This document shows, piece by piece, positions 1 to 64,000 of a DNA stretch of 64,000 bases; within the stretch, counting starts at the first letter, position 1; each line of letters begins with the position of its first letter. The notes beneath the pieces are model-generated. The model worked only from the letters and a program-made list of their open reading frames with translations. It ran no database searches and was not told where the DNA came from. A program made the position numbers and the translations under genes. This DNA is from Gemmatimonadales bacterium (GTDB taxonomy: Bacteria; Gemmatimonadota; Gemmatimonadetes; Gemmatimonadales; GWC2-71-9): positions 7,712 through 71,711 of the forward strand of contig JBGASX010000011.1 of NCBI GenBank assembly GCA_044229445.1, written 5' to 3'.

Positions 1-705
1 GCCACGATCGAGCGGATCGGTAACTCCGGCGGCGAAGCAGCCGGCGATTACCGCAACCTCGCCGACGCCGCCTACGAGACCGAGGCCTTCGCGATCCACG
101 TCGCCTCCGCCTGCGCCACCTGGCGCGGCGGGCAGATCGAGCTCGGCTCCAACGAACGGCGACTGGTCGCCTTCTCGGTGAGCACGCAGTCGGCCTCGGA
201 ACTCTCCCGGGTCGCGAGCCTCGGCGATGCCGCGGCCCGCGTGACCCTCGTCCCAGATCGGCTGCTGCAGCCTTCCCTCGGGGCAGCGGTCTACTACGCG
301 CCGGGGGCGCGGTATGCCCGCTACGGCACCCGCACCGTCACCGGCGGCGAGGAGATCATCCGCCGCGGCACCGAGGACGACCGCTTCGACTGGGCCATCA
401 CCCTGGGGCTCGCCTGGCGGGGCCTCGGCGCCAATCCGCTTGGCCGCCCCACCCGGGCCCTCTGGCTCCCCGAGATCATGGTGAATCCGACCGGACATCT
501 CCGTGCCTTCGGGGTCGGCATCGGGGCCTCGTGGAGCTTCGTGAAACTCGGCGCGGGTGTCGTCTGGAGCCGGCACACCGTGCTCGACCGCCAGCATCCG
601 AGCGACATCCTGCCTGACAAAGAGTCGCTGCAGACGACCGACAGCTATCGCTCCCCGAAGCTGTACTTCAACCTGAGCGTCGTGGGGGTGCTGCCGTTTG
701 ACTGA
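1..705 (+). CDS. hypothetical protein, 5' end outside window
   Basis: Frame 1 is open from nt 1: the hand translation ATIERIGNSGGEAAGDYRNLADAAYETEAF... has no stop. It runs into track ORF 178..705, with stop TGA at 703-705. The C-terminus is ...KLYFNLSVVGVLPFD. Composition is coding-like, but no family was recognised. Confidence 0.55.
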   Translation, partial: ATIERIGNSGGEAAGDYRNLADAAYETEAFAIHVASACATWRGGQIELGSNERRLVAFSVSTQSASELSRVASLGDAAARVTLVPDRLLQPSLGAAVYYAPGARYARYGTRTVTGGEEIIRRGTEDDRFDWAITLGLAWRGLGANPLGRPTRALWLPEIMVNPTGHLRAFGVGIGASWSFVKLGAGVVWSRHTVLDRQHPSDILPDKESLQTTDSYRSPKLYFNLSVVGVLPFD

Positions 706-3700
706 TCATCGCCGACGCCGTCTTTCATTCGCGGCCGGTTTCGTGCTCATCGCATTCGCCTGGCTCGCCCCACGACAGGCGGCGGCGCAGGCGCAGGCAC
801 AATCGCCCGCCGAAGATTCCGTGGAGGCACTGCTTCACGACGGAGATAGCACCTGGGTCCTCGGCACCTCGGAGGGTGCTGCGCACGCTGCGGCGGCATG
901 GCGGGAGGCGTATCGGCGCTCGGTCCGCATCGGCAGTCTCCGGGGCGAAGCCTCCTCCGCGCTCCGACTGGGGGAACTCGCCCAGGCCTTGCAGCAACCC
1001 GACTCGGGGGTCGCGTATCTGCGCCGAGCGGCACTCCTGTTTGTCGAGTTGAGGGACTCGGTGCAGCAGGGCTCCGCGGAGAGCTCGCTCGCCATGGTCT
1101 ACCTGGATATGGGAGTGACGGATTCCGCCCGGGTCGTCGCCGGCCGGGCGATCCGCACCCTGGAACCACTCGGTCCCAGCGCAGAGCTGACCAGCGCGTA
1201 CCTGACTCGGAGTGGCGCAGAGTGGTCCCTGCGTGCGTTCGAGGCGAGCCGAGTGAGTGCGGCGAGCGCCCTGGCCTCCGCCAAGGCGACGGCCGACACC
1301 TCCGGTACCGGCTCGGCACTCTATCGCATCGGTCTCGCGTGGCAGTGGCTCAACCGCCCTGACTCGGCGGCGGCGAGCTTCGCGGAGGCGGCCCGCGTTG
1401 TTCCCGCGCCCGACGCGTGGCGGGGCTCAGACCATCCGCACACCCGGGCGGCAATCATGTACGCCGCGGCCGGCAAGCGGGAGCTGGCGCGCGAGCAGCT
1501 CGCCCGGCTCGCGGCGATTCTGCGCGCCGCCCACGACACGAGCGATCTCCCCGGCGCGATGCCGTACATCCGTGCCGCCGTGCAGCAGGATATGCTGCGC
1601 ACCCCGGAGGGATACGCCACCGCCCGCGGCTACTGGGAGACCGCGATTCTCCTCTATGACTTGAGCGGAGACCGGCGCGCCTACGCCGCCACCCTGCAGC
1701 TGATGGCGAACGGCCTGGCGGGCGACAACAAGCTCGATTCGGCCGTCGCCGTGCTGCGCAAGGCACTCCCGATTCAACTCGAGATGCACGATTCGGCGCT
1801 CGCGGGCGCTACCATGTCGCTGCTCGGCGCGGTCCTCACCGACCTCCACCGCGGCGATGCGGCGCTCGCACCACTCACCCGGGCGCGAGACACCTTCCGG
1901 TCGCTGCATGACAATGCGCTGCTCGCCCTCGCCCTCGAGCGGCTGGCGCGGGCCTACTACTCGCTCAACCGCACGGCGGACGCGGGGCCCCAACTCGCCG
2001 AGGCGGCCCTGGCGCGACTCTCCGTGCCCGACTCTGGCATGGCGCAGACCGACTGGGGCGGGGCCGGCAACATGTTCTACTACGCCCACCGCCGCCCGGA
2101 GGCGGTTAGCGCGTACCGGCAGGAGGCCGCGCTCGCGCGCGCACTCGGCGACACGGCCGCCGCGGGCAAGGCCTTCGCCAACGTCGGGTTCGTCGAGAGT
2201 GAACTCTTCGCGTTCGATTCCGCCCTGGTCGCCTTTCGCACCGGGCTGCCATTCGTCCGCGCCGCCCGCGACAGCAGGCTCGAACTCCTGATCCTTCGAA
2301 GCATGGGAGAGGCCTACTACCGCGTCACCCAGCTCGACTCTTCTGTGACCGTTCTCCGGAGCGCCATCGCGCTGGCGACGACGCTCCGCGACAGCTCGTC
2401 TCTCGCGGTCGCCCATAACGACCTCGGCACCACCTTCGACGAGATGGGCCGCCCCGACTCGGCACTCGCGCACCTTCGTCAGTCGCTTCCGATCTCGCTC
2501 ACCGGGCAAAACTTCCGGCTGGCCGGCACCACCTCCACCAACATCGGCAACATCCTGAGTCATCAGCCCGCCACCCGCGATTCGGCCCTCTGGTATTACC
2601 GCCAGGGCCTCACCTGGCAGCTGCAGGCGAAGGACACCGCGAACGCCGGCGTCACCCTCGGCAACATCGCGAGCTGGTTCGGCCCGATGCAGCCCGACTC
2701 CGCGCTCCGCTACTACCGCCGCGCGCTCACTTTCCGTCGCGCCGCCGGAGACCAGCCGGGAGAGGCGATCGTGCTGAGCAAGCTCGGCCAGATGCTCAGC
2801 TTCACCGGACAGGCGGATTCCGCCCGCCGCACGCTCGAGGCCGCCCTCACCGGTCTGCGCGCGGTCCGCGCCCGCGGCTACGAGGTGATCGCCCTCGCTG
2901 ATCTCGCCCATCTCTACCACCGGGATCCGAAGCTCCGGAACCTCGCACGCGCCGTCGCCTACTACGACTCCGCCATGACGCTGAGCACGGCGATCGCCGC
3001 CTCGGCTGGCGGCGATGCCGACCGGGTCGTCTATCGGGAGAATGCCACCGACGTCGTCGAGGACTGGGCGCTTGCCTGGATCGCCCGAGCCAAGGAAGGG
3101 ATCGATCCCGGTGTCGCCGCACGCGCCGCCCTCGGCGTTGCGGAACGGGGCCGGGCACAGGCACTGCTGCAGCTCATGCACGGTGGCTCACCGGCCACGC
3201 AATCCGCCGCCACCCTCAGCGACGAAGCGTGGGACGTGACGCGGGTGACGGCGCGACCGGGCACCGCGCTCGCCGTCTATCTCGTCACCCGGGACACCCT
3301 GCTCCTCTGGGTGACGGCACCCGGCGCCGAGCGCGGAGTCCTGCTCTCGCTCCCGATCCCGCGGGACGCGCTGACCGATCTGGTCGCGCAGTATCGCGCG
3401 GCGATCGGTGTCTCCGGGGGCACGGTGGCGGCACGGCTCTCGGCCCGCTCGGCACCGCTCGAGGATCTCGAGCGCTCCGGTACCGCCGGCGCGTCGGGAG
3501 CATCGGGGGGTGCAGCCTCACCGGCCGCCGCGGGGAAGGCGCTCGCCGATGCGATCCTGGGGCCGCGCCTTCTCCACTACCTCGAAGGAGTGCGAGAGCT
3601 GGTGATCGTGCCGCACGGCGCGCTCGCCATGGTGCCCTTCGGCGCCTTGACCATCCCCGGTGACTCACTGCCACTCGGGCAGCGAGTTGCGGTGCGCTAC

Positions 3701-4417
3701 GCACCGTCGCTTGCCGTGCTGTTCGCCGCGGAGCAGCGAGCCGGCGCGCCCGGCGACCGCCCGCCACCGGGAGGCTGGCCCGGCACGATCGTGGTCGGCA
3801 ATCCACGGATGCCGACGGTGCGGACCCGCGACCAGGCGGTCCAACTGAGCCAGCTCCCGGGTGCAGCGGTGGAGGGACGATGGGTCGCGTCGCGGCTCAA
3901 GGTCGCGGCGCTCACCGACACGGCGGCCAGCGAGTCCTCCATTCAGGCCCGGCTCGCTCGTGCGCCACTCATCCATCTCGCCACGCACGGCTATGCCTAC
4001 GCGACCGAGGCGCAGTCGCGGGAGTCCTTCGTCGCGCTCGCCCCGGGGGCCGGACAGGACGGCCTGCTGACGGTCGGAGAGTTGCTCGACGATCCGGCGC
4101 TCACACTCACCGCGGAGCTCGTCGTCCTCTCCGCCTGTCAGACCGGACTCGGCGATCTGAAGCAGGCCGAGGGGACGGTCGGCCTGCAGCGTGCGTTCCT
4201 TGCACGCGGAGCGCGGAGCGTGCTGGTCAGTCTCTGGAACGTCAGCGATGAAGCGACCTCGCTCCTGATGCAGCGCTTCTATACGCACTGGCTCGAGGAC
4301 AGCGACAAGCCGTCGCGCGCGGAGTCGCTCCGGCGCGCCCAGGGCGACGTACGCGCGCGGCCGGAGTTCCGCGACCCGCGCTTCTGGGCAGCGTTCCAAT
4401 TGGTCGGCGCGAGCTGA
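698..4417 (+). CDS. TPR-repeat protein with C-terminal CHAT (caspase-like peptidase) domain and N-terminal signal/anchor
   Basis: 1239-aa ORF with a TTG start that overlaps the previous stop by 8 nt. The N-terminus RRRRLSFAAGFVLIAFAWLAPRQAAAQAQA is signal-peptide-like. A long Ala/Leu-rich region looks like TPR repeats. The C-terminal block LIHLATHGY...LVVLSACQTGLG...GLQRAFLARGARSVLVSLWNVSD matches the His/Cys region of CHAT domains. Confidence 0.85.
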   Translation: MTDHRRRRLSFAAGFVLIAFAWLAPRQAAAQAQAQSPAEDSVEALLHDGDSTWVLGTSEGAAHAAAAWREAYRRSVRIGSLRGEASSALRLGELAQALQQPDSGVAYLRRAALLFVELRDSVQQGSAESSLAMVYLDMGVTDSARVVAGRAIRTLEPLGPSAELTSAYLTRSGAEWSLRAFEASRVSAASALASAKATADTSGTGSALYRIGLAWQWLNRPDSAAASFAEAARVVPAPDAWRGSDHPHTRAAIMYAAAGKRELAREQLARLAAILRAAHDTSDLPGAMPYIRAAVQQDMLRTPEGYATARGYWETAILLYDLSGDRRAYAATLQLMANGLAGDNKLDSAVAVLRKALPIQLEMHDSALAGATMSLLGAVLTDLHRGDAALAPLTRARDTFRSLHDNALLALALERLARAYYSLNRTADAGPQLAEAALARLSVPDSGMAQTDWGGAGNMFYYAHRRPEAVSAYRQEAALARALGDTAAAGKAFANVGFVESELFAFDSALVAFRTGLPFVRAARDSRLELLILRSMGEAYYRVTQLDSSVTVLRSAIALATTLRDSSSLAVAHNDLGTTFDEMGRPDSALAHLRQSLPISLTGQNFRLAGTTSTNIGNILSHQPATRDSALWYYRQGLTWQLQAKDTANAGVTLGNIASWFGPMQPDSALRYYRRALTFRRAAGDQPGEAIVLSKLGQMLSFTGQADSARRTLEAALTGLRAVRARGYEVIALADLAHLYHRDPKLRNLARAVAYYDSAMTLSTAIAASAGGDADRVVYRENATDVVEDWALAWIARAKEGIDPGVAARAALGVAERGRAQALLQLMHGGSPATQSAATLSDEAWDVTRVTARPGTALAVYLVTRDTLLLWVTAPGAERGVLLSLPIPRDALTDLVAQYRAAIGVSGGTVAARLSARSAPLEDLERSGTAGASGASGGAASPAAAGKALADAILGPRLLHYLEGVRELVIVPHGALAMVPFGALTIPGDSLPLGQRVAVRYAPSLAVLFAAEQRAGAPGDRPPPGGWPGTIVVGNPRMPTVRTRDQAVQLSQLPGAAVEGRWVASRLKVAALTDTAASESSIQARLARAPLIHLATHGYAYATEAQSRESFVALAPGAGQDGLLTVGELLDDPALTLTAELVVLSACQTGLGDLKQAEGTVGLQRAFLARGARSVLVSLWNVSDEATSLLMQRFYTHWLEDSDKPSRAESLRRAQGDVRARPEFRDPRFWAAFQLVGAS

Positions 4418-4506
4418 GGCCGACCGCACAATCTTCCGCCGACGTTACGAACCCTCCACCAGGCCATCACAGCCCCGTCACACCCGCGCGCCTCACGAAA
4501 CCACTC

Positions 4507-5640
4507 GTGCGGCGCCACCGTACGCGGCGGAACTCACTCGCCGCGGAGACCACCGTGCGTCGCCTGTCACTCCTCACCTTGCTGCTGCTCACCAGTTCCC
4601 GGCTCACGCCGCTCGCCGCCGAACCCGCCTACCGCACCCACCGCGTCGTGCAGCTCGCCGACGGGGTCTACGGCTTCCTCTGGCGCGAGGCCGCCGTCGC
4701 TCCCGAACCCAACGTCCTCATCATCATCAACGATCGTGACGTCGTCGTGGTGGACGCGGATCTGTACCCCTCCTCGGCGCGGACCATCGTCCGGGAGATC
4801 AAGCGCCTCACCCGCAAACCGGTGCGCTACGTGGTGAACACCCACTGGCATGGCGACCATCTCTACGGCAACAGCGTCTTCCGGGATGCCTGGCCGGGGG
4901 TCGAGTTCGTCGCGCATGCCAACACCCGCGCCGACGCGGAGACCCGCGCCTTCCCCGACATTCCGAAGGTCGTCGCCGAGAACCGCGCCTCACTCGCGCA
5001 GGTGAAGGAGATCGCCCGCACCGGGAAGAACCCCGACGGCAGTGCCGGCTCGCCCGCAGGGCTCGCCTTCCTCCGGAACGAGGTACTGCCCGAACTCGAG
5101 CTCTACGTGCAGGAGATTCCGAAGGTCTGCCCCGTCCTCCCCGACCTCACCTTCACCGACAGCCTCGTGTTCCATCGCGGCGCCCGCACCATCGCGCTCC
5201 ACTACCTCGGGCTCGGCAACACCCGCGGTGATGTCGTCGTCTGGCTTCCGTCGGAACGGATCCTCGCCACCGGTGACCTCGTCGTCGCCCCGACGCCGTT
5301 CGGCATGGGCTCCTGGTACGCAGAGTGGGCGGGGACCCTCGATCGCCTCGCCGCCTTCGATGCGCAGACCCTCTTCCTCGGTCACGGCGCGATGCAGCAT
5401 GACGCGACCTACGTTCACCAGCTCCGCGACCTGCTCAACGCGCTCGTGCGCCGGGTGAAGGCGCAGGTGGATAGCGGCGCCACACTCGAGGAGGTGCAGC
5501 GGAGCGTGACGCTCAAGGACTGGGAGGCGACGTTTGCGGGGGAGGACCGGCTCAAGCGGCAGGCATTCCAGGAGTTCTTCGTGCAGCCGGCGGTGGAACG
5601 TACCTGGCATCAGCTCAGGGGTGACCCCGACAGCGAGTAG
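4507..5640 (+). CDS. MBL-fold metallo-hydrolase, probably secreted
   Basis: The HxHxDH motif is present in VVNTHWHGDHLYGN. A hydrophobic N-terminal segment LSLLTLLLLTSSRLTPLAA is present. The start is uncertain: GTG at 4507, with an alternative GTG near 4555. Confidence 0.8.
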   Translation: MRRHRTRRNSLAAETTVRRLSLLTLLLLTSSRLTPLAAEPAYRTHRVVQLADGVYGFLWREAAVAPEPNVLIIINDRDVVVVDADLYPSSARTIVREIKRLTRKPVRYVVNTHWHGDHLYGNSVFRDAWPGVEFVAHANTRADAETRAFPDIPKVVAENRASLAQVKEIARTGKNPDGSAGSPAGLAFLRNEVLPELELYVQEIPKVCPVLPDLTFTDSLVFHRGARTIALHYLGLGNTRGDVVVWLPSERILATGDLVVAPTPFGMGSWYAEWAGTLDRLAAFDAQTLFLGHGAMQHDATYVHQLRDLLNALVRRVKAQVDSGATLEEVQRSVTLKDWEATFAGEDRLKRQAFQEFFVQPAVERTWHQLRGDPDSE

Positions 5641-5650
5641 ACGCCTTTGC

Positions 5651-6394
5651 CTACTCCCAGCGGAACACCCGCGAGGAGAATGCCGTGCAGAGCACGAAGA
5701 CCAGCGCAAGCGCCGCGAGATCGCCGAGGTGCGCGCTCCAGGGATCGCCGTTCCAGATGCCGGTCAGCAGCGATACCGAGTAGGTGAGCGGCATGCAGCG
5801 GGCGACCAGGTTGAGTGCCGGGGGCAGCGCCTCCACCGGGATGAAGATTCCGGAGAGCGCGATCATCGGATACAGGAACGCGCCGCCGACCGGCTGCGCG
5901 AACCGCGCGGTGGGCACCACACTCGCCACGATGAAGCCGATCGAGAGAATGCTGAAGGTGCTGATGAGGAGCGCGAGGAGGAAGCTCGCGACCGGCACCC
6001 CGGCGCCGATCGGTGCGAAGCGCCGCCCCGCGAGCATCACCGCCACCAGCGTGAGCGCCGTGAGCAGCAGCTTCACCACGACGTGGGCGGAGAGAATCGT
6101 CTGTGGCCGGAGCGGCGTCGCGCGCAGGCGCCGGAGAATCCCGCCCTCGCGGTAGACGGCGATGATCGTCACCAGCGACAGGACGGCGCTGATGCTGATC
6201 AGGAGCGCCGCGAGCACCGGCACGGGAACCTGCAGCATGCTGCTCGCGGGGGAGGCCTCGGGCTTCGGTCCGGCGGCCTTGCCGAAGATGAAATAGACCA
6301 GCACCGGCAGGACGATCGTGCCGATCGCCCCCATCGGCTCGCGCAGGAAGATCTTGAGCTCGAGCCAGACCAGTTGCCAGAGTCCGCGCAGCAT
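5651..6394 (-). CDS. ABC-2 type transporter permease
   Basis: Six hydrophobic segments with an ABC-2-like layout. It lies 10 nt downstream of the ATPase stop. I prefer ATG 6394 (MLRGLWQLVWLELKIF...) over the track start 6445, which would overlap the ATPase gene. Confidence 0.8.
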   Translation of the reverse strand: MLRGLWQLVWLELKIFLREPMGAIGTIVLPVLVYFIFGKAAGPKPEASPASSMLQVPVPVLAALLISISAVLSLVTIIAVYREGGILRRLRATPLRPQTILSAHVVVKLLLTALTLVAVMLAGRRFAPIGAGVPVASFLLALLISTFSILSIGFIVASVVPTARFAQPVGGAFLYPMIALSGIFIPVEALPPALNLVARCMPLTYSVSLLTGIWNGDPWSAHLGDLAALALVFVLCTAFSSRVFRWE

Positions 6395-6404
6395 GTGGGG
6401 GCGC

Positions 6405-7265
6405 CTAGTCGCGGATCGAGTGGCCGGTGAGCCGGAGGAAGACATCCTCCAGCGTCGGCAGCACGGTGCGGAACTCGGTGATCCGGATCCGGTGCTCCGA
6501 GATGCAGCGGATCACGTCGGTGACGAACTCCTCGCCGTGACCCCGCAGGGTGAACTCCCCCTTCGCCTCGTTCGCCGCCTCCAGATTCGGAATCGCCGCA
6601 AACCACTCAGCGGCCCCCTGATCACCGGTCGCGACAATCACCGAACGCTCGGGGCAGTGCTTCGCGACCAGCCGCGCCGGCGAGTCGAGGTCGATGATCC
6701 GGCCATGCTCGATGATCGCCACCCGGTCGCAGAGGCGCTCCGCCTCCTCCATCAGATGGGTGGTGAGAAAGACGGTGCGGCCCCGGTCGCGCATGTCGCG
6801 CACCAGGTCCCAGATCGCCCGGCGCGACTGCGGGTCGAGGCCGGTGGTGAGTTCGTCGAGGAAGACCACCTCGGGATCGTTGATCAGCGCGAGCGCGATG
6901 AAGAGCCGCTGCTTCTGCCCGCCCGACAGCGTCATGAACCAGGCGTTGCGCTTCTCGGTGAGGCCGAGCTGCTCGAGCAGCCGCTCCCCGTCGGTCGTCT
7001 TCTTCTTGTAGAGCGAGGCCCAGAGGTGGACCGCCTCCCACACCTTGATCCGCTTCTGCAGCTGGGCCTGTTGCAGCTGCACCCCGATCCGCTCCTGCAA
7101 CTGATACACGTCGCGGAACGGATCGAGGCCGAGCACCGTGATGCGCCCGCGGTCGGGGCGGCGGAGTCCCTCCACGCATTCCATCGTGGTGGTCTTGCCG
7201 GCGCCGTTCGGGCCGATGAGGCCGAAGATCTCGCCGTCCTGGACGTCGAACGAGACGTCGTCCAC
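6405..7265 (-). CDS. ABC transporter ATP-binding protein
   Basis: Walker A GPNGAGKTT, signature LSGGQKQR and Walker B VVFLDELTTGLD are present. The track start (GTG 7265) leaves only about 15 aa before Walker A. The conserved N-terminal strand continues upstream without an ATG/GTG/TTG codon (see finding). Confidence 0.85.
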   Translation of the reverse strand: MDDVSFDVQDGEIFGLIGPNGAGKTTTMECVEGLRRPDRGRITVLGLDPFRDVYQLQERIGVQLQQAQLQKRIKVWEAVHLWASLYKKKTTDGERLLEQLGLTEKRNAWFMTLSGGQKQRLFIALALINDPEVVFLDELTTGLDPQSRRAIWDLVRDMRDRGRTVFLTTHLMEEAERLCDRVAIIEHGRIIDLDSPARLVAKHCPERSVIVATGDQGAAEWFAAIPNLEAANEAKGEFTLRGHGEEFVTDVIRCISEHRIRITEFRTVLPTLEDVFLRLTGHSIRD

Positions 7266-7321
7266 GGCGACGAGATCGCCGTAGCTGCGCCGGATGCCGA
7301 CGACCTGAATGACGGGAGCGG

Positions 7322-9280
7322 TCAGGGCGTCGTCACCAGCGGGAGTTCGACGTAGCTCGCCTGCCCCGCGGCGTGATAGATCCGCTCGGTCGCCTTGCGG
7401 TAGTCGCCTGGTTTGGCCCAGAAGATGTTCGGCACGAAGGTCTGCGGGTTCCGGTCGTAGAGCGGGAACCAGCTCGACTGCACCTGCACCATGATCCGGT
7501 GGCCCGGCAGGAAGACATGATTCGCCGTTGGAAGCGCGAACTGGTACAGCAGCGGCTGGTTCGGCGCGATCGGCTTCGGGGTCTCGAGGCTCTCGCGGTA
7601 ACGGCCGCGGAAGATGTCCGCCGCCACCATGAGCTGGTATCCGCCCATCTTCGGCTGCTCGGCGACTTCATCGGGATAGACGTCGATCAGCTTCACCACC
7701 CAGTCGGCGTCGGTGCCGTCGGTCGCGGCGATGAGATGCGCCACCGGCTGCCCGCTGATCTTCACCGGCGCCGTCAGCACTTCCGAGGTGAACGCCACGA
7801 CATCGGGACGGCCGGACGCCTCGCGCTGGTCGTCGACCAGCCAGTGTTCCCAGGTGAACTCCCCGCCGTACCCCACCGGCTGGATCGGCCGGGCGCGGAA
7901 CGGCACCGGCTTGGCGGGATCGGAGATGTACTCGTCGTAGGCGGCTCCACCGGCGGCGGGCGCCGTGAACGAGAGGCCGAGCCCGCTCCGGAGATAGAGC
8001 GGCGTCGCCTTCGTGGTGCAGCCCGAGGCGCACCCGGCCGGCCACGCCGGGAGCCGGCGCCAGGTGTTCGTTCCGGTCTCGAAGGCGGTGACCGGAGCGA
8101 TGTCCGCCTTCGGTGCGCCGTCCTTCAGGTACTGATCGAGGAAGGGCCGCAGCACCTGCTGCCGGAAGTAGAGCGCGGTGTTGCTGTTGAAGCGGAGCGC
8201 ACCGAGTTCGCTCCCCTCCCCGATCTCCTGGCCGTGATACCAGGGGCCGAGCACCAGGTACACCATGTTGTTGCCGCTGTCCTTCGGCTTGATGGCGCGG
8301 TAGACCGCGGGGGCGCCATAGATGTCCTCCTGGTCCCAGAGGCTGTGGACCAGCATGACCGGCACCTTGAGCGGCTGGGCCGCGAGCAGCTTGTCCATCG
8401 CCTGGTCCCGCCAGAAGGCGTCGTAGCTCGGGTGCGCGAGCACCTTGCGCCAGAAGCCGCTCTGCTCGAGGCCGCGGCGCTTGCCCAGCTCGCCGGCCGA
8501 TCCCGCCTCCATGTACATGTCGTAGTCGTCGAAGTTGCTTGTCCACCACCGCGCCGAGTTGTCGCGGGTCACCACCTGCTCGTAGATGTACGGCATGTTC
8601 TGCTGCCGGAAGGCGCCGTTGTGGAACCAGTCGTCCCCCATCCAGCCGTCGACCATCGGGTTCATCGGCACCGCCACCTTGAGGGCGGGGTGCGGGTTGA
8701 TGAGGGCCATCAGCGGCAGGAAGCCGTCGTAGGAGATGCCGAGGATCCCGACCTTGCCGTTGGTCTCGGGGATGTTCTTCACCAGCCAGTCGATCGTGTC
8801 CCAGGTGTCGGTCGAGTGATCGACCGGCGTCGGATTCTGCGGGCCATGCAGCGGCCGGTTCATCACGTAGTCGCCCTCGGAGCCGTACTTGCCACGGACA
8901 TCCTGGACCACGCGGATGTAGCCGCCGTCGACGATCACATCGGTCGCGTTGTCGTAGCCGTAGAGGCTGGACGCGAGATGGGAGCTGTGCGCGTTCGTGG
9001 TGAGCGCGTTGGCATCGTACGGTGTGCGGGTGAGCAGGGTCGGCGCCCCCTTCGCCCCGTCCGGCACGAGGATCACCGTGTGCAGCTTGACCCCGTCCCG
9101 CATCGGGATCATCACCTCCCGGCGGACGTAGTCGAAGCCGTCGTTCGGCACGTTCAGCGTGGCCGGAGTCTCGCTCGGATAGGCGGGATACTGCGCGGCG
9201 GGCGCGACCTGCGCGGCGACCGGCGTGGCAATCAGCAGGGCGCCAACCAGCGGCAGCACGCCTGATGGGGTACGGGCCAT
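7322..9280 (-). CDS. CocE/NonD family hydrolase (S15 X-Pro dipeptidyl-peptidase-like), secreted
   Basis: 652-aa ORF with signal peptide LPLVGALLIATPVAAQVA. The nucleophile elbow is GILGISYDGF. The overall length and the C-terminal beta-domain pattern are typical of CocE/NonD hydrolases. Confidence 0.8.
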   Translation of the reverse strand: MARTPSGVLPLVGALLIATPVAAQVAPAAQYPAYPSETPATLNVPNDGFDYVRREVMIPMRDGVKLHTVILVPDGAKGAPTLLTRTPYDANALTTNAHSSHLASSLYGYDNATDVIVDGGYIRVVQDVRGKYGSEGDYVMNRPLHGPQNPTPVDHSTDTWDTIDWLVKNIPETNGKVGILGISYDGFLPLMALINPHPALKVAVPMNPMVDGWMGDDWFHNGAFRQQNMPYIYEQVVTRDNSARWWTSNFDDYDMYMEAGSAGELGKRRGLEQSGFWRKVLAHPSYDAFWRDQAMDKLLAAQPLKVPVMLVHSLWDQEDIYGAPAVYRAIKPKDSGNNMVYLVLGPWYHGQEIGEGSELGALRFNSNTALYFRQQVLRPFLDQYLKDGAPKADIAPVTAFETGTNTWRRLPAWPAGCASGCTTKATPLYLRSGLGLSFTAPAAGGAAYDEYISDPAKPVPFRARPIQPVGYGGEFTWEHWLVDDQREASGRPDVVAFTSEVLTAPVKISGQPVAHLIAATDGTDADWVVKLIDVYPDEVAEQPKMGGYQLMVAADIFRGRYRESLETPKPIAPNQPLLYQFALPTANHVFLPGHRIMVQVQSSWFPLYDRNPQTFVPNIFWAKPGDYRKATERIYHAAGQASYVELPLVTTP

Positions 9281-9502
9281 CTCTGCTCTCCTTGGTGTGC
9301 GGATCGCCGGGCGGGTGACTCAGTGCGGATGAATCAAGTTGACTGGAGCGAGGGCGATTCGCCAGCGTCGCCGGGAGCTCGTCACTGCCGGCGTCGGCCA
9401 GCCCCGGATTCCACCGCAAGAAACGGGAGGCGCGGACGCCGGTAATCGCCCATCTTTGTCCGGCCTCTCACCCCCCGGACTCGCACGGAGCCATTTCGTC
9501 CC

Positions 9503-10915
9503 ATGCTCAGCACTCCCGCTCCCCTTCCCCCGGCGATGCAGCGCGCGGTGCAGCACGCCGCCACCTGGCTCGACGGCCTCGAGGACCGCCCCGTCGCCTC
9601 GGTCACCGATCTCGCCACGCTCCGCGCCCGCATGGGGATTCCGGTTCCGGAATCGGGCACCGACCCGGCCCGGATCATCGACGATCTCGTCGCCATGACC
9701 GAGGGCGGGCACCTCGGCTCCGCGGGAGGGCGATTCTTCGCCTGGGTGATCGGCGGATCCCTCACCTCCGCCCTCGCCGCCGACTGGCTCACCAGCGCCT
9801 GGGACCAGAACGCCGCGCTCTACGCCACCGCACCGGCGGCGGCAGTCGTCGAGGAGATCGCGGGAGCGTGGATCAAGGAGCTGCTCGATCTCCCGCGCGA
9901 CGCCTCGTTCGCCATCACGTCCGGCTGCCAGCTCGCGCACTTCACCTGCCTCGCCGCCGCGCGCCACGCCGTGCTCGCCCGCATCGGGTGGGATGCCGGT
10001 CTCGAGGGGATCTCGGGGGCGCCGCAGATCCGGGTCCTCGTCAACGAGCAGAGCCACGGTTCGGTCACCCGCGCCATCCGTTTCCTCGGCATCGGCACCC
10101 GGCACCTCCACGCCCTCGAGACCGACCAGGACGGCCGCATCGCACCGGCGACGCTCAAGCGCGCGCTCGCCGAGCGGGGCGGCCCGGCGATCGTGATCCT
10201 CAACGCCGCCGATCTCAACATCGCCGCCTTCGATCCCTTCGACACCCTGATCCCGGTCGCGCACGCCGCCGGCGCGTGGGTCCACATCGATGGCGCCTTC
10301 GGCCTCATCGCACGGGCGAGCCGCTCGAAGCGGGACCTCCTCACCGGCGTCGAGGGCGCGGACAGCTGGGCCACCGATGGCCACAAGTGGCTCAACGTCC
10401 CCTTCGACTGCGGCCTCGCGCTGGTGCGCGATCAAGAGGCGCATCGCGCGGCGATGACGGTGAGCGCCTCCTACATCGCGGCCGAGCGTCGTGCGCGGGA
10501 CGAGATCGACTGGAACCCGGAGTGGTCGCGCCGGAGCCGGGGCTTTGCGCTCTACGCCGCGCTCCGGGAGCTGGGCCGTTCCGGCATCGAGGCGCTGGTG
10601 GATCGGTGCTCCGCCCACTGCCACGCGATCGTGACCGGGATTGGTGCGCTCGACGGTGCCGAGGTGCTGTGGGAACCCACGCTCAACCAGGGGCTGGTGC
10701 GCTTCCTCGACCCGCGCCCCGGTGCCAGTGACGAGGATCACGACCGCCGCACCGATGCGGTCATCGCGGCAATCAACGCGACCGGCGAGGCCTTCTTCAG
10801 CGGCACCACGTGGCGCGGGCAGCGGGCGATGCGGGTGAGCGTGGTGAACTGGCAGACCACCGAGTCGGATGTCGCCCGCACGATTGCCGCGGCGCGGGCG
10901 GTGCTCGGCGCCTAG
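9503..10915 (+). CDS. PLP-dependent (group II-like) amino-acid decarboxylase family protein
   Basis: 470 aa. The PLP-lysine motif is present in SWATDGHKWLNVPFDCG, and the VHIDGAFG block is typical of fold-type I decarboxylases. Substrate is unknown. Confidence 0.75.
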   Translation: MLSTPAPLPPAMQRAVQHAATWLDGLEDRPVASVTDLATLRARMGIPVPESGTDPARIIDDLVAMTEGGHLGSAGGRFFAWVIGGSLTSALAADWLTSAWDQNAALYATAPAAAVVEEIAGAWIKELLDLPRDASFAITSGCQLAHFTCLAAARHAVLARIGWDAGLEGISGAPQIRVLVNEQSHGSVTRAIRFLGIGTRHLHALETDQDGRIAPATLKRALAERGGPAIVILNAADLNIAAFDPFDTLIPVAHAAGAWVHIDGAFGLIARASRSKRDLLTGVEGADSWATDGHKWLNVPFDCGLALVRDQEAHRAAMTVSASYIAAERRARDEIDWNPEWSRRSRGFALYAALRELGRSGIEALVDRCSAHCHAIVTGIGALDGAEVLWEPTLNQGLVRFLDPRPGASDEDHDRRTDAVIAAINATGEAFFSGTTWRGQRAMRVSVVNWQTTESDVARTIAAARAVLGA

Positions 10916-10930
10916 CACACGCTCGCCGCG

Positions 10931-10959
10931 TTGACACCACTCCCGCCGGGGCCTACAAT
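10931..10959 (+). promoter_or_regulatory. consensus sigma70-type promoter (TTGACA - 17 nt - TACAAT)
   Basis: TTGACA at 10931-10936, a 17-nt spacer, and TACAAT at 10954-10959. It lies in the gap after the decarboxylase stop (10915) and upstream of the lipoprotein operon. Confidence 0.6.
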
Positions 10960-11119
10960 CTCCTATCCCCGCTTCGGCGCCGCCCCTCATGTCACGGCGC
11001 CGGCGAGCCCGGGCGCCCCAACCGTTCCCTCTGTTCCGAGTGTCGTCGTCGCTGGATCGTGATCCCGCGGACGCGGATCGCTGGATTCACGCCGCCGAAG
11101 CAAGTCACGACCGCGCGTC

Positions 11120-12310
11120 TTGCATGGGCCGACGCCCAGTCACCGAGGCAACCGCCGTATGACCCTGCACGACACCGGCCGGCGTGGCACCCGACGGCCC
11201 CTTCCCCTGCTCCTTCTCTCCGCCTTTGCGCTCGGCGCTCTCGTCGGCTGCGACGACGTGCCCGCGACTGGCCCCTCCGGCGGCCCGAAGCCGGAGATTC
11301 GCTTCGTGAACCTCGCGATGCCGGTGGATCTCACGCCGAGCGGCGACCTCGCGGCGATCCAGGATGCGGCCTCGGCAACGGGCGATCTCTATTTCTATCA
11401 CACCGCGACCGGCGCGCTCGAGTTCAAGACCAGGGTGGGCGATCCGCTCCGCACCTTCGCGAGCGCTATCTCCGCCACCGGCGCGGTGACCGCGCTCCAC
11501 AACGAGCCGGTGCAGGCGGGCTTCTGGACCGCGGCGAGCGAGTGGACCGACCTCAGCTCGCCCTACCTGAGCGGCTGCGGCGCAGACTACGCTGGCGCCT
11601 GGGATGTGAGCGCGAACGCGCACATCATCGTCGGACTGGTCTGGAACGGATGCAACGCGGAAGCCTTCCGCTGGGATGCGGGCGGCACCGGGATCATCAC
11701 GCCGCTTCAGCTGCTCGGCCAGAGCTATCCCGGCAGCCCGAACCCGCCGGCGAATCGCGCCACCGTGGTCTCCGACGACGGCACCACCGCCGCGGGCTGG
11801 GCGCAGACCAGCCTTGTCGATCGTGCGCCGGCCATCTGGAAGGCGGACGGCACCGGCTTCATGCTCACCGGCTTCACGCCGGATGCGCCGGGCGAAATTC
11901 TCTCCATCAGCGCCGACGGCAAGATGGTGGCCGGCACCTGGGCCGACAGCGCCTTCTACTGGACTGCGGCGACGGGGGTGGTCAACATCGGCAAGCTTCC
12001 TGACAGCGGCGGCTTCACCGGCGGCACCTTCGCCAATGCGATCGCCGCCAACGGCCGGCTCATCTTCGGCACCGACGGCTCTCCCTTCTTTACCCTGCCG
12101 CGCGCCTTCGTCTGGACCCAGGCCAGCGGGATGCAGTCGCTCGACTCGGTCGCCGTGGCCGCCGGCGTCACCATCCCGCAGGGCTACTCGCTCAACCACG
12201 TCCAGGCCGCCTCCGCGGACGGGACGGTCATCCTGGGCACGGCGTACACGCCGACGCTCAATGTGGTGACGTTCGTGCTGACCCTCCCCCTCTCCGCGTA
12301 CGGCTTGTGA
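11120..12310 (+). CDS. lipoprotein with HAF-like extracellular repeats
   Basis: The lipobox is LLLLSAFALGALVGCDD. A repeated unit of about 45 aa recurs (S/A-x-D/N-G-x-x-V/I-x-G ... AF-x-W ... G), for example ANAHIIVGLVWNGCNAEAFRWDAGG, ISADGKMVAGTWADSAFYWTAATG and ANGRLIFGT...RAFVWTQASG. The track start is TTG 11120. ATG 11159 (MTLHDTG...) is more likely. Confidence 0.6.
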   Translation: MHGPTPSHRGNRRMTLHDTGRRGTRRPLPLLLLSAFALGALVGCDDVPATGPSGGPKPEIRFVNLAMPVDLTPSGDLAAIQDAASATGDLYFYHTATGALEFKTRVGDPLRTFASAISATGAVTALHNEPVQAGFWTAASEWTDLSSPYLSGCGADYAGAWDVSANAHIIVGLVWNGCNAEAFRWDAGGTGIITPLQLLGQSYPGSPNPPANRATVVSDDGTTAAGWAQTSLVDRAPAIWKADGTGFMLTGFTPDAPGEILSISADGKMVAGTWADSAFYWTAATGVVNIGKLPDSGGFTGGTFANAIAANGRLIFGTDGSPFFTLPRAFVWTQASGMQSLDSVAVAAGVTIPQGYSLNHVQAASADGTVILGTAYTPTLNVVTFVLTLPLSAYGL

Positions 12311-13782
12311 GGCGGCCCCCCATGACGACCCGCTCCGCCCTGCAGGCCCTGACGCTTCCGCTCTGCCTACTCGCGCTCGCGAGCTGCGGCGACGACGGCT
12401 TCTCCCCCGGCGTCCCGGCAAAGGTCGTGATCGCCGAGAGCGGCTTCAACTTCACCGCCGTCGGGCAGAACCATCTCTTCCCCGCCGCCGCGACCGACGC
12501 GCACGGTCACCTGATCCAGATGTCGTTCATCTGGTCCAGCTCCGATCCGTCCGTCGTCCAGGTGAACGGGGACGGCCTCGCGACCGCGACCGGTCCCGGC
12601 TCCGCGATCGTGACCGTCACCGCCGGTTCGCACAGCGACACCGCCACCGTGAGCGTGCACCAGACCGCGGCCCACATCAGCGCGGTCCAGGGAGATGGCC
12701 AGGGCGGCATCGCCTCGCAGATGCTGCCGGCACCGCTGGTCGTTCAGGTGACCGACGCCCTCAACCGGCCGGTGGGTGGCGTGCTGGTGCACTTCGGGAC
12801 CAGCGACAGCGGCGCCGTCGTCGCGCCCGACACCGCGACCACCGATCGGAACGGCTTCGCCGCGACGACGCTCACCCTCGGCTCCGCGCCCGGCAACTAC
12901 GGCGTCACCGCGACCGTGCCCGGCACGGCGCTCAGCACCAGCTTCACCGCACGCACTTCCGGCCCCTTCAGCATCGACCTGCTGTACGTGAACGGGACGC
13001 CTTCGCCCGCCCAGGCCCAGGCCTTCAACCTGGCACGGCAGCGGTGGGAGTCCATCATCACCGGCGACCTCCCAGACGATTACGCCTCGCTGCCCGCGAA
13101 CAGCTGCGGCGGGAGCCCGGCGATCGACCGGCCGATCGACGACCTGCTGATCTTCGTCACCATCGCCGACATCGACGGGCCCGGCGGCATCCTCGGCCAG
13201 GCCGCCCCCTGCTTCCTGCATTCCGTCGGCGGGCTGCCGGCCATCGGCCAGATGACCTTCGACGTGGCCGACCTCGCCGTCATCGACAGCGCCGGCCTCC
13301 TCTCCGCGGTGGTGACCCACGAGATGGGGCATGTCCTGGGCTACGGCACACTCTGGAGCTCACTCGGTCTCCTCGCCAATCCCTCGAGCCAGGGCGGACT
13401 CGACCCCTCCTTCACCGGGCCGTTCGCCATTGCCGCCTTCGACTCGCTCGGCGGGATCACCCACGTGGGCGCGAAGGTGCCGGTCGAGGACCAGGGCGGT
13501 CCCGGCACCGCCGACAGCCACTGGCGCGAGACCACCTTCGGCAACGAACTGATGACCGGCTACGTGAATCTCGGATTCAATCCGCTGAGCGCGGTGAGCA
13601 TCGCCTCGATGGCGGACCTCGGATATACCGTGGACTACAGCACCGCGGATCCCTACACCATCTTCGCGCCGATCCGCCTGCCCGGCCCCGAGCTGCGCCT
13701 GCATCTCCAGAACGACGTCATCACCGGGCCGATCCGGGTGATGCCGCACCGCCGGAAGTCCGCCGGCTCCACCCGGCACTAG
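12307..13782 (+). CDS. lipoprotein: Ig-like (Big_2, Big_1-like) domains fused to a leishmanolysin-like (M8) zinc metalloprotease
   Basis: The lipobox is LCLLALASCGDD. A Big_2-like segment (FIWSSSDPSVVQVNGDGLATATGPGSAIVTVTAG) and a Big_1-like segment (LVVQVTDALNRPVGGVLVHF...TDRNGFAATTLTLG) follow. The HExxH motif is in VVTHEMGHVLGYG, with downstream ADSHWRETTFGNELMTG. The start overlaps the upstream stop by 4 nt. Confidence 0.75.
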   Translation: MRRPPMTTRSALQALTLPLCLLALASCGDDGFSPGVPAKVVIAESGFNFTAVGQNHLFPAAATDAHGHLIQMSFIWSSSDPSVVQVNGDGLATATGPGSAIVTVTAGSHSDTATVSVHQTAAHISAVQGDGQGGIASQMLPAPLVVQVTDALNRPVGGVLVHFGTSDSGAVVAPDTATTDRNGFAATTLTLGSAPGNYGVTATVPGTALSTSFTARTSGPFSIDLLYVNGTPSPAQAQAFNLARQRWESIITGDLPDDYASLPANSCGGSPAIDRPIDDLLIFVTIADIDGPGGILGQAAPCFLHSVGGLPAIGQMTFDVADLAVIDSAGLLSAVVTHEMGHVLGYGTLWSSLGLLANPSSQGGLDPSFTGPFAIAAFDSLGGITHVGAKVPVEDQGGPGTADSHWRETTFGNELMTGYVNLGFNPLSAVSIASMADLGYTVDYSTADPYTIFAPIRLPGPELRLHLQNDVITGPIRVMPHRRKSAGSTRH

Positions 13783-13791
13783 CGCCGAACC

Positions 13792-14754
13792 ATGCCGGCC
13801 CGCTCCGCGTCGCGCCTGACAAGTACGCTCCGGCACCACGCCGCGGTGCTGGCCTGCCTGCTTGGCGTCTGGACGGGCACGCTCCGGGCGCAGAGCGACA
13901 GCGCAGCGGCCGCGGCCCTCGGGGGTGGCTATGCGGCGCCACCGCCGACCATCGTCTTCATGACCGATTTCGGCACCGCGAATGACGCCGCCGCCATCTG
14001 CCGGGCGGTGATGGTCGGCATCGCGCCGACGGTGCGGATCATGGACATCACCCATCAGGTAACGCCCTACTCCATCGAAGAAGCGGCGCGAAACCTCGAA
14101 TCGGTCACGCCCTACTATCCCGAGGGAACGGTCTTCGTCGTCGTCGTCGATCCCGGCGTCGGCACCGACCGGAAGGCGCTCATCGTGCGCAGTCGCCGAG
14201 GCCAGTACTTCGTGCTGCCTGACAACGGCATCGTGACACCGGTGATCGACCGGGACGGCTTCGATGGCGCGCACGAGATCAGCAATCCGGTCTGGATGAT
14301 CGGCGACCGGATCTCTTCCACTTTCCACGGGCGCGACATCTTCTCGCCGACCGCGGCGTATCTCGCTTCGGGGTGGAACTGGACCGAAGCGGGGCCGGCG
14401 GTCACCGAGCTGGTGCGTCTGAAACCCCGCATCGCCGTGGCCAGCCGGAGCGGCATCGCGGGCGAGGTCATCGCCCTCGACGATCCCTACGGGAACCTCA
14501 TCACCGACATCACCGCGGAGCAGTTCCGCGACCTGGGGTACAGGCTCGGCGATCAGGTCCCCGTGCAGATCGACGCCCGGCGGCTCCGCTTTCCGTTCGT
14601 GAAGACCTTCGGCGATGTCCCGGTAGGGAAGCCGCTCCTCTACCTCGATTCACGCGGTCGCGTGGCGTTTTCGCTCAACGAACGTGACATGGCGAAGGCC
14701 TACGGCATCCATCCACCCGCCCGGGTGACGATTCCGAGGAAGACGCAGCGATAA
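13792..14754 (+). CDS. SAM hydrolase / SAM hydroxide adenosyltransferase family protein (DUF62) with N-terminal signal-like segment
   Basis: Family motifs are present: FMTDFGTANDAAAICRAVM, VVVVDPGVGTDRKALIV, FVLPDNGIVTPVI and STFHGRDIFSPTAAYLASG. The gene lies 9 nt after the upstream stop. Confidence 0.8.
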   Translation: MPARSASRLTSTLRHHAAVLACLLGVWTGTLRAQSDSAAAAALGGGYAAPPPTIVFMTDFGTANDAAAICRAVMVGIAPTVRIMDITHQVTPYSIEEAARNLESVTPYYPEGTVFVVVVDPGVGTDRKALIVRSRRGQYFVLPDNGIVTPVIDRDGFDGAHEISNPVWMIGDRISSTFHGRDIFSPTAAYLASGWNWTEAGPAVTELVRLKPRIAVASRSGIAGEVIALDDPYGNLITDITAEQFRDLGYRLGDQVPVQIDARRLRFPFVKTFGDVPVGKPLLYLDSRGRVAFSLNERDMAKAYGIHPPARVTIPRKTQR

Positions 14755-14991
14755 TCATCCACTGCGACGCTCAACTGCGCCCTTTCGAGACGTAGTCCGT
14801 AGGCACTAGCCCTCCGATCATACCAACGAGCAATACCCCGCCTCTCCGGCTCCCTCTAACATCCATCCTCGATTCGGCCCCTCGGACGCGAGACGTGACG
14901 CGAAAGGGCCCGGATCGTCGGGTGATGGTCGGACACATTGCTGGTGAAGAATCGCGCCGCCCGCATGGGACGCGCCTTCGAAGGAGGCAGC

Positions 14992-15438
14992 ATGACACGA
15001 TTGCAGAGGACGATGGGTGTGCTTGCGGCCTGCGCGCTGGTCGGTACGAGCGCCGCGCAGGCTGAAGGGTTCAAGCCGGGGAGCGACTGCAATCCCTCCG
15101 GCTTCACGACCTGCATGGCGGTGCATCTCAGCGTGCTGAAGGATGGCCTGTCCGTCGGCGAGAGGAATGCGTCGTGGCAGGACTGGGCCGGCGAAGGCCG
15201 CAACACGACGTACAAGTTCGTCCCGGGGGATCACGGCCTCGGCCTGGATCATCCCGGCAACGGGGGCGTGGTACCCGGCGCATGTCCGGTACCCTCCCGC
15301 AATCCGCGTGACTGCGCGTCGGTGGTGACGGTGACGCCCGAGCCGGTCACGATGACCCTGCTGGCCACCGGTCTCCTGAGCATGTCAGGGATGGGGTTCG
15401 TGAGCCGGAGGCGGAAGCAGAAGTTCGAGCAGATGTAA
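14992..15438 (+). CDS. PEP-CTERM sorting-domain secreted protein
   Basis: AAGGAGG lies 5 nt before ATG 14992. The signal peptide is MTRLQRTMGVLAACALVGTSAAQA. The C-terminus VTPEPVTMTLLATGLLSMSGMGFVSRRRKQ shows the PEP motif, a TM segment and a basic tail. The track ORF starts at TTG 14938. Confidence 0.75.
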   Translation: MTRLQRTMGVLAACALVGTSAAQAEGFKPGSDCNPSGFTTCMAVHLSVLKDGLSVGERNASWQDWAGEGRNTTYKFVPGDHGLGLDHPGNGGVVPGACPVPSRNPRDCASVVTVTPEPVTMTLLATGLLSMSGMGFVSRRRKQKFEQM

Positions 15439-15549
15439 CGAAGTGCTGGCCGATGGCGCAGAGGACTTCTCCGAAGCGACCAGGACAGGGGCCGGCGTAC
15501 CAGGCACCTGATTGCCAGTTTCCCCGGCCGTCTTTGAAAGGCGGATTGT

Positions 15550-15669
15550 ATGACCAAGACCCAGAAGGCCACCTGGATGACCCCAACACTCGTCGGCAAG
15601 CAGGTCAGCCAGACTCTCAGTGGCGCGGGCTCCAACTTTGATGCCCGTGGTGGCGAGTTCCACAGCTGA
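15550..15669 (+). CDS. lasso peptide precursor (39 aa), not in ORF track
   Basis: Hand translation from ATG 15550 to TGA 15667-15669 gives MTKTQKATWMTPTLVGKQVSQTLSGAGSNFDARGGEFHS. GAAAGG lies at 15536-15541. It sits directly upstream of the kinase/B1/B2/C/D genes. It has Thr at -2, Asp at core position 8 and a C-terminal Ser. Confidence 0.7.
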   Translation: MTKTQKATWMTPTLVGKQVSQTLSGAGSNFDARGGEFHS

Positions 15670-15682
15670 ATCGCGGCAGACC

Positions 15683-16690
15683 ATGCCAGCGCGATCTGAC
15701 TCGATGCCCTCCGGCGCACCATCGGCCGGGGGGCATCTGGTCTTGAGCCCCGACGCGACCCCGGTGCGTGATTTCTGGGTCTACGGCCTGCGCGTGCGGT
15801 CGGCGATCGACCTCGTCGGCTGGCCGGTCATCGCTGACGCAGAACCCGACGTGATCATCCGGCGCGAGCCGCTGGGGGATGTCCCGCTCGAGGGAGACTC
15901 GTACAGCGCCCGGGCAGTCGTCGAGGATGGCGAGCTCAAGCTCGGCGTGCGTGGTGTCGGCCGCTATGCCGCCTTCGGGGGGTCCCTGATCCGGGTGGAC
16001 GCGGAGCCCGGGGCGAAGCCCGAGGATGTCCGGCTCTACCTCACGGGCGCGCTCATGGGTGTCATCCTCCACCAGCGCGGCACTCTTCCACTCCATGCCA
16101 GTTGCGTGGCGCTGCCGCTGGACGCCGGGTGCGTGGCCTTCGCGGGCCCCTCCGGCGCCGGCAAGTCCACCCTGGTCGCCGAGCTGATCCGTCAGGGGTG
16201 CGGCTTCGTGAGCGACGATCTCTGCGTGATGGCCCCCGCGGCCCGCGGCGAACTCCGCGTCTGGCCCGGCGCCGCGCGGCTCAAGCTCGACGCAACGAGT
16301 CTGGGAAGAACGTCGTGCCGGGGATCGGACCTCGAACCCGCCGGTGGCGGCCGGGGGAAGTTCCACCTCCCCATGGACGCGTCGCTCCACCACACGTCGC
16401 CCGCTCCGCTCCACCGGGTCTACATCCTGACCGACGGAGAGGGGCCACCGCGCGTCGAGCCGCTGGTGGGCCTCGAGGCGATCGCGGCGCTGGTCGACCA
16501 GACCTATCTGCTCTCGAGCGCGCGTGCCATGGGGCTGACGTCGCAGGTCTTCCGTCTGGTCGGCGGCGTTGCCCGCGGGCTGACCGTCAGCCGGCTGATC
16601 CGGCCCCGCGGACTCGGGTTCCTCCCGGCGATGGCCGAGCTGGTCACGCACGCCGCGGAGCGCCCCACCGCAATGCTCCATCCCGCATGA
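15683..16690 (+). CDS. HPr kinase-like serine kinase (lasso precursor kinase type)
   Basis: A P-loop FAGPSGAGKSTLVAELIRQG is followed by FVSDDLCV, as in the HprK C-terminal domain. It is located in the lasso operon. I prefer ATG 15683 because the track start GTG 15620 would overlap the precursor ORF. Confidence 0.75.
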   Translation: MPARSDSMPSGAPSAGGHLVLSPDATPVRDFWVYGLRVRSAIDLVGWPVIADAEPDVIIRREPLGDVPLEGDSYSARAVVEDGELKLGVRGVGRYAAFGGSLIRVDAEPGAKPEDVRLYLTGALMGVILHQRGTLPLHASCVALPLDAGCVAFAGPSGAGKSTLVAELIRQGCGFVSDDLCVMAPAARGELRVWPGAARLKLDATSLGRTSCRGSDLEPAGGGRGKFHLPMDASLHHTSPAPLHRVYILTDGEGPPRVEPLVGLEAIAALVDQTYLLSSARAMGLTSQVFRLVGGVARGLTVSRLIRPRGLGFLPAMAELVTHAAERPTAMLHPA

Positions 16691-16700
16691 GGAGGTTCCG

Positions 16701-17030
16701 ATGAGCACCGAAGCCGAGATCGGTTCGGAGACGCTGGTCACGCGAAACGAGGAGCCGGTCGCGGTCGAAGTGGACCGGACGGTGGTCATGATGAGCGTCG
16801 ACCAGGGCATGTACTTCGGGCTGGAGGGGGTGGGCCCGAAGATCTGGGCGCTGCTCGAACAGCCGCGCTCCGTCAGGCAGCTCTGCGAAGCGCTGATGAG
16901 CGAATTCGACGTGGCGCCCGACGTCTGCCGGCGCGAGGTGGGAGCCTTCCTGGAGGAGCTGCGTCGTGCCCAACTGGTTCGGTTCCATGATCCGGCGACC
17001 ACTCCTGTTCATCCGGCTCCCGCCAGCTGA
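16701..17030 (+). CDS. PqqD-family RiPP recognition element (lasso B1)
   Basis: 109 aa, with AGGAGG just upstream. The PqqD-like pattern ...AVEVDRTVVMMSVDQGMYFGLEGVGPKIWALLEQPRSVRQLCEALMSEFDV... is present. Confidence 0.85.
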   Translation: MSTEAEIGSETLVTRNEEPVAVEVDRTVVMMSVDQGMYFGLEGVGPKIWALLEQPRSVRQLCEALMSEFDVAPDVCRREVGAFLEELRRAQLVRFHDPATTPVHPAPAS

Positions 17031-17418
17031 GCGCACGGCGCTGATCGAATCGCTGGCGCTCTGTACCCTGGCCGGCGTGCTCATCCGCGTCCTCCCCTTC
17101 CGCCGCCTGGCGCCGCGGCTCGGTCGCCACATGGCCGTGAGCCCGGCGGAGCCTGACACCGCCGCCAGGTGGGAGGTCGCCCGCATCCGCTGGGCGATCG
17201 GCGCCGCGGAGCGGCATCTGCCATGGCATCCGGTCTGCCTCCCGCGCGCCATCGCGGCCCACTGGATGCTCCGCCGCCGCGGTATCCCCAGCACGCTCTA
17301 CCTCGGCGCCGACCCGTCGCGCGGCTACGACGCCCACGCCTGGGTCGCGGCCGGCAGCATGATCGTCACCGGCGGACCGCGTGAAGATCGCTTCGCCGTG
17401 GTGGCCTCTTTTGCCTGA
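16966..17418 (+). CDS. lasso leader peptidase B2 (transglutaminase-like cysteine protease)
   Basis: The catalytic Cys context is WHPVCLPRAIAAHWMLRRRGIPSTLYLGA and the His context is YDAHAWV. The size and N-terminus (MIRRPLLFIRLPPAERTALIE...) are typical of B2. An alternative ATG start is at 16987. Confidence 0.8.
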   Translation: MPNWFGSMIRRPLLFIRLPPAERTALIESLALCTLAGVLIRVLPFRRLAPRLGRHMAVSPAEPDTAARWEVARIRWAIGAAERHLPWHPVCLPRAIAAHWMLRRRGIPSTLYLGADPSRGYDAHAWVAAGSMIVTGGPREDRFAVVASFA

Positions 17419-17430
17419 CACCAGCCACCG

Positions 17431-19389
17431 ATGAGCGCCATCTGCGCCCTGTTCCGCTTCGACGGCGCCCCCGTCACCCCGGCGCGTATCGGCAGGCTGC
17501 TCGAGGGGCTCGCCGAGTACGGCACCGATGCCACGAGCTGGGCGCCCGAGCGGATCGAGAGCCCGGTCGCCCTCGGGTGCCGGCCCTGGCACGTCACGCC
17601 GGAGGATGCCTGGTACCGTCCGCCGCTGCTCTCCCGCGATGGATCCTGCGTGCTGGTGGCCGACGCCCGCATCGACAACCGGGTGGAGCTCGGCGCGGCG
17701 CTTGGCATTGCCGCGGCGGAGGCCGCGCATCTCCCCGATGCGGCCTTCATCCTCGCCGCGTACGAGGCGTGGGGAGAGGCCGCGCCGCGACGGCTGGTGG
17801 GTGACTTCGCCTTCGTGCTCTGGGACCAGAAGCGCCGGACGCTCTTTGCCGCGCGGGACGGCGTCGGCATGCGTGTCCTCTTCTACCACCACTCCCCAGG
17901 ACAGCTCGCGCTCGCGACCTCCGCGCATGCGCTGACTCTCCTCCCGGAGATCCGCGCGAAGCTGAACCTGCAGAAGGTGGCCGAGTTCCTCGTGCTGCTG
18001 CCGAGCCAGGAGGGGACGTTCTACGAGGGCATCCTGCGCCTGCCGCCCGGACACACACTGACCGCCACGGTCGATGGGATGCGTCTCGAGCAGTTCTGGT
18101 CCCCGGAGCCGAAGCGGGTGCTCCGGCTCCATTCCGATCGGGAGTACGAAGAGGGTTTTCTGGAGGTCTTCGGTGAGGCGGTACGGGCGCGGCTGCGCTC
18201 GGCGGGTCCGCTCGCAATCATGGCGAGCGGGGGCCTCGACTCCTCCTCCGTCGCGGCCGTCGCGGCGACCCAGCTCCGGGCGGAGGGACGGACACTGCCC
18301 ACCTATCACGCCGCCCCGAGAGCCGGCTTCCAGGGAGCGGTGGCGCGCGGGATGGTCGCCGATGAATCCGGCGACGTCGAAGCGATCGCCCGCCTGCATC
18401 CGAACATCGACCTCCGGATCCGTCGCACCGGCGGTCGCACCCCCTTCGACGACATCGAAACCTCCTTTCTCATGACCGGCTCGCCGCCGCGCAACCCGGT
18501 GAACGTCGCCTGGTTCGACGGCATCTACGCGGCCGCGAGCGAGGAGGGGTTCCGGGTGATGCTCGCGGGACACAAGGGGAATGCGACCATCAGCTACAAC
18601 GGCCTCCGATCGCTGCCGGACGCGGTGCGCCACGGCCACTGGACCCACGCGTGGCACGAGGCCTGTGCACTCGCGCGCGCCACCGGCACGGGGCGCCGGG
18701 ATGTCTTCCGGAACCGGGTCTTCGCCCCTCTCGCACCGCCGATGCTCTCGGCCATGACCCGGCGCCTGGCTGGGGCTCAACCACTGCCGGCCTGGGATTC
18801 CGCGGCCTCGGCGGTCAATGGCGACTTTGCGCGGAGCATCGGGCTCGCCGCTCGGATGCAGACGGCCCGGCGCGATGAATCCAGCGTGGGACGGCTCGGG
18901 GACATCGACTACCGCATCGCGATCCTGCGGGGCGGCGCCGACGTGCTCGACACCTACAGCGGCTTCCGCCCCTGGTTCGGGATCGAAACCCGCGATCCCA
19001 CCGGCGACCAGCGCGTGATCGAATACTGCTTCTCCGTCCCGGGATCGCAGTACCTGCACGACGGCGTCACCCGCTCGCTCGTCCGCCGCGCGATGGCGGG
19101 CAAGCTCCCCGACCAGGTGCGCCACCGCACCACCATCGGTGGCCAGAGTTCGGACTGGGCCGAATGGCTCCCGTCGTTGCGCGCGCTCTTTGCGGCGGAA
19201 CTCGACCTGCTCGAGCGTTCCGAGACCGCGAACCGCTGTCTCGACCTTCCCCGACTCCGCAGCCTGGTCGAGTTCTGGCCGGCCCAGCTCACCAACAGAC
19301 ATCGCAACGACTACCTGCTGCTGCTGCCGCGCGGCATCATGATGGGCCGGTTCATCCGCTGGTTCGAGACGACCTACTCCTCTCTATGA
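17431..19389 (+). CDS. lasso cyclase (asparagine synthetase B-like, C protein)
   Basis: 652 aa with an AsnB-like N-terminus MSAICALFRF. The ATP-pyrophosphatase motif is LAIMASGGLDSSSVAA. Confidence 0.85.
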   Translation: MSAICALFRFDGAPVTPARIGRLLEGLAEYGTDATSWAPERIESPVALGCRPWHVTPEDAWYRPPLLSRDGSCVLVADARIDNRVELGAALGIAAAEAAHLPDAAFILAAYEAWGEAAPRRLVGDFAFVLWDQKRRTLFAARDGVGMRVLFYHHSPGQLALATSAHALTLLPEIRAKLNLQKVAEFLVLLPSQEGTFYEGILRLPPGHTLTATVDGMRLEQFWSPEPKRVLRLHSDREYEEGFLEVFGEAVRARLRSAGPLAIMASGGLDSSSVAAVAATQLRAEGRTLPTYHAAPRAGFQGAVARGMVADESGDVEAIARLHPNIDLRIRRTGGRTPFDDIETSFLMTGSPPRNPVNVAWFDGIYAAASEEGFRVMLAGHKGNATISYNGLRSLPDAVRHGHWTHAWHEACALARATGTGRRDVFRNRVFAPLAPPMLSAMTRRLAGAQPLPAWDSAASAVNGDFARSIGLAARMQTARRDESSVGRLGDIDYRIAILRGGADVLDTYSGFRPWFGIETRDPTGDQRVIEYCFSVPGSQYLHDGVTRSLVRRAMAGKLPDQVRHRTTIGGQSSDWAEWLPSLRALFAAELDLLERSETANRCLDLPRLRSLVEFWPAQLTNRHRNDYLLLLPRGIMMGRFIRWFETTYSSL

Positions 19390-21197
19390 CCAGCGACGAG
19401 CGCAACACCGGCCGGCTGTTCGACCTCAGCCCCCTCCGCCAGGGGCTCGCGCTGGTGTGGCAGAGCGGCCGCGGCTGGACCGCGCTGCAGATCCTGCTGC
19501 TGGTCCTTGCGAGCGTGGTGCCGCTCGTCGCGCTCTACCTCACCAAGGAAGTCATCGACACGGTCGCGCACGCCCTCGGCGGCGGGCCGCGCGATCTCGG
19601 CCGCCTCACCCTCCTGCTGGCGCTGGCCGGCGCCGTCGCCGTCGCCGCCGCGGGGCTCAGACTCCTCTCGGCGCTGGTCACCGAGGTGCAGGGCGCGAAG
19701 CTCAGCGACCGGGTGCAGGAGGTGCTCCACGAGAAGTCGGTGCTGGTCGATCTGGAGTTCTACGAGAACGCCGAGTACCACGACACGATGCATCGCGCCC
19801 AGGCCGAGGCGCCCTATCGCCCGGCCGCGATCGTCGCGTCCTGCGCGCAGGTGATGCAGGGCGGGCTTTCGCTGCTCGCGGTCGTCGGCCTTCTGATCGC
19901 CTTCCACTGGCTCCTGGTCGTGGCCCTCCTCGCCTCGGCGCTGCCGGGGCTCTTCGTGAAGGTCCGGTACTCCAGCCGCCTGTATCGCTGGATGCGGGAG
20001 CAGACGGCGCTGCAGCGGCTGACCCGGTATCTCAACGGCCTGCTCACGTCGATCGAGTCCGCCAAGGAGATCCGCCTCTTCGATCTTGGCGACGAACTGC
20101 GCGGACGCCATCGGGCGCTTCGGCAGAAGAGCATGCACGACAAGCTGCAGCTCGCGCGGCGACGGACCGGCCTCGAGTTAATCGCCCAGCTGATCTCGGT
20201 CACGGCGGTGTTCGGCGCGATGTTCGTGATCGCGCGGCGCGCCCTCGCCGGTGCGGTGACCGTGGGCGACATGGTCATGTACTTCGGCGCCTTCCAGCGC
20301 GCCCAGGACTTCTTCCGCGACCTGCTGGCCGGGCTCGCCGGGCTGTACGAGGACAATCTCTTCCTGACCGACTTCAAGCGGTTCGTGGAGCTCCGGCCGA
20401 CGGTCGTCGACCCGGCGCACCCGCGCGCCTATCCCCGCCCGCTCCGGCGCGGCATCGAGTTCGAGCAGGTGAGCTTCCGGTATCCGGGCACCGAGACCGA
20501 CGTCCTCACCGACGTGAGCTTCACGATCCACCCGGGCGAGCACGTCGCCGTGGTCGGCGAGAACGGCTCCGGCAAGACCACGCTCGTGAAGCTGCTCTGC
20601 CGCCTGTACGACCCGACCCGCGGCATCATCCGGATCGACGGCACCGACCTCCGTGACCTCCGCCTCGCCGATGTGCGCGCGGAGCTCGCCGTCGTCTTCC
20701 AGGACTATGCCCGCTACCAGCTCAGCGCCCGCGACAACATCTGGTTAGGCAACGCGACGCTCCCCGCGGACTCGCCACGCATCGCCGAAGCGGCCTGCCG
20801 GACTGGAGCGGACGCCATCATCCGCGGGCTCCCCCTCGGCTACGACACCGTCCTCTCGCGGCAGTTCGAGCAGGGGACCGACCTGAGTCTCGGCCAGTGG
20901 CAGAAGCTGGCGCTCGCCCGGGCCTTCCTCCGGGACAGCCAGCTCCTCGTGCTGGACGAGCCCACGGCGGCACTCGACCCGAAGGCGGAAGCGGAAGTCT
21001 TCGACCAGTTCCATGAGCTGGCCGAGGGGCGCACCGCCGTCGTGATCAGTCACCGGCTCTCGACAGTGCGGCACGCCGACCGGATCCTGGTCCTCGTGAA
21101 CGGGCAGGTGGCGGAAGCGGGGGCGCACAACGAACTGGTGGAACGCGCCGGCGTCTATGCCCGGCTCTTCGAGACGCAGGCGAGGGCCTACCGATGA
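19386..21197 (+). CDS. ABC exporter, fused TMD-NBD (lasso D protein type)
   Basis: ATG 19386 overlaps the cyclase stop (ATGA). The N-terminal half has six TM segments. Walker A GENGSGKTT, signature LSLGQWQK and Walker B LLVLDEPTAALD are present. The track start 19164 is an in-frame upstream extension inside the cyclase gene. Confidence 0.85.
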   Translation: MTSDERNTGRLFDLSPLRQGLALVWQSGRGWTALQILLLVLASVVPLVALYLTKEVIDTVAHALGGGPRDLGRLTLLLALAGAVAVAAAGLRLLSALVTEVQGAKLSDRVQEVLHEKSVLVDLEFYENAEYHDTMHRAQAEAPYRPAAIVASCAQVMQGGLSLLAVVGLLIAFHWLLVVALLASALPGLFVKVRYSSRLYRWMREQTALQRLTRYLNGLLTSIESAKEIRLFDLGDELRGRHRALRQKSMHDKLQLARRRTGLELIAQLISVTAVFGAMFVIARRALAGAVTVGDMVMYFGAFQRAQDFFRDLLAGLAGLYEDNLFLTDFKRFVELRPTVVDPAHPRAYPRPLRRGIEFEQVSFRYPGTETDVLTDVSFTIHPGEHVAVVGENGSGKTTLVKLLCRLYDPTRGIIRIDGTDLRDLRLADVRAELAVVFQDYARYQLSARDNIWLGNATLPADSPRIAEAACRTGADAIIRGLPLGYDTVLSRQFEQGTDLSLGQWQKLALARAFLRDSQLLVLDEPTAALDPKAEAEVFDQFHELAEGRTAVVISHRLSTVRHADRILVLVNGQVAEAGAHNELVERAGVYARLFETQARAYR

Positions 21198-22453
21198 CCA
21201 GCACGACGTTGGACACTTCGCCCTGCGATGCCGAGGCGCAGCGCGCCTGGCTCGATCTGCTCCGTGACGAGAGTGGCCTCAGCCTGACGCTCAGCGACCA
21301 TCAGTGGGACTGCCTCGCCGACGAAGCCACGCGGCACCACCTGCGCGGGGTGACCTACCGCCGGATGGCCGACAGTCCTTTCGCCGCCCGGGTGCCGGCC
21401 GCCGTCTGGGACCGGTTGCGCTCCTCCTATCTCGAGACCGCGGGACGCAACGCCGTGCTGTTCCGACAGACCAGCCGTATCGTGACCGAGCTCGCGGCAC
21501 GGGGCATTCCGGTGATTCTGCTCAAGGGGATGCATCTCGCGCGGTACGTCTATGCCGACCCCGGGCTCCGCAGCATGGCCGACGTGGACATCATGGTGCG
21601 AACGGAGCATCTGGCCGAAACCGAGCGCGTCTTCCTCGAGCACGGCTTCGGCCCCCTGCCGCGGCCTGGCATCAAGGAGTGGTGTCGCACCAACCATCAC
21701 CTGGCCAAGCTGCGGAAGGATGGCGCACCCGAGGTCGAGGTGCACTGGAACATCCAGCGGCCGACGGGACCCTTCCAGATCGACGTGGAAGGCCTCTGGC
21801 AGCGCTCCGTGCCCGCGATGCTGGACGGAGCGCCGGTTCGGCTGCTCTCGGCCGAGGATCTGCTGCTGCACCTGACCATCCACCTCTCGCACCAGCACCA
21901 CTTCCGGCGCGCGGCGCTCAAGGGGCTGGTGGACATCAGCACGCTGATCTTCGCCGAGGGAAGCAGGCTCGACTGGTCGCTGCTCGCGGCACGGGCGCGC
22001 GCCTGGGGGGCGTCTGGCGTGCTCTTTACCACCCTTCGCCTGACGACCGAGCTGCTGGGCACGCCCGTGCCGGCGGATGTCTTTGCGATGCTGCCGCACG
22101 AGGCGCGTGACGAGGAGATCGTCGGCGTGGCGCGCCGCTACATCCTCACCTTGTATGCCGTGGTGCCGACGGCGTACCAGAAGCTCGCGCACCAGGCTTC
22201 GCCCAGTGAACGCATCAAGCTCCTCGTCTCGGCCCTCTTCCTTCCCAGGGAGCGCATGGAGGAGATCTACGGCCTGCGTGCGGGATCGCCGCTCCTTTAT
22301 CCCTGCTACCTGCTGCGACTCGTCAGCCTCGCCTGGAATCGCGGCGACCTCCTGCGGCAGAGCCTCTTCCGCGGCCCGGCGATTCGGCAGGCGCTCAACC
22401 GGGAACGGGATCTCGAGACCCTCGAGCAGTGGAGCTCCACCTCACCCGGGTAG
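21194..22453 (+). CDS. nucleotidyltransferase family protein (NTP_transf_5-like)
   Basis: The start overlaps the ABC exporter stop (ATGA). The motif region is ILLKGMHLARYVYADPGLRSMADVDIMV. This is the last gene of the lasso operon. Confidence 0.7.
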   Translation: MTSTTLDTSPCDAEAQRAWLDLLRDESGLSLTLSDHQWDCLADEATRHHLRGVTYRRMADSPFAARVPAAVWDRLRSSYLETAGRNAVLFRQTSRIVTELAARGIPVILLKGMHLARYVYADPGLRSMADVDIMVRTEHLAETERVFLEHGFGPLPRPGIKEWCRTNHHLAKLRKDGAPEVEVHWNIQRPTGPFQIDVEGLWQRSVPAMLDGAPVRLLSAEDLLLHLTIHLSHQHHFRRAALKGLVDISTLIFAEGSRLDWSLLAARARAWGASGVLFTTLRLTTELLGTPVPADVFAMLPHEARDEEIVGVARRYILTLYAVVPTAYQKLAHQASPSERIKLLVSALFLPRERMEEIYGLRAGSPLLYPCYLLRLVSLAWNRGDLLRQSLFRGPAIRQALNRERDLETLEQWSSTSPG

Positions 22454-24015
22454 AAACGACGGGCGCCCCCTGCGGTGAAGAGCAGTCCACCCGTCACCGG
22501 CACCGGCACCAGCCGGTTCGTATTGCTGCCATCGCCGAGTTGCCCGCGGGCGTTGTTGCCCCAGCACCAGGCGCTCCCGCCAGACGTCAGACCGCACGTA
22601 TGGCTCTCGCCGGCAGCCAGCTCGCTGAACGACATACCGCCCGCGACTGCCGTGGGCAGGAGCCGGTCGGTCGTGGTGCCGTCTCCCAGCTGTCCGCCGC
22701 CCCCGTATACCGGATCGGCACTATTGCGGCCCCAGCACATCGCCGCACCGGACGTCAGGAGGCCGCAGGTGTGGAAACCGCCGCCCATGAGCGAGGTGAA
22801 GGTCAGCCCGCCCGCGACCGGCACCGGGAGGTTCCGGGACGTGGTCGTGCCATCACCGAGCTGGCCGTACCGGTTGTCGCCCCAGCAGTAGGCCGCACCA
22901 CTCGCCGTGAGGCCGCAGGTCTGCCCGTAGCCGAGCGCCAGCGCCGTGAAGCGGTAGCCGCCTGACACGGCGGTCGGCTGGTACCGGTTGGTGAAGGTGC
23001 CGTCGCCGAGCTGGCCCTCGTTGTTCTGGCCCCAGCAGTACGCCTGACCGCCGCTCACCAGGGCACAGGTCGCATTGGCCCCCGCGAGGATCGTGGTGAA
23101 GCGCAGCCCGCCGATCACCGCGACCGGGGTGTTGCGGTGGATCGTCGTGCCATCGCCGACGACGCCGTTGTCGTTGTTCCCCCAGCACCAGGCCGCGCCT
23201 CCCGCAACCAGCCCGCAGCCGCCCCAGGTACGGGTCTCAAGCAGGATGAACCGATGTTCACCGGCGATCGGCGTCGGCACATGACGGGTATCATTGGTCC
23301 CGTCGCCGAGGTCGCCGAAGCTGTTGAAGCCCCAGCAGTACCCGAGGCCGGTGCCGGTGAGCCCGCAGCTGTGCCAGTAGCCCCCCGACAACGAGACGAA
23401 CGGGAGATTGCCGCTCACCAGCGTCGGCACATTGCGCGGCAGGGTCGTGCCATCGCCGAGATCGCCCGCGGTGTTGTCGCCCCAGCAGTAGGACTGGCCA
23501 TCACTGGAAATGCCGCAGGTCTGAAAGGAACCCGCCGCCAGGAGGGTGCGCGCCGTCGCGGTGGCAGTGAAGGTCGCGAACACCTCCTTGTCGCCGAGCG
23601 CGGTCACCCCGCGCACCTCGAGCGACTGCCGCACGCCGGCGACGGGGCCGAGCGTCCAGTAGTCGCTGGCGCGGCCGAGCCGGTCGGTGAGCGCCGAGCC
23701 GGCGAACACGCTGCCGCCACCGGCGGTGACGCGGAAGTTGACCACGATTCCCGCCAGCGGGACGCCGGCAGGCGAGACCGCCTTCACGGTGAGCGGAATC
23801 GGCAATTCGAGACCGGCCGGACCGGTCTGATGATCCCCACCCAGCACCAGCAGCGTCATTCCCGCGGGATCGACTGGGGCCACCGCAGACTCGGCGCAGG
23901 ATTGCGTGAAGATCCCGAGCGCGGCGAGCGCCAGCAGGCGTCGCGCCGAGCGGAGCGGTGCGTCAAGCGGGTGATAGGCGTGGTGAACGGAGGGCAATGG
24001 CAGGTTGGACCACAT
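22306..24015 (-). CDS. RCC1-repeat lipoprotein with Ig-like domain
   Basis: The signal/lipobox is RRLLALAALGIFTQSCAES. An Ig-like segment (PIPLTVKAVSPAGVPLAGIVVNFRVTAGGG) follows. Many RCC1 blades carry CG(L/I)...G.AYCWG.N..GQLGDGT. I prefer ATG 24015, which has GAAGGGGG upstream; the track start is 24060. The last ~50 codons are Arg-rich and overlap the convergent gene. Confidence 0.8.
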   Translation of the reverse strand: MWSNLPLPSVHHAYHPLDAPLRSARRLLALAALGIFTQSCAESAVAPVDPAGMTLLVLGGDHQTGPAGLELPIPLTVKAVSPAGVPLAGIVVNFRVTAGGGSVFAGSALTDRLGRASDYWTLGPVAGVRQSLEVRGVTALGDKEVFATFTATATARTLLAAGSFQTCGISSDGQSYCWGDNTAGDLGDGTTLPRNVPTLVSGNLPFVSLSGGYWHSCGLTGTGLGYCWGFNSFGDLGDGTNDTRHVPTPIAGEHRFILLETRTWGGCGLVAGGAAWCWGNNDNGVVGDGTTIHRNTPVAVIGGLRFTTILAGANATCALVSGGQAYCWGQNNEGQLGDGTFTNRYQPTAVSGGYRFTALALGYGQTCGLTASGAAYCWGDNRYGQLGDGTTTSRNLPVPVAGGLTFTSLMGGGFHTCGLLTSGAAMCWGRNSADPVYGGGGQLGDGTTTDRLLPTAVAGGMSFSELAAGESHTCGLTSGGSAWCWGNNARGQLGDGSNTNRLVPVPVTGGLLFTAGGARRFYPGEVELHCSRVSRSRSRLSACRIAGPRKRLCRRRSPRFQARLTSRSR

Positions 24016-24146
24016 GGAGACCCCCTTCGCGGCGCGGGTACGTACCCGCCAGGTCGTCATCCCTGTGGGGGCCCCACTGGCACACTGCGGAGTCTCGTCG
24101 CCACCGGGGTGACGTTGAGCGAAGGGTCAACCTTACCGTCGCTGAC

Positions 24147-26240
24147 ATGAAAGTGCCGGGAACGAACGATGAGAGGGTTTGCAGGGTCGCGGTGCGCCGC
24201 GCCCATGCGACCACACATCCTCGATCCACTCTGGCGCAGAGCGGAATTCCGTCCGAGATTCAGTCATCCCCCTCACGGGAGATCCAGCTGGTGGATGCTC
24301 CTTCCCCCCTCTGGTCGGCCCTCACCGACCGGTATCGCCTCGAACGTGAACTGGGCCGCGGTGGCATGGCCACCGTCTACCTCGTGCACGACCTTCGGCA
24401 CGACCGTCAGGTCGCGATCAAGGTCCTGCGCCCGGAGCTGGCCGCCGTCCTCGGCCGCGAGCGATTCCTGGCCGAGATCCAGGTTACCGCGAAGCTCGAC
24501 CACCCCCACATCCTGACGCTGCTCGACTCCGGCGAGGACGGTGGCTTCCTCTGGTATGCGCTGCCGTATGTCCGGGGCGAGTCGCTCCGTGCCCGCCTCG
24601 AGCGCGAGCACCAGCTCGGCGTGAGCGAGGCACTCACCATCGCGGCCGACATCGCCTCCGCGCTCGACTACGCCCACCAGCAGGGTGTCATTCACCGGGA
24701 CGTGAAGCCCGAGAACATCCTGCTGCATGAGGGCGAGGCGATGCTCACCGACTTCGGCATCGCCCTCGCGATCCGCGAGGCCGCGGGCGACCGCCTGACG
24801 GAGACCGGGCTCAGCGTGGGCACGCCCCGCTACATGAGTCCCGAGCAGGCCACCGCCGACCGCCGTCTCGACGCGCGCACCGACATCTACAGCCTCGGCG
24901 CGGTGAGCTACGAGATGCTGGCCGGCGAGCCTCCCTTCACCGGCACCACGGCGCAGGCCATCATCACCCGGGTGATCACTGCCCCGCCTACTCCGCTCCG
25001 CGCGCTCCGCGACAGCGTGCCGGCGGCCGCCGAGGCCGCGATCACCCGCGCGCTCGCCAAGCTGCCGGCGGACCGCTTCCCCTCCGCCGCGGCCTTCGGC
25101 GCCGCCCTCCGTGCCGAGCAACCAGCGCACGTGACGCCGAGAAGCATGTCACCCTGGCTCTGGCTCGCCGCCGCCGGCGCGGTGGTGCTGGTCCTCTACC
25201 TGATGCTTCCGCGCCATGCGACGTCCGCATCGACCGGCGCGGAACGCGCCGCCACGATGGCGCGGGCGCAGCGCGGGCTTGATCGGCGCACCAGTGCGGG
25301 AACGGTCGAGGCCGTCGCCGAGTACGGCGCCGTCATCCGGCGCGACTCGAGCTACGCGCCGGCGTGGAGCGGACTGGGGAAGACGTACGTCCGCGCCTAC
25401 TTCCGGAACTTCACCCTGCCTGGCGTTCCGCACGACAGTCTCCTTGCGCTCGCGGTCCGCTCCGTGGAGCGGGCGCTCGCCGCCGACTCCACCTCTGCCG
25501 ACGCGTGGGTCGCGCAGGCCATGGTCCGCCGCTCCGTCGATCCGACCGACATGACGCCGGCGCTTCGCGCGATCCGTCGCGCGATCAGCCTCGACTCGAT
25601 GTCCGGCGCGGCCTGGCAGACCGCGGCCATGATCTTCGCCGACCGCGGTGACATGTCGGCGGCCATGGAAGCGTGGACGCGCAGTACGACGGTCGCACCG
25701 GCCTATGCCGAGGGGGCGGCGTTCCGGGGACAGGGATATTTCTGGCGGCGTCAGTTCGACAGCGCGGAGGTCTGGGCGGACAGTGCGATCACCCTGGATC
25801 CGGATTACATCTTCGCGCGCACCATTCGCGGATACGTGGCGGTCGAGCGCGGCGACTTCGCGAAGGGCGCAGACGCCTTTGACGCCGCGCGGCGCCTGGG
25901 CGACGACATCGAAATCGTCAACGCCCTCGCCGGCCGGGCCCTCGCCGAGGCGCGCGCCGGCCGGACCAGCGAGGCGCGACAGCTGCTCGGTCGCGCCGAT
26001 TCACTGGGTGCCAGCTACCACCCGACACCGCTGCATACCGCGATCGATATCGCGGAAGCCTACGTCGGACTGCGCGATACCGGCCATGCACTGGCCTGGC
26101 TCACCCGGGTGGAGCAGCCGCACGACCTGCACTTCCAGCTCCATCTGCGCTGTGACGCCCCGCTGGATCCCATCGCCAGCGACCCGCGATTCCGCAGGCT
26201 GCTGCTCACTCCCCGACCGCCCCGAAACGCCGCCTGCTGA
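24147..26240 (+). CDS. Ser/Thr protein kinase with TM segment and C-terminal TPR-like region
   Basis: Kinase motifs are present: GRGGMATVYL, AIKVL, HRDVKPENILL, DFGIA and MSPEQ. The TM segment is WLWLAAAGAVVLVLYLML, followed by TPR-like repeats. The start is uncertain. The first ATG clear of the RCC1 gene is 24147; the track start is 23958. Confidence 0.85.
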   Translation: MKVPGTNDERVCRVAVRRAHATTHPRSTLAQSGIPSEIQSSPSREIQLVDAPSPLWSALTDRYRLERELGRGGMATVYLVHDLRHDRQVAIKVLRPELAAVLGRERFLAEIQVTAKLDHPHILTLLDSGEDGGFLWYALPYVRGESLRARLEREHQLGVSEALTIAADIASALDYAHQQGVIHRDVKPENILLHEGEAMLTDFGIALAIREAAGDRLTETGLSVGTPRYMSPEQATADRRLDARTDIYSLGAVSYEMLAGEPPFTGTTAQAIITRVITAPPTPLRALRDSVPAAAEAAITRALAKLPADRFPSAAAFGAALRAEQPAHVTPRSMSPWLWLAAAGAVVLVLYLMLPRHATSASTGAERAATMARAQRGLDRRTSAGTVEAVAEYGAVIRRDSSYAPAWSGLGKTYVRAYFRNFTLPGVPHDSLLALAVRSVERALAADSTSADAWVAQAMVRRSVDPTDMTPALRAIRRAISLDSMSGAAWQTAAMIFADRGDMSAAMEAWTRSTTVAPAYAEGAAFRGQGYFWRRQFDSAEVWADSAITLDPDYIFARTIRGYVAVERGDFAKGADAFDAARRLGDDIEIVNALAGRALAEARAGRTSEARQLLGRADSLGASYHPTPLHTAIDIAEAYVGLRDTGHALAWLTRVEQPHDLHFQLHLRCDAPLDPIASDPRFRRLLLTPRPPRNAAC

Positions 26241-26242
26241 CA

Positions 26243-26279
26243 CACAGCGCGCCCCGGCCACTGGCCGGGGCGCGCTGTG
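26243..26279. terminator. bidirectional intrinsic-terminator-like hairpin (17-bp perfect stem, 3-nt loop)
   Basis: CACAGCGCGCCCCGGCC (26243-26259), loop ACT, GGCCGGGGCGCGCTGTG (26263-26279). It lies between convergent gene ends 26240 (+) and 26309 (-). Confidence 0.7.
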
Positions 26280-26308
26280 CTGCTATGACCGCGAGTCCGC
26301 TGTCGCGC

Positions 26309-27235
26309 TCAGCTCGCCGCTGTCACCGTGAAGGACACCGTCGCCGAGCCGTTGGCGGCCACGGTGACGGTGCCCGGCAGCGTCGGGCTGGTCGTGAAGG
26401 TCGTGAGTCCCGCTGGCGGTGTGATCGTCACGGCGTAATCCCCCGGGGCGACATGCAGCAGGTTCGCGGTGTAAACGCCATCGCCGTCGGCATCGGTGAA
26501 GGTCGCCGTGCGGGCGATCCCATCGCTGCCGGTGAAGGTGGCGGTAAAGTCCCCCAGGGTGAGCTGGACCTGGTTGATGATCGGCAGGGTCACCTGCGCG
26601 CCGAGCGACAGATTGACCGCCGCACTGCCCGTGAGCGAGATGCTGGCACCGGTGATCACCGGATGCATCACCCACATGCCCGAGTTGCCGGCCTGCTGAC
26701 CGAAGCTCTGCGAGACATCGAAGTCGATCACCAGGATCGTGGAGCCACCATCGGCGATCGTCAGCTTGTCACCGGGCAGCGTGATCTTGAGCCCGCTCTG
26801 CGCGAGACTCGGCATCTGCAGCGATCCGGTGACCGTCGCGCCCTGCGGGAGCCCGGCGTAGGCCGGATCGGACGCGTAGATGCTCGACGTGCCGTTGCCG
26901 TTGTCCACCTCGACATACCCGCCACTGATCTTGAACCGGAGCTGTGAATAGGTCCCCGCCGGCACCACGACGCTGTCGAGCAGCGTCGCGGCATCGCTGG
27001 CCAGGGTGAGCAGGTTGGTCGTGACGGGCGTGCTCATGAGCACCGTGGTCCCGCCGCTCCCCTGCAGGTCGATCTCGCTGATGGTGACCACCGCGGCGAG
27101 CACATCGCCCGGGGCGTCCTTGAGCACCAGGGAGAGGTGGCCGGTGCCTGCGGGGCTGGTGCTGTCACTGCAGCCGGCGAGTCCGGCAAGCAGCGCCAGC
27201 GCACTCAACCGCAGCATGGAAGCATATCGACTCAT
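26309..27235 (-). CDS. DUF4382-like lipoprotein
   Basis: The lipobox is LSALALLAGLAGCSDS. GHLSLVLKDAPGDVLAAVVTISEIDLQG matches the usual N-terminal pattern of DUF4382. The remainder is beta-rich. Confidence 0.65.
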   Translation of the reverse strand: MSRYASMLRLSALALLAGLAGCSDSTSPAGTGHLSLVLKDAPGDVLAAVVTISEIDLQGSGGTTVLMSTPVTTNLLTLASDAATLLDSVVVPAGTYSQLRFKISGGYVEVDNGNGTSSIYASDPAYAGLPQGATVTGSLQMPSLAQSGLKITLPGDKLTIADGGSTILVIDFDVSQSFGQQAGNSGMWVMHPVITGASISLTGSAAVNLSLGAQVTLPIINQVQLTLGDFTATFTGSDGIARTATFTDADGDGVYTANLLHVAPGDYAVTITPPAGLTTFTTSPTLPGTVTVAANGSATVSFTVTAAS

Positions 27236-27844
27236 GGAATCGGATCCTCATCGGTTCGTGTTCGATCGGATCATGCGATCCGAGGTCGGAGAGGATACGG
27301 TGCGCTCACAGCATCGACGGTGACTCTCCTCACCACGTCGTGCGCCAATCTGACCGCGCACCGTGAGGACGAGTGTACGACGGCGTCACATCGGCCTGCA
27401 ATCGGTCGTTGGAGCGACGGGGCTCGGGACTTCTACGCCGATCACCTCCGTGGGTCTTCGATCGGCTCCCTGTACCACGTCGCGATCTCGGCGACGCGAC
27501 GGTGGACGGATGCCACCGCTCGGTCGTTCAATTGGTCGGGCTGGGCGCCATCGCCTCGCAGGATGCATGGGACCGCCTTGCCCCCCCGCTCCGCGCCCCC
27601 CTCCGTCGCGGCAGCCACCCCATGCACCCGGCGTCCAGGCCCGGCCGCATCCCGTTGCCGGAGAACAGCTTGCAGGGCCAGCGGACGGGGGTATGCAGGG
27701 CCAGTGGCCCCTCATGCCCTGCTCAGTATCGCCCGATGATGGTGGCATGGGACTTCCCCATATGACCGAATTGCAGGCAGGCCCCGGCCTCGGAGCCTCG
27801 CCGTTGGCCGCCGGGAAATCCTGAGACGTGTACGGAGAGATTGC

Positions 27845-29539
27845 GTGAATTCCTGGGAAGGCATCACCGCCAGACAGCTGAGCCGCCTCCGGCTCGACAG
27901 CGTCCGCAGCAAGATTCTGGCGTTCACCGTGCTGGCCACCGTGGTCACCTCGGTCACCACCGTCTGGCTCGCCTACTCGCAGGGCAAGCGTGCCCTCACC
28001 CAGACGATCGCCACCGAGCTCGTCGGGGTGAGTTCGCAGGCCGCGAACGAATTCGGGCTCTGGCTCAAGGAGCGGGAGTTCGACCTCCGGACCTTCTCCA
28101 ACTCCTACGAAGTCACCGACAACCTCGAGCGCATCGCCACCGGTGGCCGCGCCGGCACCGGCCGCCTCGGCGACTATCTGAGCTCGGTGCGCGAGCGCGC
28201 CGCCGAGTACGACGCACTCGCGGTCTTCGATCTTGCGGGGCGCCAGGTCGCGAGCAGCCCTGCGCGAAGCGGCATCACGGCGCTGCCGCAGGACTGGGTC
28301 ACGAAGCTCAAGTCCGGTGATCCGGTGATCGGCACCCCCGTGTGGGACTCGCTGGGGCGCACGATGACCGTCGTCATCGCGGTCCCGATCAAGCCGGCGG
28401 GCAGCCGCAGTCTCGGCGCCATCGCGGGGCGGCTCGACCTCCGCTCCGCGGCCGCCACGCTGCAGCGCCTCGCCCGGGGCCATGCCGGGACCGCCTACCT
28501 GGTGAGCTACACCGGCGAGCGCATCCTCAGCTCCGCTTCCGACTCGCTCACCCCGGTGCGGGGCAAGGTGGACGTCGGTGCCATGCGGCGGCTCAACACC
28601 GAGTCGCGCGAGGTCGTCGAATACAGCAACCCCGAAGGCACCGCGGTCATCGGCACGCTCCGCCTGGTGGCCGGGTCGAACTGGGGCGTGCTGACGGAGC
28701 TGACCCAGGCCGAGGGCTACAGCCTGATCAACCGCTTCCGGAACATCACGGTGCTGGTGCTGGCCTGCCTCTTCGCGGTGGTCGGCACCCTGGCCTATCT
28801 GTTAGGCCTGCTCCTGGTCCGCCCGCTCGAGCGCCTCACCCGGGGCTCGGCCCGCGTCGCCGGCGGCGATTTCGACGTCACCCTCCCGGTCGTCACCGGC
28901 GGTGAACTCGGCTATCTCACCCGGGTCTTCAACGACATGGTCGCGCAGCTCCGGGCGAGCATGCATGAGGTCGACAGCATCAACGAGCGCCTGCGCGAGA
29001 AGAACGCCCAGCTCGAGCGGCTGTCGCTCACGGACCCCCTCACCGGCCTGTACAACCGGCGGCATCTGATGGAGGTCCTCGAGCACGAGCTGAAACGGGC
29101 GGGCCGGAGCGGCGACGCCTTCGCGCTCCTGATGATGGATGTGGATCACTTCAAGACCTACAACGATGCCTTCGGCCATCAGGCCGGCGACGACGCGCTG
29201 ATCGCGGTCGCGGGGGTGCTCCAGGGCTCGGTGCGGGAGGTGGACTGCGCGGCGCGCTACGGAGGCGAGGAGTTCGTGGTGCTGCTGCCGGCGACCGGCA
29301 TGGACAGGGCGGTCGATGTGGCGGAACGGATCTGCGAAGCCGTGCGCCACGCCACCGTGAAGGGCGGACAGATCACCGTCAGCGTCGGCGTCGCGAGCTA
29401 CCCGGCGCAGGGCGTCAGCCTCGAATCGCTGATCGCGAGCGCGGATGGCGCGCTCTACCACGCCAAGCGCGAGGGCCGCGATTGCGTGGTCCGCGCCGAC
29501 TGGGCCTCGTTCGCCCCGCCGGTTGCCGCGAGGCCCTAG
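27845..29539 (+). CDS. diguanylate cyclase with periplasmic Cache-like sensor, HAMP and GGDEF domains
   Basis: GGAGAG lies before GTG 27845. There are two TM segments flanking a ~270-aa sensor, then a HAMP-like linker. The GGDEF domain has RYGGEEFVVLL and an I-site REVD five residues upstream. Confidence 0.9.
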   Translation: MNSWEGITARQLSRLRLDSVRSKILAFTVLATVVTSVTTVWLAYSQGKRALTQTIATELVGVSSQAANEFGLWLKEREFDLRTFSNSYEVTDNLERIATGGRAGTGRLGDYLSSVRERAAEYDALAVFDLAGRQVASSPARSGITALPQDWVTKLKSGDPVIGTPVWDSLGRTMTVVIAVPIKPAGSRSLGAIAGRLDLRSAAATLQRLARGHAGTAYLVSYTGERILSSASDSLTPVRGKVDVGAMRRLNTESREVVEYSNPEGTAVIGTLRLVAGSNWGVLTELTQAEGYSLINRFRNITVLVLACLFAVVGTLAYLLGLLLVRPLERLTRGSARVAGGDFDVTLPVVTGGELGYLTRVFNDMVAQLRASMHEVDSINERLREKNAQLERLSLTDPLTGLYNRRHLMEVLEHELKRAGRSGDAFALLMMDVDHFKTYNDAFGHQAGDDALIAVAGVLQGSVREVDCAARYGGEEFVVLLPATGMDRAVDVAERICEAVRHATVKGGQITVSVGVASYPAQGVSLESLIASADGALYHAKREGRDCVVRADWASFAPPVAARP

Positions 29540-30264
29540 CGCCGCTTCGCGAGCAGCTCCTTCGCAATCCAGCCGGTGCGGCCGGCCTCGTCGGTCACCC
29601 GGATCCACTGGTCGGTGTAGGAGTAGCCGGTCAGCGCGACTCCCGCCTTCACGACAAAGACCACCTTGAAACCGGTCCCCGGGCCCGAGCGGACGTTGCC
29701 GCCGCGCGCGGTCTTGAACGGCACCGGCGTCGCAAAGGCCTTTTCCCCCGCGCGCGCGGGCTGATCGGAAGCCGTCGAGCGCCGCGCGGGGGCCACCAGT
29801 GCCTTCGCCTGTTCGGTGAGATAGAGCGCGCCGGCGTAGTTGCCGTCGTTGAACGCTTCGGTCCCCATGCGGAGCAGCTTCTTCGCCTGGGCCACGTCCG
29901 CGCTCGAGGCGCCCCGCGGCGACTGGGTCGCGAGTTCGGTCTCGGCGATGCCGGACGCCGCCGCGGCGCGTGAGGCCGTCCCCTGCGAGCGGCCGAGACT
30001 CTGGACCACATCCTGGCGGGCGGCATCGAGCCGGTTCTCCAGCTCCTGGATCCGGGCATCGGCCTCGGCGAGCTGCAGCTCCAGCCGGTCCACCACCCGC
30101 TGCTGCTCCGGATCCTTCACGAGCACCGTGTCGGTGACGGTCCGGATGATGGGTTCGGCCGGTCGCTGGGACGATTCGGCGACGGGTGCTGGCGCGGGTG
30201 CCGGGGCGGGATGACTGCACGCGGCAGCCAGGAGCAGGAAACCGACCGAACGGGTATGACGCAC
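29536..30264 (-). CDS. lipoprotein with coiled-coil region and C-terminal SH3b domain
   Basis: The lipobox is FLLLAAACSHP. A coiled-coil segment LELQLAEADARIQELENRLDAARQ follows. The C-terminus ARGGNVRSGPGTGFKVVFVVKAGVALTGYSYTDQWIRVTDEAGRTGWI is SH3_3-like. Confidence 0.7.
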   Translation of the reverse strand: MRHTRSVGFLLLAAACSHPAPAPAPAPVAESSQRPAEPIIRTVTDTVLVKDPEQQRVVDRLELQLAEADARIQELENRLDAARQDVVQSLGRSQGTASRAAAASGIAETELATQSPRGASSADVAQAKKLLRMGTEAFNDGNYAGALYLTEQAKALVAPARRSTASDQPARAGEKAFATPVPFKTARGGNVRSGPGTGFKVVFVVKAGVALTGYSYTDQWIRVTDEAGRTGWIAKELLAKRR

Positions 30265-30671
30265 CGATCAACCTCTTGAAGCGGTATCCAGGCATCCCTG
30301 CCCGAGCGCGTGGAGCGGACTGAATTGGGGAACGGGGCAAAAGTGGCGGAGCCACGCCCGCGAGGCAACCGCCACGCCGGGCGCCACGGCACCCGGTCGG
30401 GTATCGGGCATCCCCGCGCCCGGGCGGATTTCGCGCGTGACTCCGGAGGAGGAGTGGCCTCACCCTAGGATCGATTGCAGCGACCGCGAGCTTCCCTTAG
30501 CCTCAGTACACAAGCGAAGGGCACCACGCGGTACCTTGTCGACAAGAGCACAGATCTTGGAGTCGAAGGCGCCGGCGGACCTCAGGGTCTGCGGCGCCTT
30601 CCTGCTTGTCTACCTGCGCCCCGGGCTCTCCGCGCCGCAGACTCCGCTCTTTCAATCACGGGGCAATCTCC

Positions 30672-31124
30672 ATGTACCTCACCCGAACCATCACCGCGCT
30701 GGGCACCGGGCTGCTGCTCTCCCTGGCCGCACAGACTACGAACGCCCAGACCACCAGGACCATGCCGGTACGCACCGCGACCGACACGACCTGCCTGAAC
30801 ACCCCGGCCGGTGCCGGCGATTCCACCAGCATGCAGCACATGCCGATGGACAGCAGCAAGTCGAACCAGCAGGCGGGGCGGAAGCACTGCCTCGATCCGA
30901 TGCGCACCACCATGCGGAGCGACAGCCTCTGCGAGACCACCGCGGGCGACAGCCTCGCCTACAGCCAGGCCGATTCCGTCGCGATGAAGGCGGATGCCTC
31001 CGCGGGCCGCACGCACCGCCCGGCGATGCGCACCAACTGCAAGGTCGGTCTCGGCGCCGGTGTTGGCACCGATTCCACCCTGTGGCGGGCCAAGCGCGAC
31101 TCGACGCTGCCGCTCAAGCCGTAA
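30672..31124 (+). CDS. hypothetical secreted protein
   Basis: ATG 30672 gives MYLTRTITALGTGLLLSLAAQTTNAQ, which is signal-peptide-like. The protein is Met/Cys/Ser/Thr-rich and no family was recognised. The track start is TTG 30606. Confidence 0.45.
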   Translation: MYLTRTITALGTGLLLSLAAQTTNAQTTRTMPVRTATDTTCLNTPAGAGDSTSMQHMPMDSSKSNQQAGRKHCLDPMRTTMRSDSLCETTAGDSLAYSQADSVAMKADASAGRTHRPAMRTNCKVGLGAGVGTDSTLWRAKRDSTLPLKP

Positions 31125-31191
31125 CGATTCCAGCGCGCGGGAGGGTCACTCCTCCCGCGTGCATGACTCACTGACTACCCCGGAGACTCCA

Positions 31192-31572
31192 ATGACCATC
31201 AATGACTCCTCCAGCCACTTCGCCGAGCGCGTCGACGCGGTTGCCGAGCGCGTGAACGACAAGGCGGACGGCATGCTGCACTCCGCCGAGAAGGCGATCG
31301 ACTCCAGGCGCAAGACCGCCGCGGACACGCTCGCCTCCGCGGCCGAGCGCCTGCACCGCCGCGCCGACGACCTGCCCGGCGTGCAGCAGGCCACGCGCGC
31401 CGCGCACTCGACCGCGGATCGCCTCGAAGCCACCGCCGACTATCTCCGCACCCACGACACCAGGGCGATGGCGGGCAATGTGATGGACTTCGTCCGCAAG
31501 CACCCGGGCAAGTCGCTCGCGGTGGCCGCTGCGGTCGGCTTCCTCGCCGCCCGCTCCATGCGGAGCGACTGA
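31192..31572 (+). CDS. DUF883 (YqjD/ElaB-like) membrane-anchored stress protein
   Basis: ATG 31192 gives MTINDSSSHFAERVDAVAERVNDKADG.... The C-terminal anchor is FVRKHPGKSLAVAAAVGFLAARSM. The layout is typical of ElaB/YqjD. Confidence 0.7.
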   Translation: MTINDSSSHFAERVDAVAERVNDKADGMLHSAEKAIDSRRKTAADTLASAAERLHRRADDLPGVQQATRAAHSTADRLEATADYLRTHDTRAMAGNVMDFVRKHPGKSLAVAAAVGFLAARSMRSD

Positions 31573-31573
31573 G

Positions 31574-31972
31574 ATGCGCGCCGAGGTCGCGGATGAGCAG
31601 CGCTCGACGCTCGCAGTGACTCAGCGGATCCTCGGGAATCTCGAACTGATCCTCCGCGGCGAGCTGCGCCTGCTCCAGGCACAGCTCGTCGAGGAGGTCA
31701 GCACCCTCGCGGGGAATTCCCTGTTCCTGCTGCTGGGGGCCGCACTGGCGCAACTCGCGGCCGGCTGCATTCTGCTGGGCACGATCTACCTGCTCGGCAC
31801 CACGATGCCGCTCTGGGCAGCGGCGGTGATCATCGGCGTCTCCTGCGCAGTCGGCAGCGTCGGACTGCTGCTGACCGGGCAGCAGAGGCTCGCTCGCCAG
31901 GCGGAGGAGCGGGGAAAGGCCTTTGACGCACTGATGAAAGGCGGCATATGGGCGCACGAATCGAACAGCTAG
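31574..31972 (+). CDS. DUF1469 / holin-X family membrane protein (YqjE-like)
   Basis: The start is 1 nt after the upstream stop. The LELILRGELRLLQAQLVEE helix is followed by two TM segments, which is the usual partner pattern for DUF883 genes. Confidence 0.7.
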   Translation: MRAEVADEQRSTLAVTQRILGNLELILRGELRLLQAQLVEEVSTLAGNSLFLLLGAALAQLAAGCILLGTIYLLGTTMPLWAAAVIIGVSCAVGSVGLLLTGQQRLARQAEERGKAFDALMKGGIWAHESNS

Positions 31973-33375
31973 AGCAGCGCATTGCCCGGCAGCGCGAGGA
32001 ACTCGGCGACGATCTCGAGACCCTCGCGGCCAAGGCCAGGACGCTCACCGACTGGCGCGCGCAGGTCGACGCCCATCCCCTCGCCGCGATGGGCATAGCG
32101 GCCGGTGGCGGGATGCTGCTCGCGGTGATGCTCTCCCCCCACGACGTCAGCGCCTGGCCGGCGCCGACGAAGCGGTGCCGCGCCACGAGCCGCGCCCGAT
32201 CGGCAACGGTCTGCTCGGCGACATCCGGAAGGCGATCGGCGCCGTCGCGACCGCCACCGCGGTGGAGATGCTCACGGAGGCGATCCCCGGATTCAACGAC
32301 CACTTCCGGAAGGGAGCCTCGGCTGCCGGACGCTGAGGCGAAGTCGAACCAGGCCTGGGCGCCCATCGGTGTCTTTCTGATTCTGGCCGTCACCGCCCTC
32401 AAGCTGGGGGCGGAGCTGGCCATTCCGGTCGTGGTGTCGGTCCTGCTCGCGCTGCTGCTCGGCGCACCGCTGGCATGGCTCAGGCGGCGGCGCATCCCGG
32501 AATCGGTCGGCGCCGGGATCCTGGTGTTCGGCTCGGTGGCGCTCTTCGCCGGAGGACTCTCGCTCCTCGCCGATCCGGCGGCACAGTGGATCGCCGAGGC
32601 GCCCGCCCATCTTGCCAAGGTGGAGGCCCGGGTCCAGGCGCTCATGCGGCCGTTCCACAGCATCCAGCAGACCGCGGCCAAGATGGACAGCGCGACGTCG
32701 GGCGCCGGCACCAGCCGCCAGGTGGTGCAGGTCGCGGAGCCGGGGATGCTCAAGCGCGTGTCGGGTTCGAGCGCCCACCTCATCGGCCAGCTGCTCGCCG
32801 TCCTCTTTCTCAGCTATTTCCTCCTCGCCGCGGCCCCGCTCCTCAAGCAGAAGCTGGTCACCGTCATCCCCGCCCGGACCAATCGGGTGGAGGTGGAAGA
32901 AGTCGTGCGGGAGATCGCGTCGCACATGTCGCGCTATCTCTGGCTCTCGTCGGCCATGAACCTCGGCGTGGGACTCCTCACCTGGGGTCTGCTCAGCTTC
33001 CTGCACTATCCCAACGCGGCGCTCTGGGGCGTCATGGCCGGCGTGCTCAACTACGTCCCCTACGTCGGCGCGATGGCGACCCTCGCCGCGATCGGGCTCG
33101 CCGGCGCGGTGACCTTCTCCGATCTCACCCCGGTGCTGGCCGGTGCGGGTGGCTATCTCCTGATCCACGTGGTGCAGAGCAACCTCGTCACCCCCGCGCT
33201 CCTCGGGCGCAAGCTTCCGCTCAACCCCGCCGCGCTCTTCCTCGGGCTCATCTTCTTCGGCTGGCTCTGGGGGGTGACCGGCGCGGTGCTCGCCGTGCCG
33301 CTGACCGTCATGATCCAGGTGGTCTGCGCCCGCATCCCCTCTATGGAGAAGGTGGCGGTGCTGCTCGACAGTTGA
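31948..33375 (+). CDS. AI-2E family transporter ORF; first ~130 codons look like a separate YqjK/DUF3618-like gene fused by a frame problem
   Basis: From about residue 130, the pattern IGVFLILAVTALKLGAELAIPVVVSVLLALLLGAPLAWLRRRRIPESVGAGILV... with 7-8 TM segments is typical of AI-2E/PerM. The N-terminus MGARIEQLEQRIARQREELGDDLETL...GGGMLLAVML is a coiled coil plus TM. An unnatural Arg/Ser/Cys-rich linker joins the two parts (see finding). Confidence 0.65.
   Translation: MGARIEQLEQRIARQREELGDDLETLAAKARTLTDWRAQVDAHPLAAMGIAAGGGMLLAVMLSPHDVSAWPAPTKRCRATSRARSATVCSATSGRRSAPSRPPPRWRCSRRRSPDSTTTSGREPRLPDAEAKSNQAWAPIGVFLILAVTALKLGAELAIPVVVSVLLALLLGAPLAWLRRRRIPESVGAGILVFGSVALFAGGLSLLADPAAQWIAEAPAHLAKVEARVQALMRPFHSIQQTAAKMDSATSGAGTSRQVVQVAEPGMLKRVSGSSAHLIGQLLAVLFLSYFLLAAAPLLKQKLVTVIPARTNRVEVEEVVREIASHMSRYLWLSSAMNLGVGLLTWGLLSFLHYPNAALWGVMAGVLNYVPYVGAMATLAAIGLAGAVTFSDLTPVLAGAGGYLLIHVVQSNLVTPALLGRKLPLNPAALFLGLIFFGWLWGVTGAVLAVPLTVMIQVVCARIPSMEKVAVLLDS
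32133..32336 (+). other. alternative-frame continuation of the YqjK-like gene (apparent frameshift at a C6 run)
   Basis: Frame 3 reads LPPRRQRLAGADEAVPRHEPRPIGNGLLGDIRKAIGAVATATAVEMLTEAIPGFNDHFRKGASAAGR with stop TGA at 32334-32336. This looks more protein-like than the same DNA read in frame 1. The C6 run is at 32135-32140. Confidence 0.4.
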
Positions 33376-33381
33376 GTGCGC

Positions 33382-33404
33382 CGCCAGCGTGGTCGTCGCT
33401 GGCG
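33382..33404 (+). terminator. weak hairpin after AI-2E gene
   Basis: CGCCAGCG (33382-33389), a 7-nt loop, CGCTGGCG (33397-33404). It begins 7 nt after stop 33375 and has no U-tract. Confidence 0.3.
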
Positions 33405-33472
33405 CGGGATGATCGCGGGCTGCACATTGGGACCGGTCCCCTCTCTGGCCCCGATCGACAGGAACTCACCCC

Positions 33473-34945
33473 ATGCATCACCCGCGCGCACTGCTCCGAG
33501 CCCTTGGTCTCTCGGCACTGATTGCTTCGCTTGGCGCCCCGCCGGTCCGCGGTCAGATCCCCGCCGCCGAATATGCCGCCCGCCGAGACTCGCTCGCGGC
33601 CCGGATCGGCACCGGCGTGGTCGTCGCCTTCGGGGCGCGCACTCCAGTCACCGATTTCGGCCCGCCGACCCAGCTCCCCGCCTTCCACTACCTGACCAAC
33701 TACGACGAACCCGACGCCGTCTTCGTGCTGGTCAGCCGGAATGGTGCCGGTTGGGCGACACTGTTCACCACGCCGGTGGAGCCCCGGCGCTCGCTCTACT
33801 ACGGTCAGCACCCCGACAGCGCCCACCTCGAGACCGAGACCGGCATGCACGCCCGCTCGCTGTCGGCACTCGGTGCGGTACTCGACTCGCTGGCCAGCGC
33901 GGGGCTTCCCTTCTTCTCGCTCGCCGACTTCGAGGATGCCGACTTCGCCAAGGCGGACTCGCTCACCCGCGGCGGCCGCTTCCTCCATGATTTCGCCGCG
34001 CGGCATGATGGGCTCGCGATCACCGACGCCCATCCCATCGTCAACGAGCTCCGCGCCCGCAAGACGCCAGCGGAGATGGCGCTCCTCCGGAAGGCCGCCG
34101 AGATCAGCGTGACGGGCCACCTCGCGGCGATGCACCTGGCCGCGCCGGGACTGCATGAGTACGACCTGCAGGCGGCGCTCGAGTACGCCTTCCGCCGGGG
34201 CGGCGCCTCGCGTGTCGCCTACGGCAGCATCGTCGGGAGTGGCAAGCGCGGGACCCAGCTCCACTACATGAAGGATCGCGGGCCGATCGAGGCGGGGGAC
34301 CTCGTCGTGATGGATGCCGGCGCGGAATACGAGGGCTACGCCGCCGACGTCACCCGCACCATCCCGGTGACCGGCAAGTTCTCACCGGAACAGCGGGCGC
34401 TGTACCAGATCGTGCGGGATGCGCAGGCCGCGGCGGAACGGAATTCGAAGCCGGGCCTCTCCTCCCGCGCGGCGGAGGACTCCTCATTCGAAGTCCGGGC
34501 ACGTGGGCTTGCGGCGCTCGGCTACATCGAGAGTGCCGATGCCACGATGGATCCGCCCTGGGCCGCCGACTGCAAGGCGCAGCCGCGGGCCTGCCGTCAG
34601 GCGACGCTCTTCACCATCCACGGCATCAGCCACGGGCTCGGTCTCGCGGTGCACGACCCGGCCCAGTTCTACACCGGCGAGCACCTCTTCAAGGTGGGAG
34701 ACGCCTTCACCATCGAGCCGGGGATCTACATCAGCCAGACGGCGCTCGATCTGCTGCCTGACACGCCGAAGAACCGCGCCTTCCGCGCCAGGGCGCAGCC
34801 GCTGGTCCGGAAAACCGACAACACCGGCATCCGCATCGAGGACGACTATCTGATCACCGAGAAGGGGCTGGAGTGGATCAGCCGGGCGCCGCGGGAGATC
34901 GCAGAGGTCGAAGCGGCGATGAAGCAGCGGGCGCTGCAGCCCTGA
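33473..34945 (+). CDS. Xaa-Pro aminopeptidase (M24B), secreted
   Basis: The signal peptide is LLRALGLSALIASLGAPPVRGQ. There is an N-terminal AMP_N-like domain. M24 metal-ligand blocks are present: VVMDAGAEYEGYAADVTR, HGISHGLGLAVHD, TIEPGIYI and IRIEDD. Confidence 0.85.
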   Translation: MHHPRALLRALGLSALIASLGAPPVRGQIPAAEYAARRDSLAARIGTGVVVAFGARTPVTDFGPPTQLPAFHYLTNYDEPDAVFVLVSRNGAGWATLFTTPVEPRRSLYYGQHPDSAHLETETGMHARSLSALGAVLDSLASAGLPFFSLADFEDADFAKADSLTRGGRFLHDFAARHDGLAITDAHPIVNELRARKTPAEMALLRKAAEISVTGHLAAMHLAAPGLHEYDLQAALEYAFRRGGASRVAYGSIVGSGKRGTQLHYMKDRGPIEAGDLVVMDAGAEYEGYAADVTRTIPVTGKFSPEQRALYQIVRDAQAAAERNSKPGLSSRAAEDSSFEVRARGLAALGYIESADATMDPPWAADCKAQPRACRQATLFTIHGISHGLGLAVHDPAQFYTGEHLFKVGDAFTIEPGIYISQTALDLLPDTPKNRAFRARAQPLVRKTDNTGIRIEDDYLITEKGLEWISRAPREIAEVEAAMKQRALQP

Positions 34946-34961
34946 CGGCGCCCGGCCGTCG

Positions 34962-35168
34962 TCACCGCGCCCTCACCCAGAGCAGCGCGGGCAACGCCAC
35001 GTAAAGCAGGAGGTCGCGCACCAGGTAGAATCCCACCACGGCCGCCACGAGCTGCCAGCGCCTCCGGCGCGGCAGCCCGCCCTTCCTGATCGCCGCGCGC
35101 CACTCCCTGATCAGACGCATCGCCGCCCCCCCCAGAACCGTGCGTGTTGAAGAGAAGGCGCAATCCAC
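34962..35168 (-). CDS. small hypothetical membrane protein
   Basis: 68-aa ORF in a gap between convergent and divergent genes. It has one clear TM segment (WQLVAAVVGFYLVRDLLLYVALPALLW). A likely later start gives MRLIREW.... No family was recognised. Confidence 0.3.
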   Translation of the reverse strand: MDCAFSSTRTVLGGAAMRLIREWRAAIRKGGLPRRRRWQLVAAVVGFYLVRDLLLYVALPALLWVRAR

Positions 35169-35264
35169 CCCCCACCCGGCTCATGAGCCGTTCTGTCCCG
35201 GTTCCGCGCCTTCTCTCGATGGCAGACCGAGTGGCTGCCGGACACCAACACCCCTGGGGGACAC

Positions 35265-36023
35265 ATGAAGCGCGCAGCGATCCTGCTCTACGGCACCGTG
35301 GCGTACCTGGCCTTCTTCGGGACGTTCCTGTACTTCATCGGCTTCGTCGGCGGCTTCACGCCCGTCGCCCTCGATTCCCCGCGCAGCGGCCCGCTCGGCA
35401 CGGCGCTGCTCGTCAACGTCCTGCTGGTGGCCCTCTTCGGGGCGCAGCACTCGATCATGGCGCGGAAGCCGTTCAAGTGGTGGATCACCCGCCACATCCC
35501 GGACGCGGCGGAGCGCTCGACCTTCGTCTTCGCCTCCAGCCTGATCCTGGCCGCCATGATCCAGAACTGGCAGCCGGTCGGCGGCGTGGTCTGGTCGGTC
35601 GAGACCCCACTGATCCGCATCCTGCTCTACATTATCTTCGGCTTCGGCTGGACACTGCTGCTCATTTCGAGCTTCACGATCAACCACTTCGACCTGTTCG
35701 GGCTGAGGCAGAGCTGGCTCGCGTTCCGTGGCATTCCCTACACGCCGATCCAGTTCCGCAATCCCTGGCTCTATCGCCAGGTCCGGCACCCGCTCTATCT
35801 CGGCTTCTTCCTCGGGCTGTGGGCGACGCCACACATGACCGTGACGCATCTCGTGCTCGCCGCGGGGCTCTCGCTCTACATCCTCCTCGGCGTGCGGTTC
35901 GAGGAGCGTGATCTCATCGCCGAGCATCCGGAGTATGCGACCTATCGTGAGCGCGTCCCGATGTTCATCCCGGGCACCGGGAACGATCCGGTGACCGGAC
36001 CGCGGGCCCTGACGAGCACCTGA
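35265..36023 (+). CDS. membrane methyltransferase of the ICMT/PEMT superfamily (MddA-like)
   Basis: There are several TM segments. The C-terminal signature is RQVRHPLYLGFFLGLWATPHMTVTHLVLAAGLSLYILLGVRFEERDLIAEHPEYATYRERVPMFIP. Confidence 0.75.
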   Translation: MKRAAILLYGTVAYLAFFGTFLYFIGFVGGFTPVALDSPRSGPLGTALLVNVLLVALFGAQHSIMARKPFKWWITRHIPDAAERSTFVFASSLILAAMIQNWQPVGGVVWSVETPLIRILLYIIFGFGWTLLLISSFTINHFDLFGLRQSWLAFRGIPYTPIQFRNPWLYRQVRHPLYLGFFLGLWATPHMTVTHLVLAAGLSLYILLGVRFEERDLIAEHPEYATYRERVPMFIPGTGNDPVTGPRALTST

Positions 36024-36090
36024 CGGAATGCTGGCCGCGTGCGGGGTGGTGTCCTCCCACCTCCCCGCACCTCTTCAGTCACCCCGCACC

Positions 36091-36894
36091 ATGGAGACCG
36101 CCATGCCCATCCTTGCCGAGCCGCGCGATCTCGCCGAGCTGACGGAGATCGATCCCGTCATCCCGCCTGGTGCGGGCGACCGCTTCAGCGGGTACGGCGT
36201 GATGGGTCTCCCCTTCGACTCGGGACAGGTCCTGGCACTCCGGCGGTTTCCCGCCTCGTCGCTCGGCACCGGCTACTCCTCCGTCTGGCACCGTGACGCC
36301 GAGGGGCACTGGACCTTCTGGTCCGACCATCTGCCGGAGTCATCCTGCGCCCGATACTTCGGCTGTTCGATCAGCCATGCGGTGGTCGCGCCGATCAGCG
36401 TCCGCTGGATCGGACCCAGGAGCTTCCGGGTTCGGGTCGGTGGGGGAGTCGTGGACTGGACGGTCACACTCGCGGCGACGCCCGCGAGCCTGCTCCTGCA
36501 GGCACTGCGGATGGTGCTGCCCGAGCACTACTGGCGGCGGCCCGATCTGCTCCGCAAGCTGGGCCGGCTCGCCGGCCCGCTCTTCAATGCGGGTGAGCTC
36601 CGCCTGACAGGCCGCTCCTCGAACGGGCAGTACTTCATGGCGATGCCGGAGCGGGTGTGGATGGTGAGCAGTTCGGTCGCGACGGTGCACAGCACGCCGC
36701 TCGGTTCACCGCGCCCGCTCCCCGAGCAGGCCTTCCTCGGCGATTTCGCGATTCCGCAGCGGGGATTATTCATGGTGGGGAGTGCCGAGTTCGAGCCCTT
36801 CGATCCGGCGCGGCACTCGGGCCTGCTCTCCTGTCAGGGAGATCCGGCCTCCGCGAACCGCGCCGCTTCCGACGGCCTGCCGAGTCCGCGATAG
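36091..36894 (+). CDS. hypothetical protein
   Basis: ATG 36091 gives METAMPILAEPRDLAELTEIDPV.... Composition is coding-like and no family was recognised. The 3' end overlaps the convergent kinase gene by 61 nt. Confidence 0.5.
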   Translation: METAMPILAEPRDLAELTEIDPVIPPGAGDRFSGYGVMGLPFDSGQVLALRRFPASSLGTGYSSVWHRDAEGHWTFWSDHLPESSCARYFGCSISHAVVAPISVRWIGPRSFRVRVGGGVVDWTVTLAATPASLLLQALRMVLPEHYWRRPDLLRKLGRLAGPLFNAGELRLTGRSSNGQYFMAMPERVWMVSSSVATVHSTPLGSPRPLPEQAFLGDFAIPQRGLFMVGSAEFEPFDPARHSGLLSCQGDPASANRAASDGLPSPR

Positions 36895-39476
36895 GCGAGG
36901 ACGAGGTTGGCGCGGACGCGCGCCATCTCCTCGGGCGGCGTGCTTCCGATCGCGCTGAGGATCCTGAGCGCATCGGTGAGCGCCTGTTCGGCCCGCTGGT
37001 ACTGGTGGCGCCGTACCGCGATCTCCCCCAGCAGTTCCTGGCAGCGCCCGACCTGCAGGTGGGTCGGGCCCTGCAATTGGAGCCGGATGGCCATGCTCCG
37101 CTCGAGCAGCGGCTCGGCGTGGTCCAGGTCCCCCTTCTTCATGTAGAGCACCGCGAGCTCGTACTGACTGCCGGCCACCGCCGGGTGATCGGGCCCCATG
37201 CTGCGCTCCACCGCATCGACCACCGTCCGGCGGACCCGGATCGCCTCGTCCAGCCGGCCCTCGTCTGCCCAGATGTCGGCGATCGCGCCGCGGTCGAGGG
37301 CGACGATGTAGTGATCGGGTCCGAGCCCCGCCTCACGCAGTTCGAGCACCCTCGTCATCAGCGACTCGGCCTCGGCGAAGCGCCGTTCCCGCTGCAGCAG
37401 TTCGCCCAGGTTGCCGGTCCCGTGCACCAGGCCGAGGTACTGGTCCCCCATCGTGCGGCGCACCATCGCGATGCCGCCGCGATACAGCCACTCCGCCTCG
37501 GCCCAGCGGGTCGAATCCCACGCGATCAGGTCGGCGACGTTGATCATCAGCTGACCCACGCTGGGATTGAGCGGTCCCAGCGCCTGCTGTCTGAGCGCGA
37601 GCGCCTCACGCGCGGCCGACTCCGCCTCGGCGTACTTCCCCTGGGAGTGCAGCGTGTACGCGAGCTTGATCAGCGTCTCGGCGAGCAGCGGATCTTCGGG
37701 TTTGAGTGTGCGGCGGCGGATCGCGAGGACCTCGCGATAGGCCGCCTCCGCCTCACTCACCCTCGCGAGGAAGGGGAGCAGGAAGGCGAGATCGCTCAGG
37801 GCGTCGGCGTAGGCCGCCGTCTCCGTCCCGGTCGTCTCGCGCAGGATTGCTAGCGCCTGGCGGTTGAGCAGCTCCGCGTGCTGATACTGGCCATTCACCC
37901 GCTCCAGCCGGCCGAGATGCTGCAGGCTCGCCGCCACATCGGGATGCAGGTTCCCGAAGGTGCGCCGCCGGATCATCAGCCCCTGCGCGGTGGCGGTGTG
38001 GGCCGCCTCGGTGCGGCCGAGATTGAGGAAGAGCTGCCCCAGGGCATCGAGCAGCCGCGCCTGCACCGCCGGCTGGCTGCCGAGTTCATCCACCCGGATT
38101 CGGGCCCGCTCCAGGAGCTGCTCGGCAAAGGCGGCGTTGACCGGCGCCACGTTCGGGTCGCCCTGGAGAAACACTCCGACCACGAAGTCGGTCACCTCTT
38201 CCGACTGCTGCAGCGCCGACTCCGCGCGGAGCCGCGCCGCCGCCGCGGCCCGCGCCTGCCAGGTCGTCGTGATGAGCCCGGCGGTGAGCAGGACGAGCGC
38301 CAGTACGGCACCCGACACCGCGGCCCGGTTCCGCCTGACAAAGGTACTGATCCGGTAACCGAGGGTATCGGGCCGCGCCTTCACCGGCTCATGCTCGAGA
38401 TGCCGCCGGAGATCTTCCGCCAGCCCCTGGGCCGAGCGGTAGCGCCGCTCCGGCTCCTTGGCGAGCGCCTTGAGCACGATCGTGTCGAGATCGCCGCGGA
38501 GCCGCCGCGCGAGCGACGGTTCGCTCACCCGGAGACTCGGCCGCTCCGGGATCCGCTCGCAGACCACCTGCTGGATCGCGGCCGGACTGAGATCATGGAC
38601 GTCGTACGGCCGCCACCCCGTCAGCAGTTCGTAGAGCAGGATGCCGAGGGTGTACACATCTGAGAGTGTCGTCACCCGCTCGCCGCGCACCTGCTCGGGG
38701 CTCGCGTAGCCGGGCGTGAACCAGAAGCCGGAGTGGTGCCCGGAGGTCTCGCCCGGCCGCTCCCCGTCCTCGGTCTCGGCCAGCGTCGCCACGCCGAAGT
38801 CGAGCAGCTTCGGGTCGCCCGATTCCTGGATCAGGATGTTGCTCGGCTTGAGATCGCAGTGGATCACCAGCCGCTGATGGGCGTACTGCACCGCTTCGGC
38901 GATCGCGATGAAGAGCCGGAGCCGCGCGTCCACATCGAGGTCGCGCTTCCGCACGAACTCGGTGAGCGACTCCCCTTCCACGTATTCCATCGCGAGGAAG
39001 GGCTGCCCGCCGTTGCCGTAGCCACCGTCGATCAGCCGCGCGATGCCGGGATGCTCGAGCCGCGCGAGGATCTGCCGCTCCCGCGCGAAGCGCTGCTCGA
39101 GTCCCGGCGTTCCGCTCAGCGCGTGGAAGAGGTCGCGGCGCAGCAGCTTGAGTGCCACCCGCTGGGTGAATCCGGCGCCGCCCCGCTCGGCGAGATAGAC
39201 CGAACCCATCCCTCCCTGTCCGAGCCGGCGGATGATCCGGTAATTGCCGAACATCTCCCCGGTGCGTTCGGGGACGGGCTCCGCATCGGCAGGCTCACCG
39301 AGCAGGCCGTCGATCGCGTGCGCGAGCAGCGACTCCACCTCGGCGCGGAGTGCCGTGTCTCCGGCGCAGGCCTGATCGAGATAGCGCTCCCGGACTGCGC
39401 CCTCCTGATTGATCGCGACCGAGAAGATCTCGGTGATGCGCGCCCAGTCGCGGGTCGGGCCGGAGGCGGTGCTCAC
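36834..39476 (-). CDS. Ser/Thr protein kinase with TM segment and long C-terminal TPR array
   Basis: Kinase motifs are present: GQGGMGSVYL, ALKLL, IHCDLKPSNILI, DFGVA and ASPEQ. The TM segment is AVSGAVLALVLLTAGLITTTW, followed by many TPR units. The GTG start overlaps the sigma-factor stop (GTGA at 39473-39476). Confidence 0.9.
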   Translation of the reverse strand: MSTASGPTRDWARITEIFSVAINQEGAVRERYLDQACAGDTALRAEVESLLAHAIDGLLGEPADAEPVPERTGEMFGNYRIIRRLGQGGMGSVYLAERGGAGFTQRVALKLLRRDLFHALSGTPGLEQRFARERQILARLEHPGIARLIDGGYGNGGQPFLAMEYVEGESLTEFVRKRDLDVDARLRLFIAIAEAVQYAHQRLVIHCDLKPSNILIQESGDPKLLDFGVATLAETEDGERPGETSGHHSGFWFTPGYASPEQVRGERVTTLSDVYTLGILLYELLTGWRPYDVHDLSPAAIQQVVCERIPERPSLRVSEPSLARRLRGDLDTIVLKALAKEPERRYRSAQGLAEDLRRHLEHEPVKARPDTLGYRISTFVRRNRAAVSGAVLALVLLTAGLITTTWQARAAAAARLRAESALQQSEEVTDFVVGVFLQGDPNVAPVNAAFAEQLLERARIRVDELGSQPAVQARLLDALGQLFLNLGRTEAAHTATAQGLMIRRRTFGNLHPDVAASLQHLGRLERVNGQYQHAELLNRQALAILRETTGTETAAYADALSDLAFLLPFLARVSEAEAAYREVLAIRRRTLKPEDPLLAETLIKLAYTLHSQGKYAEAESAAREALALRQQALGPLNPSVGQLMINVADLIAWDSTRWAEAEWLYRGGIAMVRRTMGDQYLGLVHGTGNLGELLQRERRFAEAESLMTRVLELREAGLGPDHYIVALDRGAIADIWADEGRLDEAIRVRRTVVDAVERSMGPDHPAVAGSQYELAVLYMKKGDLDHAEPLLERSMAIRLQLQGPTHLQVGRCQELLGEIAVRRHQYQRAEQALTDALRILSAIGSTPPEEMARVRANLVLAYRGLGRPSEAARFAEAGSP

Positions 39477-40045
39477 GGGCTCAGCTCCCGGTTGAGCCAG
39501 GCGCGGGCCAGGGTCCAGTCACGCTTCACGGTGGCGGGGGAGATGTCGAGCGCGGCGGCGGTCTCTTCCACACTCATGCCGCCGAAGAAGCGGCACTCCA
39601 CGATACGGGCCTGACGCTCGTCGATCAGGCGGAGCTGTTCCAGCGCCTCGTCGAGCGCAACCAGGTCGTCGGGCCGGGACTGGGCGGCATCGAGGGCGTT
39701 GTCGAGCGGGAGATGGGTCGCACCGGCGCCGCGCTTCCCGGCCCGCCGCTGCCGCGCATGGCTCACCAGGATCCGGCGCATCTCGTTGGCGCAGGCGCCG
39801 AAGAAGTGGGCCCGGTCCTGCCAGACCATCCGGTCGAGACGGACCAGCTTGAGGTAGGCCTCGTGGACCAGCGCCGTCGGCGAGAGGGTGTGATCGGGCC
39901 GCTCGTGGCGGAGCGCGCGGTCGGCCTGCTCACGGAGCCGCGCGTAGATCGCGGGCATCAGGCCGTCGAGGGCGGCGCGATCCCCGGCGGAGAGCGCCTG
40001 CAAGGCCTGCGTCACATCGGTCTCGGGTGTCATGAGGGATTCCAC
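39473..40045 (-). CDS. ECF-type sigma-70 factor (Sigma70_ECF / TIGR02999-like)
   Basis: The N-terminus VTQALQALSAGDRAALDGLMPAIYARLREQADRALRHERPDHTLSPTALVHEAYLKLV is the hallmark of this ECF subfamily. The C-terminal region-4 HTH is FFGGMSVEETAAALDISPATVKRDW. Confidence 0.85.
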   Translation of the reverse strand: MESLMTPETDVTQALQALSAGDRAALDGLMPAIYARLREQADRALRHERPDHTLSPTALVHEAYLKLVRLDRMVWQDRAHFFGACANEMRRILVSHARQRRAGKRGAGATHLPLDNALDAAQSRPDDLVALDEALEQLRLIDERQARIVECRFFGGMSVEETAAALDISPATVKRDWTLARAWLNRELSP

Positions 40046-40166
40046 TCGGGACGTCGGTCTTCCTTATATAGCCGCCGGGTACGGACAGCCGCCAGCCTCC
40101 GGGACCGGCGGTACCCGGGTGGGCCAGCCGCTGAACGGGCCCGGCGGGGGATTTGTTTCTGTATGG

Positions 40167-40196
40167 CGCCGGGGCGACCACTTGGTCGCCCCGGCG
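40167..40196 (-). terminator. hairpin after RCC1 gene (13-bp stem, 4-nt loop)
   Basis: CGCCGGGGCGACC (40167-40179), loop ACTT, GGTCGCCCCGGCG (40184-40196). It lies 35 nt downstream of stop 40231 on the minus strand. It is a member of the GGGGCGACC-N4-GGTCGCCCC palindrome family. Confidence 0.6.
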
Positions 40197-40230
40197 ATGT
40201 CCGTGATGCACCGATCGGTCGTGCGGACGG

Positions 40231-42027
40231 CTACGGGCCGGTGACCTGGAACTGGAGGCCGCCGAGCACCGGGGTCGGCGCCCACCGGGTGATCGTCGTT
40301 CCGTCGCCGACCTGACCGTTGTCGTTGTCGCCCCAGCAGTACGCCGTACCGCTGGCGGTGAGTCCACAGGAGTGCTCCCAGCCGACCGCGATCCGCTGGA
40401 ACAGCAGCCCGCCGATCGCGGGCACCGGGCTATCGATCGAAATGGCCATCGTCGGGCCGATGCCGAGTTCGCCCTTCGTCGCCATGCCCCAGCAGTAGAC
40501 CGCACCGGAGGGAGTCAGGCCGCAGGTGAACGCGGCTCCCGAGGTCAGCGTCGTGAAGGTGTGGCCGCCGACGACCCTGGCCGGCTGCAGTTCGGTCGCG
40601 CCGGTGCCGTTGCCGAGTCCGTTGACGCCCCAGCAGAACGCTTCGCCGGCGGTGTTCAAGCCGCAGGAATGCCAGTTCCCCAGCGAGAGCATGGTGAATC
40701 GCTCCGTCGTGGCAACCGGCGCCGGCAGGTAATGGTCGGTTGTGGTGCCGTCACCGAGAGTCCCGTACTGGTTCGTTCCCCAGCACCAGGCCTCGCCGGT
40801 CGTGGTGACCCCGCAGCCGTGCTTGTCGCCGACCACGAGGTTGATGAACTGGAGTCCGCCGGCCACTGCGGTGGGAGAACTCCGTGGCGTCGTGGTACCG
40901 TCGCCGAACTGACCGTTGTAGTTGGCGCCCCAGCAATAGCCCACCCCGTTGGTCGCCAGCCCGCATACGCTGAAGGTCCCGGGATTCAGAGTCACGAACC
41001 GGAGCGCGCCACCGACGGGTGTTGGGCTCCACGGATACGAGAGATAGGCGCCACTGCCCCAGCAGTAGGCCTGCCCCTTCGGGGTCAGTCCGCAGGTGCT
41101 GAACATCGTCGCGGCAAGACTGGCCAGGCCGGGATCGTTCAGGAGCGGAGTCGGCTGGTGGCGGTCGATCGCGCTCCCGTCCCCGAGCTGTCCCCAGTTG
41201 TTCTCGCCCCAGCAGTAGGTCTTCCCGTTGCTGGCGATCGCGCAGGTGTGATTCCCTCCGCCACCCGAGATCGTCTGGATGTCCATCGAAAGCGCATTGA
41301 TGCTCACCGGGTTTCCGGCGATACCGGGCGCCGCCGCGGTCGCGGTCAGCGAATTCGTCCCGAGGGAGGTACCGAGCGTCCAGCTACCAACGGTCGCGAC
41401 GCCGTTCGCTCCGGTGACCTGAGTCGGCGCCGTAACGGCGCCCCCGCCGCCGGTCACGACGAAGCTCACCGACACACCCGGCCACGGACTGCCGTCCGCC
41501 CTGGTCACCAGCACCGAGGGTGCGATCGCCACCGTTGCGCCGGGCCGAGCCGCCTGACCGTCGCCGGAGGAGATCACGATCGCGGCGGTGCGCGGAGTGG
41601 TGGCGCAGGTGATCCGGACATTCACCGAATGCCCCGCCCCACCACGCACGGCCACGTCCACCGCGTTGCGCCCGCGCAGCACGATGACGGGCACTTCGGC
41701 GACTCGCACCGACCCGAGCAGGGCGGCAAAGTCGAGCACGATCTTCCCGTTCATCCATACCCTGGCCGTCGTCCCCGGCTCGCCGTCGTCCTCGACCCGG
41801 AGTACACAGCCGCCGGCGGGAGCGGGTTCGATGATGAAGGTCGTGCGCGTCCGTTCGCCGCCTTCAAAGCCGAACTGTCTCGGCCCGAAGATGCAGGTAG
41901 GGCAGGAGCCATCAGTGGCCCCGGAGAGCGCCGCGCTCTCCACGGTACTCGCCGTGGGCGCCGACGCATTGCAGGCGGGTAGGAGCAGGAGAAGCGAGAG
42001 TGCGAAACTTCCGGCCAGGCCTTTCAT
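40231..42027 (-). CDS. RCC1-repeat lipoprotein with Ig-like domains
   Basis: GGAGG lies 7 nt before ATG 42027. The lipobox is FALSLLLLLPACNAS. An N-terminal beta domain and a Big_1-like segment (IVISSGDGQAARPGATVAIAPSVLVTRADGSPWPGVSVSFVVTGGGG) follow. There are at least 7 RCC1 blades (CGL...G.AYCWG.N..GQ.GDGT). The track start is 42102. Confidence 0.85.
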   Translation of the reverse strand: MKGLAGSFALSLLLLLPACNASAPTASTVESAALSGATDGSCPTCIFGPRQFGFEGGERTRTTFIIEPAPAGGCVLRVEDDGEPGTTARVWMNGKIVLDFAALLGSVRVAEVPVIVLRGRNAVDVAVRGGAGHSVNVRITCATTPRTAAIVISSGDGQAARPGATVAIAPSVLVTRADGSPWPGVSVSFVVTGGGGAVTAPTQVTGANGVATVGSWTLGTSLGTNSLTATAAAPGIAGNPVSINALSMDIQTISGGGGNHTCAIASNGKTYCWGENNWGQLGDGSAIDRHQPTPLLNDPGLASLAATMFSTCGLTPKGQAYCWGSGAYLSYPWSPTPVGGALRFVTLNPGTFSVCGLATNGVGYCWGANYNGQFGDGTTTPRSSPTAVAGGLQFINLVVGDKHGCGVTTTGEAWCWGTNQYGTLGDGTTTDHYLPAPVATTERFTMLSLGNWHSCGLNTAGEAFCWGVNGLGNGTGATELQPARVVGGHTFTTLTSGAAFTCGLTPSGAVYCWGMATKGELGIGPTMAISIDSPVPAIGGLLFQRIAVGWEHSCGLTASGTAYCWGDNDNGQVGDGTTITRWAPTPVLGGLQFQVTGP

Positions 42028-42231
42028 GGTGGACCTCCGGGTGATCTGGCGGGCATACGCAGACGGCGGCCTCGAAGATCGCCGAGGCCGCCGCGCAACC
42101 ACCTGGAGTGCCTGCCGGTACTATGGTCCCGCGTGCCGGGTCCCGGTTCCCCTCAGCGTCACCCTAACAGCTCCGGTACGAAAGGGGGATGAAACAGTGA
42201 TGATGAAATACGGGGGAGGACTTTCGGACCG

Positions 42232-43077
42232 TTACCGGAGCATCTTCTCCATCGCCTGCTTCGCCTTTGCGAGCTGAGTTTCCGCCTCGGCGAGCCACTC
42301 CTCCCGCTTCGGGTTGCCAGGCTCGATCATCGCCGCACTCCGGAGCGCCCGCATCGTGCCCTCGGTATAGTCCCGCGCCCGCAGGTAATAGACGTCCACG
42401 CTCACCATCGCCGGGGGCGGCGGACCGAGCCGCGCGGCAGCGGCCGCGAGCTCCCGCTCGGTGTCGCTCACATAGACCCGGTGGATGTCGCTGTCACCGG
42501 GGTTCGGGAGATCGCGCCGCCCGCTCTCGATGAGCAGGCCGAGCGAGTAGAGCACCGTCTCCAGGTTGCTGCGCGCCTCGGCCGTCGCCGGATGCACGTT
42601 CGACGGCGGTGGTGGGCCCGCCACCGTCGTCGCCACGGGATCGGCCGAGCTTCGACGGAACCAGGAGGCGTCGGCGAACATGCTGCCGCGGATACGCATC
42701 CATTCGCGCCGGAGCCGGGTGTTCAGGATCGGGGTGCCGACCTCGGTATGCTGCACCATCGACGACAGCATGCGGGCATTCTCCGCCAGCGTCACCGCGA
42801 TCGTGTTGCTGGTGTCCACCGCCGTCAGGCGGCCGAGCACGAGGAGCGCGTCGCTGGCGTGGGTGCGGCCGCTTTCGCTGAGGGGGCCGTCTTCAAGGAG
42901 CACCGCATCGACCGCAACGATCGAGGCGCGATACTGCTCGGGGTCGAGGGCGTCCCCCTTGAAGGGGCCCAGTCGGGTCTGGCCCCGGCTCGAGGCGTGA
43001 ACCCCCATGCCGACGACCCCGGCCACTGCGGCGATACCGACGAAGAATGAGAGGCGCATGGGTGGGGAGGTACGCAT
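42232..43077 (-). CDS. hypothetical secreted/anchored protein
   Basis: Only the 3' ~280 codons of track ORF 42232..43902 look protein-like. They start at MRTSPPMRLSFFVGIAAVAGVVGMGVHA (ATG 43077 or 43059). The upstream part runs antisense through the PLD gene. Confidence 0.5.
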   Translation of the reverse strand: MRTSPPMRLSFFVGIAAVAGVVGMGVHASSRGQTRLGPFKGDALDPEQYRASIVAVDAVLLEDGPLSESGRTHASDALLVLGRLTAVDTSNTIAVTLAENARMLSSMVQHTEVGTPILNTRLRREWMRIRGSMFADASWFRRSSADPVATTVAGPPPPSNVHPATAEARSNLETVLYSLGLLIESGRRDLPNPGDSDIHRVYVSDTERELAAAAARLGPPPPAMVSVDVYYLRARDYTEGTMRALRSAAMIEPGNPKREEWLAEAETQLAKAKQAMEKMLR

Positions 43078-43293
43078 ACCGCGTACCGCGCCATCCCCGG
43101 GAATCCCAATGCCGAAGTTGTTGTGCGGCAAGGCCCTGCGGAGTGTGCGGCAGGTCATGCCGGGTCGGGGGTCTGGCGGGATGCGGGGGCTGACGCGGGC
43201 GCCGCAGGGGCGACCGGCTGGTCGCCCGCGTTTGCCGGCCCGCGATAGATTGCACCCACACCAACGCCACCGCCTCCAGGAGTCCGCCCCACC

Positions 43294-44877
43294 GTGCCTC
43301 GGCGACTGTCCCTGCTGCCCATCGTCCTGCTGATCGCCTGCTCCGGCGAGTCCGCCCCGCCGCTCGCAAAGACCGCTGCGGCCGACTCCGACTTCTGCGC
43401 CACGATCCATCGCGACACCACCATCCACCTCGCCCAGCAGCTTCACGCGGTGGACTCGCTGATGGCGACGAAGACCGGCGTGTACGTCCTCGAGGATGGC
43501 GGCGGCGCGATGGTCGCCCGCGCCTGGCTCAGCGAATACGCCGAGAAGACGATCGATGTCCAGTACTTCATCTTCTCGGCCGACAACGTCGGGCTCATCG
43601 CGGTGGACTACCTGGTCCGCGCCGCCGAAAGGGGCGTGAAGGTCCGGGTACTGGTGGACGATCTGCTGCTCGAGGCCGATGCGGCCCAGCTCCTCGCGAT
43701 CGACGCGATCCCCAATCTCGCGATCCGCATTTACAACCCCGACATCAACCTTGGCAAGAAGCTCCCGGGGAAGCTCTTCAACACCGTCACCGACTTCCGC
43801 GGCATCAACCAGCGGATGCACAACAAGACCTTCACCGTCGACGGCCGCATCGTCATCACCGGCGGCCGGAACATCGCCGACGAGTACTTCGACTACGACC
43901 ACGAGTACAACTTCCGCGACCGCGACGTCCTCCTCCTCGGCGGGGTCGCGCGCGAGGTCGAGCGCACCTTCGAGCAGTTCTGGAACGACCCGCGCAGCCG
44001 CCCGATCGGCTCAGTAGCCCAGGCCTCCGCGCCTGGGAACGCCCCCGCGCCTGGGAACGCCTCCGCGCCCGGGACCGACAGCGCCACCACGGCGACCGTC
44101 GCGGCGCTGCACCAGTACGCCTGCAATCCCTCCAACTACTGGCCCCAGGTCCGCCAGCAGGTCGCCAGCATCCCCGTCGCCTTCGAGGCGATCCAGGCCT
44201 CCGGCAGACTCCAGTGGCTCGACAGCGTGCGCTACGTTTCCGATGTGCCAGGCAAGAATGACGGCACTCACGGACTCGGGGGCGGCGGCGTCACGCTCGA
44301 CACCCTGCTCGACCTGGTGCGCCACGCGCAGCATTCGATCGCCATCCAGTCGCCCTACCTGATCACGACGGAACTCGGGCGAGCAGTCTTCCGGGATGCG
44401 GTGAAGCGCGGCGTCGAGGTGCGGATCCTCACCAACAGCCTCGCCTCCACCGACAACCTCGAGGCCTTCAGCGGCTATCAGCGCGACCGCGACGCGCTGC
44501 TCGCGACCGGCGTGCGGCTCTTCGAATTCCGTCCCGACGCCGTCGAGCGCGCCTCGATCATGACCGGCGCACTCGCGGGAACGCTCGCGCACCCGCCCAT
44601 CTTCGGGCTGCACGCCAAGTCGATGGTGATCGACGGGCACATCACCGTTGTCGGCACCTTCAATCTCGATCCGCGCAGCGCCAACCTGAACACCGAATGC
44701 ATCACCGTCATCCGCTCCGACACCATCGCGGCCGGCGTGCTCGCGGGGATGGAGGTGGAGTTCCGGCCGGACAATGCGTGGGAGACGACGCCTACCTACA
44801 ATCCCGACGCCGAAGCGGCGATGGGGAAGCGATTCAAGGCGTGGACGCGGCGGATCGTCCCGAAACAGATCCTGTAA
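43294..44877 (+). CDS. phospholipase D family lipoprotein (two HKD motifs)
   Basis: The lipobox is LLPIVLLIACSGES. HKD motif 1 is RMHNKTFTVDGRIVITGGRNIADEY. HKD motif 2 is GLHAKSMVIDGHITVVGTFNLDPRS. Confidence 0.85.
   Translation: MPRRLSLLPIVLLIACSGESAPPLAKTAAADSDFCATIHRDTTIHLAQQLHAVDSLMATKTGVYVLEDGGGAMVARAWLSEYAEKTIDVQYFIFSADNVGLIAVDYLVRAAERGVKVRVLVDDLLLEADAAQLLAIDAIPNLAIRIYNPDINLGKKLPGKLFNTVTDFRGINQRMHNKTFTVDGRIVITGGRNIADEYFDYDHEYNFRDRDVLLLGGVAREVERTFEQFWNDPRSRPIGSVAQASAPGNAPAPGNASAPGTDSATTATVAALHQYACNPSNYWPQVRQQVASIPVAFEAIQASGRLQWLDSVRYVSDVPGKNDGTHGLGGGGVTLDTLLDLVRHAQHSIAIQSPYLITTELGRAVFRDAVKRGVEVRILTNSLASTDNLEAFSGYQRDRDALLATGVRLFEFRPDAVERASIMTGALAGTLAHPPIFGLHAKSMVIDGHITVVGTFNLDPRSANLNTECITVIRSDTIAAGVLAGMEVEFRPDNAWETTPTYNPDAEAAMGKRFKAWTRRIVPKQIL
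44023..44076 (+). repeat. in-frame 18-bp tandem repeat x3 inside the PLD gene
   Basis: The units are gcctccgcgcctgggaac / gcccccgcgcctgggaac / gcctccgcgcccgggacc. They encode ASAPGN-APAPGN-ASAPGT in the linker between the two HKD halves. Confidence 0.8.
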
Positions 44878-44883
44878 CGCGCT

Positions 44884-44991
44884 CGCGGCTGAAGCCGCGG
44901 CTCGGCTGATGTCAGTAAACTGACATCGGACCCTTTCGAGTGAGTGGGATGTCGCTTCAGCGACATCAGCCGAGCCGTCGCTTCAGCGACG
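44884..44991. repeat. cluster of four short hairpins plus a long-range inverted repeat (REP/BIME-like, probable terminator region)
   Basis: Four hairpins are present:
- CGCGGC-TGAA-GCCGCG at 44884-44899
- GATGTCAG-TAAA-CTGACATC at 44908-44927
- GATGTCGC-TTCA-GCGACATC at 44948-44967
- CGTCGC-TTCA-GCGACG at 44976-44991
In addition, GGCTCGGCTGATGTC (44899-44913) is the reverse complement of 44962-44976. Confidence 0.7.
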
Positions 44992-45158
44992 TGCTCCCGG
45001 CGGCGCGGTCTCCCGCGGAGACGCTCTGCTCCCTCCGCGTCCTCCGCGTGACATCTTGTCACATCTCGCTCGCCAGCAACGTTGCCCACCTACGCTGCGC
45101 GGAGCGTCGCGATAGATTGGACCGAGCCATCGCCCCCTCCCGCTTCCGAGGCCCTCGC

Positions 45159-46859
45159 ATGCGCCCGCTCTCCCCTGCCCGGCTCCTGGTCGCATTCCCG
45201 CTCATCACCGCACTCTCGCTCTCTGCGCAGCAGCCGAAGCGCGCCGGACTTCAGTTCGACATCGTCGTCCCCCGCTCGCTCCGCACCGAACCGGTGACGG
45301 GGCGGGTCTTCGTCTTCCTGGCGAAGGACACGACGGAAGAGCCGAGGCTGCAGGGCGGAGGGATGGTGAGCGTGCCCTTCTTCGGGAGCGACGTCGAGGC
45401 GCTCAAGGCCGGCACTCCTGCACCGATCACCCGTGCGTCGCTGGGCTATCCCTATCGCTCGCTCGATCAGCTCCCCGCCGGCGACTACTACGCCCAGGCG
45501 CTGGTCAGCGTCTACACCCGATTCGTGCGGGAAGACCGGCACACCATCTGGGCCCACATGGATGAGTGGGAGGGACAGCAGTTCAACGACGCACCGGGTA
45601 CGCTGGTCGGCAAGGTGCAGCGGATCCATGTCGATCCGAAGCTCGGCGGCCGCATCCGGCTCGAGGTCTCCCGCATCCTGCCGCCCGTCGAGGTCCCGCC
45701 GGACGACGAGTACGTGAAGCGGGTGAAGATCCAGAGTCAGATCCTCACCCGCTGGTGGGGCCATCCGATCTATCTCGGCGCCGTCGTCCTGCTGCCGAAG
45801 GGCTACGCCGAGCATCCCGAGGTGAAGTATCCCTCGGTGTGGGAGCAGGACCACTTCACCCTCGATGCGCCGTTCCACTTCTCGCTCGACAGCACGCCGG
45901 AGAGCCCGGCACATCGCGCGGCGCGGATCGAGCGGAGCGAGGCGCGCGGCACCGGCTACGAATTCGCGAAGAGCTGGCTCAGCGACTCCTTCCCCCGCAT
46001 GGTCGCGATCCGGATTCTCCATCCGTCGCCCTACTACGACGACTCGTATGCGGTGAACTCCGCCAACAACGGCCCCTACGGCGACGCGATCATGCAGGAG
46101 CTGATCCCCTACCTGGAGGAGCACTTCCATCTGCTGCAGGACCCGGCGGCGCGGCTGCTCACCGGCGGCTCGACCGGCGGGTGGGAGTCGATCGCGCTCC
46201 AGGTCTTTCACCCCGACTTCTTCGGCGGCACCTGGACCTTCTATCCCGATCCGGTGGACTTTCGCAACTACGAGCAGATGAACCTGTACCAGGACGCCAA
46301 CGCCTTCAGCATCGCGCGGAATCCGTGGATCAGCGTCGAGGTCCCGAGCGAGCGGCTCCGGACCGGGCAGCCGGTCGTCACGGTGCGGCAGGAGAATCAG
46401 CTCAACAATGCGCGGGGCAGCCGGCGCCGGGGCGGAGAGAACTTCGCCATCTGGGAAGCCACGTACGGGCCGACCGACAAGGATGGCTATCCGGCGCCGA
46501 TCTGGAATGACAGCACCGGGGCGATCAACCACGATGTCGCCAACTACTGGCGCACGCACGACTACGACATCCGCGAGTACCTCGAGCGCAACTGGACGAC
46601 CGTCGGCCCGAAGCTGGTCGGGAAGCTGCACCTCTATGTCGGCGACATGGACAACTACTACCTCAACCTCGCGGTGTATCGGCTGGAGGAGTTCCTCTCG
46701 AAGACCACCGCGCCGGCCTACGGCGGGTCATTCGAGTACGGCCGACCGCTCAAGCAGCATGGCTGGCAGCCGATGTCGAATGCGGAACTGATCCGGATGA
46801 TGGCGGCGACGGTGGAGCGGAACGCGAAGGACGGCGGCGGAGCAGCGTGGCACTACTGA
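45159..46859 (+). CDS. putative esterase / alpha-beta hydrolase-like secreted protein
   Basis: ATG 45159 gives MRPLSPARLLVAFPLITALSLSAQQ, a signal peptide. A GxSxG-like elbow is present in LLTGGSTGGWESIALQVFHPDFFGG. The track start 44940 runs through the hairpin cluster and is unlikely. Confidence 0.6.
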   Translation: MRPLSPARLLVAFPLITALSLSAQQPKRAGLQFDIVVPRSLRTEPVTGRVFVFLAKDTTEEPRLQGGGMVSVPFFGSDVEALKAGTPAPITRASLGYPYRSLDQLPAGDYYAQALVSVYTRFVREDRHTIWAHMDEWEGQQFNDAPGTLVGKVQRIHVDPKLGGRIRLEVSRILPPVEVPPDDEYVKRVKIQSQILTRWWGHPIYLGAVVLLPKGYAEHPEVKYPSVWEQDHFTLDAPFHFSLDSTPESPAHRAARIERSEARGTGYEFAKSWLSDSFPRMVAIRILHPSPYYDDSYAVNSANNGPYGDAIMQELIPYLEEHFHLLQDPAARLLTGGSTGGWESIALQVFHPDFFGGTWTFYPDPVDFRNYEQMNLYQDANAFSIARNPWISVEVPSERLRTGQPVVTVRQENQLNNARGSRRRGGENFAIWEATYGPTDKDGYPAPIWNDSTGAINHDVANYWRTHDYDIREYLERNWTTVGPKLVGKLHLYVGDMDNYYLNLAVYRLEEFLSKTTAPAYGGSFEYGRPLKQHGWQPMSNAELIRMMAATVERNAKDGGGAAWHY

Positions 46860-46877
46860 TCACCACACCACGGCCGT

Positions 46878-47555
46878 CTATCGCCGTGTGACGCTCATCG
46901 GACCGAAGTAGGCGTCGGTCTGTACATGCGCCCAGAGCGCGATCCGTCCCGCCTGGTCGCCATGCTTGAGGTCGTTGACGATGAGGCAGGGTTGTGAGGC
47001 GCCGTTGACGTAGAGGCGCGCCGTCGTGCCGGACACCTCGATCCGCATCGTGGTCCACGCCCCCGCCTCCATGTCGGCGTAGGACTCGTACACCCCCGGG
47101 CTCTCCTTCCGCAGCCGGTACCAGGGGAATTCCGGGTCCGAGGCGTACTGCACCGCGTGATTGCGGCGGAGCTGATCGTCGGCGCGTCCGTTCGTGGGAC
47201 GCAGGTAGAAGACCTCGGTCCATTCTCCATGCGCGCCGGTCCGGAAGCTGACCCCGATGAAGCCCCGCGAATCCGCCGGCATTCCCGCTCTCGGCGCGCC
47301 CGCGACATCGAGCTGGATCGTGCCGTCCTTGAAGTCGGCCCCCGCGACGAGCGCCAGCATGTCCTCGTCCTTGTCCGCCACCTCAGGGTTGGGAATCAGC
47401 TTCACGGCCCGCACCCCGCGATAGGTCACCAACTCCGCGTGGCCGTTCAGCACCCGGGCGATGTCAGGGAGTTTCGCCGCCGCCTGACTCACCGCTTCGG
47501 CCGGACATCCCAGTACGGCGAGCAGTGCGACCGCTCGGATGAATCGCGCCGTCAT
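46878..47555 (-). CDS. secreted ConA-like lectin/glucanase-fold protein (DUF1080-like)
   Basis: The signal peptide is AVALLAVLGCPAEAVSQA. The pattern ...FKDGTIQLDVAG...FIGVSFR...WTTMRIEVSGTTARLYVNG...GRIALW resembles 3-keto-disaccharide hydrolase/DUF1080 jelly rolls. Confidence 0.55.
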   Translation of the reverse strand: MTARFIRAVALLAVLGCPAEAVSQAAAKLPDIARVLNGHAELVTYRGVRAVKLIPNPEVADKDEDMLALVAGADFKDGTIQLDVAGAPRAGMPADSRGFIGVSFRTGAHGEWTEVFYLRPTNGRADDQLRRNHAVQYASDPEFPWYRLRKESPGVYESYADMEAGAWTTMRIEVSGTTARLYVNGASQPCLIVNDLKHGDQAGRIALWAHVQTDAYFGPMSVTRR

Positions 47556-48715
47556 CGTGCAACTCCCGCATCAAGCCGAGCCGAGTAGGCCCATCCCCCC
47601 GTGGCCGTGATCACCGCGAAGACCAGCTCGTTCTTTCCCCTCTTGAGCGGCAGGTAGAGTGCGTCGCCGGCGTGCGCCATGATGGCGAGCTCGCTGCGGA
47701 GCCCGCTCGGGTTCATCGCGAGGACGAGGGGGCGGCCGTTCAGGTAGATCACCATGCCATTGTTGTAGCTGTACTCGAGCCGACGGAGTTCGTCGCGTGG
47801 CGCGGTGATCGTCGTCCGCGCGTAGACGATCCGCGAGCCCGCCATCTTCCCCGTCATCACGCTGTCGACCAGCACGGCGCCCTCGCTGTCGCGCGGCGTC
47901 CCGCCGACCGGGGCCTCGCGGTAGCGGTTCACCAGCACGAACCCCTCCGGCTCCGGCGTCACCGGGTCCCATTTCAGTTTGTTCAGATCTGGGAGCAGCG
48001 CGGGCGTGAAGTCGACGGCGTCGATCGTGCTCGAGAGCTGCCAGTCGCGGATCGTTCCTGGCGGGAGCGCAGGCGCGGGTGACTCGGCACTGCCTGACAT
48101 GGCGGTGAAGCGGATGTTGGCGAAGTATGCGCCGCGGCCGAACGGGCCGGTCCAGAGACCGAGCCCGGCGCCGCCGGATGTCACCACGCGCGGGATCACC
48201 AGCGTGGGCGCGCTCGCGGTATCGACGAAGACCCGCGCAACCGCTCCATCGAGTTCCAGGCGGAGATGCACCCAGCGATTGCGGGGGATCGTCGCGACCG
48301 CATTCGCGCCGTCGCCGTGGTAGACCTGCCAGGCGACGCCCAGCGTGTTGAAGGCGGGGCCGTACTGGACGGCTTCGATGGTCCCGCTCGCGCCGGGCCG
48401 CAGGAAGATCACGTTGCTGAACTTCGGCCCCGCGGCGCGGAAGGAGACGCCGAGGAAGTTGGTCGTGTCGGTGGCGGCGACGTCGAGGTCGAGGGTGCCG
48501 TTCTCCATGGTGGCGCCGCGCGCCAGCGCGATGCCCCGCCGCACGTAGATCGCCGGCTGCCCCTGGTACGAGAGGAAGCGGACACTGTCGGTCGCGTTCC
48601 AGGCGTCGGGGATGAGCGGGACGGTGGTGGACTGCGCGGCTGCCGGTGCTGGTCGCTGTGCGAAGAGGAGAATGCCGATGGCTGCGGTGCAAAGGCCTCG
48701 CGGGCAGAGGGGCAT
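47552..48715 (-). CDS. secreted two-domain protein, N-terminal ConA-like domain paralogous to downstream gene
   Basis: A signal peptide is present. MENGTLDLDVAA...FLGVSFRA...WVHLRLELDGAVARVFVD...GLGLWTGP parallels the 46878..47555 product. Its stop overlaps the next gene's start by 4 nt. Confidence 0.55.
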   Translation of the reverse strand: MPLCPRGLCTAAIGILLFAQRPAPAAAQSTTVPLIPDAWNATDSVRFLSYQGQPAIYVRRGIALARGATMENGTLDLDVAATDTTNFLGVSFRAAGPKFSNVIFLRPGASGTIEAVQYGPAFNTLGVAWQVYHGDGANAVATIPRNRWVHLRLELDGAVARVFVDTASAPTLVIPRVVTSGGAGLGLWTGPFGRGAYFANIRFTAMSGSAESPAPALPPGTIRDWQLSSTIDAVDFTPALLPDLNKLKWDPVTPEPEGFVLVNRYREAPVGGTPRDSEGAVLVDSVMTGKMAGSRIVYARTTITAPRDELRRLEYSYNNGMVIYLNGRPLVLAMNPSGLRSELAIMAHAGDALYLPLKRGKNELVFAVITATGGWAYSARLDAGVAR

Positions 48716-48800
48716 CGGTGTCCTCGGAGAGGGCGAGTCGTGCTGGACCGTCGAGTGCGGCTCCTGACGGGGGTACTCGAGGAATGGTGTCGGGTGGTGC

Positions 48801-48829
48801 AGGGTGGGACGGGGGGGGGGCGGGGGGGG
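48801..48829. repeat. G-tract AGGGTGGGAC-G10-C-G8 (C-tracts on the coding strand of the flanking genes)
   Basis: G10 lies at 48811-48820 and G8 at 48822-48829. The tract abuts the stop codon (48830-48832) of the SARP-like regulator gene and lies ~95 nt upstream of start 48715. Confidence 0.9.
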
Positions 48830-51733
48830 CTAGGGCTGCGGGTCCCGCAGCCTCAGCCGCTCCGGCTCCGGATCTGCATAGAGAATCCGGAATCGCCGCC
48901 GCGCCTCGGTGGCGCCCGCCGTGTCTCCCGCTGCCAGCGCATAGCCGACTTCCTCCCGCAGCCGCGTCGCCAGGAACGGCAGCCCGGTGCGGAAGTGGTT
49001 CTGCCGCCGGCGCACCGCATCCAGCGCCCGGGCCGGCTCGCCGAGGCGGGACCAGAGCCGGGCCAGTGCGAGCGTCGCGGGGTCGCGGACGTCGACATCC
49101 GGCGCCGTCAGTGTCAGGCTGTCGAGGCGAAGCACCCGGGTCCGGGCGTCGGGCCGTCCGGTCGTCACGGTCAGGAGTGCATCGAGGAGCGTGGCACAGA
49201 GTTCCTCGTTGGCGGGCGCCCACCAGGGCAGCTCCGCGCCTTCCCGACGTCGGAGCGCCGCAATGGTCGCCGAGACGCCGGTCGTGTCGCCATGCCAGGC
49301 ATTCCACTGTGCGGCGGCGCAGCTCTTCCAGAGGTGGAGCGCCCTCGGCTCCCCCTTCGCCGGCGGCGGTGTGGCGAGGTAGACCCGGAATCGTGCCGCA
49401 GTGCGCCGGCCGGCGGACTCGTCGCCATCGGCATAGAGTGCGTTGAGGATGTGCGCGGCGAGCTGCGCATCTTCCCCGGGGGCGTTGTTCGCCAGCAGGT
49501 CCGCCAGGCGGGCGGCCTCCGTCGGGTGGCCCCGATTGAGCGCGAACTCCATCAGGTACATGCCGGTATCCACCTGGTCGTCCCGCTTGAGCGGGCGGCT
49601 CTCCAGCACCCGCGCGGCGAGGAGCGCCTGGTCGAGCAGCAATCCGTCGAGTTGGGAGGCACCGATGATCCGCGAGAGACTCGCCACCGGCATGATCGGG
49701 AGCCGGCGGCGTACCAGCGCCGCCAGCCGGGGGTCATTCCCCACCACACTCCGTCGCCAGCGGACGTACTCGGCGAGGTCGCTCGCCGAATCGCGGGCGA
49801 GGAACAGCGCCGAGGTGGCCGCCATGGCGAGGGTATCGCCCTGCTGCGCCGCCAGCTCGAAGAGATGCCCCAGCGGCGGGGCGAAGCTCGAATCCAGCGC
49901 GACCGCCCTCGCAAAGGCGCGCTGGGCCAGATCCGCGGAGCCGGCGATTCCCAGCAGCGGCCCGCGATGCATCAGGATGTCGCCGTACTCGTACCAGGCC
50001 TCCGGCCGCCCCGGTGCGATCGCCGTCGCCTGCTCCCACGCCCCGAACCGCTCGCGATACGACGACAGCTCCGGATAGCGGGGACCCGCCATCGCCATGA
50101 GGAGCGCCCGGTCCGCCTGACCCAGCCGGTCTCGCACCGCCCACGCCAACCGGAGCCCGCGCTGCCGCTCCGCCTCCGCGGTCGGATACCAGATGGCCGC
50201 GGAGGCGAGTCCCACCGCCGCGGGCCCGAACGTCGAATCCGCCGCCACGGCGGCGAGGAAGCGCTCGTACGCCTGCTGATAGCGACCGCTGCGATAGGCC
50301 TGCGACCCCTCGAGGTAGGCCTGCACCGCGGGCAGCGGTGTGCCATGGAGCGCGGGCCCCGCCGGTGCGGATCCGCCCGACTCTTCCGCCAGCAGTTGCG
50401 CGGCCAGCTGGTCCACCAGCTCCGGCAGGCTGTCCACCGGACCTTCCGCCGTCCCCCGCGCCCGGACCGCGCCGGAGGCCACATCGTAGCTCGCCGCCTG
50501 CAGCACCAGCCGGCTGGCCCGTCCCACCACGCTCCCTAGCAGGGCACGCCCGGCGCCGAGCCCGCGCGCCAGCCGGACACTCTCCTCCGGTCCGGGGTCG
50601 AGGGTGTCTCCCGTCGCCTGGTGCCAGGCATTGATCACGGTGCGCGGATCGGTGGCCCGGAGTCCGCCCGCCTCCCCGGTCAGCCTCGCTGAGAGGAGAT
50701 CCACCATGCCCTCCCTCAGGTAACCGAGCGCGGGATCCGCGCCCGCCACGCGGAAGGGCCAGATCACCAGGTCGGCCGTTGGCGTGGAGCCGACGGCAGA
50801 ACTCGGAGCGACTCGGCGGTAGATGAGCGCAACGACGGCCAGCACGACGACAGCCGCGACCGCCACATAGAGGAAGGGGAACCTTCGGCGCCGATCCACG
50901 GATGCGTCCGCAGATTGCACAGATTGCGCGGACGGGTCCGCGGTCATCGCCGCCGCGGCAGGACTCTGGGCAATCTGCGTACTCTGCGTAATCTGCGGAT
51001 CTGTGATCTGTGGACGCGGGCGCCTGACTTCCTCGACTCTGCGGACCAACGCCGCCGACGGTTTGATCCCGAACTCCCGTTCGAGCCGAGCGGCGAAGGA
51101 CTCGAAGGCCAGCAGCGCGCCGACCCGGTCACCGGTCCGTTCCCGGAGCCGGATCAACGCCTCGGCGCGGGATTCATCGCTCGGTGCGAGCTCGAGGCCC
51201 CGCTCCGCCCACTCGACCGCCGCAGTCAGGTTGCCCGCCGATTCCTCCCGCTCGGTGAGGGTTGCGGTGGCCCGGATGGCCAGGGCGTGGAGCCGAGTCC
51301 GCTCGCCGTCCAGCCACTGTTCGAAGTCGGGAGCATCCGAAACGTGGAAACCGGGGAGCAGCTCTCCTTTATATGTCGCCAGGGCCTGGGCCCATTCCTT
51401 CTTCTCTATGAGCGCCAGGAACTCGACCGCGTCGCAGGAGATCGTGCCCGGGGCGACCCCGAGCTCCTCGGTCCCGCGGGACACGATCGTGTCGGCGCCG
51501 AGCAGACGGCGGAGCTGGTGCAGGCCCTGGCGGAGTGAATTGCGGGCCCGTTCCTGATCCACCTCCGGCCAGAGCATCGCGACCAGGGTGTCCCGCCGGA
51601 TCCAGCCGGACCTGGCATTCAGGAGCAGGCAGGCGAGCAGCGCCACCCGCTTGGGCTGGGACAGCAGCGACTCGGCGTCGGACGGGCGGTCGGTGCCGAG
51701 TTCCACCCCACCTGTCAGTCTGAGCGAGATCAC
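48830..51733 (-). CDS. SARP-family (winged-helix + BTAD) regulator fused to TM segment and large TPR-like C-terminal region
   Basis: The N-terminus SLLSQPKRVALLACLLLN...RRDTLVAMLWPEVDQERARNSLRQGLHQLRRLLG is an OmpR/SARP winged helix. The BTAD-like segment is CDAVEFLALIEKKEWAQALATYKGELLPGF...WLDGERTRLHALA. The TM segment is FLYVAVAAVVVLAVVALIY. Confidence 0.8.
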   Translation of the reverse strand: MISLRLTGGVELGTDRPSDAESLLSQPKRVALLACLLLNARSGWIRRDTLVAMLWPEVDQERARNSLRQGLHQLRRLLGADTIVSRGTEELGVAPGTISCDAVEFLALIEKKEWAQALATYKGELLPGFHVSDAPDFEQWLDGERTRLHALAIRATATLTEREESAGNLTAAVEWAERGLELAPSDESRAEALIRLRERTGDRVGALLAFESFAARLEREFGIKPSAALVRRVEEVRRPRPQITDPQITQSTQIAQSPAAAAMTADPSAQSVQSADASVDRRRRFPFLYVAVAAVVVLAVVALIYRRVAPSSAVGSTPTADLVIWPFRVAGADPALGYLREGMVDLLSARLTGEAGGLRATDPRTVINAWHQATGDTLDPGPEESVRLARGLGAGRALLGSVVGRASRLVLQAASYDVASGAVRARGTAEGPVDSLPELVDQLAAQLLAEESGGSAPAGPALHGTPLPAVQAYLEGSQAYRSGRYQQAYERFLAAVAADSTFGPAAVGLASAAIWYPTAEAERQRGLRLAWAVRDRLGQADRALLMAMAGPRYPELSSYRERFGAWEQATAIAPGRPEAWYEYGDILMHRGPLLGIAGSADLAQRAFARAVALDSSFAPPLGHLFELAAQQGDTLAMAATSALFLARDSASDLAEYVRWRRSVVGNDPRLAALVRRRLPIMPVASLSRIIGASQLDGLLLDQALLAARVLESRPLKRDDQVDTGMYLMEFALNRGHPTEAARLADLLANNAPGEDAQLAAHILNALYADGDESAGRRTAARFRVYLATPPPAKGEPRALHLWKSCAAAQWNAWHGDTTGVSATIAALRRREGAELPWWAPANEELCATLLDALLTVTTGRPDARTRVLRLDSLTLTAPDVDVRDPATLALARLWSRLGEPARALDAVRRRQNHFRTGLPFLATRLREEVGYALAAGDTAGATEARRRFRILYADPEPERLRLRDPQP

Positions 51734-51897
51734 CGGAAGCGGAGTGGAGTGAGGGAGGGGAGACCGATCGCGCCAAATAACACCGGGGACACGGCCGGAT
51801 AACGGGCCCGCCTCAAGGTACCTCGCACCACGGCCGGTGATAAGGCCGGGTCACCCGAACCGGGTGCACCTTCATCCTTCGCTGAACGGAACCCAAC

Positions 51898-52617
51898 ATG
51901 TCCCCCACCCGACGCCGCCTCCTGACCTGTCTTGCCACCACCCTGCTCCTCGCCCCTCTCACCGCCTGCGGCAGCGACTCGAACGGCGGGGGCGGCGGGG
52001 GCGGGGGCGGCGGCAACAGCGCCACCTTTCTCGGCATCATATCGAGCAACGACGCCTCGGAGAGTGGCTCGCTCTCGGTGACCGTCTCGACTGCCGCACC
52101 GAGCCCGCCGCTTCCTACCGGCATGGCGCTGGCCTCGGTCACGGCGACCGGTGCCCTCAGCATGGTGGGCGGCGGCGCGGTCAATCTCACGGGGACCTAT
52201 GATGATGTGAGCAAGGCGCTGGACGTGTCCGGCGGCGGCTACACCTTCAGCGGCACCTATGATGGCATCGGCCGGCTGGAGGGGACCTACGCCGGGCCGA
52301 GCACCCAGGGTGTCTTTGTCACCGCCAAGGCGGATGCCAAGACCACCGCCTACTGCGGCACGTTCGCCGGGGACGATCAGGGGGTGTGGAACTTCGTCAT
52401 CGATGGCTCGACCATCCTGGGCCAGGCGGTCTCGTCCAGTTCCGGCACCAATGCTCCGCTCGACGGCAGCATCAGCGGCAACGCCATCACGATTCTCTTC
52501 CCCGGCACGCAGACCGTGCTGGCGACCGGCAGCCGGAGCGGCACCCAGGTCTCGGGCAACTGGGCCGATCCGAACAGCAGCGATGTCGGGACGTGGACGG
52601 GGACGAAGTGTCCGTGA
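51898..52617 (+). CDS. lipoprotein with poly-Gly linker, unknown function
   Basis: The lipobox is LLLAPLTACGSDSN, followed by G9. Internal (L/F)(T/S/E)GTY(D/A)(D/G) motifs recur. It is divergent from the SARP-like regulator. Confidence 0.6.
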   Translation: MSPTRRRLLTCLATTLLLAPLTACGSDSNGGGGGGGGGGNSATFLGIISSNDASESGSLSVTVSTAAPSPPLPTGMALASVTATGALSMVGGGAVNLTGTYDDVSKALDVSGGGYTFSGTYDGIGRLEGTYAGPSTQGVFVTAKADAKTTAYCGTFAGDDQGVWNFVIDGSTILGQAVSSSSGTNAPLDGSISGNAITILFPGTQTVLATGSRSGTQVSGNWADPNSSDVGTWTGTKCP

Positions 52618-52845
52618 GGAGGTAAGCGGAAGGGCGGACGGGTACGGAAGGTTCCGAGAACTCGTTGAGTACCCGTTCGCCTTTCCCTTTCCCCTTCCCC
52701 GCAGGCTCCCCCGTCAAGCAGACACGTGTCCACCACTGTCCTCCAATGAGGACACTCGATGACCTCACCGCGCGGGAGGGACACTTCCTGTCGTGCCCCC
52801 GCGCGCCTGGTTCGTATGCATGTGATCGTTTTCACAAGCGCCCCG

Positions 52846-53160
52846 TTCGTGTGTCGGACCTCGCCACAAATCCTCGCGCAACATCAATTCGTGACCCTGA
52901 CGCACTCGTTCGCGCACCAAGCGGGACGATTCGGGGAGCGCGCGGCGCATCGAGACAGCAAGAAGCGCGCATTTCCTGCCTGCGTGCGCAACTCGCTGAC
53001 CACTAAAGACTTTTCGTGGACCGATGCATTCGATTCGTGATCGCGTGAGCACCGTTCGCGACCCGGGCACGAGCATTCGCGACCCGGAGAGGATCATTCG
53101 CAGCGTGGAGACGAGCATTCGTGATTCGCACCAGAACGTTCGGACCCCGACGCTCGCATT
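52846..53160. repeat. degenerate 21-bp-periodic tandem array (core TTCGYGACCC)
   Basis: TTCG cores lie at 53013, 53034, 53055, 53076, 53097, 53118 and 53139, exactly 21 bp apart. Further cores lie at 52846, 52888, 52909 and 52930, in multiples of 21, offset by one nt from the first set. No convincing ORF crosses the region. Confidence 0.75.
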
Positions 53161-53343
53161 TATGCATTCGTCGTCCGTGTTATGCATTTTTGCCGCGCCT
53201 CACACAATGAATTGTTCGCGCACCCCGCTCTGGCACACCCGTTGCTTCTCCCCCCTCCGGCCGTGTGGTGGTTGAGACACCCGCGGACCATTGCCGAAGG
53301 AACCTGTGCACTCGCCGTCTCAACCGGCGGTGTCATACGCCCG

Positions 53344-54054
53344 ATGGGCGGGGAGGGTCATATGGATGGGACATTGCAGGTGCAGCTCGCCATGGAGGTT
53401 CGCCTGGTCGACTTCTTCCGGGCCTACCCCTTTGGCGATGGACCGGCCGACGAAGTTGCGGCGCGGTTCAAGGCGAAGGTGGAGCGTCAGCAGGTGCTGG
53501 TGGCCACGCAGCAGGATGGCGAGGCCACGCGTGCGGCCCAGGTCGGGAAGTACAACGACCTGCGGCAGGAGATCATCCGGCTGCCGGCCCGTCATCTGGC
53601 CGGGATCGCCGCGGCGATCGAAGTGGAGAATCCGGCGCTCGCGGCGGCCATCGGGAAGTCGCTTCACGGACTGACCGGTCAGAAGTTCCTGGCGGCGGTG
53701 AAGTCGGTGGCGAGCACGCTCCAGGCGGAACACGATGTGCTGCGGGCGCATGGCATGTCGGAGGAGACGCAGCCGACTCTCGCTGCTCTGCTGGCGGAGT
53801 ATGAGCAGGCCGTGAGCGAGGCCAACGCCGGTCGTCGGGCGCATACCGGTGCGCGTGCGGAAATGGTTGCGCTGGGCAGGGAACTGATGGTGCTGGTGCG
53901 GCAACTCGATGGGCTGGTGATCTTCCACTTCCGTGACAAGCCCGACGTGCTGGGCGCGTGGAAGAGTGCCCGCAACATCGCCTGGCCGGTGCCGGAGTCG
54001 GCGAAGCCGGTGCAGTTGCCGGGGGCGGTGAAGGATCAAGAGCAGCCGAAGTGA
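53344..54054 (+). CDS. hypothetical helical protein
   Basis: Candidate starts are ATG 53344 and ATG 53362; the latter has GGGGAGGG upstream. The predicted product is Ala/Glu/Arg-rich and helical. No family was recognised. The track start 53182 lies in the AT-rich repeat region. Confidence 0.5.
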   Translation: MGGEGHMDGTLQVQLAMEVRLVDFFRAYPFGDGPADEVAARFKAKVERQQVLVATQQDGEATRAAQVGKYNDLRQEIIRLPARHLAGIAAAIEVENPALAAAIGKSLHGLTGQKFLAAVKSVASTLQAEHDVLRAHGMSEETQPTLAALLAEYEQAVSEANAGRRAHTGARAEMVALGRELMVLVRQLDGLVIFHFRDKPDVLGAWKSARNIAWPVPESAKPVQLPGAVKDQEQPK

Positions 54055-54117
54055 GCAGGGTGGTGCAGTAGGCGCGATTTGCTGATCGCGCGCATGACAA
54101 TGCATGGCGAAGTACCG

Positions 54118-54155
54118 AACGGCAGCCGACCCGGGGGAGTGGGGCGGCTGCCGTT
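54118..54155 (+). terminator. hairpin with short T-run
   Basis: AACGGCAGCCG (54118-54128), a 16-nt loop, CGGCTGCCGTT (54145-54155), then TGG. It lies 64 nt after stop 54054. Confidence 0.45.
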
Positions 54156-54259
54156 TGGCTCTCCCGGCTCCGGGCCCGTCCCGGGGGGGGCGCCGGGAAA
54201 GCAGACCGGGGCCGAGACCTAGCAGAGTCCGGCGCTTGGTCGTATCGTATTGGCGTGCT

Positions 54260-54287
54260 TTGACGTTGTGGTCAAATGAGTTAGAAT
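54260..54287 (+). promoter_or_regulatory. sigma70-like promoter candidate (TTGACG - 16 nt - TAGAAT)
   Basis: TTGACG lies at 54260-54265 and TAGAAT at 54282-54287. It sits in an AT-rich stretch 40 nt upstream of ATG 54327. Confidence 0.45.
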
Positions 54288-54326
54288 CAATTCGGTATTT
54301 ATTCGGTTTCCAGCTGAGGCCTCTCC

Positions 54327-55079
54327 ATGGGCACCAAGACCGGGATTGAATGGACGGACGCGGTGTGGAACCCGATGACGGGGTGCACCAAGATCTCGAG
54401 CGGCTGCGATCACTGCTACGCCGAGACCGTCGCGCAGCGACGAACTCGTGATGTGTACCTCCGGCAGCTGCCTGTCAGGGACACCCCCGCGAACCGGGCG
54501 AATCCGTTCGCACCGCGGTTCTGGGAGGATCGTCTCGCAGATCCGCTGCGCTGGAAGAAGCCTCTCCGGATATTCGTCAACAGCATGTCCGATGTGTTCC
54601 ATGCCCAGTTTTCCCGCGAGATGATCGAGGCGGTATTCTCGACCATGGTCGCGGCCGACTGGCACCAGTTTCAGCTGCTGACAAAGCGCCCGGAACGTGC
54701 CCTGCGATTGGCGGACCAGCTCCCCTGGCCGGAGAACCTGTGGCTGGGCACCTCCGTGGAAAACATGGATGTGGCCCGACGAGTGGACGATCTTCGAAAG
54801 ACCCCTGCCGCTGTGAAGTTCATCAGCGCAGAGCCACTGCTGGGGCCGATGCATGACCTCGATCTCGAAAGCATCGACTGGGTCATCGGAGGTGGGGAGA
54901 GCGGTGCTGGCGCCAGACCGTGCGATCCTGCCTGGGCCGAGGGACTCAGGGATCGCTGCATCCAGGCGGGCGTCGCCTTCTTCTGGAAGCAGTGGGGCGG
55001 GTTCACTCCGAAAGCCGGCGGGCGAGTTCTCGATGGGCGGACGTGGGAGGAGTATCCTCGAGAGCTAATGACTACTTGA
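54327..55079 (+). CDS. DUF5131 / phage Gp37-Gp68 family protein (three-Cys motif)
   Basis: The N-terminus MGTKTGIEWTDAVWNPMTGCTKISSGCDHCYAE is the family hallmark (IEWTD..WNP..GC......C..CYA). The size, 250 aa, is typical. Confidence 0.85.
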   Translation: MGTKTGIEWTDAVWNPMTGCTKISSGCDHCYAETVAQRRTRDVYLRQLPVRDTPANRANPFAPRFWEDRLADPLRWKKPLRIFVNSMSDVFHAQFSREMIEAVFSTMVAADWHQFQLLTKRPERALRLADQLPWPENLWLGTSVENMDVARRVDDLRKTPAAVKFISAEPLLGPMHDLDLESIDWVIGGGESGAGARPCDPAWAEGLRDRCIQAGVAFFWKQWGGFTPKAGGRVLDGRTWEEYPRELMTT

Positions 55080-55974
55080 AGGGGATCTCGATTTGGCCTA
55101 GTCCGTCGACCTGCTTCCGCGCCCAGTCAGCGATCTTCTCACCGGCCGGATGATTGGTTGCAAAGAGCATCCTGTAGAGCCCCCGCCTGCCAACCTGCAT
55201 GACGTCGAAGAGCTTGAAGGCTTTGGCCCACCTGGTCCTCAACTGCCGTAGGTAGAGATCCTCCAGTTGGCGCTTGCAGTCCTGACTCCGGGCCTCGGTG
55301 AGCCGACCAGCCAAAATCTGCTTCCAGTCGTCCGAACCGAAGAATGCGGTCACGATCGCCTCATGCCCGGGGGGCATGTCGCGGTAGGGCATGAGGCGGT
55401 TTAGGCCCATTTCCAGCGGGAAGAGGACATACAAGTCGATACTCTTGTGCCCCTGACCCATCAACGCCTGAACTGTCGACCAGGGGAGCTGGCGAGGAGC
55501 CTCGATATCCGCGAAGACGAGCAGGTAGTCGAGCTGATGGCAGGACGCGAGCAGCCTCGGCAGGAGCCGATTCGCGTCGCCGGTCTCGATATGTACTCTC
55601 GAAGGGGGAACCACGCATCGACCGGCTGCGATCGCGGCCTCGACACGCGCCTTCAGTGCCTGATGATCAGCCTGATCGAGATTGACGAGGAACGCTTCGT
55701 CGAAGGAGAGCTCGGGATGCAGCGTTCCCCGGCTCGCGAGCACACGAAGCGCACTGCCCTCGATCTCTTCCTTGCTTCCCCGGATGACGTTAAGCCCGGG
55801 CCCCGCAAAGAGATCGATGTACCGCCGGTGACGCTTCTTCTCGGTCGCATCGATGGCGACCGGACAGTAGTAGTCAATGAAGGCGAGCTTCCGCTTCGCG
55901 TATTGACCAGACTCTCGCGCGGGCAGTCCGTCGCTGCCGATCGTCTGCCCATCGTCACTCTGACCTGTAGCCAT
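55072..55974 (-). CDS. three-Cys-motif partner protein TcmP-like
   Basis: YAKRKLAFIDYYCPVAIDATEKKRHRRYIDLFAGPGLNV matches the TcmP N-terminal pattern (...K...L..Y.......YIDLFAGPG). It is adjacent and convergent to the DUF5131 gene, and the 3' ends overlap by 8 nt. Confidence 0.7.
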   Translation of the reverse strand: MATGQSDDGQTIGSDGLPARESGQYAKRKLAFIDYYCPVAIDATEKKRHRRYIDLFAGPGLNVIRGSKEEIEGSALRVLASRGTLHPELSFDEAFLVNLDQADHQALKARVEAAIAAGRCVVPPSRVHIETGDANRLLPRLLASCHQLDYLLVFADIEAPRQLPWSTVQALMGQGHKSIDLYVLFPLEMGLNRLMPYRDMPPGHEAIVTAFFGSDDWKQILAGRLTEARSQDCKRQLEDLYLRQLRTRWAKAFKLFDVMQVGRRGLYRMLFATNHPAGEKIADWARKQVDGLGQIEIPFK

Positions 55975-56349
55975 TGCGCGAGCCTTTTTGCATGTGTCTC
56001 GTTCGCCCTGCGCATCGCTAGGTCAGGGGACTCTCAACGATCGACCAACTCGAGTGTAGCGTTTGGAGAGTGGAACTGAAAGAGTCAATATCCGCGGCGC
56101 CCTACGTTGCCTAGCGCTGATCCACGAGCCGCCGAGCTCCCACAGATGCCTCACAAACTTACTCCGGCTCCCCGAAAGCGCCGGCCTCATCCGCGATCAT
56201 TCGGAGATAAGTAGATGCATACGGCGCGATCTCCTTCAACGCTGTGAGCTTTTCCATCCATTGCCCCAGAACAACCCCCTGGTCGCCGACGGCGACCGCC
56301 TCCAGCCTGCATGGCCCCTGGCGCGGCAGACGTTGGATGGTACGTGGCG

Positions 56350-57675
56350 TTAGGGCGTCAGTGGCGGATCATCCATACTTGACGTCAGCTCTACATACAC
56401 AAACGCCCGGAAGACAAACTTGCTGAAATAGCAAACGTAGAGAAAATAGTATCGAAGGAGGAGAATCAAGCCCATGGCCAGGAACGCTAGCCCGGTCATG
56501 GGCCAGCTAATGCCGAGGTAGGACGGCCATTGGTTTGCGATGCCTGCGTGAACGGTGAGCCAGATGATTGTATACAGAAAGGCTAGAAAGAACGCAGCGG
56601 CTAAGTTGCGCGAGAAGCCATAGAGATTGAGCCAATTGTGGACGGAAGCAGCTAGACGAGGTGATCGCTCTGCGACATGGCAATAGGACAACCAGAAATT
56701 ATTCGTCGCAGCATCCTCGGACAACAGGCCGAATCGCTTATAGAAGAGATCGCGGTACTTCCCGATGAATGCGGTATTGAACGCCCTTCGGGTGTTGAGA
56801 GGATCCGCCAGCAATGGGGCTACAAGATCGTAGGGAGCCGCCCAGAGCCGACGCAGCACCCAACAGAGAGCTACCGCCCACGTTGGAAGCGCCCTAAGAG
56901 ATGCCTTGTATTCAGCGTCACGGCGGATGTCGGCCTCAAACCGAGGTGTCATTGGCAATGCACGACGCTTGTATCCCTTAGAAATACGGAATTGGTCCTC
57001 CTCCTGTTGCACCCAAACGTACTTGAGTATCCCAAGACTGACTTGGATGAGAATTGCAATCAGGAAGGCGGCAGAAATCCAATCAGCGGCGAGATCGAAC
57101 TTCAGAGAGCTGCTAGGACGGTGCAGATAGAGAAAAGCATACTCAAGATACCGGCACACGAGGTAGAACAGGGACCAGGCAAAAGCCCCACGAACGAACC
57201 AACCCGTTGGCTCGGAAAACGGCGTATATCCATCATCTTCAAGACGAAGAAGGATTTCATAGGGATAACCGTACCCCTTGAACACAAGAATCCGGTCAAT
57301 AACCAATGAAGAGAACGATGCAACCACATGACCGGTAACGTAAAAGCCGACGAGAAGAGCCAAAGCCAAGGCAAGTGCTACTACGAGGTTAGGCGATGTG
57401 AGATCTGGGTAGAGTAACCGGAAGGTGTTGAGTGCAGGGGTAGCAAGTTGCACATTCGTGCCAGCCGCTGAAGCGCGTAGCTCAAAGAACAGCGCGCAAA
57501 GCCAGAGTGTGCCACCAGGCACGACGTACCCGAGGAGGTCACTGAGCGTTATAGTGAAGCTTGGCTTTCCGCCTATCTCAGCGCCACGACGATCCATGAG
57601 AGCCTCACGAAAGAGGGCAATCCTCACTAGCCACCTGACCTCTCCTAACCTGCCTTCTGCTGCACTAATCAGCAA
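56350..57675 (-). CDS. orphan multi-pass membrane protein, low-GC gene
   Basis: 441-aa ORF with a TTG start; an alternative ATG 57597 gives MDRRGAEIGG.... There are at least 7 hydrophobic segments. Codon usage is AT-rich, unlike its neighbours. No family was recognised. Confidence 0.6.
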   Translation of the reverse strand: MLISAAEGRLGEVRWLVRIALFREALMDRRGAEIGGKPSFTITLSDLLGYVVPGGTLWLCALFFELRASAAGTNVQLATPALNTFRLLYPDLTSPNLVVALALALALLVGFYVTGHVVASFSSLVIDRILVFKGYGYPYEILLRLEDDGYTPFSEPTGWFVRGAFAWSLFYLVCRYLEYAFLYLHRPSSSLKFDLAADWISAAFLIAILIQVSLGILKYVWVQQEEDQFRISKGYKRRALPMTPRFEADIRRDAEYKASLRALPTWAVALCWVLRRLWAAPYDLVAPLLADPLNTRRAFNTAFIGKYRDLFYKRFGLLSEDAATNNFWLSYCHVAERSPRLAASVHNWLNLYGFSRNLAAAFFLAFLYTIIWLTVHAGIANQWPSYLGISWPMTGLAFLAMGLILLLRYYFLYVCYFSKFVFRAFVYVELTSSMDDPPLTP

Positions 57676-57819
57676 GCCAGCACCGTCAGCTCACAGCTCA
57701 CTCTTTGTTAGGTCGTCTTTGCCCACGGTCGCCCCATCTCCTTTTCATACCATTCCATCCCGCCGATGTGACACCCCCACCCAGAATCGCCCTTCTCCCC
57801 CCGCCCGATTCCGCGTTTC

Positions 57820-57847
57820 TTGACCTCCTCGATTTTCGGTGTATGTT
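57820..57847 (+). promoter_or_regulatory. promoter candidate (TTGACC - 16 nt - TATGTT)
   Basis: TTGACC lies at 57820-57825 and TATGTT at 57842-57847, 37 nt upstream of ATG 57884. Confidence 0.35.
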
Positions 57848-57883
57848 CGGTTCGTCGCCGATCACTCCGGACTCGAGGGCCCC

Positions 57884-58045
57884 ATGACCACCGCCGATAA
57901 GCCCCAGCTCAGCCCCACCCGCTATCAGCCGTCCAACCCCTTGACCGGCAACAACATCCGGGTCTGCCCCGAGTGCGCCGGCCCGGTCGTCCGCAACTCC
58001 GGCTGCATCTCCTGCCGGCAGTGCGGCTGGGGGAAGTGCGGGTGA
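57884..58045 (+). CDS. small Cys-rich zinc-ribbon-like protein (53 aa)
   Basis: The sequence is MTTADKPQLSPTRYQPSNPLTGNNIRVCPECAGPVVRNSGCISCRQCGWGKCG. It carries CPxC ... CxxCxxC ... C. The track start is GTG 57839. Confidence 0.5.
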   Translation: MTTADKPQLSPTRYQPSNPLTGNNIRVCPECAGPVVRNSGCISCRQCGWGKCG

Positions 58046-58134
58046 GGAACCGAAGGGCCGAACGGCGTCGTAGGGCAGGCCTCCACGCCTACCCGTTCGG
58101 GACGACTACCGACCCAGAGCACAGCGAGCGCCCC

Positions 58135-58665
58135 ATGTCCGACCTGGCCAACCCGATCTCCGACAGCGCCCAGCAGGCCACGGCCTACACCGCCGCCATC
58201 CTCGCCGCACTCGGCACCCGCGACCCGATGCAGGTGCTCCGCGAGACGCCCGCCGCGCTCCGGCTCACCATCGCCGGCCGCAGCGCCGAGCAGCTCGGCC
58301 GCCCGGAGGCGCCGGGCAAATGGTCGGTGCGCCAGGTGGTGCAGCACCTCGCCGATTCCGAACTGGTCGGCGGCTTCCGCTACCGCATGGTGCTCGCCCA
58401 CGACCGGCCGATGATCCAGGGCTATGACCAGGACCGCTGGGCGGAACGGCTCCGCTACGACGAGGCCGACCTCGACACCGCCATCGCCGACTTCACCACG
58501 ATGCGTCAGGGCAACATCCGGCTGCTGCTGCGTGCGACGCCCGCCGATCGCGAGCGGGTGATGGTCCACGCCGAACGGGGCGAGGAGAGCCTCGCGCACA
58601 TGATCCGGATGTACGCCGGCCACGACCTGGTCCACCTCCGGCAGATGGCGCGGATCCTGGGCTGA
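58135..58665 (+). CDS. DinB_2-like (DinB/YfiT superfamily) metal-dependent protein
   Basis: ATG 58135. His-containing helices WSVRQVVQHLADSELV and HMIRMYAGHDLVHLRQM are present. The size, ~176 aa, is typical. Confidence 0.7.
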   Translation: MSDLANPISDSAQQATAYTAAILAALGTRDPMQVLRETPAALRLTIAGRSAEQLGRPEAPGKWSVRQVVQHLADSELVGGFRYRMVLAHDRPMIQGYDQDRWAERLRYDEADLDTAIADFTTMRQGNIRLLLRATPADRERVMVHAERGEESLAHMIRMYAGHDLVHLRQMARILG

Positions 58666-58713
58666 AGCAGGACGGAGACATCTCTCGAAGTCCGAGCGGA
58701 AACGGAGACCGAC

Positions 58714-59550
58714 ATGACCACAACGCAGCGCGACAAGGCCGAACGCTTCCAGGCCCTGCACCAGGGCCCCGGCGCCTTCATCATCCCCAATCCGTGGGAT
58801 GCAGGGACCGCGCGCATTCTGGCCGGTCTGGGCTTCCCCGCCCTCACCACCACCAGTGCCGGGCTCGCCTTTTCCCTCGGCCGCCCCGATGGCGCCGGCG
58901 CGGTCAGTCGTGAGGAAGCGCTCGCCAATGCGCGCGCGATCGTGGACGCCACCGACCTCCCCGTCGCCGCCGACCTCGAGAACGGCTACGGCGACGCTCC
59001 CGAAGCCGCCGCCGAGACGATCCGTCTCGCCGGCACGACGGCGGGACTGGTCGGCGGCTCCATCGAGGATGCGACCGGCAACCCCGCCCGTCCCATCTAC
59101 GACATCGCGCACGCGGTGGAACGCATCGCCGCCGCGGTCGAGGCGGCGCGCCGGCTTCCCTTCCCGTTCATGCTGGTGGCCCGCGCCGAGAACTTCCTGC
59201 ACGGCCGTCCCGACCTGGACGACACCATCCGCCGGCTCCAGGCCTTCGAGAAGGCGGGCGCCGACGCGCTCTTTGCCCCGGGCCTCACCACCGCCGAACA
59301 GATCCGCGCGGTGTGTCAGGCGGTGACCCGGCCGGTGAACGTGGTAATGGGACTCAAGGGGACGACCTTCTCCGTCGCCGAACTCGCCGAACTCGGTGTG
59401 CGCCGGATCAGCGTCGGCTCCTCGCTGAGCCGTGCCGCACTCGGCGCCTTTGTGCGCGCCGCACTGGAAATGAAGGAACACGGGACCTTCCACTACGCCG
59501 TCGACGCCCTTCCCTTCGCCGATGCCAACCGGCTGATGGGGGTGACATGA
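58714..59550 (+). CDS. isocitrate lyase / PEP mutase family protein
   Basis: FIIPNPWDAGTARILAGLGFPALTTTSAGLAFSLG, ADLENGYGD and GGSIEDA are typical of the ICL/PEPM TIM barrel. Confidence 0.8.
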   Translation: MTTTQRDKAERFQALHQGPGAFIIPNPWDAGTARILAGLGFPALTTTSAGLAFSLGRPDGAGAVSREEALANARAIVDATDLPVAADLENGYGDAPEAAAETIRLAGTTAGLVGGSIEDATGNPARPIYDIAHAVERIAAAVEAARRLPFPFMLVARAENFLHGRPDLDDTIRRLQAFEKAGADALFAPGLTTAEQIRAVCQAVTRPVNVVMGLKGTTFSVAELAELGVRRISVGSSLSRAALGAFVRAALEMKEHGTFHYAVDALPFADANRLMGVT

Positions 59551-60632
59551 TCCGCACCGACCAGATCGCCCTGCTCGACCCGCCGCCCCCGGCGCCCGCG
59601 CTCCCCGTCCTCGACGAGCGGGCCGCCCGCGGCGCGTCATTCCACGAGGTGCCGGTCAAGGCGATTCTCAATCCGCCCTCGAGCACCGGGATGGGGTTCT
59701 GGTCGCTCAACCCCTACGTCGGCTGCGAGTTCGGCTGCACCTATTGTTATGCGCGGGAAACACACCGGTGGCGGGTAGAGCGCGCCAAAAATCCCCCCTC
59801 CCCACGAAGTGGGGAGGGGCCGGGGGAGGGGGCGCCGGGGGAGGGGCTCCCACCCTGGCAGGCCTTCGAAAAGCAGATCCTGGTCAAGACCGCTGCCGCC
59901 GCGGTGCTCAAGCGCACCCTCTTCCCCGCCCGGCTCGCCGGCGCCACGCTGGTGATCGGCACCGCGACCGATCCCTACCAGCCGGCCGAACGGCGCTTCC
60001 GCCTCACCCGGGAGATCCTCGAGGCGCTGCTCGGCTGGCGCGGGCTCACGTTAGGCATCATCACCAAGTCGCCCCTGATCCTCCGCGACCTGCCGCTGCT
60101 GCAGCAGCTCGCCGAACGGCACGAGCTGTCGGTGAACATCTCCCTCGCCTCGATGAATGGGGCGCTGCTCCGCCGGATCGAGGCCCGCTCCCCGGCACCG
60201 CATGCCCGGATCCGGGCGCTCAAGGGGCTGACCGATGGCGGGATCCACGCAGGGCTGCTGGTCGCCCCGATCGTCCCCGGCATCACCGACAGTCGAGAGG
60301 CCCTCGACGCCATCATGGCGGCGGGGAAGGCGGCGGGCGCGCGCTACGTGCACGGGTCGGCGCTCCGGCTCGGGCCCGCGGCGCGGTCCCGCTTCCTTCC
60401 TCACCTCGCCGAGGAGTTCCCCGAACTCACTGCCCGCTATCGCGAGCGCTACGGCGACCGCGAGTCGCCCGGCAAGGACTACACCGAGGCGCTGAGCCGC
60501 CGGCTCCGGATGCTGCAGCAGGCCTACGGCTTCCCGCTCTCCGAGGGGATGCGCCAGAAGCAGCGCCTCGAGGGCCGGCGCCCGCGCCACGACGCCATCC
60601 CGGAAGCGACGGAGCAGTGGACCCTGTTATAG
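59547..60632 (+). CDS. radical SAM protein, SplB-like (COG1533 DNA-photolyase-like)
   Basis: ATG 59547 overlaps the upstream stop (ATGA). The CxxxCxxC motif is in LNPYVGCEFGCTYCYARE. Later blocks TDPYQPAE, GIITKSPL and SITT-like segments are present. The track start 59313 is an in-frame extension into the previous gene. Confidence 0.8.
   Translation: MIRTDQIALLDPPPPAPALPVLDERAARGASFHEVPVKAILNPPSSTGMGFWSLNPYVGCEFGCTYCYARETHRWRVERAKNPPSPRSGEGPGEGAPGEGLPPWQAFEKQILVKTAAAAVLKRTLFPARLAGATLVIGTATDPYQPAERRFRLTREILEALLGWRGLTLGIITKSPLILRDLPLLQQLAERHELSVNISLASMNGALLRRIEARSPAPHARIRALKGLTDGGIHAGLLVAPIVPGITDSREALDAIMAAGKAAGARYVHGSALRLGPAARSRFLPHLAEEFPELTARYRERYGDRESPGKDYTEALSRRLRMLQQAYGFPLSEGMRQKQRLEGRRPRHDAIPEATEQWTLL
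59795..59850. repeat. G/C-rich palindromic element inside the radical SAM gene
   Basis: CCCCTCCCCAC (59795-59805), loop GAA, GTGGGGAGGGG (59809-59819), followed by two further GGGGAGGGG copies. It is translated in frame as PSPRSGEGPGEGAPGEG. Confidence 0.8.
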
Positions 60633-60770
60633 AAGTTCCGAGTTCCGAGTTCCGAGTTCGAAAGTTGAAACTCGGCCTGGCACCCGAAGCTTGTGACCCG
60701 GAACCCGGAACCCGGAACCCGGAACCCGGAACCCGGAACCCGGAACCCGGAACTCGGAACTCGGAACTAG
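60633..60770. repeat. heptamer tandem repeats forming a long inverted repeat
   Basis: The components are (AGTTCCG)x3 at 60634-60654, a local hairpin CCGAGTT...AACTCGG at 60652-60675, (CCCGGAA)x8 at 60697-60752 and (CTCGGAA)x2 at 60753-60766. Positions 60748-60768 are the perfect reverse complement of 60634-60654. Confidence 0.9.
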
Positions 60771-60800
60771 TACCACCTCCCCCTAAACCGTGAGTTCGTC

Positions 60801-61304
60801 ATGTCGATCGCCGAATCGCTGCTCCCCGAATACGATCACGAGATGGCCATCACCCGGAAGCATCTCGAGCGCACCCCGTTCGCAGAGCTGGGCTGGAAGC
60901 CGCATCCGAAGTCGATGTCGCTGGGCCAGGTCGCCGTCCATCTCGCGGAGCTGCCGTCGTGGACCGCCGTCACGATGAAGGAGACCGAACTCGACATGAG
61001 CCCGCCGGGCGGCAGCGGCTACAAGCCGCCCGAGTTCGACTCGGTGGAGGCGTTGCTCGCCCACTTCGACCGCCACGTCTCGGAGGGACGCGCCAGCATC
61101 GCCGCCGCGAAGGACGCCGACTTCATGGTGCCGTGGACCCTCAAGGCCGGCACGTTCGAGATCTTCACCCTGCCCCGACTCGCGGTGCTCCGCACCTGGG
61201 TGATGAACCACATCATCCACCATCGCGGCCAGTTCACCGTCTACCTGCGCCTCAACGAGGTGCCGCTGCCGCAGACGTACGGGCCGTCGGCGGATGAATC
61301 GTAG
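60801..61304 (+). CDS. DinB family damage-inducible-type protein
   Basis: VAVHLAELPSW and TWVMNHIIHHRGQFTVYLRL match the classic DinB (PF05163-like) signature. Confidence 0.8.
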   Translation: MSIAESLLPEYDHEMAITRKHLERTPFAELGWKPHPKSMSLGQVAVHLAELPSWTAVTMKETELDMSPPGGSGYKPPEFDSVEALLAHFDRHVSEGRASIAAAKDADFMVPWTLKAGTFEIFTLPRLAVLRTWVMNHIIHHRGQFTVYLRLNEVPLPQTYGPSADES

Positions 61305-61313
61305 ATGAATCGT

Positions 61314-61337
61314 AGGGGCGACCGGCCGGTCGCCCCT
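61314..61337. terminator. 24-nt perfect palindrome AGGGGCGACCGGCCGGTCGCCCCT
   Basis: It lies between stop 61304 and start 61349. It belongs to the same GGGGCGACC...GGTCGCCCC family as 40171-40192 and 43208-43227. Confidence 0.55.
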
Positions 61338-61348
61338 GCGGACCCAAC

Positions 61349-62587
61349 GTGATGCGGCGTACGGTATTGTTCGTCGACCCCCCCGCCTTCTGCACCACGG
61401 TCGAAGGGCTGGTGGCCCCCGCGCTCCGGGAACGGCCGGTCGCGGTCGCGGCCCCGGGCGCGGACCGCGCCACGATCCTCGCGCTGTCGGCCGAAGCCCG
61501 CTCGGCGGGGATCACGCGGGGGATGACGGTGCGTGAGGCGCGGAAGCGCTGCCCCGATCTCATCCTCCGCCCGCCGAACCCGCAGCTCTACGCCCGCGCC
61601 TCCCGCGCACTCGACGAGATCCTCCGCCGCTATGCGCCGGTGATCGAGCCGAAGGGCTACGGCCACGCCTTTCTCGATCTCACCGGCACCGGCCGGCTCT
61701 TCGGCCCCGCGGTGGATGTGGCGATGCGGATCCAGCGCGAGGCCGGCGAGCGGCTCCGCATCCCGCTCGCCGCCGGCGTGGCGCAGAACAAGCTGGTGAG
61801 TCAGGCAGCATCGGACGTCGTCAAACGCCGTCACGACGACATCCTCGACATCGCCGCCGGCAGCGAGGCCTCCTTCCTCGCCCCCGAACCGGTGACCCTG
61901 CTCCCCGAGCTCGGCGAGAAGATGAAGAGCCGGCTCGACGACTATCAGCTCGAGTGGATCCACGAGATCCAGACGATCGGCGATCACGCCCTCGCCTCCG
62001 TCTTCGGCCCGCCCGGCCGGCTCCTCGGCCAGCACGCGCAGGGGATCGACCCCCGCCCCGTGCTGCCCCCCGCGGTGAAGGCGGAGTTCCGCGCGGCGCA
62101 CACCCTCGCGAGCGACACCAACAACCTCACCGAACTGCACCGCGTGCTCCGTCACCTGACCGACCGGCTCGGCAGCCGGCTCCGCGCCCGCCACCTCGCG
62201 GCCCGGCGGATGACGGTCCACCTCGCCTACACCGACTACACCACGGCGAAGCGCAGCGTGCCGCTCGGCTTCGCGGCGCTGGATGTGGAGCTGTGGGAGG
62301 CGGCGCGCCGCGCCTTTGCACTCGCCCAGGAACGGACCGTCGCGATCCGCGCCGTGGGCGTCGTGGTAGATCGCTTCCTGGAGGCGGACCTGCAGCTCGA
62401 GCTGTGGACGGGAGTACCGAGTACCGAGTACCGAGTCCCGAGTGCAACGGCCGTCGATTCCGTACTCGGAACTCGGAACTCGGAACTCGGTACTGAACAC
62501 CGTCCTCGCCCCAGAGACGGAGCTCTTCAGACCGCGCTCGACCGCATCCGCACCCGCTGGGGGACGCGGGGCGTGAAAGTGGGATAG
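61349..62587 (+). CDS. Y-family DNA polymerase homologue lacking catalytic Asp-Glu (ImuB-like)
   Basis: The Y-family layout is present (LFVDPPAFCTTVE, LAAGVAQNKLVSQAAS, LLPELGEKMKSRL). The SIDEAFLD motif is replaced by GYGHAFLD. A clamp-binding-like motif QLELW is present. The C-terminal ALDRIRTRWG block lies after an inserted repeat. Confidence 0.8.
   Translation: MMRRTVLFVDPPAFCTTVEGLVAPALRERPVAVAAPGADRATILALSAEARSAGITRGMTVREARKRCPDLILRPPNPQLYARASRALDEILRRYAPVIEPKGYGHAFLDLTGTGRLFGPAVDVAMRIQREAGERLRIPLAAGVAQNKLVSQAASDVVKRRHDDILDIAAGSEASFLAPEPVTLLPELGEKMKSRLDDYQLEWIHEIQTIGDHALASVFGPPGRLLGQHAQGIDPRPVLPPAVKAEFRAAHTLASDTNNLTELHRVLRHLTDRLGSRLRARHLAARRMTVHLAYTDYTTAKRSVPLGFAALDVELWEAARRAFALAQERTVAIRAVGVVVDRFLEADLQLELWTGVPSTEYRVPSATAVDSVLGTRNSELGTEHRPRPRDGALQTALDRIRTRWGTRGVKVG
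62413..62494. repeat. heptamer-based imperfect inverted repeat inside the Y-family polymerase gene
   Basis: The components are (AGTACCG)x3 at 62413-62433, AGTCCCG at 62434-62440, a 20-nt spacer, CGTACT, (CGGAACT)x3 at 62467-62487 and CGGTACT at 62488-62494. The CGGAACT unit is the same as at 60748-60768. Confidence 0.9.
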
Positions 62588-62691
62588 TAGCAAATACGGA
62601 CAGGGGGCACGGGGGGACTTCGCCATTGCTGCGGAGGCGGCCTTATCTTGCGTGAAGCCGCGCTGATGCGGCCCTCCATCGAGAGGTTGAT

Positions 62692-64000
62692 ATGACCGAC
62701 CGTCCGGACCCCTCACCGGATGACGGCGCCGCCGATTCCCAACTGCTCGCTCAACTCGCCGAAGGCTACTTCGCGAGCTACGCCCCCCGGGGCGCCATCC
62801 CCGAAACCTCCTCCGCCCTGCGCGCCGTCCTCAGCCGCACCTGCGAACATGGCGTCCCCGCCGATCGCCTGACACTCCTGGCCCAGCCGCAGCTCGAGAC
62901 GAAACCAGCTCGCATCGGACCGCGCTCGACATCCGCCGCCGGTCTCCCCGCGATCCTCAGCACCTTCCGCGTAGCACTGCCGCAGATGGGCGTCTCGGAC
63001 ACGCTGCGCGCCTTTCTCCGGGTGAACCAGAAGGACGGCTTCGACTGTCAGAGCTGCGCCTGGCCTTCGCCCGACGGCAAGCGGCACCAGTTCGAGTTCT
63101 GCGAGAGCGGCGCCAAGGCGATGGCGTCGGAGGGCACCCGCCGCACCATCGGCGCCGATTTCTTCCGCGAGTGGAGCATCGAGCGCATCGCCGAACAGTC
63201 TGATGCGTGGATGGAGAAGCAGGGCCGCCTCGCCGAACCGATGGTGCGCCGGCCGGGGAGCGCCCACTACGAGCCGATCGGCTGGGACGAGGCGTTCCAG
63301 CTCATCGCCGCGGAACTCAACAGCCTGCGCACCCCCGATGGCGCCACCTTCTACACCTCGGGACGCGCCAGCAACGAGGCGGCGTTCCTGTACCAGCTCT
63401 TCGTCCGCGACTTCGGCACCAACAACCTCCCCGACTGCTCCAACCTGTGCCACGAGTCGAGCGGCACCGCGCTGACCGAGAGCATCGGGATCGGCAAGGG
63501 GACGGTGACACTCGAGGACTTCGAGCAGACCGACCTCATCCTCCTCGTCGGAATGAACCCGGGGACCAATCACCCGCGGATGCTCACCTCACTGGAGCAC
63601 GCGAAGCGGAACGGGGCGACGATCATCGCGATCAACCCGCTGCCGGAGACCGGCCTCTTCCGGTTCACCGATCCCAACCCTGACGAATACCCGACGCCGC
63701 TCCACTTCGCCGCGGGCGTGCTCGCCGGCGGCAAGCCGCTCGCGGATCTGCACCTGCCGGTCCGCATCAACGGCGACATCGCGCTGCTCAAGGGGCTGAT
63801 GAAGGCGCTCTTCGCGGAGGAGGCGGCGCGCGGCGGCGTGCTCGACCAGAGCTTCCTCCGCGACTGCACCAGCGGCTACGAGGCGCTCCGGAACGACATC
63901 GACCAGACCTCATGGGCGGCGATCGAACGCGGCGCAGGTGTCAGTCAGGCGGAGATCGAGAAGGCGGGCCGGCTGATCGCAGCTTCGAAGAAGATGATCT
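62692..64000 (+). CDS. FdhF/YdeP family molybdopterin oxidoreductase, 3' end outside window
   Basis: GAGAGG lies before ATG 62692. Hand translation is open to nt 64000. Family motifs are present: NQKDGFDCQSCAWP, YTSGRASNEAAFLYQLF, NLPDCSNLCHESSG and LILLVGMNPGTNHPRM. It is absent from the track because no stop lies within the window. Confidence 0.85.
   Translation, partial: MTDRPDPSPDDGAADSQLLAQLAEGYFASYAPRGAIPETSSALRAVLSRTCEHGVPADRLTLLAQPQLETKPARIGPRSTSAAGLPAILSTFRVALPQMGVSDTLRAFLRVNQKDGFDCQSCAWPSPDGKRHQFEFCESGAKAMASEGTRRTIGADFFREWSIERIAEQSDAWMEKQGRLAEPMVRRPGSAHYEPIGWDEAFQLIAAELNSLRTPDGATFYTSGRASNEAAFLYQLFVRDFGTNNLPDCSNLCHESSGTALTESIGIGKGTVTLEDFEQTDLILLVGMNPGTNHPRMLTSLEHAKRNGATIIAINPLPETGLFRFTDPNPDEYPTPLHFAAGVLAGGKPLADLHLPVRINGDIALLKGLMKALFAEEAARGGVLDQSFLRDCTSGYEALRNDIDQTSWAAIERGAGVSQAEIEKAGRLIAASKKMI

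Follow-up and report, generated by a model that had tools for sequence, protein, structure and literature searches.

A predicted lasso peptide precursor gene at the head of a kinase-containing cluster in a Gemmatimonadales bacterium

Kinase-type lasso clusters and the Gemmatimonadales locus

The paeninodin cluster of Paenibacillus dendritiformis C454, a member of the Firmicutes, contains split B1 and B2 genes, an HPrK-like kinase and a precursor, PadeA, that ends in Ser. The precursor is composed of MKKQYSKPSLEVLDVHQTM and AGPGTSTPDAFQPDPDEDVHYDS, with the experimentally defined cleavage between them, and the core begins with AGPG and ends with DS. Lasso kinases, that of paeninodin among them, modify the C-terminal Ser while the precursor is still linear (PMC8498205). 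ThcoK and SyanK (Sphingobium yanoikuyae), which are also HPrK-like, attach a phosphate, or several, to the Ser at the C-terminus of lasso precursors, and kinases of this sort occur in the Proteobacteria as well.

The pseudomycoidin (psm) cluster of Bacillus pseudomycoides DSM 12442 contains the genes A, K, B1, B2, C and D together with an N gene, with psmN positioned between B2 and D and with psmC and psmA cloned together as psmCA. The C-terminal Ser of pseudomycoidin is phosphorylated and then receives one or two hexoses in an N-dependent manner, while B1 and B2 are dispensable. PsmN, a member of an uncharacterised nucleotidyltransferase family with the catalytic residues D134 and D136, adds 162-Da units to the phosphate (PMC6993621). 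The bsf cluster of the Gram-negative Bradymonas sediminis FA350 comprises BsfA, K, B1, B2, C, D and N. The precursor BsfA has Ile at position -2, a YxxPxL motif in the canonical register of -17/-14/-12 and an Asp at the C-terminus; B1 stimulates the lasso kinase, and BsfK places its phosphate on core residue Ser3 and not on a Ser at the C-terminus (PMC10368454).

The window is a stretch of 64,000 nucleotides from a Gemmatimonadales bacterium. It contains a co-directional cluster, A-K-B1-B2-C-D-N, that spans 15550–22453 and is headed by the precursor gene (Table 1). The seven gene types match those described for the psm and bsf clusters. With paeninodin the locus shares split B1 and B2 genes, an HPrK-like kinase and a Ser-terminated precursor, whereas the N gene is absent from the pade cluster. 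The published paeninodin sequence allows the two precursors to be compared directly. Both leaders follow the register aromatic(-15)-x-x-P(-12)-x-L(-10) with Thr at -2, and both cores begin x-G-x-G, but the aromatic residue is Trp in the window and Tyr in paeninodin. The ring predicted for the window peptide has 8 residues (Ser1-Asp8) compared to 9 in paeninodin (Ala1-Asp9), the cores contain 16 and 23 residues respectively, and beyond xGxG and the terminal Ser they have no sequence similarity. The window peptide differs from BsfA in having Thr at -2, the -15/-12/-10 register and a C-terminal Ser.

The precursor gene is followed by genes for an HPrK-like kinase, a PqqD-like B1, a transglutaminase-like B2, an Asn-synthase-like cyclase, an ABC exporter and an NTP_transf_5 protein, a context that supports the lasso-precursor reading of the preliminary description. 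The PF05402, PF13471 and PF00733 genes are directly 3' of the precursor gene on the same strand, and the same gene order was found in at least 12 related loci. B1 matched the lasso_PqqD_Bac model NF033536 with an E value of 2.7e-20 and 72.3 bits, under the curated cutoff of 80, and was 26% identical to BsfB1, with the Tyr of the YFGL motif aligned. B2, the ORF of which opens at GTG 16966, scored 93.6 bits against lasso_biosyn_B2 (NF033537), over the cutoff of 33, and C matched the lasso isopeptide cyclase model NF033535 with an E value of 5e-113, under the curated cutoff. The start of D overlaps the stop of C by 4 nt. The product of N contains a D-V-D motif at residues 129–131, near the position of D134 and D136 in PsmN, a likeness that is drawn from the published description of PsmN. 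Comparison of N with PDB sequences gave no match, and nothing linking PF14907 to lasso peptides was found in the literature library searched. N is followed by a gene with RCC1 repeats, encoded on the other strand. Upstream PEP-CTERM, SAM_HAT and M8-peptidase genes were rejected as members of the cluster because their synteny is limited to the closest relatives. The GC content of the cluster is equal to that of its flanks and so gives no sign of recent transfer.

Table 1. Features of the predicted lasso cluster in the window.
Feature	Positions	Strand	Details
Shine-Dalgarno-like purine tract	15536..15545	+	GAAAGGCGGA; ends 4 nt 5' of ATG; read directly
A, precursor peptide gene	15550..15669	+	39 codons + TGA; translation MTKTQKATWMTPTLVGKQVSQTLSGAGSNFDARGGEFHS
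Predicted leader	15550..15618	+	MTKTQKATWMTPTLVGKQVSQTL; 23 residues; W(-15)xxP(-12)xL(-10) codons 15574-15591; K(-7); T(-2) 15613-15615
Predicted core	15619..15666	+	SGAGSNFDARGGEFHS; 16 residues; Ser1 and Asp8 (15640-15642) predicted isopeptide partners; Ser16 (15664-15666) predicted phosphosite
K, HPrK/PEPCK-superfamily P-loop kinase	15704..16690	+	328 aa; start set by conserved MPSGAP.AGGH
B1, PqqD-like RiPP recognition element	16701..17030	+	109 aa; PF05402 E 3.3e-18
B2, transglutaminase-like leader peptidase	16987..17418	+	143 aa; PF13471 E 1.5e-24; start per public gene calls
C, Asn-synthase-like lasso macrolactam cyclase	17431..19389	+	652 aa; PF00733 + GATase_7
D, ABC exporter, fused permease and ATPase	19386..21197	+	603 aa; PF00664 + PF00005; start per public gene calls
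N, uncharacterised nucleotidyltransferase (NTP_transf_5)	21194..22453	+	419 aa; PF14907 E 2.6e-57

The precursor family and the proposed pathway

The preliminary description had named conservation of a small ORF upstream of the kinase in related clusters as a check on the precursor, and such conservation was found. A homologous ORF is directly 5' of the orthologous kinase in 7 of 7 related loci from species-representative genomes, one of which is cut by the contig end. Six kinases at greater distance (49–66% identity) were also viewed in their genomic context, and each context contains a precursor of the family. In three of seven loci obtained (L014, L015 and L016) it had been overlooked by gene callers. 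Among metagenome loci with a kinase at least 44% identical, the precursor was present in 10 of 12, and the other two have less than 200 nt of upstream sequence. Five more variants were obtained from protein searches, and a query made of the 39-residue peptide with the in-frame upstream codon (Cys) prepended gave three close homologs. For kinases below about 40% identity (L035–L100) a motif scan gave a single weak candidate precursor, in L048, with Ala at -2; these kinases belong to other families or to other gene orders. One locus, L031, has two tandem precursors, and another, L003, contains a decayed duplicate of the A-K pair.

The resulting Gemmatimonadota set comprises 25 distinct precursors of the long type; their cores, 24 of them distinct, are 15–20 residues long. 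Pro at -12, Leu, Val or Met at -10, Val at -9, Lys at -7, Thr at -2, Gly2, Gly4 and Asp8 are each present in 25 of 25, while Trp at -15 and the C-terminal Ser are each found in 24 of 24, the latter count referring to complete family members. Core position 1 is variable, being Gln in nine precursors, Ser in nine, Gly in three, Ala in two and Thr and Asn in one each. An acidic residue occurs at core position 7 in 1 of 25 and at position 9 in none. Most of the lasso-precursor hallmarks proposed in the preliminary description recur across this set. The leader motif W9-x-x-P12-x-L14 is conserved as WxxPx(L/V/M) (24/24, 25/25 and 25/25), in the register of paeninodin but with Trp where the characterised systems have Tyr. 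Thr22, at -2 when the core starts at Ser24, and Asp31, the Asp proposed at core position 8, are invariant, and the final Ser extends also to four of four short-core relatives. The Gly proposed at -8 is present as Gly16, but as a family feature it does not hold, occurring in 7 of 25 precursors only.

Taken together with the cluster, 15550–15669 very probably encodes a lasso precursor of class II (disulfide-free) and of the kinase/nucleotidyltransferase type, to which paeninodin and pseudomycoidin belong, and the predicted core contains no Cys. We infer the order of steps, the phosphosite, the addition of hexose, threading and export from the characterised relatives, by analogy with which the pathway would run as follows. 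The PqqD-like recognition element B1 would bind the leader through W9-x-x-P12-x-L14, and the HPrK-like kinase K, probably with the help of B1, would phosphorylate the still-linear precursor on the C-terminal Ser39 (Ser16 of the core). B2 would then cleave after Thr22-Leu23, and the ATP-dependent cyclase C would condense the newly freed alpha-amine of Ser1 with the Asp8 side chain, giving an 8-residue ring followed by the tail ARGGEFHS. Arg10, Phe14 and His15 and/or the modified C-terminus may act as plugs, N may add one or two hexoses to the phosphate, and D would export the product. Within this scheme phosphorylation of the C-terminal Ser is considered probable, while the chances for and against the addition of hexose appear about even.

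It is doubtful, though far from negligible as a prospect, that the peptide is processed and cyclised yet stays branched-cyclic and unthreaded, or becomes threaded only once a phospho-hexose lock has been installed. The predicted tail of only 8 residues would be compatible with such a product, but it offers the bulky residues Arg10, Phe14 and His15, which are available as plugs, and lasso peptides of 15–16 residues with 8-residue rings are known. Pseudomycoidin made without K and N is reported not to be threaded, and the authors propose a phospho-glycosyl lock (PMC6993621), so that true lasso topology is not guaranteed for the window peptide.

The start of the core is likely to be Ser24, with a ring formed between Ser1 and Asp8, in agreement with the preference stated in the preliminary description for a ring of 8 over a ring of 7 starting at Gly25. 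The residue at -2 of the leader is read by the S2 pocket of B1/B2, and only the Ser24 register places the invariant Thr at this position. The spacing of W9, P12, L14 and T22 also equals that of the paeninodin precursor, and both cores begin x-G-x-G. Lasso peptides most often start with Gly, and Gln, Asn or Thr in this position is unusual; 11 of the 25 family members begin their core with one of these three residues, which leaves the cleavage site in some doubt. A cut by B2 after Ser24 would give the core GAGSNFDARGGEFHS with a 7-residue ring, Gly1-Asp7, and Thr at -3. The prospective first residue of this core, a Gly, is present in 25 of 25 members, in contrast to the variable position 1 of the Ser24 register, and penultimate residues other than Thr (Ile or Val) are documented in kinase-type clusters (PMC10368454). 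Such a cut is nevertheless improbable. It would place Leu, Ala, Met, Arg or Gln at -2, which is too variable for a residue read by the S2 pocket, while the residue just before it is an invariant Thr. W, P and L would then stand at -16/-13/-11, matching neither the -15/-12/-10 of paeninodin nor the canonical -17/-14/-12, and in the short-core relatives the same shift gives Gln1-Glu7 and not Gly1.

With the core starting at Ser24, the acceptor of the phosphate may be considered. The use of Ser3 by BsfK means that a C-terminal phosphosite cannot be assumed, and K may, with the precursor and ring as proposed, modify a Ser of the ring. BsfK is the only characterised lasso kinase that was compared directly, it aligns with K at an E value of 2e-9, and positions 1 and 5 of the window core are both Ser, either of which could serve. 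Across the family, however, hydroxyl residues other than the last are never invariant, Ser or Thr being present at position 1 in 10 of 25 precursors and at position 5 in 18 of 25, whereas the C-terminal Ser is present in every complete member and in all four short-core relatives. This invariance, which holds even in the short-core relatives, favours the C-terminal Ser as the acceptor. BsfA ends in Asp and therefore cannot take the C-terminal route, while the kinases that act on Ser-terminated precursors (PadeK, ThcoK, SyanK and PsmK) all use the terminal Ser. Modification of Ser1 or Ser5 is accordingly rated unlikely.

The precursor gene and the start of the kinase

Direct reading and translation of the DNA gave the ORF as first described, from ATG 15550 to TGA 15667–15669. 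Its 39 residues place it below the cutoff of the 60-aa ORF list, which shows in its place a GTG-initiated ORF at 15620–16690; this GTG sits within codon 24 of the precursor gene, offset by 70 nt, in the out-of-frame overlap noted earlier. The GAAAGG at 15536–15541, 8 nt 5' of the ATG, was also as reported, and either GAAAGGnGGA or GAGGAGG is kept at an equal distance from the ATG in L001–L005 and L007. The identical 39-residue peptide is present as a called gene on 14 public contigs. One of these is the Gemmatimonadales MAG JBGATI010000011.1, in which the kinase is 92% identical to that of the window and the peptide gene differs by a single synonymous base. Pairwise Nei-Gojobori comparisons gave pN/pS values of 0.26–0.64 in the frame of the ORF and 0.83–3.05 in the two other frames, and substitutions in the precursor gene gather at third codon positions, for example 5/5/16 compared with L002. 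These sequence comparisons indicate purifying selection in the ORF frame only.

The precursor peptide gave no match to NCBIfam models, and a tblastn search of the 64-kb window found no second copy. Around the ORF no sigma-70-type promoter or intrinsic terminator was found by consensus, and no Rfam family was found. A small hairpin between A and K (15671–15694) was rejected as a feature because its stability does not exceed that of shuffled sequence (z = 0.42).

The kinase start was revised. The GTG at 15620, doubted in the preliminary description, is wrong, and the alternative proposed there, ATG 15683, did not hold either, since its equivalent is absent in L003–L005. The sole element conserved across loci in the kinase frame near the start is ATG-CCC..., encoding MPSGAP.AGGH, and the conserved start is the ATG of this element at 15704, which is also where public gene callers place it. 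ATGCCC is found 3' of the precursor gene in 8 of 8 loci, out of frame with the kinase in L006 and L007. With a start at either 15683 or 15704 the kinase does not overlap the peptide gene.

Profile searches with K gave weak matches to Hpr_kinase_C, HprK_rel_A and HprK_rel_B, with TIGR04355 and TIGR04352 as the NCBIfam models, all below the curated Pfam and NCBIfam cutoffs. BsfK was translated from its gene as given in PMC10368454, and BLASTP aligned K with it at 42% identity over 71 aa with an E value of 2e-9. In this alignment H131, G147, G150, G152-K153-S154 and D170-D171 of K, numbered from ATG 15704, correspond residue for residue to the catalytic motif of BsfK, and no residue of the lasso-kinase motif in the literature, H148-G163-G166-G168-K169-S170-D186-D187, is lacking in K, the spacing being identical. 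Across 43 homologs of K the residues G151, G153, K154, S155, D171 and D172 (alignment numbering) are invariant, and H131 and A147 nearly so. The likeness of K to ThcoK and SyanK is drawn from their descriptions. An AlphaFold2 model of K was obtained with a pLDDT of 89.9 and a pTM of 0.87, and its best PDB neighbours in Foldseek were PEP carboxykinases and HPr kinase/phosphorylases (1kkl_B, 3tqf), with E values of 5e-7 to 8e-6. Since the catalytic domain of HPrK/P has a structure related to that of PEPCK, these neighbours are consistent with an HPrK-type kinase. A search of K against PDB sequences gave P-loop noise only and no lasso-kinase structure. The family of K comprises at least 264 clusters at 90% identity; the matches with a source name are all called "hypothetical protein" and all come from Gemmatimonadota MAGs.

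The reading of the ORF as a chance open frame in GC-rich DNA, or as part of a kinase gene starting at GTG 15620, is effectively refuted: at about 70% GC long spurious ORFs are plentiful, several overlap the region on both strands and the kinase frame is open from 15581, but purifying selection is confined to the frame of the ORF, 25 distinct homologs have invariant functional positions, the Shine-Dalgarno sequence is conserved, and conservation of the kinase N-terminus begins only at ATG 15704, the kinase frame further upstream being unconserved and, in L007, closed, and residues 1–15 of the 328-aa kinase being already disordered in the structure model. The homologs, the frame-specific selection, the Shine-Dalgarno sequence and the called genes exclude both versions for practical purposes, and 15550–15669 is almost certainly a lasso precursor gene.

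Place of the locus among lasso systems and short-core relatives

By gene content, leader logic and terminal Ser the window locus fits the paeninodin, pseudomycoidin and bsf kind and is not a new type of system. It differs from that kind in the Trp of its leader motif, its predicted 8-residue ring, its short and unrelated core, the last position of N, which in psm lies within the cluster, and its phylum, the Gemmatimonadota. Six core or leader strings were sought in a literature library and none occurs there, in line with the preliminary description, in which the core was not recognised as any named lasso peptide. The window peptide is a predicted, uncharacterised Gemmatimonadota lasso peptide with a complete kinase-type cluster. 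In a survey of the Gemmatimonadota, lasso clusters were merely counted in MAGs, 29 marine MAGs being covered (PMC11316326), and the family described here is, as far as the searches show, the first defined lasso family in this phylum.

The window locus itself implies no new biochemistry. The family provides a natural series of variants, with 24 distinct cores in which G2, G4, D8 and the terminal Ser are fixed and position 1 varies to include Gln, Asn and Thr. With these variants it could be examined how wide a range of substrates is accepted by the cyclase, by the kinase and by N, an enzyme that is poorly understood. Annotation gains as well, through the corrected start of the kinase and the recovery of the precursors missed in L014, L015 and L016.

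Sister clusters with shorter cores were observed beside the long-type family. L004, L005 and L021 have the arrangement A-K-B1-B2-N, with no cyclase or exporter in the sequence examined at these loci, and their precursors combine the shared leader with cores of 11–13 residues (TQGPPVGEIGS, TQGNPGGEIGS and TQAPPGGEIGIGS). L019 has a full cluster and an extra short precursor, the core of which, TQSPISQIGS, contains no acidic residue, so that a macrolactam cannot form.

The short-core clusters suggest a use of the K/B1/B2/N module that is independent of lasso formation. It may be proposed, speculatively and with the balance of opinion against it, that in this Gemmatimonadota family K, B1, B2 and N constitute a self-standing pathway to C-terminally phosphorylated or phosphoglycosylated peptides, to which lasso cyclisation is an optional addition. 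If this were true, the family would record how a lasso peptide gave way to a linear RiPP of a new type, and in the window peptide, too, function would reside in the conserved GE(F/L)-x-S(P-hexose) tail and not in the knot.

Kinase start and cluster edges

The start of the HPrK-like kinase gene was examined by comparison with related loci that carry a homologous kinase. An ATGCCC sequence follows the precursor gene in all eight loci compared, although in two of these (L006 and L007) it is out of frame with the kinase, and the start that is conserved is ATG 15704 (+). The preliminary description was right to reject GTG 15620, the start given in the ORF list, which is an artefact of an open GC-rich frame, but the ATG 15683 that it favored instead is not the conserved start. 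An apparent hairpin at 15671-15694 enclosing ATG 15683 did not exceed shuffled sequence in stability (z = 0.42).

The secreted protein encoded directly upstream of the precursor gene has homologs in the equivalent place in L001 (95% identity) and L003 (52%). The more distant clusters lack this gene, and it is therefore probably not part of the lasso cluster. The synteny of the M8 peptidase and SAM hydroxide adenosyltransferase genes (12307-14754) is limited to the closest relatives. The downstream boundary is marked by the RCC1-repeat gene.

Features in the window and in related loci (L handles)
Feature	Location	Strand	Remarks
Leishmanolysin-like M8 peptidase, bacterial Ig-like domains	12307-13782	+	upstream neighbour
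SAM hydroxide adenosyltransferase (SAM_HAT_N/C)	13792-14754	+	upstream neighbour
Secreted protein, 148 aa	14992-15438	+	weak C-terminal PEP-CTERM sorting signal; directly upstream of precursor gene
RCC1-repeat (beta-propeller) protein, 584 aa	22306-24060	-	opposite strand to cluster
Precursor pair	L019:5299-5400 and 5791-5904		one long-type, one short-type
Uncalled precursor	L014:8717-8845		gap upstream of kinase
Uncalled precursor	L015:8717-8845		gap upstream of kinase
Uncalled precursor	L016:8771-8893		gap upstream of kinase
A-K-B1-B2-N short-core sister cluster	L004:3877-7030		core TQGPPVGEIGS
A-K-B1-B2-N short-core sister cluster	L005:3880-7064		core TQGNPGGEIGS
A-K-B1-B2-N short-core sister cluster	L021:2856-6000		core TQAPPGGEIGIGS

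Duplicated and uncalled precursors

Public gene calls omit the precursor in three clusters among the more distant ones (L014, L015 and L016), so the family is under-annotated in public MAGs. A single kinase is preceded by two tandem precursor genes at L031:1831-2442, with cores that differ (AGTGTHTDSLADFQS vs TGRGTTTDGLADFQS). L003 probably carries a decayed duplicate of the precursor-kinase pair at 357-1328, upstream of its intact precursor gene by about 2.2 kb. The sequence there comprises a leader-like remnant (WVSPTLLGKP) with a stop codon before it and, downstream, a second kinase copy broken into two frames and missing the P-loop region.

Short cores and clusters without a cyclase

The two L019 precursors lie about 390 nt apart in a single locus with a complete K-B1-B2-C-D-N set. 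The long-type core is NGTGANLDARGGEVQS, while the short-type core, TQSPISQIGS, contains no Asp or Glu and thus cannot form a macrolactam. The precursors of the three sister clusters carry the same leader as the window's precursor, followed by very short cores. Neither a cyclase nor an ABC exporter gene was found in the available DNA of these loci; the L004 cluster has a heavy-metal P-type ATPase gene next to one end and MOSC and SDR genes next to the other. These three clusters may represent a lasso-derived pathway to a linear phospho(-glyco)peptide.

Follow-up and report, generated by a model that had tools for sequence, protein, structure and literature searches.

A predicted class II lasso peptide operon with kinase and nucleotidyltransferase genes in Gemmatimonadota

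Do the Gemmatimonadota, bacteria that are abundant in soil and sediment and hardly cultured, encode lasso peptides that are phosphorylated at their C-terminus and then perhaps decorated further? The question is raised by a group of genes in a 64,000-nucleotide stretch of a Gemmatimonadales genome (the window), which an initial annotation had read as a complete lasso peptide cluster of the kinase and nucleotidyltransferase type. We found no characterised lasso peptide from this phylum in the literature, where clusters of this sort are merely tallied in genome-mining papers (PMC11316326). An ORF check of the plus strand returned seven intact, co-directional ORFs between positions 15550 and 22453, exactly where the initial annotation had placed them, in the order A-K-B1-B2-C-D-N (i.e., a precursor, an HPr-kinase-like protein, a PqqD-like B1 protein, a B2 protease, an Asn-synthetase-like cyclase, an ABC exporter, and a PF14907 nucleotidyltransferase). 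Every quoted sequence detail of their tight coupling could be verified: the ribosome-binding site AGGAGG (16690–16695) lies 5 nt before the B1 ATG and shares its first position with the end of the K stop codon, the B1/B2 overlap measures 65 nt (44 nt with the alternative B2 start, the ATG at 16987), and ATGA overlaps connect C with D at 19386–19389 and D with N at 21194–21197. Of the 16 Gemmatimonadota loci found, 11 have this order of genes and two others are interrupted by contig ends, and the seven-gene arrangement is therefore far beyond chance; the B1/B2 overlap is also kept in related loci.

Because the flanking genes are common only to the window and its closest relative (L004, ∼91% identical), we take the seven genes to be the unit. 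A leishmanolysin-like protease, a SAM hydroxide adenosyltransferase, a 166-residue ORF, an RCC1-repeat protein, and a Ser/Thr kinase were rejected as cluster members on this ground; the C-terminus of the 166-residue ORF looks PEP-CTERM-like by eye, and a Pfam search with this ORF gave no match. A terminator scan of positions 15000–23000 gave one terminator-like site, not above shuffled sequence, and Rfam and tRNA scans across the whole window gave zero matches. An attenuator hairpin between the precursor gene and the next gene is common in lasso operons; folding of positions 15655–15720 gave a z-score of −0.24, and a hairpin of this kind between A and K was rejected.

Pfam and NCBIfam searches bear out the proposed identities of B1, B2, C, D, and N. 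B1 (109 residues; 16701–17030) is a PqqD-like leader-recognition (RRE) protein that matches PF05402 with 66.2 bits (cutoff 23.4, E = 3e-18) and the lasso-specific PqqD-chaperone model NF033536 with 72.3 bits, just under the cutoff of 80. B2 (150 residues; 16966–17418) is a transglutaminase-like leader peptidase by its matches to PF13471 (86.6 bits, cutoff 26, E = 1.5e-24) and to the lasso B2 model NF033537 (93.6 bits, cutoff 33), and its Cys/His region can be aligned to BsfB2. C (652 residues; 17431–19389) matches PF00733 (89 bits, cutoff 21) and PF13537 (GATase_7) and carries the ATP-binding motif SGGLDS of an Asn-synthetase-like macrolactam cyclase; among the NCBIfam models, it scores best against the lasso cyclase NF033535 (379 bits, under the strict cutoff of 525). 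D (603 residues; 19386–21197) is an ABC exporter that combines a transmembrane domain (PF00664, ABC_membrane) with a nucleotide-binding domain (PF00005, ABC_tran).

The reading of K as an HPr-kinase/PEPCK-like P-loop protein had to be supported by other means than family models, the match to PF07475 being weak (19.9 bits, cutoff 33.3) and that to TIGR04355 lying under the curated cutoff (31.8 bits). The ORF opens at 15620, and the likely start is the ATG at 15704, in agreement with the N-termini of homologues, giving a protein of 328 residues (15704–16690). His131, the P-loop G148–S155 (16145–16168), and D171-D172 do not vary among 28 homologues, in accordance with the motif H...GxxGxGKS...x15...DD reported to be essential in lasso kinases (PMC10368454; the conserved His, P-loop, and Asp-Asp are also described in PMC9266682), such that this cluster-encoded HPr-kinase homologue has the His, GxxGxGKS, and Asp-Asp elements of a paeninodin-type kinase. 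A profile of the Gemmatimonadota kinase family matches the experimentally validated kinase BsfK with 55.7 bits and with the motif conserved, the similarity to BsfK being limited to ∼110 residues around the P-loop. Over longer stretches, K is 28% identical to a lasso-cluster kinase from Paenibacillus (292 residues) and aligns with alphaproteobacterial homologues from Thalassobaculum (296 residues), to one of which it is 37% identical. On these identities, K would be expected to fall with the alphaproteobacterial (SyanK-like) kinases. A Foldseek search with the AlphaFold model of K (pLDDT 89.5) matched PEPCK and HprK/P (3tqf, 1kkl); this fold search was needed to see the relationship because, when the PDB was searched with the K sequence, only generic P-loop matches came up. 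Motif, profile match, similarity to the Paenibacillus kinase, and fold thus all support the assignment. The kinase family is very large; PF27840 is assigned to kinase homologues in precomputed annotation, and for distant relatives, a cluster look-up gave only "hypothetical protein."

What would such a kinase act on? Gene A (15550–15669) encodes a 39-residue precursor, MTKTQKATWMTPTLVGKQVSQTLSGAGSNFDARGGEFHS, and homologous precursors are found upstream of K in 15 of the 16 related loci. Its leader (residues 1–23; 15550–15618) contains W9xxP12xL14 and Thr22 at position −2, and Leu23 is followed by the core (residues 24–39; 15619–15666), SGAGSNFDARGGEFHS, which starts with SGAGSNFD, placing Asp8 as the candidate ring acceptor within positions 7–9, and ends with Ser16. 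Thr(−2) is invariant across the homologous precursors, the leader motif is also conserved, and in the long cores, Asp8 is conserved (Asp9 in one) and Gly2 is invariant. The invariance of Gly2 is a point in favor of another boundary, by which the product may have 15 residues, a Gly1-Asp7 ring, and Thr at position −3. A second precursor gene in the window was rejected, as a six-frame motif scan gave none. With the boundary after Leu23, the product is predicted to be the 16-residue core, closed into a ring between Ser1 and Asp8 and carrying a phosphate on Ser16; any group added by way of N is uncertain. The product had been described as uncharacterised, and so it is, but an identical 39-residue precursor, encoded with a single synonymous nucleotide difference, is already present, unnamed, in the public MAG that holds the closest relative.

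N (419 residues; 21194–22453) matches PF14907 (NTP_transf_5) with 194.7 bits (cutoff 31.2), and its K111-G112, D130-x-D132 (21581–21589), E182, and H184 are invariant. Its structure model (pLDDT 90.9) matches ANT(2'')-Ia (5cfs/4xje), LnuA, and TM1012 in Foldseek, and the cluster therefore has, as the pseudomycoidin cluster does, a PF14907 gene with a catalytic DxD, here on an ANT(2'')-like fold. The pseudomycoidin enzyme PsmN has been related to the same ANT(2'')-Ia templates, and its D134A/D136A mutations abolished modification (PMC6993621). The initial annotation had such homologues adding sugars to the phosphate in pseudomycoidin; a PsmN-dependent addition of +162/+324 Da on the phosphate has indeed been seen, by in vivo MS only, but the sugar-adding role is unsettled even there (PMC6993621). 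It is possible, but less likely than not, that N works as a genuine nucleotidyltransferase and adds no sugar itself. It would then nucleotidylate the phosphoserine or the peptide (by AMPylation or UMPylation, for example) or produce an activated donor, and the finished peptide would carry a decoration other than the hexoses observed on pseudomycoidin made in E. coli. The Pol-beta/ANT(2'')-type fold with its G...DxD...E metal-binding set is in line with such a role, as is the composition of the conserved seven-gene unit, which includes neither a glycosyltransferase nor a sugar-nucleotide gene, and the pseudomycoidin authors could not exclude that a host glycosyltransferase acts after nucleotidylation (PMC6993621, PMC9266682). 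On the other side, the PsmN-dependent mass shift is the sole experimental observation in the family, and nothing at the window locus discriminates between donors. By analogy to PsmN, the peptide is perhaps decorated beyond the phosphate.

N is kept in all 14 related loci whose contig extends past the cyclase (past B2 in L008). Of these, L008 has the genes A-K-B1-B2-N and an 11-residue core, with cyclase and exporter not found nearby, and two other loci (L007 and L010) have extra precursors with 8- to 10-residue cores that lack an acidic ring-forming residue at positions 7–9. The retention of N, the locus without a cyclase, and the short acid-less cores together raise a wider, rather doubtful reading, namely, that in Gemmatimonadota, the kinase and nucleotidyltransferase acting on an invariant C-terminal Ser form the conserved core of the pathway and that the lasso fold is dispensable. 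If so, there would be a lasso-derived family of short linear, leader-cleaved peptides ending in a C-terminal phospho-(X)-serine, with an N chemistry yet to be defined biochemically, and the window cluster would be a lasso-forming member of this wider family.

Both that reading and the one of a phosphorylated lasso peptide place the kinase site at the C-terminal Ser, as had been proposed. This residue is found in the window precursor (Ser39) and in 17/17 complete homologous precursors and is the sole invariant hydroxyl residue of the core. Only one cluster with these seven gene types has been studied by experiment, and its kinase, BsfK, phosphorylates Ser3 rather than the C-terminus (PMC10368454), and the site in the present peptide, although well conserved, is for this reason not certain. 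The same lasso cluster could thus have a kinase that modifies core Ser1 or Ser5, leaving another role for the C-terminal Ser (e.g., as the substrate of N). We consider this improbable: position 1 varies among S, N, Q, V, and A and position 5 among S, A, R, and G in the homologous cores; K resembles the Paenibacillus and Thalassobaculum kinases over 292 and 296 residues but BsfK over only 71; and BsfA, unlike the window precursor and its homologues, ends in Asp. The lasso peptide is probably phosphorylated on its last Ser.

That the genes are a mere remnant, silent or in decay, and make no product is very improbable, for although the related bsf cluster stayed silent in every host in which it was tried, with a mature lasso peptide never obtained (PMC10368454), and a promoter scan of positions 15000–23000 found no sigma-70-like site (with models that omit Gemmatimonadota promoter types), none of the seven ORFs is interrupted, their starts are coupled, K, B1, C, D, and N are under purifying selection (dN/dS 0.05–0.17 against the ∼91% identical relative), and the operon is maintained in genomes between which kinase identity has fallen to ∼45%.

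Taken together, the window locus is probably a functional, self-contained class II lasso peptide operon of the paeninodin/pseudomycoidin type in a member of the Gemmatimonadota. From the gene content, domain identities, catalytic motifs, and folds and from the conservation of the operon and of the C-terminal Ser, all shown by the present analysis, we infer its chemical steps, phosphorylation site, ring size, and lasso topology. The PqqD-like B1 would bind the 39-residue precursor via the WxxPxL...T(−2) leader, B1/B2 would cleave after Leu23, and C would adenylate Asp8 and close the Ser1-Asp8 isopeptide ring around the tail to give the 16-residue lasso. With Ser16 phosphorylated, N would extend the phosphate by another group, putatively one or two hexoses if it acts as PsmN does, and the ABC transporter D would export the product.

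The cluster type has been described before, and the locus is a clear example of it; finding it is in itself what standard RiPP genome mining would be expected to yield. It does extend kinase/nucleotidyltransferase-tailored lasso peptides to the Gemmatimonadota, and because it offers a compact 16-residue core together with 17 natural sequence variants, the system is convenient for asking what a PF14907 protein such as N does to phosphoserine and whether the lasso is held in place in part by a bulky phospho-adduct at its C-terminus.

How does the locus compare with known systems? The statement that the characterised cases are both from Firmicutes proved incomplete, since SyanK from Sphingobium, which polyphosphorylates a C-terminal Ser, and the Bradymonas bsf system are proteobacterial (PMC9266682, PMC8498205, PMC10368454). 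Paeninodin (the pade cluster of Paenibacillus dendritiformis) and the ThcoK/SyanK systems represent the lasso peptides phosphorylated on a C-terminal Ser, and the window locus has in common with them the split B1/B2, the cyclase C, the ABC exporter D, and the HPr-kinase-like K. As in the paeninodin type, the window precursor ends in Ser and has a core that starts with xGxG (AGPG... in paeninodin), and both this start and the W(−15)xxP(−12)...T(−2) spacing are the same as in a paeninodin-like precursor from Paenibacillus cellulosilyticus. The core is much shorter, however (16 residues versus 23), with a predicted ring of 8 residues, closed on Asp8, rather than 9, the host is a member of the Gemmatimonadota, the gene order differs from that of the Paenibacillus locus (N-C-A-K-B1-B2-D in L021), and N is missing from pade (PMC6993621).

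In this last respect, the closer parallel is pseudomycoidin (the psm cluster of Bacillus pseudomycoides, with PsmK and PsmN), where, as in the window, a K gene and a PF14907-type N gene go together with a C-terminal Ser. The DxD lies at nearly the same position in the two N proteins (D130/D132 versus D134/D136 in PsmN), and both have ANT(2'')-Ia structural relatives (PMC6993621). In the window, N is the last gene of the operon, after D, but it stands between B2 and D in psm, and apart from the xGxG start (AGPG... in pseudomycoidin) and the terminal Ser, the two cores are unrelated. The bsf cluster of Bradymonas sediminis (bsfA, K, B1, B2, C, D, N) matches the window in all seven gene types and likewise belongs to a Gram-negative organism outside the Firmicutes (PMC10368454). 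Its precursor is of another kind, with BsfA having Ile at −2 and YxxPxL at −17 to −12 and ending in Asp, whereas the window precursor has Thr at −2, WxxPxL at −15 to −10, and a C-terminal Ser.

ORF calling places seven genes, all in the same direction, on the forward strand between positions 15550 and 22453 of the window. The first, A (15550–15669), encodes a 39-residue precursor peptide, MTKTQKATWMTPTLVGKQVSQTLSGAGSNFDARGGEFHS, and is followed after a short gap by the HPr-kinase-like gene K, whose ORF opens at 15620; because the K homologues are 328 residues long and begin MPSGAP, the ATG at 15704 is the likely start. An AGGAGG at 16690–16695 overlaps the K stop codon and lies 5 nt upstream of the ATG of B1 (PqqD-like; 16701–17030), which in turn overlaps B2 (transglutaminase-like; 16966–17418). 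The cyclase gene C (17431–19389), the ABC exporter gene D (19386–21197), and the nucleotidyltransferase-fold gene N (21194–22453) follow, with ATGA overlaps between C and D and between D and N that were checked base by base. On re-reading, the ORFs, the AGGAGG, the B1/B2 overlap, and the ATGA overlaps all proved to be as described in the initial annotation, and its assignments of B1, B2, C, D, and N are borne out by Pfam searches: B1 matches PqqD (66 bits), B2 Transglut_core3 (87 bits), C Asn_synthase and GATase_7, D ABC_membrane and ABC_tran, and N NTP_transf_5 (195 bits). Among NCBIfam models, a lasso-specific one is matched by B2 above its cutoff (93.6 bits), the lasso PqqD chaperone model reaches 72 bits with B1 against a cutoff of 80, and the best match of C is the lasso cyclase NF033535 at 379 bits, below the strict cutoff of 525.

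The library search is the weak point of K, which scores only 19.9 bits against a Pfam cutoff of 33.3 for PF07475 and ∼30 bits with HprK-related A/B models that cover the P-loop region alone, and the kinase was therefore tested by other routes. In an alignment of 28 homologues, His131, S150-G-x-G-K-S155, and Asp171-Asp172 are invariant, the same H...GxxGxGKS...(15)...DD set that mutagenesis has found to be important in BsfK, the kinase of the Bradymonas sediminis (bsf) cluster, and in earlier lasso kinases (PMC10368454; PMC9266682). A profile of this alignment matches the experimentally validated BsfK, as translated from its published gene (PMC10368454), at 55.7 bits. K is 28% identical over 292 residues to the kinase of a Paenibacillus cellulosilyticus lasso cluster and 37% identical over ∼290 residues to a homologue adjoining lasso genes on a Thalassobaculum plasmid, and its AlphaFold model (pLDDT 89.5) matches PEP carboxykinases over the full length and, in the catalytic domain, the HprK/P structures 3tqf, 1kkl, and 2qmh (probability 1.0). 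The proposed HPr-kinase-like assignment thus stands on motif, profile, homologues, and model, with the sub-cutoff PF07475 score against it. The K family is very large, with 6,863 representatives at 50% identity (E ≤ 1e-30), and K resembles its alphaproteobacterial homologues more closely than that of Paenibacillus; since SyanK, a Sphingobium kinase, attaches as many as four phosphates (PMC9266682), polyphosphorylation is plausible. The Thalassobaculum homologue, the nearest in a cultured organism, belongs to a larger lasso-like cluster (6381–16290 of plasmid NZ_CP139716.1, Thalassobaculum sp. OXR-137) with two kinase paralogues, two PqqD genes, a sulfotransferase, B2, and a cyclase, and with GalE nearby; its candidate precursor (8992–9219) ends ...IENTLGPSTFSSGQAAHVS, with no acidic residue at core positions 7–9.

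Upstream of K, 17 complete homologous precursors were recovered. Their leader consensus is W-x-x-P-x-[LVM]-V-x-K-[PQS]-[VL]-x-[EQ]-T-[LAFR], with an invariant Thr at −2, and the long-form cores read x-G-x-G-x-x-x-D-[AGS]-x-G-G-E-...-S, with the Asp at position 8 (position 9 in one locus, L018). For other split-B systems the motif is given as Y(−17)xxP(−14)xL(−12) (PMC10368454); the W/P/L motif here lies at −15/−12/−10, two residues nearer to cleavage. The P. cellulosilyticus cluster, ordered N-C-A-K-B1-B2-D, has a precursor (MSKKNWQAPVVEALEISETM followed by AGAGTKYID...TIS) with identical −15/−12/−2 spacing and the same xGxG core start, which also opens the paeninodin (AGPGTSTPD...) and pseudomycoidin (AGPGKRLVD...) cores. 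Leader spacing and xGxG start together support homology of the precursor family across phyla and cleavage after Leu23, which would give a 16-residue core with a predicted Ser1–Asp8 ring; a 15-residue product with a Gly1–Asp7 ring is a formally possible alternative, with which the invariance of Gly2 in the long cores is consistent. In the 16-residue core, Ser1 and Ser5 vary across the family (S/N/Q/V/A at position 1, S/A/R/G at position 5) and Ser is the final residue in all 17 precursors, so that the C-terminal Ser is the sole invariant hydroxyl residue. Of the evidence gathered here, this invariance argues most strongly for phosphorylation at the C-terminal Ser, the site used in paeninodin, ThcoA/SyanA, and pseudomycoidin (PMC8498205, PMC9266682, PMC6993621). 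From the paeninodin and Bradymonas work, in which phosphorylation precedes leader removal and then cyclization (PMC8498205, PMC10368454), we infer that the linear precursor would be phosphorylated first, with B1 assisting, and that leader removal and cyclization would follow.

In N, K111-G112, R126, D130-x-D132, and E182-x-H184 are invariant among 30 homologues. The best PDB matches of the nucleotidyltransferase core of its model (pLDDT 90.9) are a fungal nucleotidyltransferase-like protein, ANT(2'')-Ia (5cfs, 4xje, and others), LnuA, and TM1012; a PDB structure search with the model gave no match to the large C-terminal helical part. N thereby shares ANT(2'')-Ia as a structural relative with PsmN of the pseudomycoidin cluster, for which 5cfs and 4xje were the templates reported by Zyubko et al. 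(PMC6993621). The only data on such an addition come from PsmN: in E. coli, PsmN-dependent additions of +162 and +324 Da were found on the phosphate, the +162 Da modification was lost in the D134A/D136A mutant, and the study leaves room for a two-step route, nucleotidylation and then the action of a host glycosyltransferase (PMC6993621). Which group N would add is uncertain.

A scan with one genome per species yielded 16 loci, every one in metagenome-assembled genomes (MAGs) of Gemmatimonadota groups, and every named homologue of K and N carries a Gemmatimonadota, Gemmatimonadaceae, or Longimicrobiales label, except for one N homologue given as Anaerolineae in one source. When related loci were compared by tblastn with the seven window proteins as queries, the order A-K-B1-B2-C-D-N was found in L004–L007, L009, L012–L015, L017, and L018; contig ends interrupt the cluster in L011 and L016. 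The closest relative, L004 (JBGATI010000011.1, a Gemmatimonadales MAG), has ∼91% DNA identity over the shared region, enzymes 92–98% identical to those of the window, and an identical precursor; dN/dS between the two is 0.05–0.17 (K, B1, C, D, N), and the cluster is therefore under purifying selection. Nucleotide similarity to L005–L007 sets in no more than ∼45 nt from the A start and stops in N, and the flanking genes are common to the window and L004 only, which argues that the seven genes are the unit. The flanks (12307–15438 and 22306–26240), absent beside the cluster in other genomes, encode a leishmanolysin-like protease with Ig-like domains, a SAM hydroxide adenosyltransferase, an RCC1-repeat protein, a Ser/Thr kinase with TPR repeats, and a 166-residue ORF product with a C terminus that is PEP-CTERM-like by eye and no Pfam match; being found beside the cluster only in L004, these neighbors were rejected as cluster members.

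The A gene itself differs from that of L004 (9847–9966) at 1 of 117 nt (dS 0.04), compared with dS values of 0.15–0.35 for its neighbors (0.33–0.35 for the adjacent K and C); its synonymous sites are conserved to an unusual degree, for which constraint at the RNA level or a recent exchange could account. In the two closest relatives, L004 and L005, ∼45 nt ahead of the A start are conserved as well. Elsewhere in the window, a low-GC island at 53000–58000 (0.51–0.64 versus ∼0.70 in the remainder) holds a DUF5131 (phage Gp37/Gp68-like) gene at 54327–55079 and several ORFs without a Pfam match, and was probably left by a mobile element or prophage.

Several related loci depart from the standard form. 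L008 (CAYUYF010000008.1, 9862–13049; a Gemmatimonadaceae MAG) reads A-K-B1-B2-N, with neither cyclase nor exporter in the flanking 10 kb on each side and a short-chain dehydrogenase as the next gene downstream; its core, TQGNPGGEIGS, has 11 residues, and the locus may represent a form of the lasso pathway that lacks a cyclase. L007 has a second precursor (9341–9442) with the same leader and the core TQSPISQIGS, free of acidic residues, and L010, which lacks D, has two precursors (9515–9601 and 9707–9793) with the same leader and the 8-residue cores FVQDDVLS and FVQDAEQS. None of these extra precursors has Asp or Glu at positions 7–9, and a canonical lasso ring therefore cannot form. All the short precursors still end in Ser, and N is kept in every related locus long enough to show it; on this basis, a more novel but rather unlikely reading is that in Gemmatimonadota the kinase–nucleotidyltransferase pair would be the conserved core of the pathway and the lasso fold dispensable.

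The initial annotation had placed both characterized cases of this cluster type in Firmicutes and the present cluster in a very different genomic background, a picture that calls for correction: proteobacterial kinase-type clusters such as that of SyanK have been characterized, and the bsf cluster has the same seven gene types, with related clusters mentioned in Acidobacteriaceae and Sphingomonadales (PMC10368454). Lasso clusters of Gemmatimonadota have been counted in 29 MAGs (PMC11316326); we found no description or characterization of any of them in the literature, and sequences identical to the precursor, K, and N had been deposited publicly before, without names. Judged by its sequence, the window core is unlike the characterized ones, and the cluster is a well-formed further example of an established system type, not a new system type.

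What the first reader, a model, noticed from the sequence alone, without database searches (positions are those of the whole stretch)
54160..57830. Lower-GC island: convergent DUF5131(Gp37/Gp68)-TcmP pair plus an orphan 7+ TM protein, a candidate uncharacterised accessory system
GC drops clearly here compared with the flanks; lines within the 56350..57675 gene count 25/60 and 36/60 G+C, against ~40/60 elsewhere.
The island holds three genes:
- A DUF5131 protein with the IEWTD..WNP..GC-x7-C-x2-CYA three-Cys N-terminus.
- A TcmP-like protein (YIDLFAGPG), convergent to it, with 3' ends overlapping by 8 nt (55072-55079).
- A very AT-rich gene for a multi-pass membrane protein, upstream of tcmP on the same strand, with no family I recognise.
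Established knowledge: DUF5131 and TcmP are a recurrent, sporadically distributed gene pair of unknown function, first noted in phages.
Inference: the compositional signature, the phage-linked family and the orphan membrane partner fit a horizontally acquired nucleic-acid modification or defence-type module. No integrase, tRNA or flanking direct repeats were seen.
Basis: partly seen in the sequence, partly recalled or inferred. Interest (0 to 1): 0.65.

Follow-up and report, generated by a model that had tools for sequence, protein, structure and literature searches.

The report
DUF5131–TcmP pair plus unrelated membrane gene
The low-GC stretch holds two separate things: a known but functionally untested two-gene enzyme pair (a radical-SAM-like DUF5131 and its methyltransferase-fold partner TcmP, already listed as phage-defence candidate PDC-M41), and next to it a separately acquired membrane-protein gene that does not belong to the pair.

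Summary
54.25–58.25 kb is the only part of the 64-kb window where 1-kb GC falls below 0.63. It contains three intact genes:
- DUF5131: PF07505, 308 bits.
- TcmP: TIGR04474, 110 bits against a cutoff of 53. It is convergent with DUF5131, with an 8-nt overlap of the 3' ends.
- A 415–441-aa membrane protein with no Pfam, NCBIfam or PADLOC match.

Two details need correcting. The Cys motif is C-x6-C-x2-C, not x7. The membrane protein has about 4–6 hydrophobic helices, not 7+.

The three-gene-system interpretation fails:
- The membrane gene is absent from all 80 TcmP loci sampled.
- None of four loci of its own homologues has DUF5131 or TcmP.
- A syntenic relative (L005) has the pair at the same place, with other cargo in the membrane gene's slot.
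- Composition has two tiers: GC3 is 0.76 for the pair, 0.58 for the membrane gene and 0.85–0.90 for core genes.

The pair is a self-contained two-gene module. It matches PADLOC candidate PDC-M41 (A and B), which is predicted by embedding and untested. TcmP models confidently as a class-I SAM-dependent methyltransferase fold, closest to RlmJ. In 6 loci TcmP is partnered by a canonical SPL-family radical SAM instead of DUF5131, twice inside a Pol IV–DnaE-type cassette, which points to DNA as the substrate.

Verdict: a new member of a known, uncharacterised pair, of moderate interest.

The parts
54260..54287 (+). Sigma-70-like promoter candidate (TTGACG-16-TAGAAT, 10 of 12 matches), 40 bp upstream of the DUF5131 start codon
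   Evidence: Consensus scan. This is a pattern match only, not evidence of function.
54327..55079 (+). DUF5131 (Gp37/Gp68) protein, 250 aa. It is the radical-SAM-superfamily-like half of the pair and carries an invariant C20-x6-C27-x2-C30 motif.
   Evidence: PF07505 at 308.5 bits. PADLOC PDC-M41B at 310 bits. phrog_2045. Partial TIGR04471 rSAM_mob_pairA match, E = 9e-19. Invariant residues. dN/dS of 0.075 against L005.
55072..55079 (.). 8-nt overlap of the convergent 3' ends (stop codons of both genes)
   Evidence: Sequence read. The same convergent, overlapping layout occurs in L006/L008, in the Gemmatimonadota loci, in L094 and in Gordonia phage Fairfaxidum.
55072..55974 (-). TcmP (three-Cys-motif partner protein), 300 aa. 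It has a class-I Rossmann SAM-binding fold with an invariant DLFAGPG motif I.
   Evidence: TIGR04474 at 110.3 bits against a cutoff of 53. PADLOC PDC-M41A. AF2 model with pLDDT 93.2. The best PDB fold is RlmJ, E = 1e-7. dN/dS of 0.108 against L005.
55975..56349 (.). 375-bp spacer between TcmP and the membrane gene, and the boundary between the two compositional tiers
   Evidence: GC is 0.605. Similarity to L005 ends at 55938.
56350..57597 (-). Separately acquired, AT-rich gene for a membrane protein of a large uncharacterised family. It is 415 aa from M27, and the ORF extends to 57675. It is not part of the pair.
   Evidence: GC 0.529 and GC3 0.577. Homologues, conserved motifs. No PDB fold match. 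Absent from all TcmP loci and from L005. Its homologues are AT-rich relative to their hosts.
57839..58045 (+). 68-aa Zn-ribbon ORF. It is the right-hand synteny anchor, conserved in L005.
   Evidence: tblastn identity of 56% to L005 and blastn identity of 78%. Resembles the C-terminus of B12-dependent ribonucleotide reductase.

Best explanation
The low-GC stretch is a composite of two independent things.

(1) 54327–55974 is a self-contained two-gene module, DUF5131 plus TcmP, in a convergent layout with overlapping 3' ends. DUF5131 is a radical-SAM-superfamily-type enzyme whose cluster-binding motif is expanded to CX6CX2C. TcmP is a class-I Rossmann SAM-binding protein with a nucleic-acid methyltransferase fold.

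The most likely working model is that the two act together on a nucleic acid, most probably DNA. TcmP would bind SAM and present the target nucleotide. DUF5131 would carry out Fe-S/SAM radical chemistry, producing or reversing a base modification. The module moves between genomes and phages and is a conflict-system candidate (PADLOC PDC-M41). In this lineage it has been resident long enough to be shared with a relative at the same locus.

(2) 56350–57597 is an unrelated, more recently acquired AT-rich membrane-protein gene. It occupies a variable slot beside the pair.

What is shown: the family memberships, the pairing statistics, TcmP's fold, the partner swap, the synteny, and the non-association of the membrane gene. 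What is inferred: Fe-S/SAM chemistry, DNA as the substrate, and the defence role.
For: Families:
- PF07505, TIGR04474 and PDC-M41A/B all hit.

Pairing:
- DUF5131 is adjacent in 67 of 80 TcmP loci, in three gene orders, across Gemmatimonadota, Chloroflexota, Acidobacteriota, Planctomycetota, archaea and others.
- No third family recurs among 122 neighbouring ORFs from 25 loci.

TcmP:
- The model has pLDDT 93.
- The best folds are RlmJ, TYW4/TYW2 and RsmD-like methyltransferases.
- Motif I (DLFAGPG) is invariant.

DUF5131 as a radical-SAM type:
- RadicalSAM.org lists it as Megacluster-5-2, next to the MJ0683-like and SPL groups (PMC9477430).
- It matches TIGR04471 at E = 9e-19.
- Its NPxTGC...GCxxCYA motif aligns with the canonical motif of the window's own radical SAM protein, differing by a 3-residue insertion.
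- In 6 TcmP loci the partner is instead a canonical CX3CX2C SPL-family radical SAM.

DNA link:
- The alternative partner belongs to the SPL family.
- L023 has a Pol IV–TcmP–rSAM operon followed by the start of a DnaE-type gene at the end of the locus. L024 has the complete Pol IV–TcmP–rSAM–DnaE operon.
- Phage DUF5131 genes sit next to DNA methyltransferases.

Conflict or mobile link:
- PDC candidates were defined by being embedded in BREX, DISARM or type I RM loci.
- Fairfaxidum gp42/gp43 lie between the integrase and the immunity repressor.
- Some loci have defence or mobile-element neighbours.

Selection and synteny:
- Purifying selection, with dN/dS of 0.08–0.11.
- Synteny with L005.

Membrane gene unrelated:
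-.
Against: - No experiment exists for this pair. Nothing functional turned up in four literature searches, and PDC systems are explicitly untested.
- DUF5131 lacks the canonical CX3CX2C motif. It has no PDB sequence relative.
- This TcmP has 'DIEAP' where N-methyltransferases have (D/N)PP(Y/F), so methyl transfer is not assured.
- TcmP's closest solved folds act on RNA, not DNA.
- Most neighbours in the 25-locus census are housekeeping genes, and enrichment for defence genes was not quantified against a background.
- dS between the window and L005 is saturated for the pair (about 1.7) and higher than for the flanks (0.7–0.9). Independent insertion at the same hotspot therefore cannot be excluded.
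Confidence: 0.55

Rival explanations
1. The pair is a DNA-damage repair or tolerance module, not a defence system. DUF5131 would act like spore photoproduct lyase, directly reversing a DNA lesion by radical chemistry. TcmP would be the lesion-binding or base-flipping partner, and the module would cooperate with translesion polymerases.
For: - TcmP's alternative partner in 6 loci is an SPL-family radical SAM.
- In L023 and L024 that pair lies between a Pol IV-like gene and a DnaE-type polymerase gene in one compact operon.
- In the window and in L005 the pair lies 4–5 kb from an Rv2578c/PA0069-family radical SAM gene and a Pol IV gene.
- SplB-like radical SAM enzymes are known SOS-linked components (PMC3765255).
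- DUF5131 is grouped with the SPL and MJ0683-like families.
Against: - Only 2 of 80 TcmP loci have a Y-family polymerase within 10 kb, and both of those carry the SPL-type partner, not DUF5131.
- The proximity in the window and L005 can be explained by shared ancestry.
- The pair has a sporadic, mobile distribution. It is carried in the lysogeny slot of a temperate phage and was found embedded in RM/BREX/DISARM loci.
- A SAM-binding methyltransferase-fold partner is not needed by known SPL enzymes.
Confidence: 0.25
2. One reading: DUF5131, TcmP and the membrane protein form one horizontally acquired three-gene accessory or defence system.
For: - The three genes are adjacent, with the membrane gene 375 bp upstream of tcmP on the same strand.
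- All three are below the genomic GC.
- No terminator was detected between them.
Against: - The membrane gene is in 0 of 80 TcmP loci.
- 0 of 4 loci of its homologues have DUF5131 or TcmP.
- The syntenic relative L005 has two different small genes in its place.
- GC3 is 0.58 for the membrane gene against 0.76 for the pair, so they have separate compositional histories.
- Membrane-gene homologues are AT-rich singletons in unrelated contexts.
- There is no PADLOC hit.
Confidence: 0.04
3. The pair is a housekeeping RNA-modification system acting on rRNA or tRNA. This would be analogous to RlmJ, or to the TYW1 (radical SAM) plus TYW2/TYW4 (Rossmann SAM enzymes) wybutosine pathway.
For: TcmP's best structural matches are RlmJ, TYW4, a TYW2-like protein and RsmD/YhhF, which are all RNA-modifying enzymes.
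Against: - The phylogenetic distribution is patchy.
- The genomic contexts differ even among Gemmatimonadota.
- The pair is present in phages and on viral contigs.
- Its GC is atypical.
- The alternative partner is SPL-type and sits next to DNA polymerases.
Confidence: 0.1

Closest known systems
PADLOC phage-defence candidate PDC-M41 (A = TcmP-like, B = DUF5131), i.e. the TIGR04474 / PF07505 'three-Cys-motif protein plus partner' pair
   Same: Both components match (M41B at 310 bits, M41A at 59 bits; TIGR04474 and PF07505 both above their cutoffs) and the genes are adjacent. It is a two-gene module with no obligatory third gene.
   Different: The layout here is convergent with overlapping 3' ends. 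That layout is seen in 8 of 67 paired genome loci (all Gemmatimonadota) and in some phage and viral loci; the common layout is co-directional. Motif IV of this TcmP clade reads DIEAP, where more distant members have DPTG. The system itself has never been tested experimentally.
Spore photoproduct lyase and the SplB-like / MJ0683-like / Rv2578c-family radical SAM 'DNA repair photolyases'
   Same: DUF5131 is in the same RadicalSAM.org megacluster. It shares the NPxxGC...GCxxCYA motif context. An SPL-family enzyme replaces DUF5131 as TcmP's partner in 6 loci.
   Different: DUF5131 has CX6CX2C rather than CX3CX2C. It is shorter (250 aa), does not reach any SPL-family HMM, and has no PDB sequence relative. 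Known SPL enzymes work without a methyltransferase-fold partner.
RlmJ (23S rRNA m6A2030 methyltransferase) and related class-I nucleic-acid methyltransferases (RsmD/YhhF, TYW2/TYW4)
   Same: TcmP's predicted fold matches best here (Foldseek E = 1e-7, TM about 0.5). It has the glycine-rich motif I (DLFAGPG).
   Different: Identity is only 12–14%. There is no sequence-level match to any PDB chain. The DPPY catalytic motif is absent. The substrate is unknown.
Radical SAM mobile pair (TIGR04471 protein A plus TIGR04470 protein B)
   Same: DUF5131 has a significant partial match to protein A (67.8 bits). The window's Rv2578c-like radical SAM protein (59547–60629) has a partial match to protein B (106 bits).
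   Different: Both scores are far below the equivalog cutoffs (355 and 410). The two genes are 4.5 kb apart and are not a pair here. DUF5131's actual partner is TcmP.

Membership tests
PF07505 DUF5131 (Gp37/Gp68) | Full-length match to the family HMM above the gathering score | tested here: met
   308.5 bits against 28.9, covering residues 4–244 of the protein and positions 1–243 of 243 in the profile.
PF07505 DUF5131 (Gp37/Gp68) | Conserved N-terminal three-Cys motif | tested here: met
   C20, C27 and C30 are invariant in 29 sequences. The spacing is x6/x2.
TIGR04474 TcmP | HMM score above the curated cutoff | tested here: met
   110.3 bits against 53.
TIGR04474 TcmP | Encoded next to a three-Cys-motif protein | tested here: met
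   It is adjacent and convergent to DUF5131 with an 8-nt overlap. The same adjacency holds in 67 of 80 loci.
PADLOC PDC-M41 | Both components A and B present and adjacent | tested here: met
   M41A at E = 1.3e-16 and M41B at E = 2.1e-93.
PADLOC PDC-M41 | Anti-phage activity | not testable with these tools
   PDC systems are untested candidates. I found no later test of M41.
Radical SAM superfamily (for DUF5131) | Canonical CX3CX2C cluster motif | tested here: not met
   The motif is CX6CX2C. hhalign places a 3-residue insertion relative to the window's canonical radical SAM protein.
Radical SAM superfamily (for DUF5131) | Detectable homology to bona fide radical SAM families | tested here: inconclusive
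   TIGR04471 matches at E = 9e-19 over residues 62–222 but is sub-threshold. hhalign gives 54% probability over only 20 columns. It is listed as a subgroup by SFLD and RadicalSAM.org.
Radical SAM superfamily (for DUF5131) | Partial TIM-barrel fold, [4Fe-4S] binding, SAM cleavage | not tested
Biochemistry is needed.
Class-I SAM-dependent methyltransferase (for TcmP) | Rossmann methyltransferase fold with a glycine-rich motif I | tested here: met
   AF2 pLDDT of 93. Foldseek finds RlmJ at E = 1e-7 and 38 hits at E <= 1e-3, nearly all of them SAM-dependent enzymes. DLFAGPG is invariant.
Class-I SAM-dependent methyltransferase (for TcmP) | (D/N)PP(Y/F/W) motif IV of amino-methyltransferases | tested here: not met
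   After strand beta-4 the sequence is FADIEAP. Only D156 is nearly invariant.
Recently acquired genomic island | Atypical composition | tested here: met
   It is the only stretch of the window below 0.63 GC. z is -3.9 for the pair and -8.9 for the membrane gene.
Recently acquired genomic island | Integrase, tRNA or direct-repeat boundaries | tested here: not met
   There are no tRNAs in the window, no convincing flanking repeats and no integrase among the local ORFs.
Recently acquired genomic island | Absent from the same site in relatives | tested here: inconclusive
   The pair is present at the syntenic site in L005, while the membrane gene is absent there and replaced by other low-GC cargo. 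Only one syntenic relative was available.
   0 of 80 TcmP loci, 0 of 4 loci of membrane-protein homologues, and none on viral contigs.

The most novel reading that the evidence does not exclude
TcmP defines a previously unrecognised class of two-enzyme DNA-processing systems. In these, a SAM-binding methyltransferase-fold subunit works with an interchangeable SPL-clade radical SAM subunit: either DUF5131 with CX6CX2C, or a canonical SPL-like enzyme. Together they install or reverse a DNA base modification or lesion. One branch has been recruited into Pol IV–DnaE translesion cassettes and the other into phages and defence loci. The Gemmatimonadota copy in this window would be a member of the DUF5131 branch.
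Probability: 0.25. Interest if true: 0.7.

Novelty: new member of a known kind. Interest (0 to 1): 0.35.

Why it matters
DUF5131–TcmP is widespread, is carried by phages and is already catalogued as PDC-M41, yet nothing in the searched literature shows what it does. This instance adds no new architecture. Three comparative results from this work do sharpen the hypothesis:
- TcmP confidently has a nucleic-acid methyltransferase fold.
- Its partner can be swapped for a canonical SPL-family radical SAM, sometimes inside a translesion-polymerase operon.
- No third gene is needed.

These results point experiments at DNA as the substrate and offer tractable test cases, such as Gordonia phage Fairfaxidum gp42/gp43. 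Separating out the membrane gene also prevents a false three-gene 'system' from entering catalogues. It flags a large membrane-protein family (more than 1,000 clusters at 50% identity) that has no Pfam model.

Tried and rejected
- Three-gene system: rejected by co-occurrence and synteny tests.
- The gene upstream of DUF5131 (53182–54054, really about 230 aa) as a partner. It has paralogues flanking the pair in L006/L008. However, it is absent from the other 79 TcmP loci, and three of its own contexts lack the pair. Rejected.
- Sequence searches of DUF5131 and TcmP against the PDB, with single sequences and with profiles, found nothing usable.
- Fold search of the membrane protein (pLDDT 76.5) against the PDB gave no match better than E = 1. 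Ten family members, including long ones, have no Pfam domain.
- TcmP fold search against viral structures gave only generic weak methyltransferase hits.
- Pfam scan of ORFs around the pair on viral contig L094 was uninformative.
- Four literature searches on DUF5131, TcmP, Gp37Gp68, PF07505, PDC-M30/M41 and the PDC candidates found only catalogue or annotation mentions and no functional study.
- Search for island boundaries (tRNA, direct or inverted repeats, terminators) found nothing convincing.
- L010 has a solo TcmP with no detectable partner, so no third partner type was found.
- dS-based dating of the pair against the flanks was attempted, but dS is saturated, so it is not decisive.

Full report
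**1. What is in the sequence**

The region holds three intact ORFs:
- 54327–55079 (+), 250 aa.
- 55072–55974 (−), 300 aa.
- 56350–57675 (−), 441 aa. The database gene call starts at M27 and gives 415 aa.

The first two genes converge, and their stop codons overlap by 8 nt at 55072–55079.

GC in 1-kb windows averages 0.693 (sd 0.018) outside the region. It falls below 0.63 only at 54251–58250. The drop has two tiers:

| Genes | GC | GC3 |
|---|---|---|
| DUF5131 and TcmP | 0.61–0.63 | 0.757 (both) |
| Membrane gene | 0.529 | 0.577 |
| Neighbouring core genes | about 0.69–0.72 | 0.85–0.90 |

The window has no tRNA. There are no convincing flanking repeats and no integrase among the local ORFs. 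A sigma-70-like promoter candidate lies 40 bp upstream of the DUF5131 start.

**2. Family calls**

- The 250-aa protein is a full-length DUF5131: PF07505 at 308.5 bits against a cutoff of 28.9. It also hits phrog_2045.
- The 300-aa protein is TcmP: TIGR04474 at 110.3 bits against a cutoff of 53. It has no Pfam model.
- PADLOC matches both genes as the two components of candidate system PDC-M41 (M41B at 310 bits; M41A at E = 1.3e-16). DUF5131 also matches PDC-M30B.
- The membrane protein matches nothing in Pfam, NCBIfam or PADLOC. It has only a weak local PHROG hit.

**3. Is the membrane protein part of the system? No.**

- The word-based search found only nine homologues at 30–36% identity. 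Four of their genomic contexts (L001–L004) contain no DUF5131 or TcmP within ±8 kb.
- Conversely, none of 80 TcmP loci drawn from one genome per species contains a homologue of the membrane protein. None was found on IMG/VR viral contigs either.
- A profile search shows that the family is in fact large: 1,024 clusters at 50% identity with E <= 1e-3, and 276 with E <= 1e-30, mostly full-length proteins of 350–420 aa.
- The family has strongly conserved motifs: DLLGYxxPG, GHxxxS, KGxGYP, TNNFW, NWxxLYxFxRN and RYYxLY.
- No Pfam domain was found in any of ten members tested. The AF2 model (pLDDT 76.5) has no PDB fold match.
- Hydropathy gives about four strong TM segments plus one or two weaker ones, and a 140-residue basic loop. 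That is not 7+ TM.
- Its homologues are also AT-rich relative to their hosts: 0.34 against 0.65 in L003 and 0.37 against 0.56 in L004. This is the behaviour of an independently moving accessory gene.

**4. Is it one island? No.**

- A relative, L005 (ENA contig; TcmP 74% and DUF5131 77% identical), has the pair at the same chromosomal position.
- The gene order in L005 is: Y-family polymerase, Rv2578c-like radical SAM, small Zn-ribbon ORF, variable slot, TcmP, DUF5131.
- Nucleotide identity over the pair is 75.6%. This is similar to the flanking polymerase (74%) and radical SAM gene (72%).
- In L005 the slot that holds the membrane gene in the window holds two other small low-GC genes.
- Beyond DUF5131 the two genomes are not syntenic.
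- Both pair genes are intact and under strong purifying selection: dN/dS is 0.075 and 0.108 against L005, and 0.084 and 0.091 against L006.
- dS is saturated for the pair (about 1.7) and higher than for the flanks (0.7–0.9). Long residence at this locus is therefore the simplest reading, but independent insertion at a hotspot cannot be excluded.
- Other Gemmatimonadota carry the pair in unrelated contexts. On longer time scales the pair is mobile.

**5. The pair as a unit**

- Of 80 TcmP loci, 67 have DUF5131 within 600 bp. In 32 the order is TcmP then DUF5131, in 27 it is DUF5131 then TcmP, and 8 are convergent. All 8 convergent loci are Gemmatimonadota.
- The convergent, overlapping layout recurs in L005, in L006 and on viral contig L094. 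L095 is also convergent, though I did not check it for overlap.
- It recurs in Gordonia phage Fairfaxidum too. There gp42 is DUF5131, and gp43, annotated 'methyltransferase', is a true TcmP (TIGR04474, 109 bits). The two genes lie between the integrase and the immunity repressor, with gp43 directly downstream of the repressor on the same strand. From my own knowledge of actinophage biology, that slot typically holds prophage-expressed defence genes. I did not test this here.
- DUF5131 alone is much more common in phages: 181 of 50,697 records. It is often next to DNA methyltransferases or replication and recombination genes.
- A census of 122 long ORFs within ±4.5 kb of the pair in 25 loci found no Pfam family in more than two loci. 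The module therefore has no obligatory third gene.
- The neighbours are a mix of housekeeping genes, mobile-element genes (integrases and transposases) and defence genes: type IIG and type IV restriction, DpdJ, BrxH, MADS and PDC-S01.

**6. What the proteins look like**

TcmP:
- It models with high confidence (pLDDT 93.2, pTM 0.91) as a class-I Rossmann SAM-dependent enzyme.
- The best solved matches are RlmJ (E = 1e-7, TM about 0.5), then TYW4, a TYW2-like protein, RsmD/YhhF and aminopropyltransferases.
- Motif I (DLFAGPG) is invariant and a GDAN motif is conserved.
- The position of the (D/N)PP(Y/F) catalytic motif reads FADIEAP in this clade. It reads DPTG in distant members.

DUF5131:
- It has no PDB sequence relative, even with a profile.
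- SFLD and RadicalSAM.org place it as Megacluster-5-2, beside the MJ0683-like (5-1) and spore photoproduct lyase (5-3) groups (PMC9477430).
- Residues 62–222 match TIGR04471 'radical SAM mobile pair protein A' at E = 9e-19, below the family cutoff.
- hhalign aligns its WNPxTGC(TKI)SxGCxHCYA motif with the SLNPYVGCEFGCTYCYA motif of the window's own canonical radical SAM protein. The difference is a 3-residue insertion.

**7. A partner swap that informs mechanism**

- Six TcmP loci that lack DUF5131 (L023, L024, L036, L048, L051, L085) have a 340-aa canonical CX3CX2C radical SAM immediately downstream of TcmP. Its best match is spore photoproduct lyase (TIGR04070, 93 bits, sub-threshold).
- In L024 the operon is: Pol IV-like Y-family polymerase, TcmP, SPL-like radical SAM, DnaE-type polymerase. 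L023 has the same first three genes, followed by the start of a DnaE-type gene at the end of the locus.
- TcmP therefore works with either of two related radical-SAM-type enzymes. This supports a radical-SAM-like catalytic role for DUF5131 and points to DNA as the substrate.
- SplB-like radical SAM enzymes are already known to be linked to SOS and translesion systems (PMC3765255).

**8. Mechanism: commitment and rivals**

- Best model (confidence about 0.55 for the whole statement). The pair is a two-enzyme, SAM-dependent, nucleic-acid-modifying module that most probably acts on DNA, is mobile and is conflict-associated (PDC-M41). The membrane gene is an unrelated neighbour.
- The composite anatomy is well supported. 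The chemistry and the biological role are inferred.
- Main rival (0.25): the pair is a lesion-reversal or repair module tied to translesion synthesis.
- RNA modification is less likely (0.1).
- The three-gene system is essentially refuted (0.04).

**9. Comparison with what is known, and novelty**

- The pair is a known entity by annotation (TIGR04474 with PF07505; PADLOC PDC-M41). No functional study turned up in the held literature. PDC systems are explicitly untested predictions from embedding in BREX, DISARM or type I RM loci.
- This locus is a new member of that known kind, in the less common convergent layout.
- The finding as written, a three-gene accessory system, is not supported.
- The residual interest lies in the uncharacterised pair itself and in the TcmP/SPL-like partner swap.

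Noticed in passing
L024:5160-11947 and L023:8698-12195: A compact operon: Pol IV-like Y-family polymerase, then TcmP (TIGR04474, 153–161 bits), then a 340-aa SPL-family canonical radical SAM, then a DnaE-type polymerase (complete in L024, only its start held in L023). The same TcmP plus SPL-like pair, without the polymerases, is in L036, L048, L051 and L085. TcmP therefore has two alternative radical-SAM-type partners.
   Followed up: partly
window 59547-62587: An Rv2578c/PA0069-family radical SAM ('DNA repair photolyase' type; 223 bits, sub-threshold; also 106 bits to rSAM_mob_pairB), a 167-aa ORF (60801–61304) and a Pol IV-like Y-family polymerase (61349–62587) form a block. The radical SAM and polymerase genes are conserved in L005. 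This fits the known link between SplB-like radical SAM enzymes and SOS/translesion systems (PMC3765255).
   Followed up: partly
window 56350-57597 and P0002-P0312: The membrane protein belongs to a large uncharacterised family (1,024 clusters at 50% identity with E <= 1e-3). The family has no Pfam model and no PDB fold match. Invariant polar residues lie in or near predicted helices. The gene copies are strikingly AT-rich relative to several hosts.
   Followed up: partly
L002:3404-4744 and L003:3844-5172: Two of the four membrane-protein homologue loci have a CNNM/CBS/CorC_HlyC gene 2–3 kb upstream, although they come from hosts of very different GC. This may be coincidence.
   Followed up: no
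window 53055-53121: A 21-bp tandem repeat (3.2 copies, consensus TTCGCGACCCGGACACGAGCA) lies in a lower-GC (about 0.60) intergenic stretch. It is upstream of the approximately 230-aa hypothetical gene at 53362–54054.
   Followed up: no
window 53362-54054; L006:9463-9705 and 12477-12950: A family of hypothetical proteins of about 230 aa (37 hits; the named hits are Gemmatimonadota) lies upstream of DUF5131 in the window. Two paralogues flank the pair in L006/L008. Three other contexts lack the pair and instead hold toxin–antitoxin genes and a transposase. It is probably another accessory family that frequents variable regions.
   Followed up: yes
window 57839-58045: A 68-aa Zn-ribbon ORF resembles the C-terminal tail of B12-dependent ribonucleotide reductase (NF006417, E = 3e-7). 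It is conserved at 56% identity at the syntenic place in L005, directly upstream of a different gene in each genome.
   Followed up: no
window 54115-54158: An 18-bp-arm inverted repeat (89% complementary, 8-nt loop) lies about 60 bp downstream of the stop of the 53362–54054 gene. It is a possible terminator or regulatory hairpin between that gene and the DUF5131 promoter candidate.
   Followed up: no
L088 (Gordonia phage Fairfaxidum NC_048185) 3992-5933: gp42 (DUF5131) and gp43 (annotated 'methyltransferase', actually TcmP with a C-terminal extension of about 130 aa) are convergent with an 11-nt overlap. They sit between the integrase gp39 and the immunity repressor gp44. This is a tractable experimental model for the pair.
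   Followed up: partly
L005:8290-9530: In the syntenic relative, the slot between TcmP and the Zn-ribbon ORF holds two small low-GC genes (187 and 189 aa; GC 0.57–0.60 against 0.64 for the locus) instead of the membrane gene. This suggests a recurrent insertion hotspot beside the pair.
   Followed up: partly
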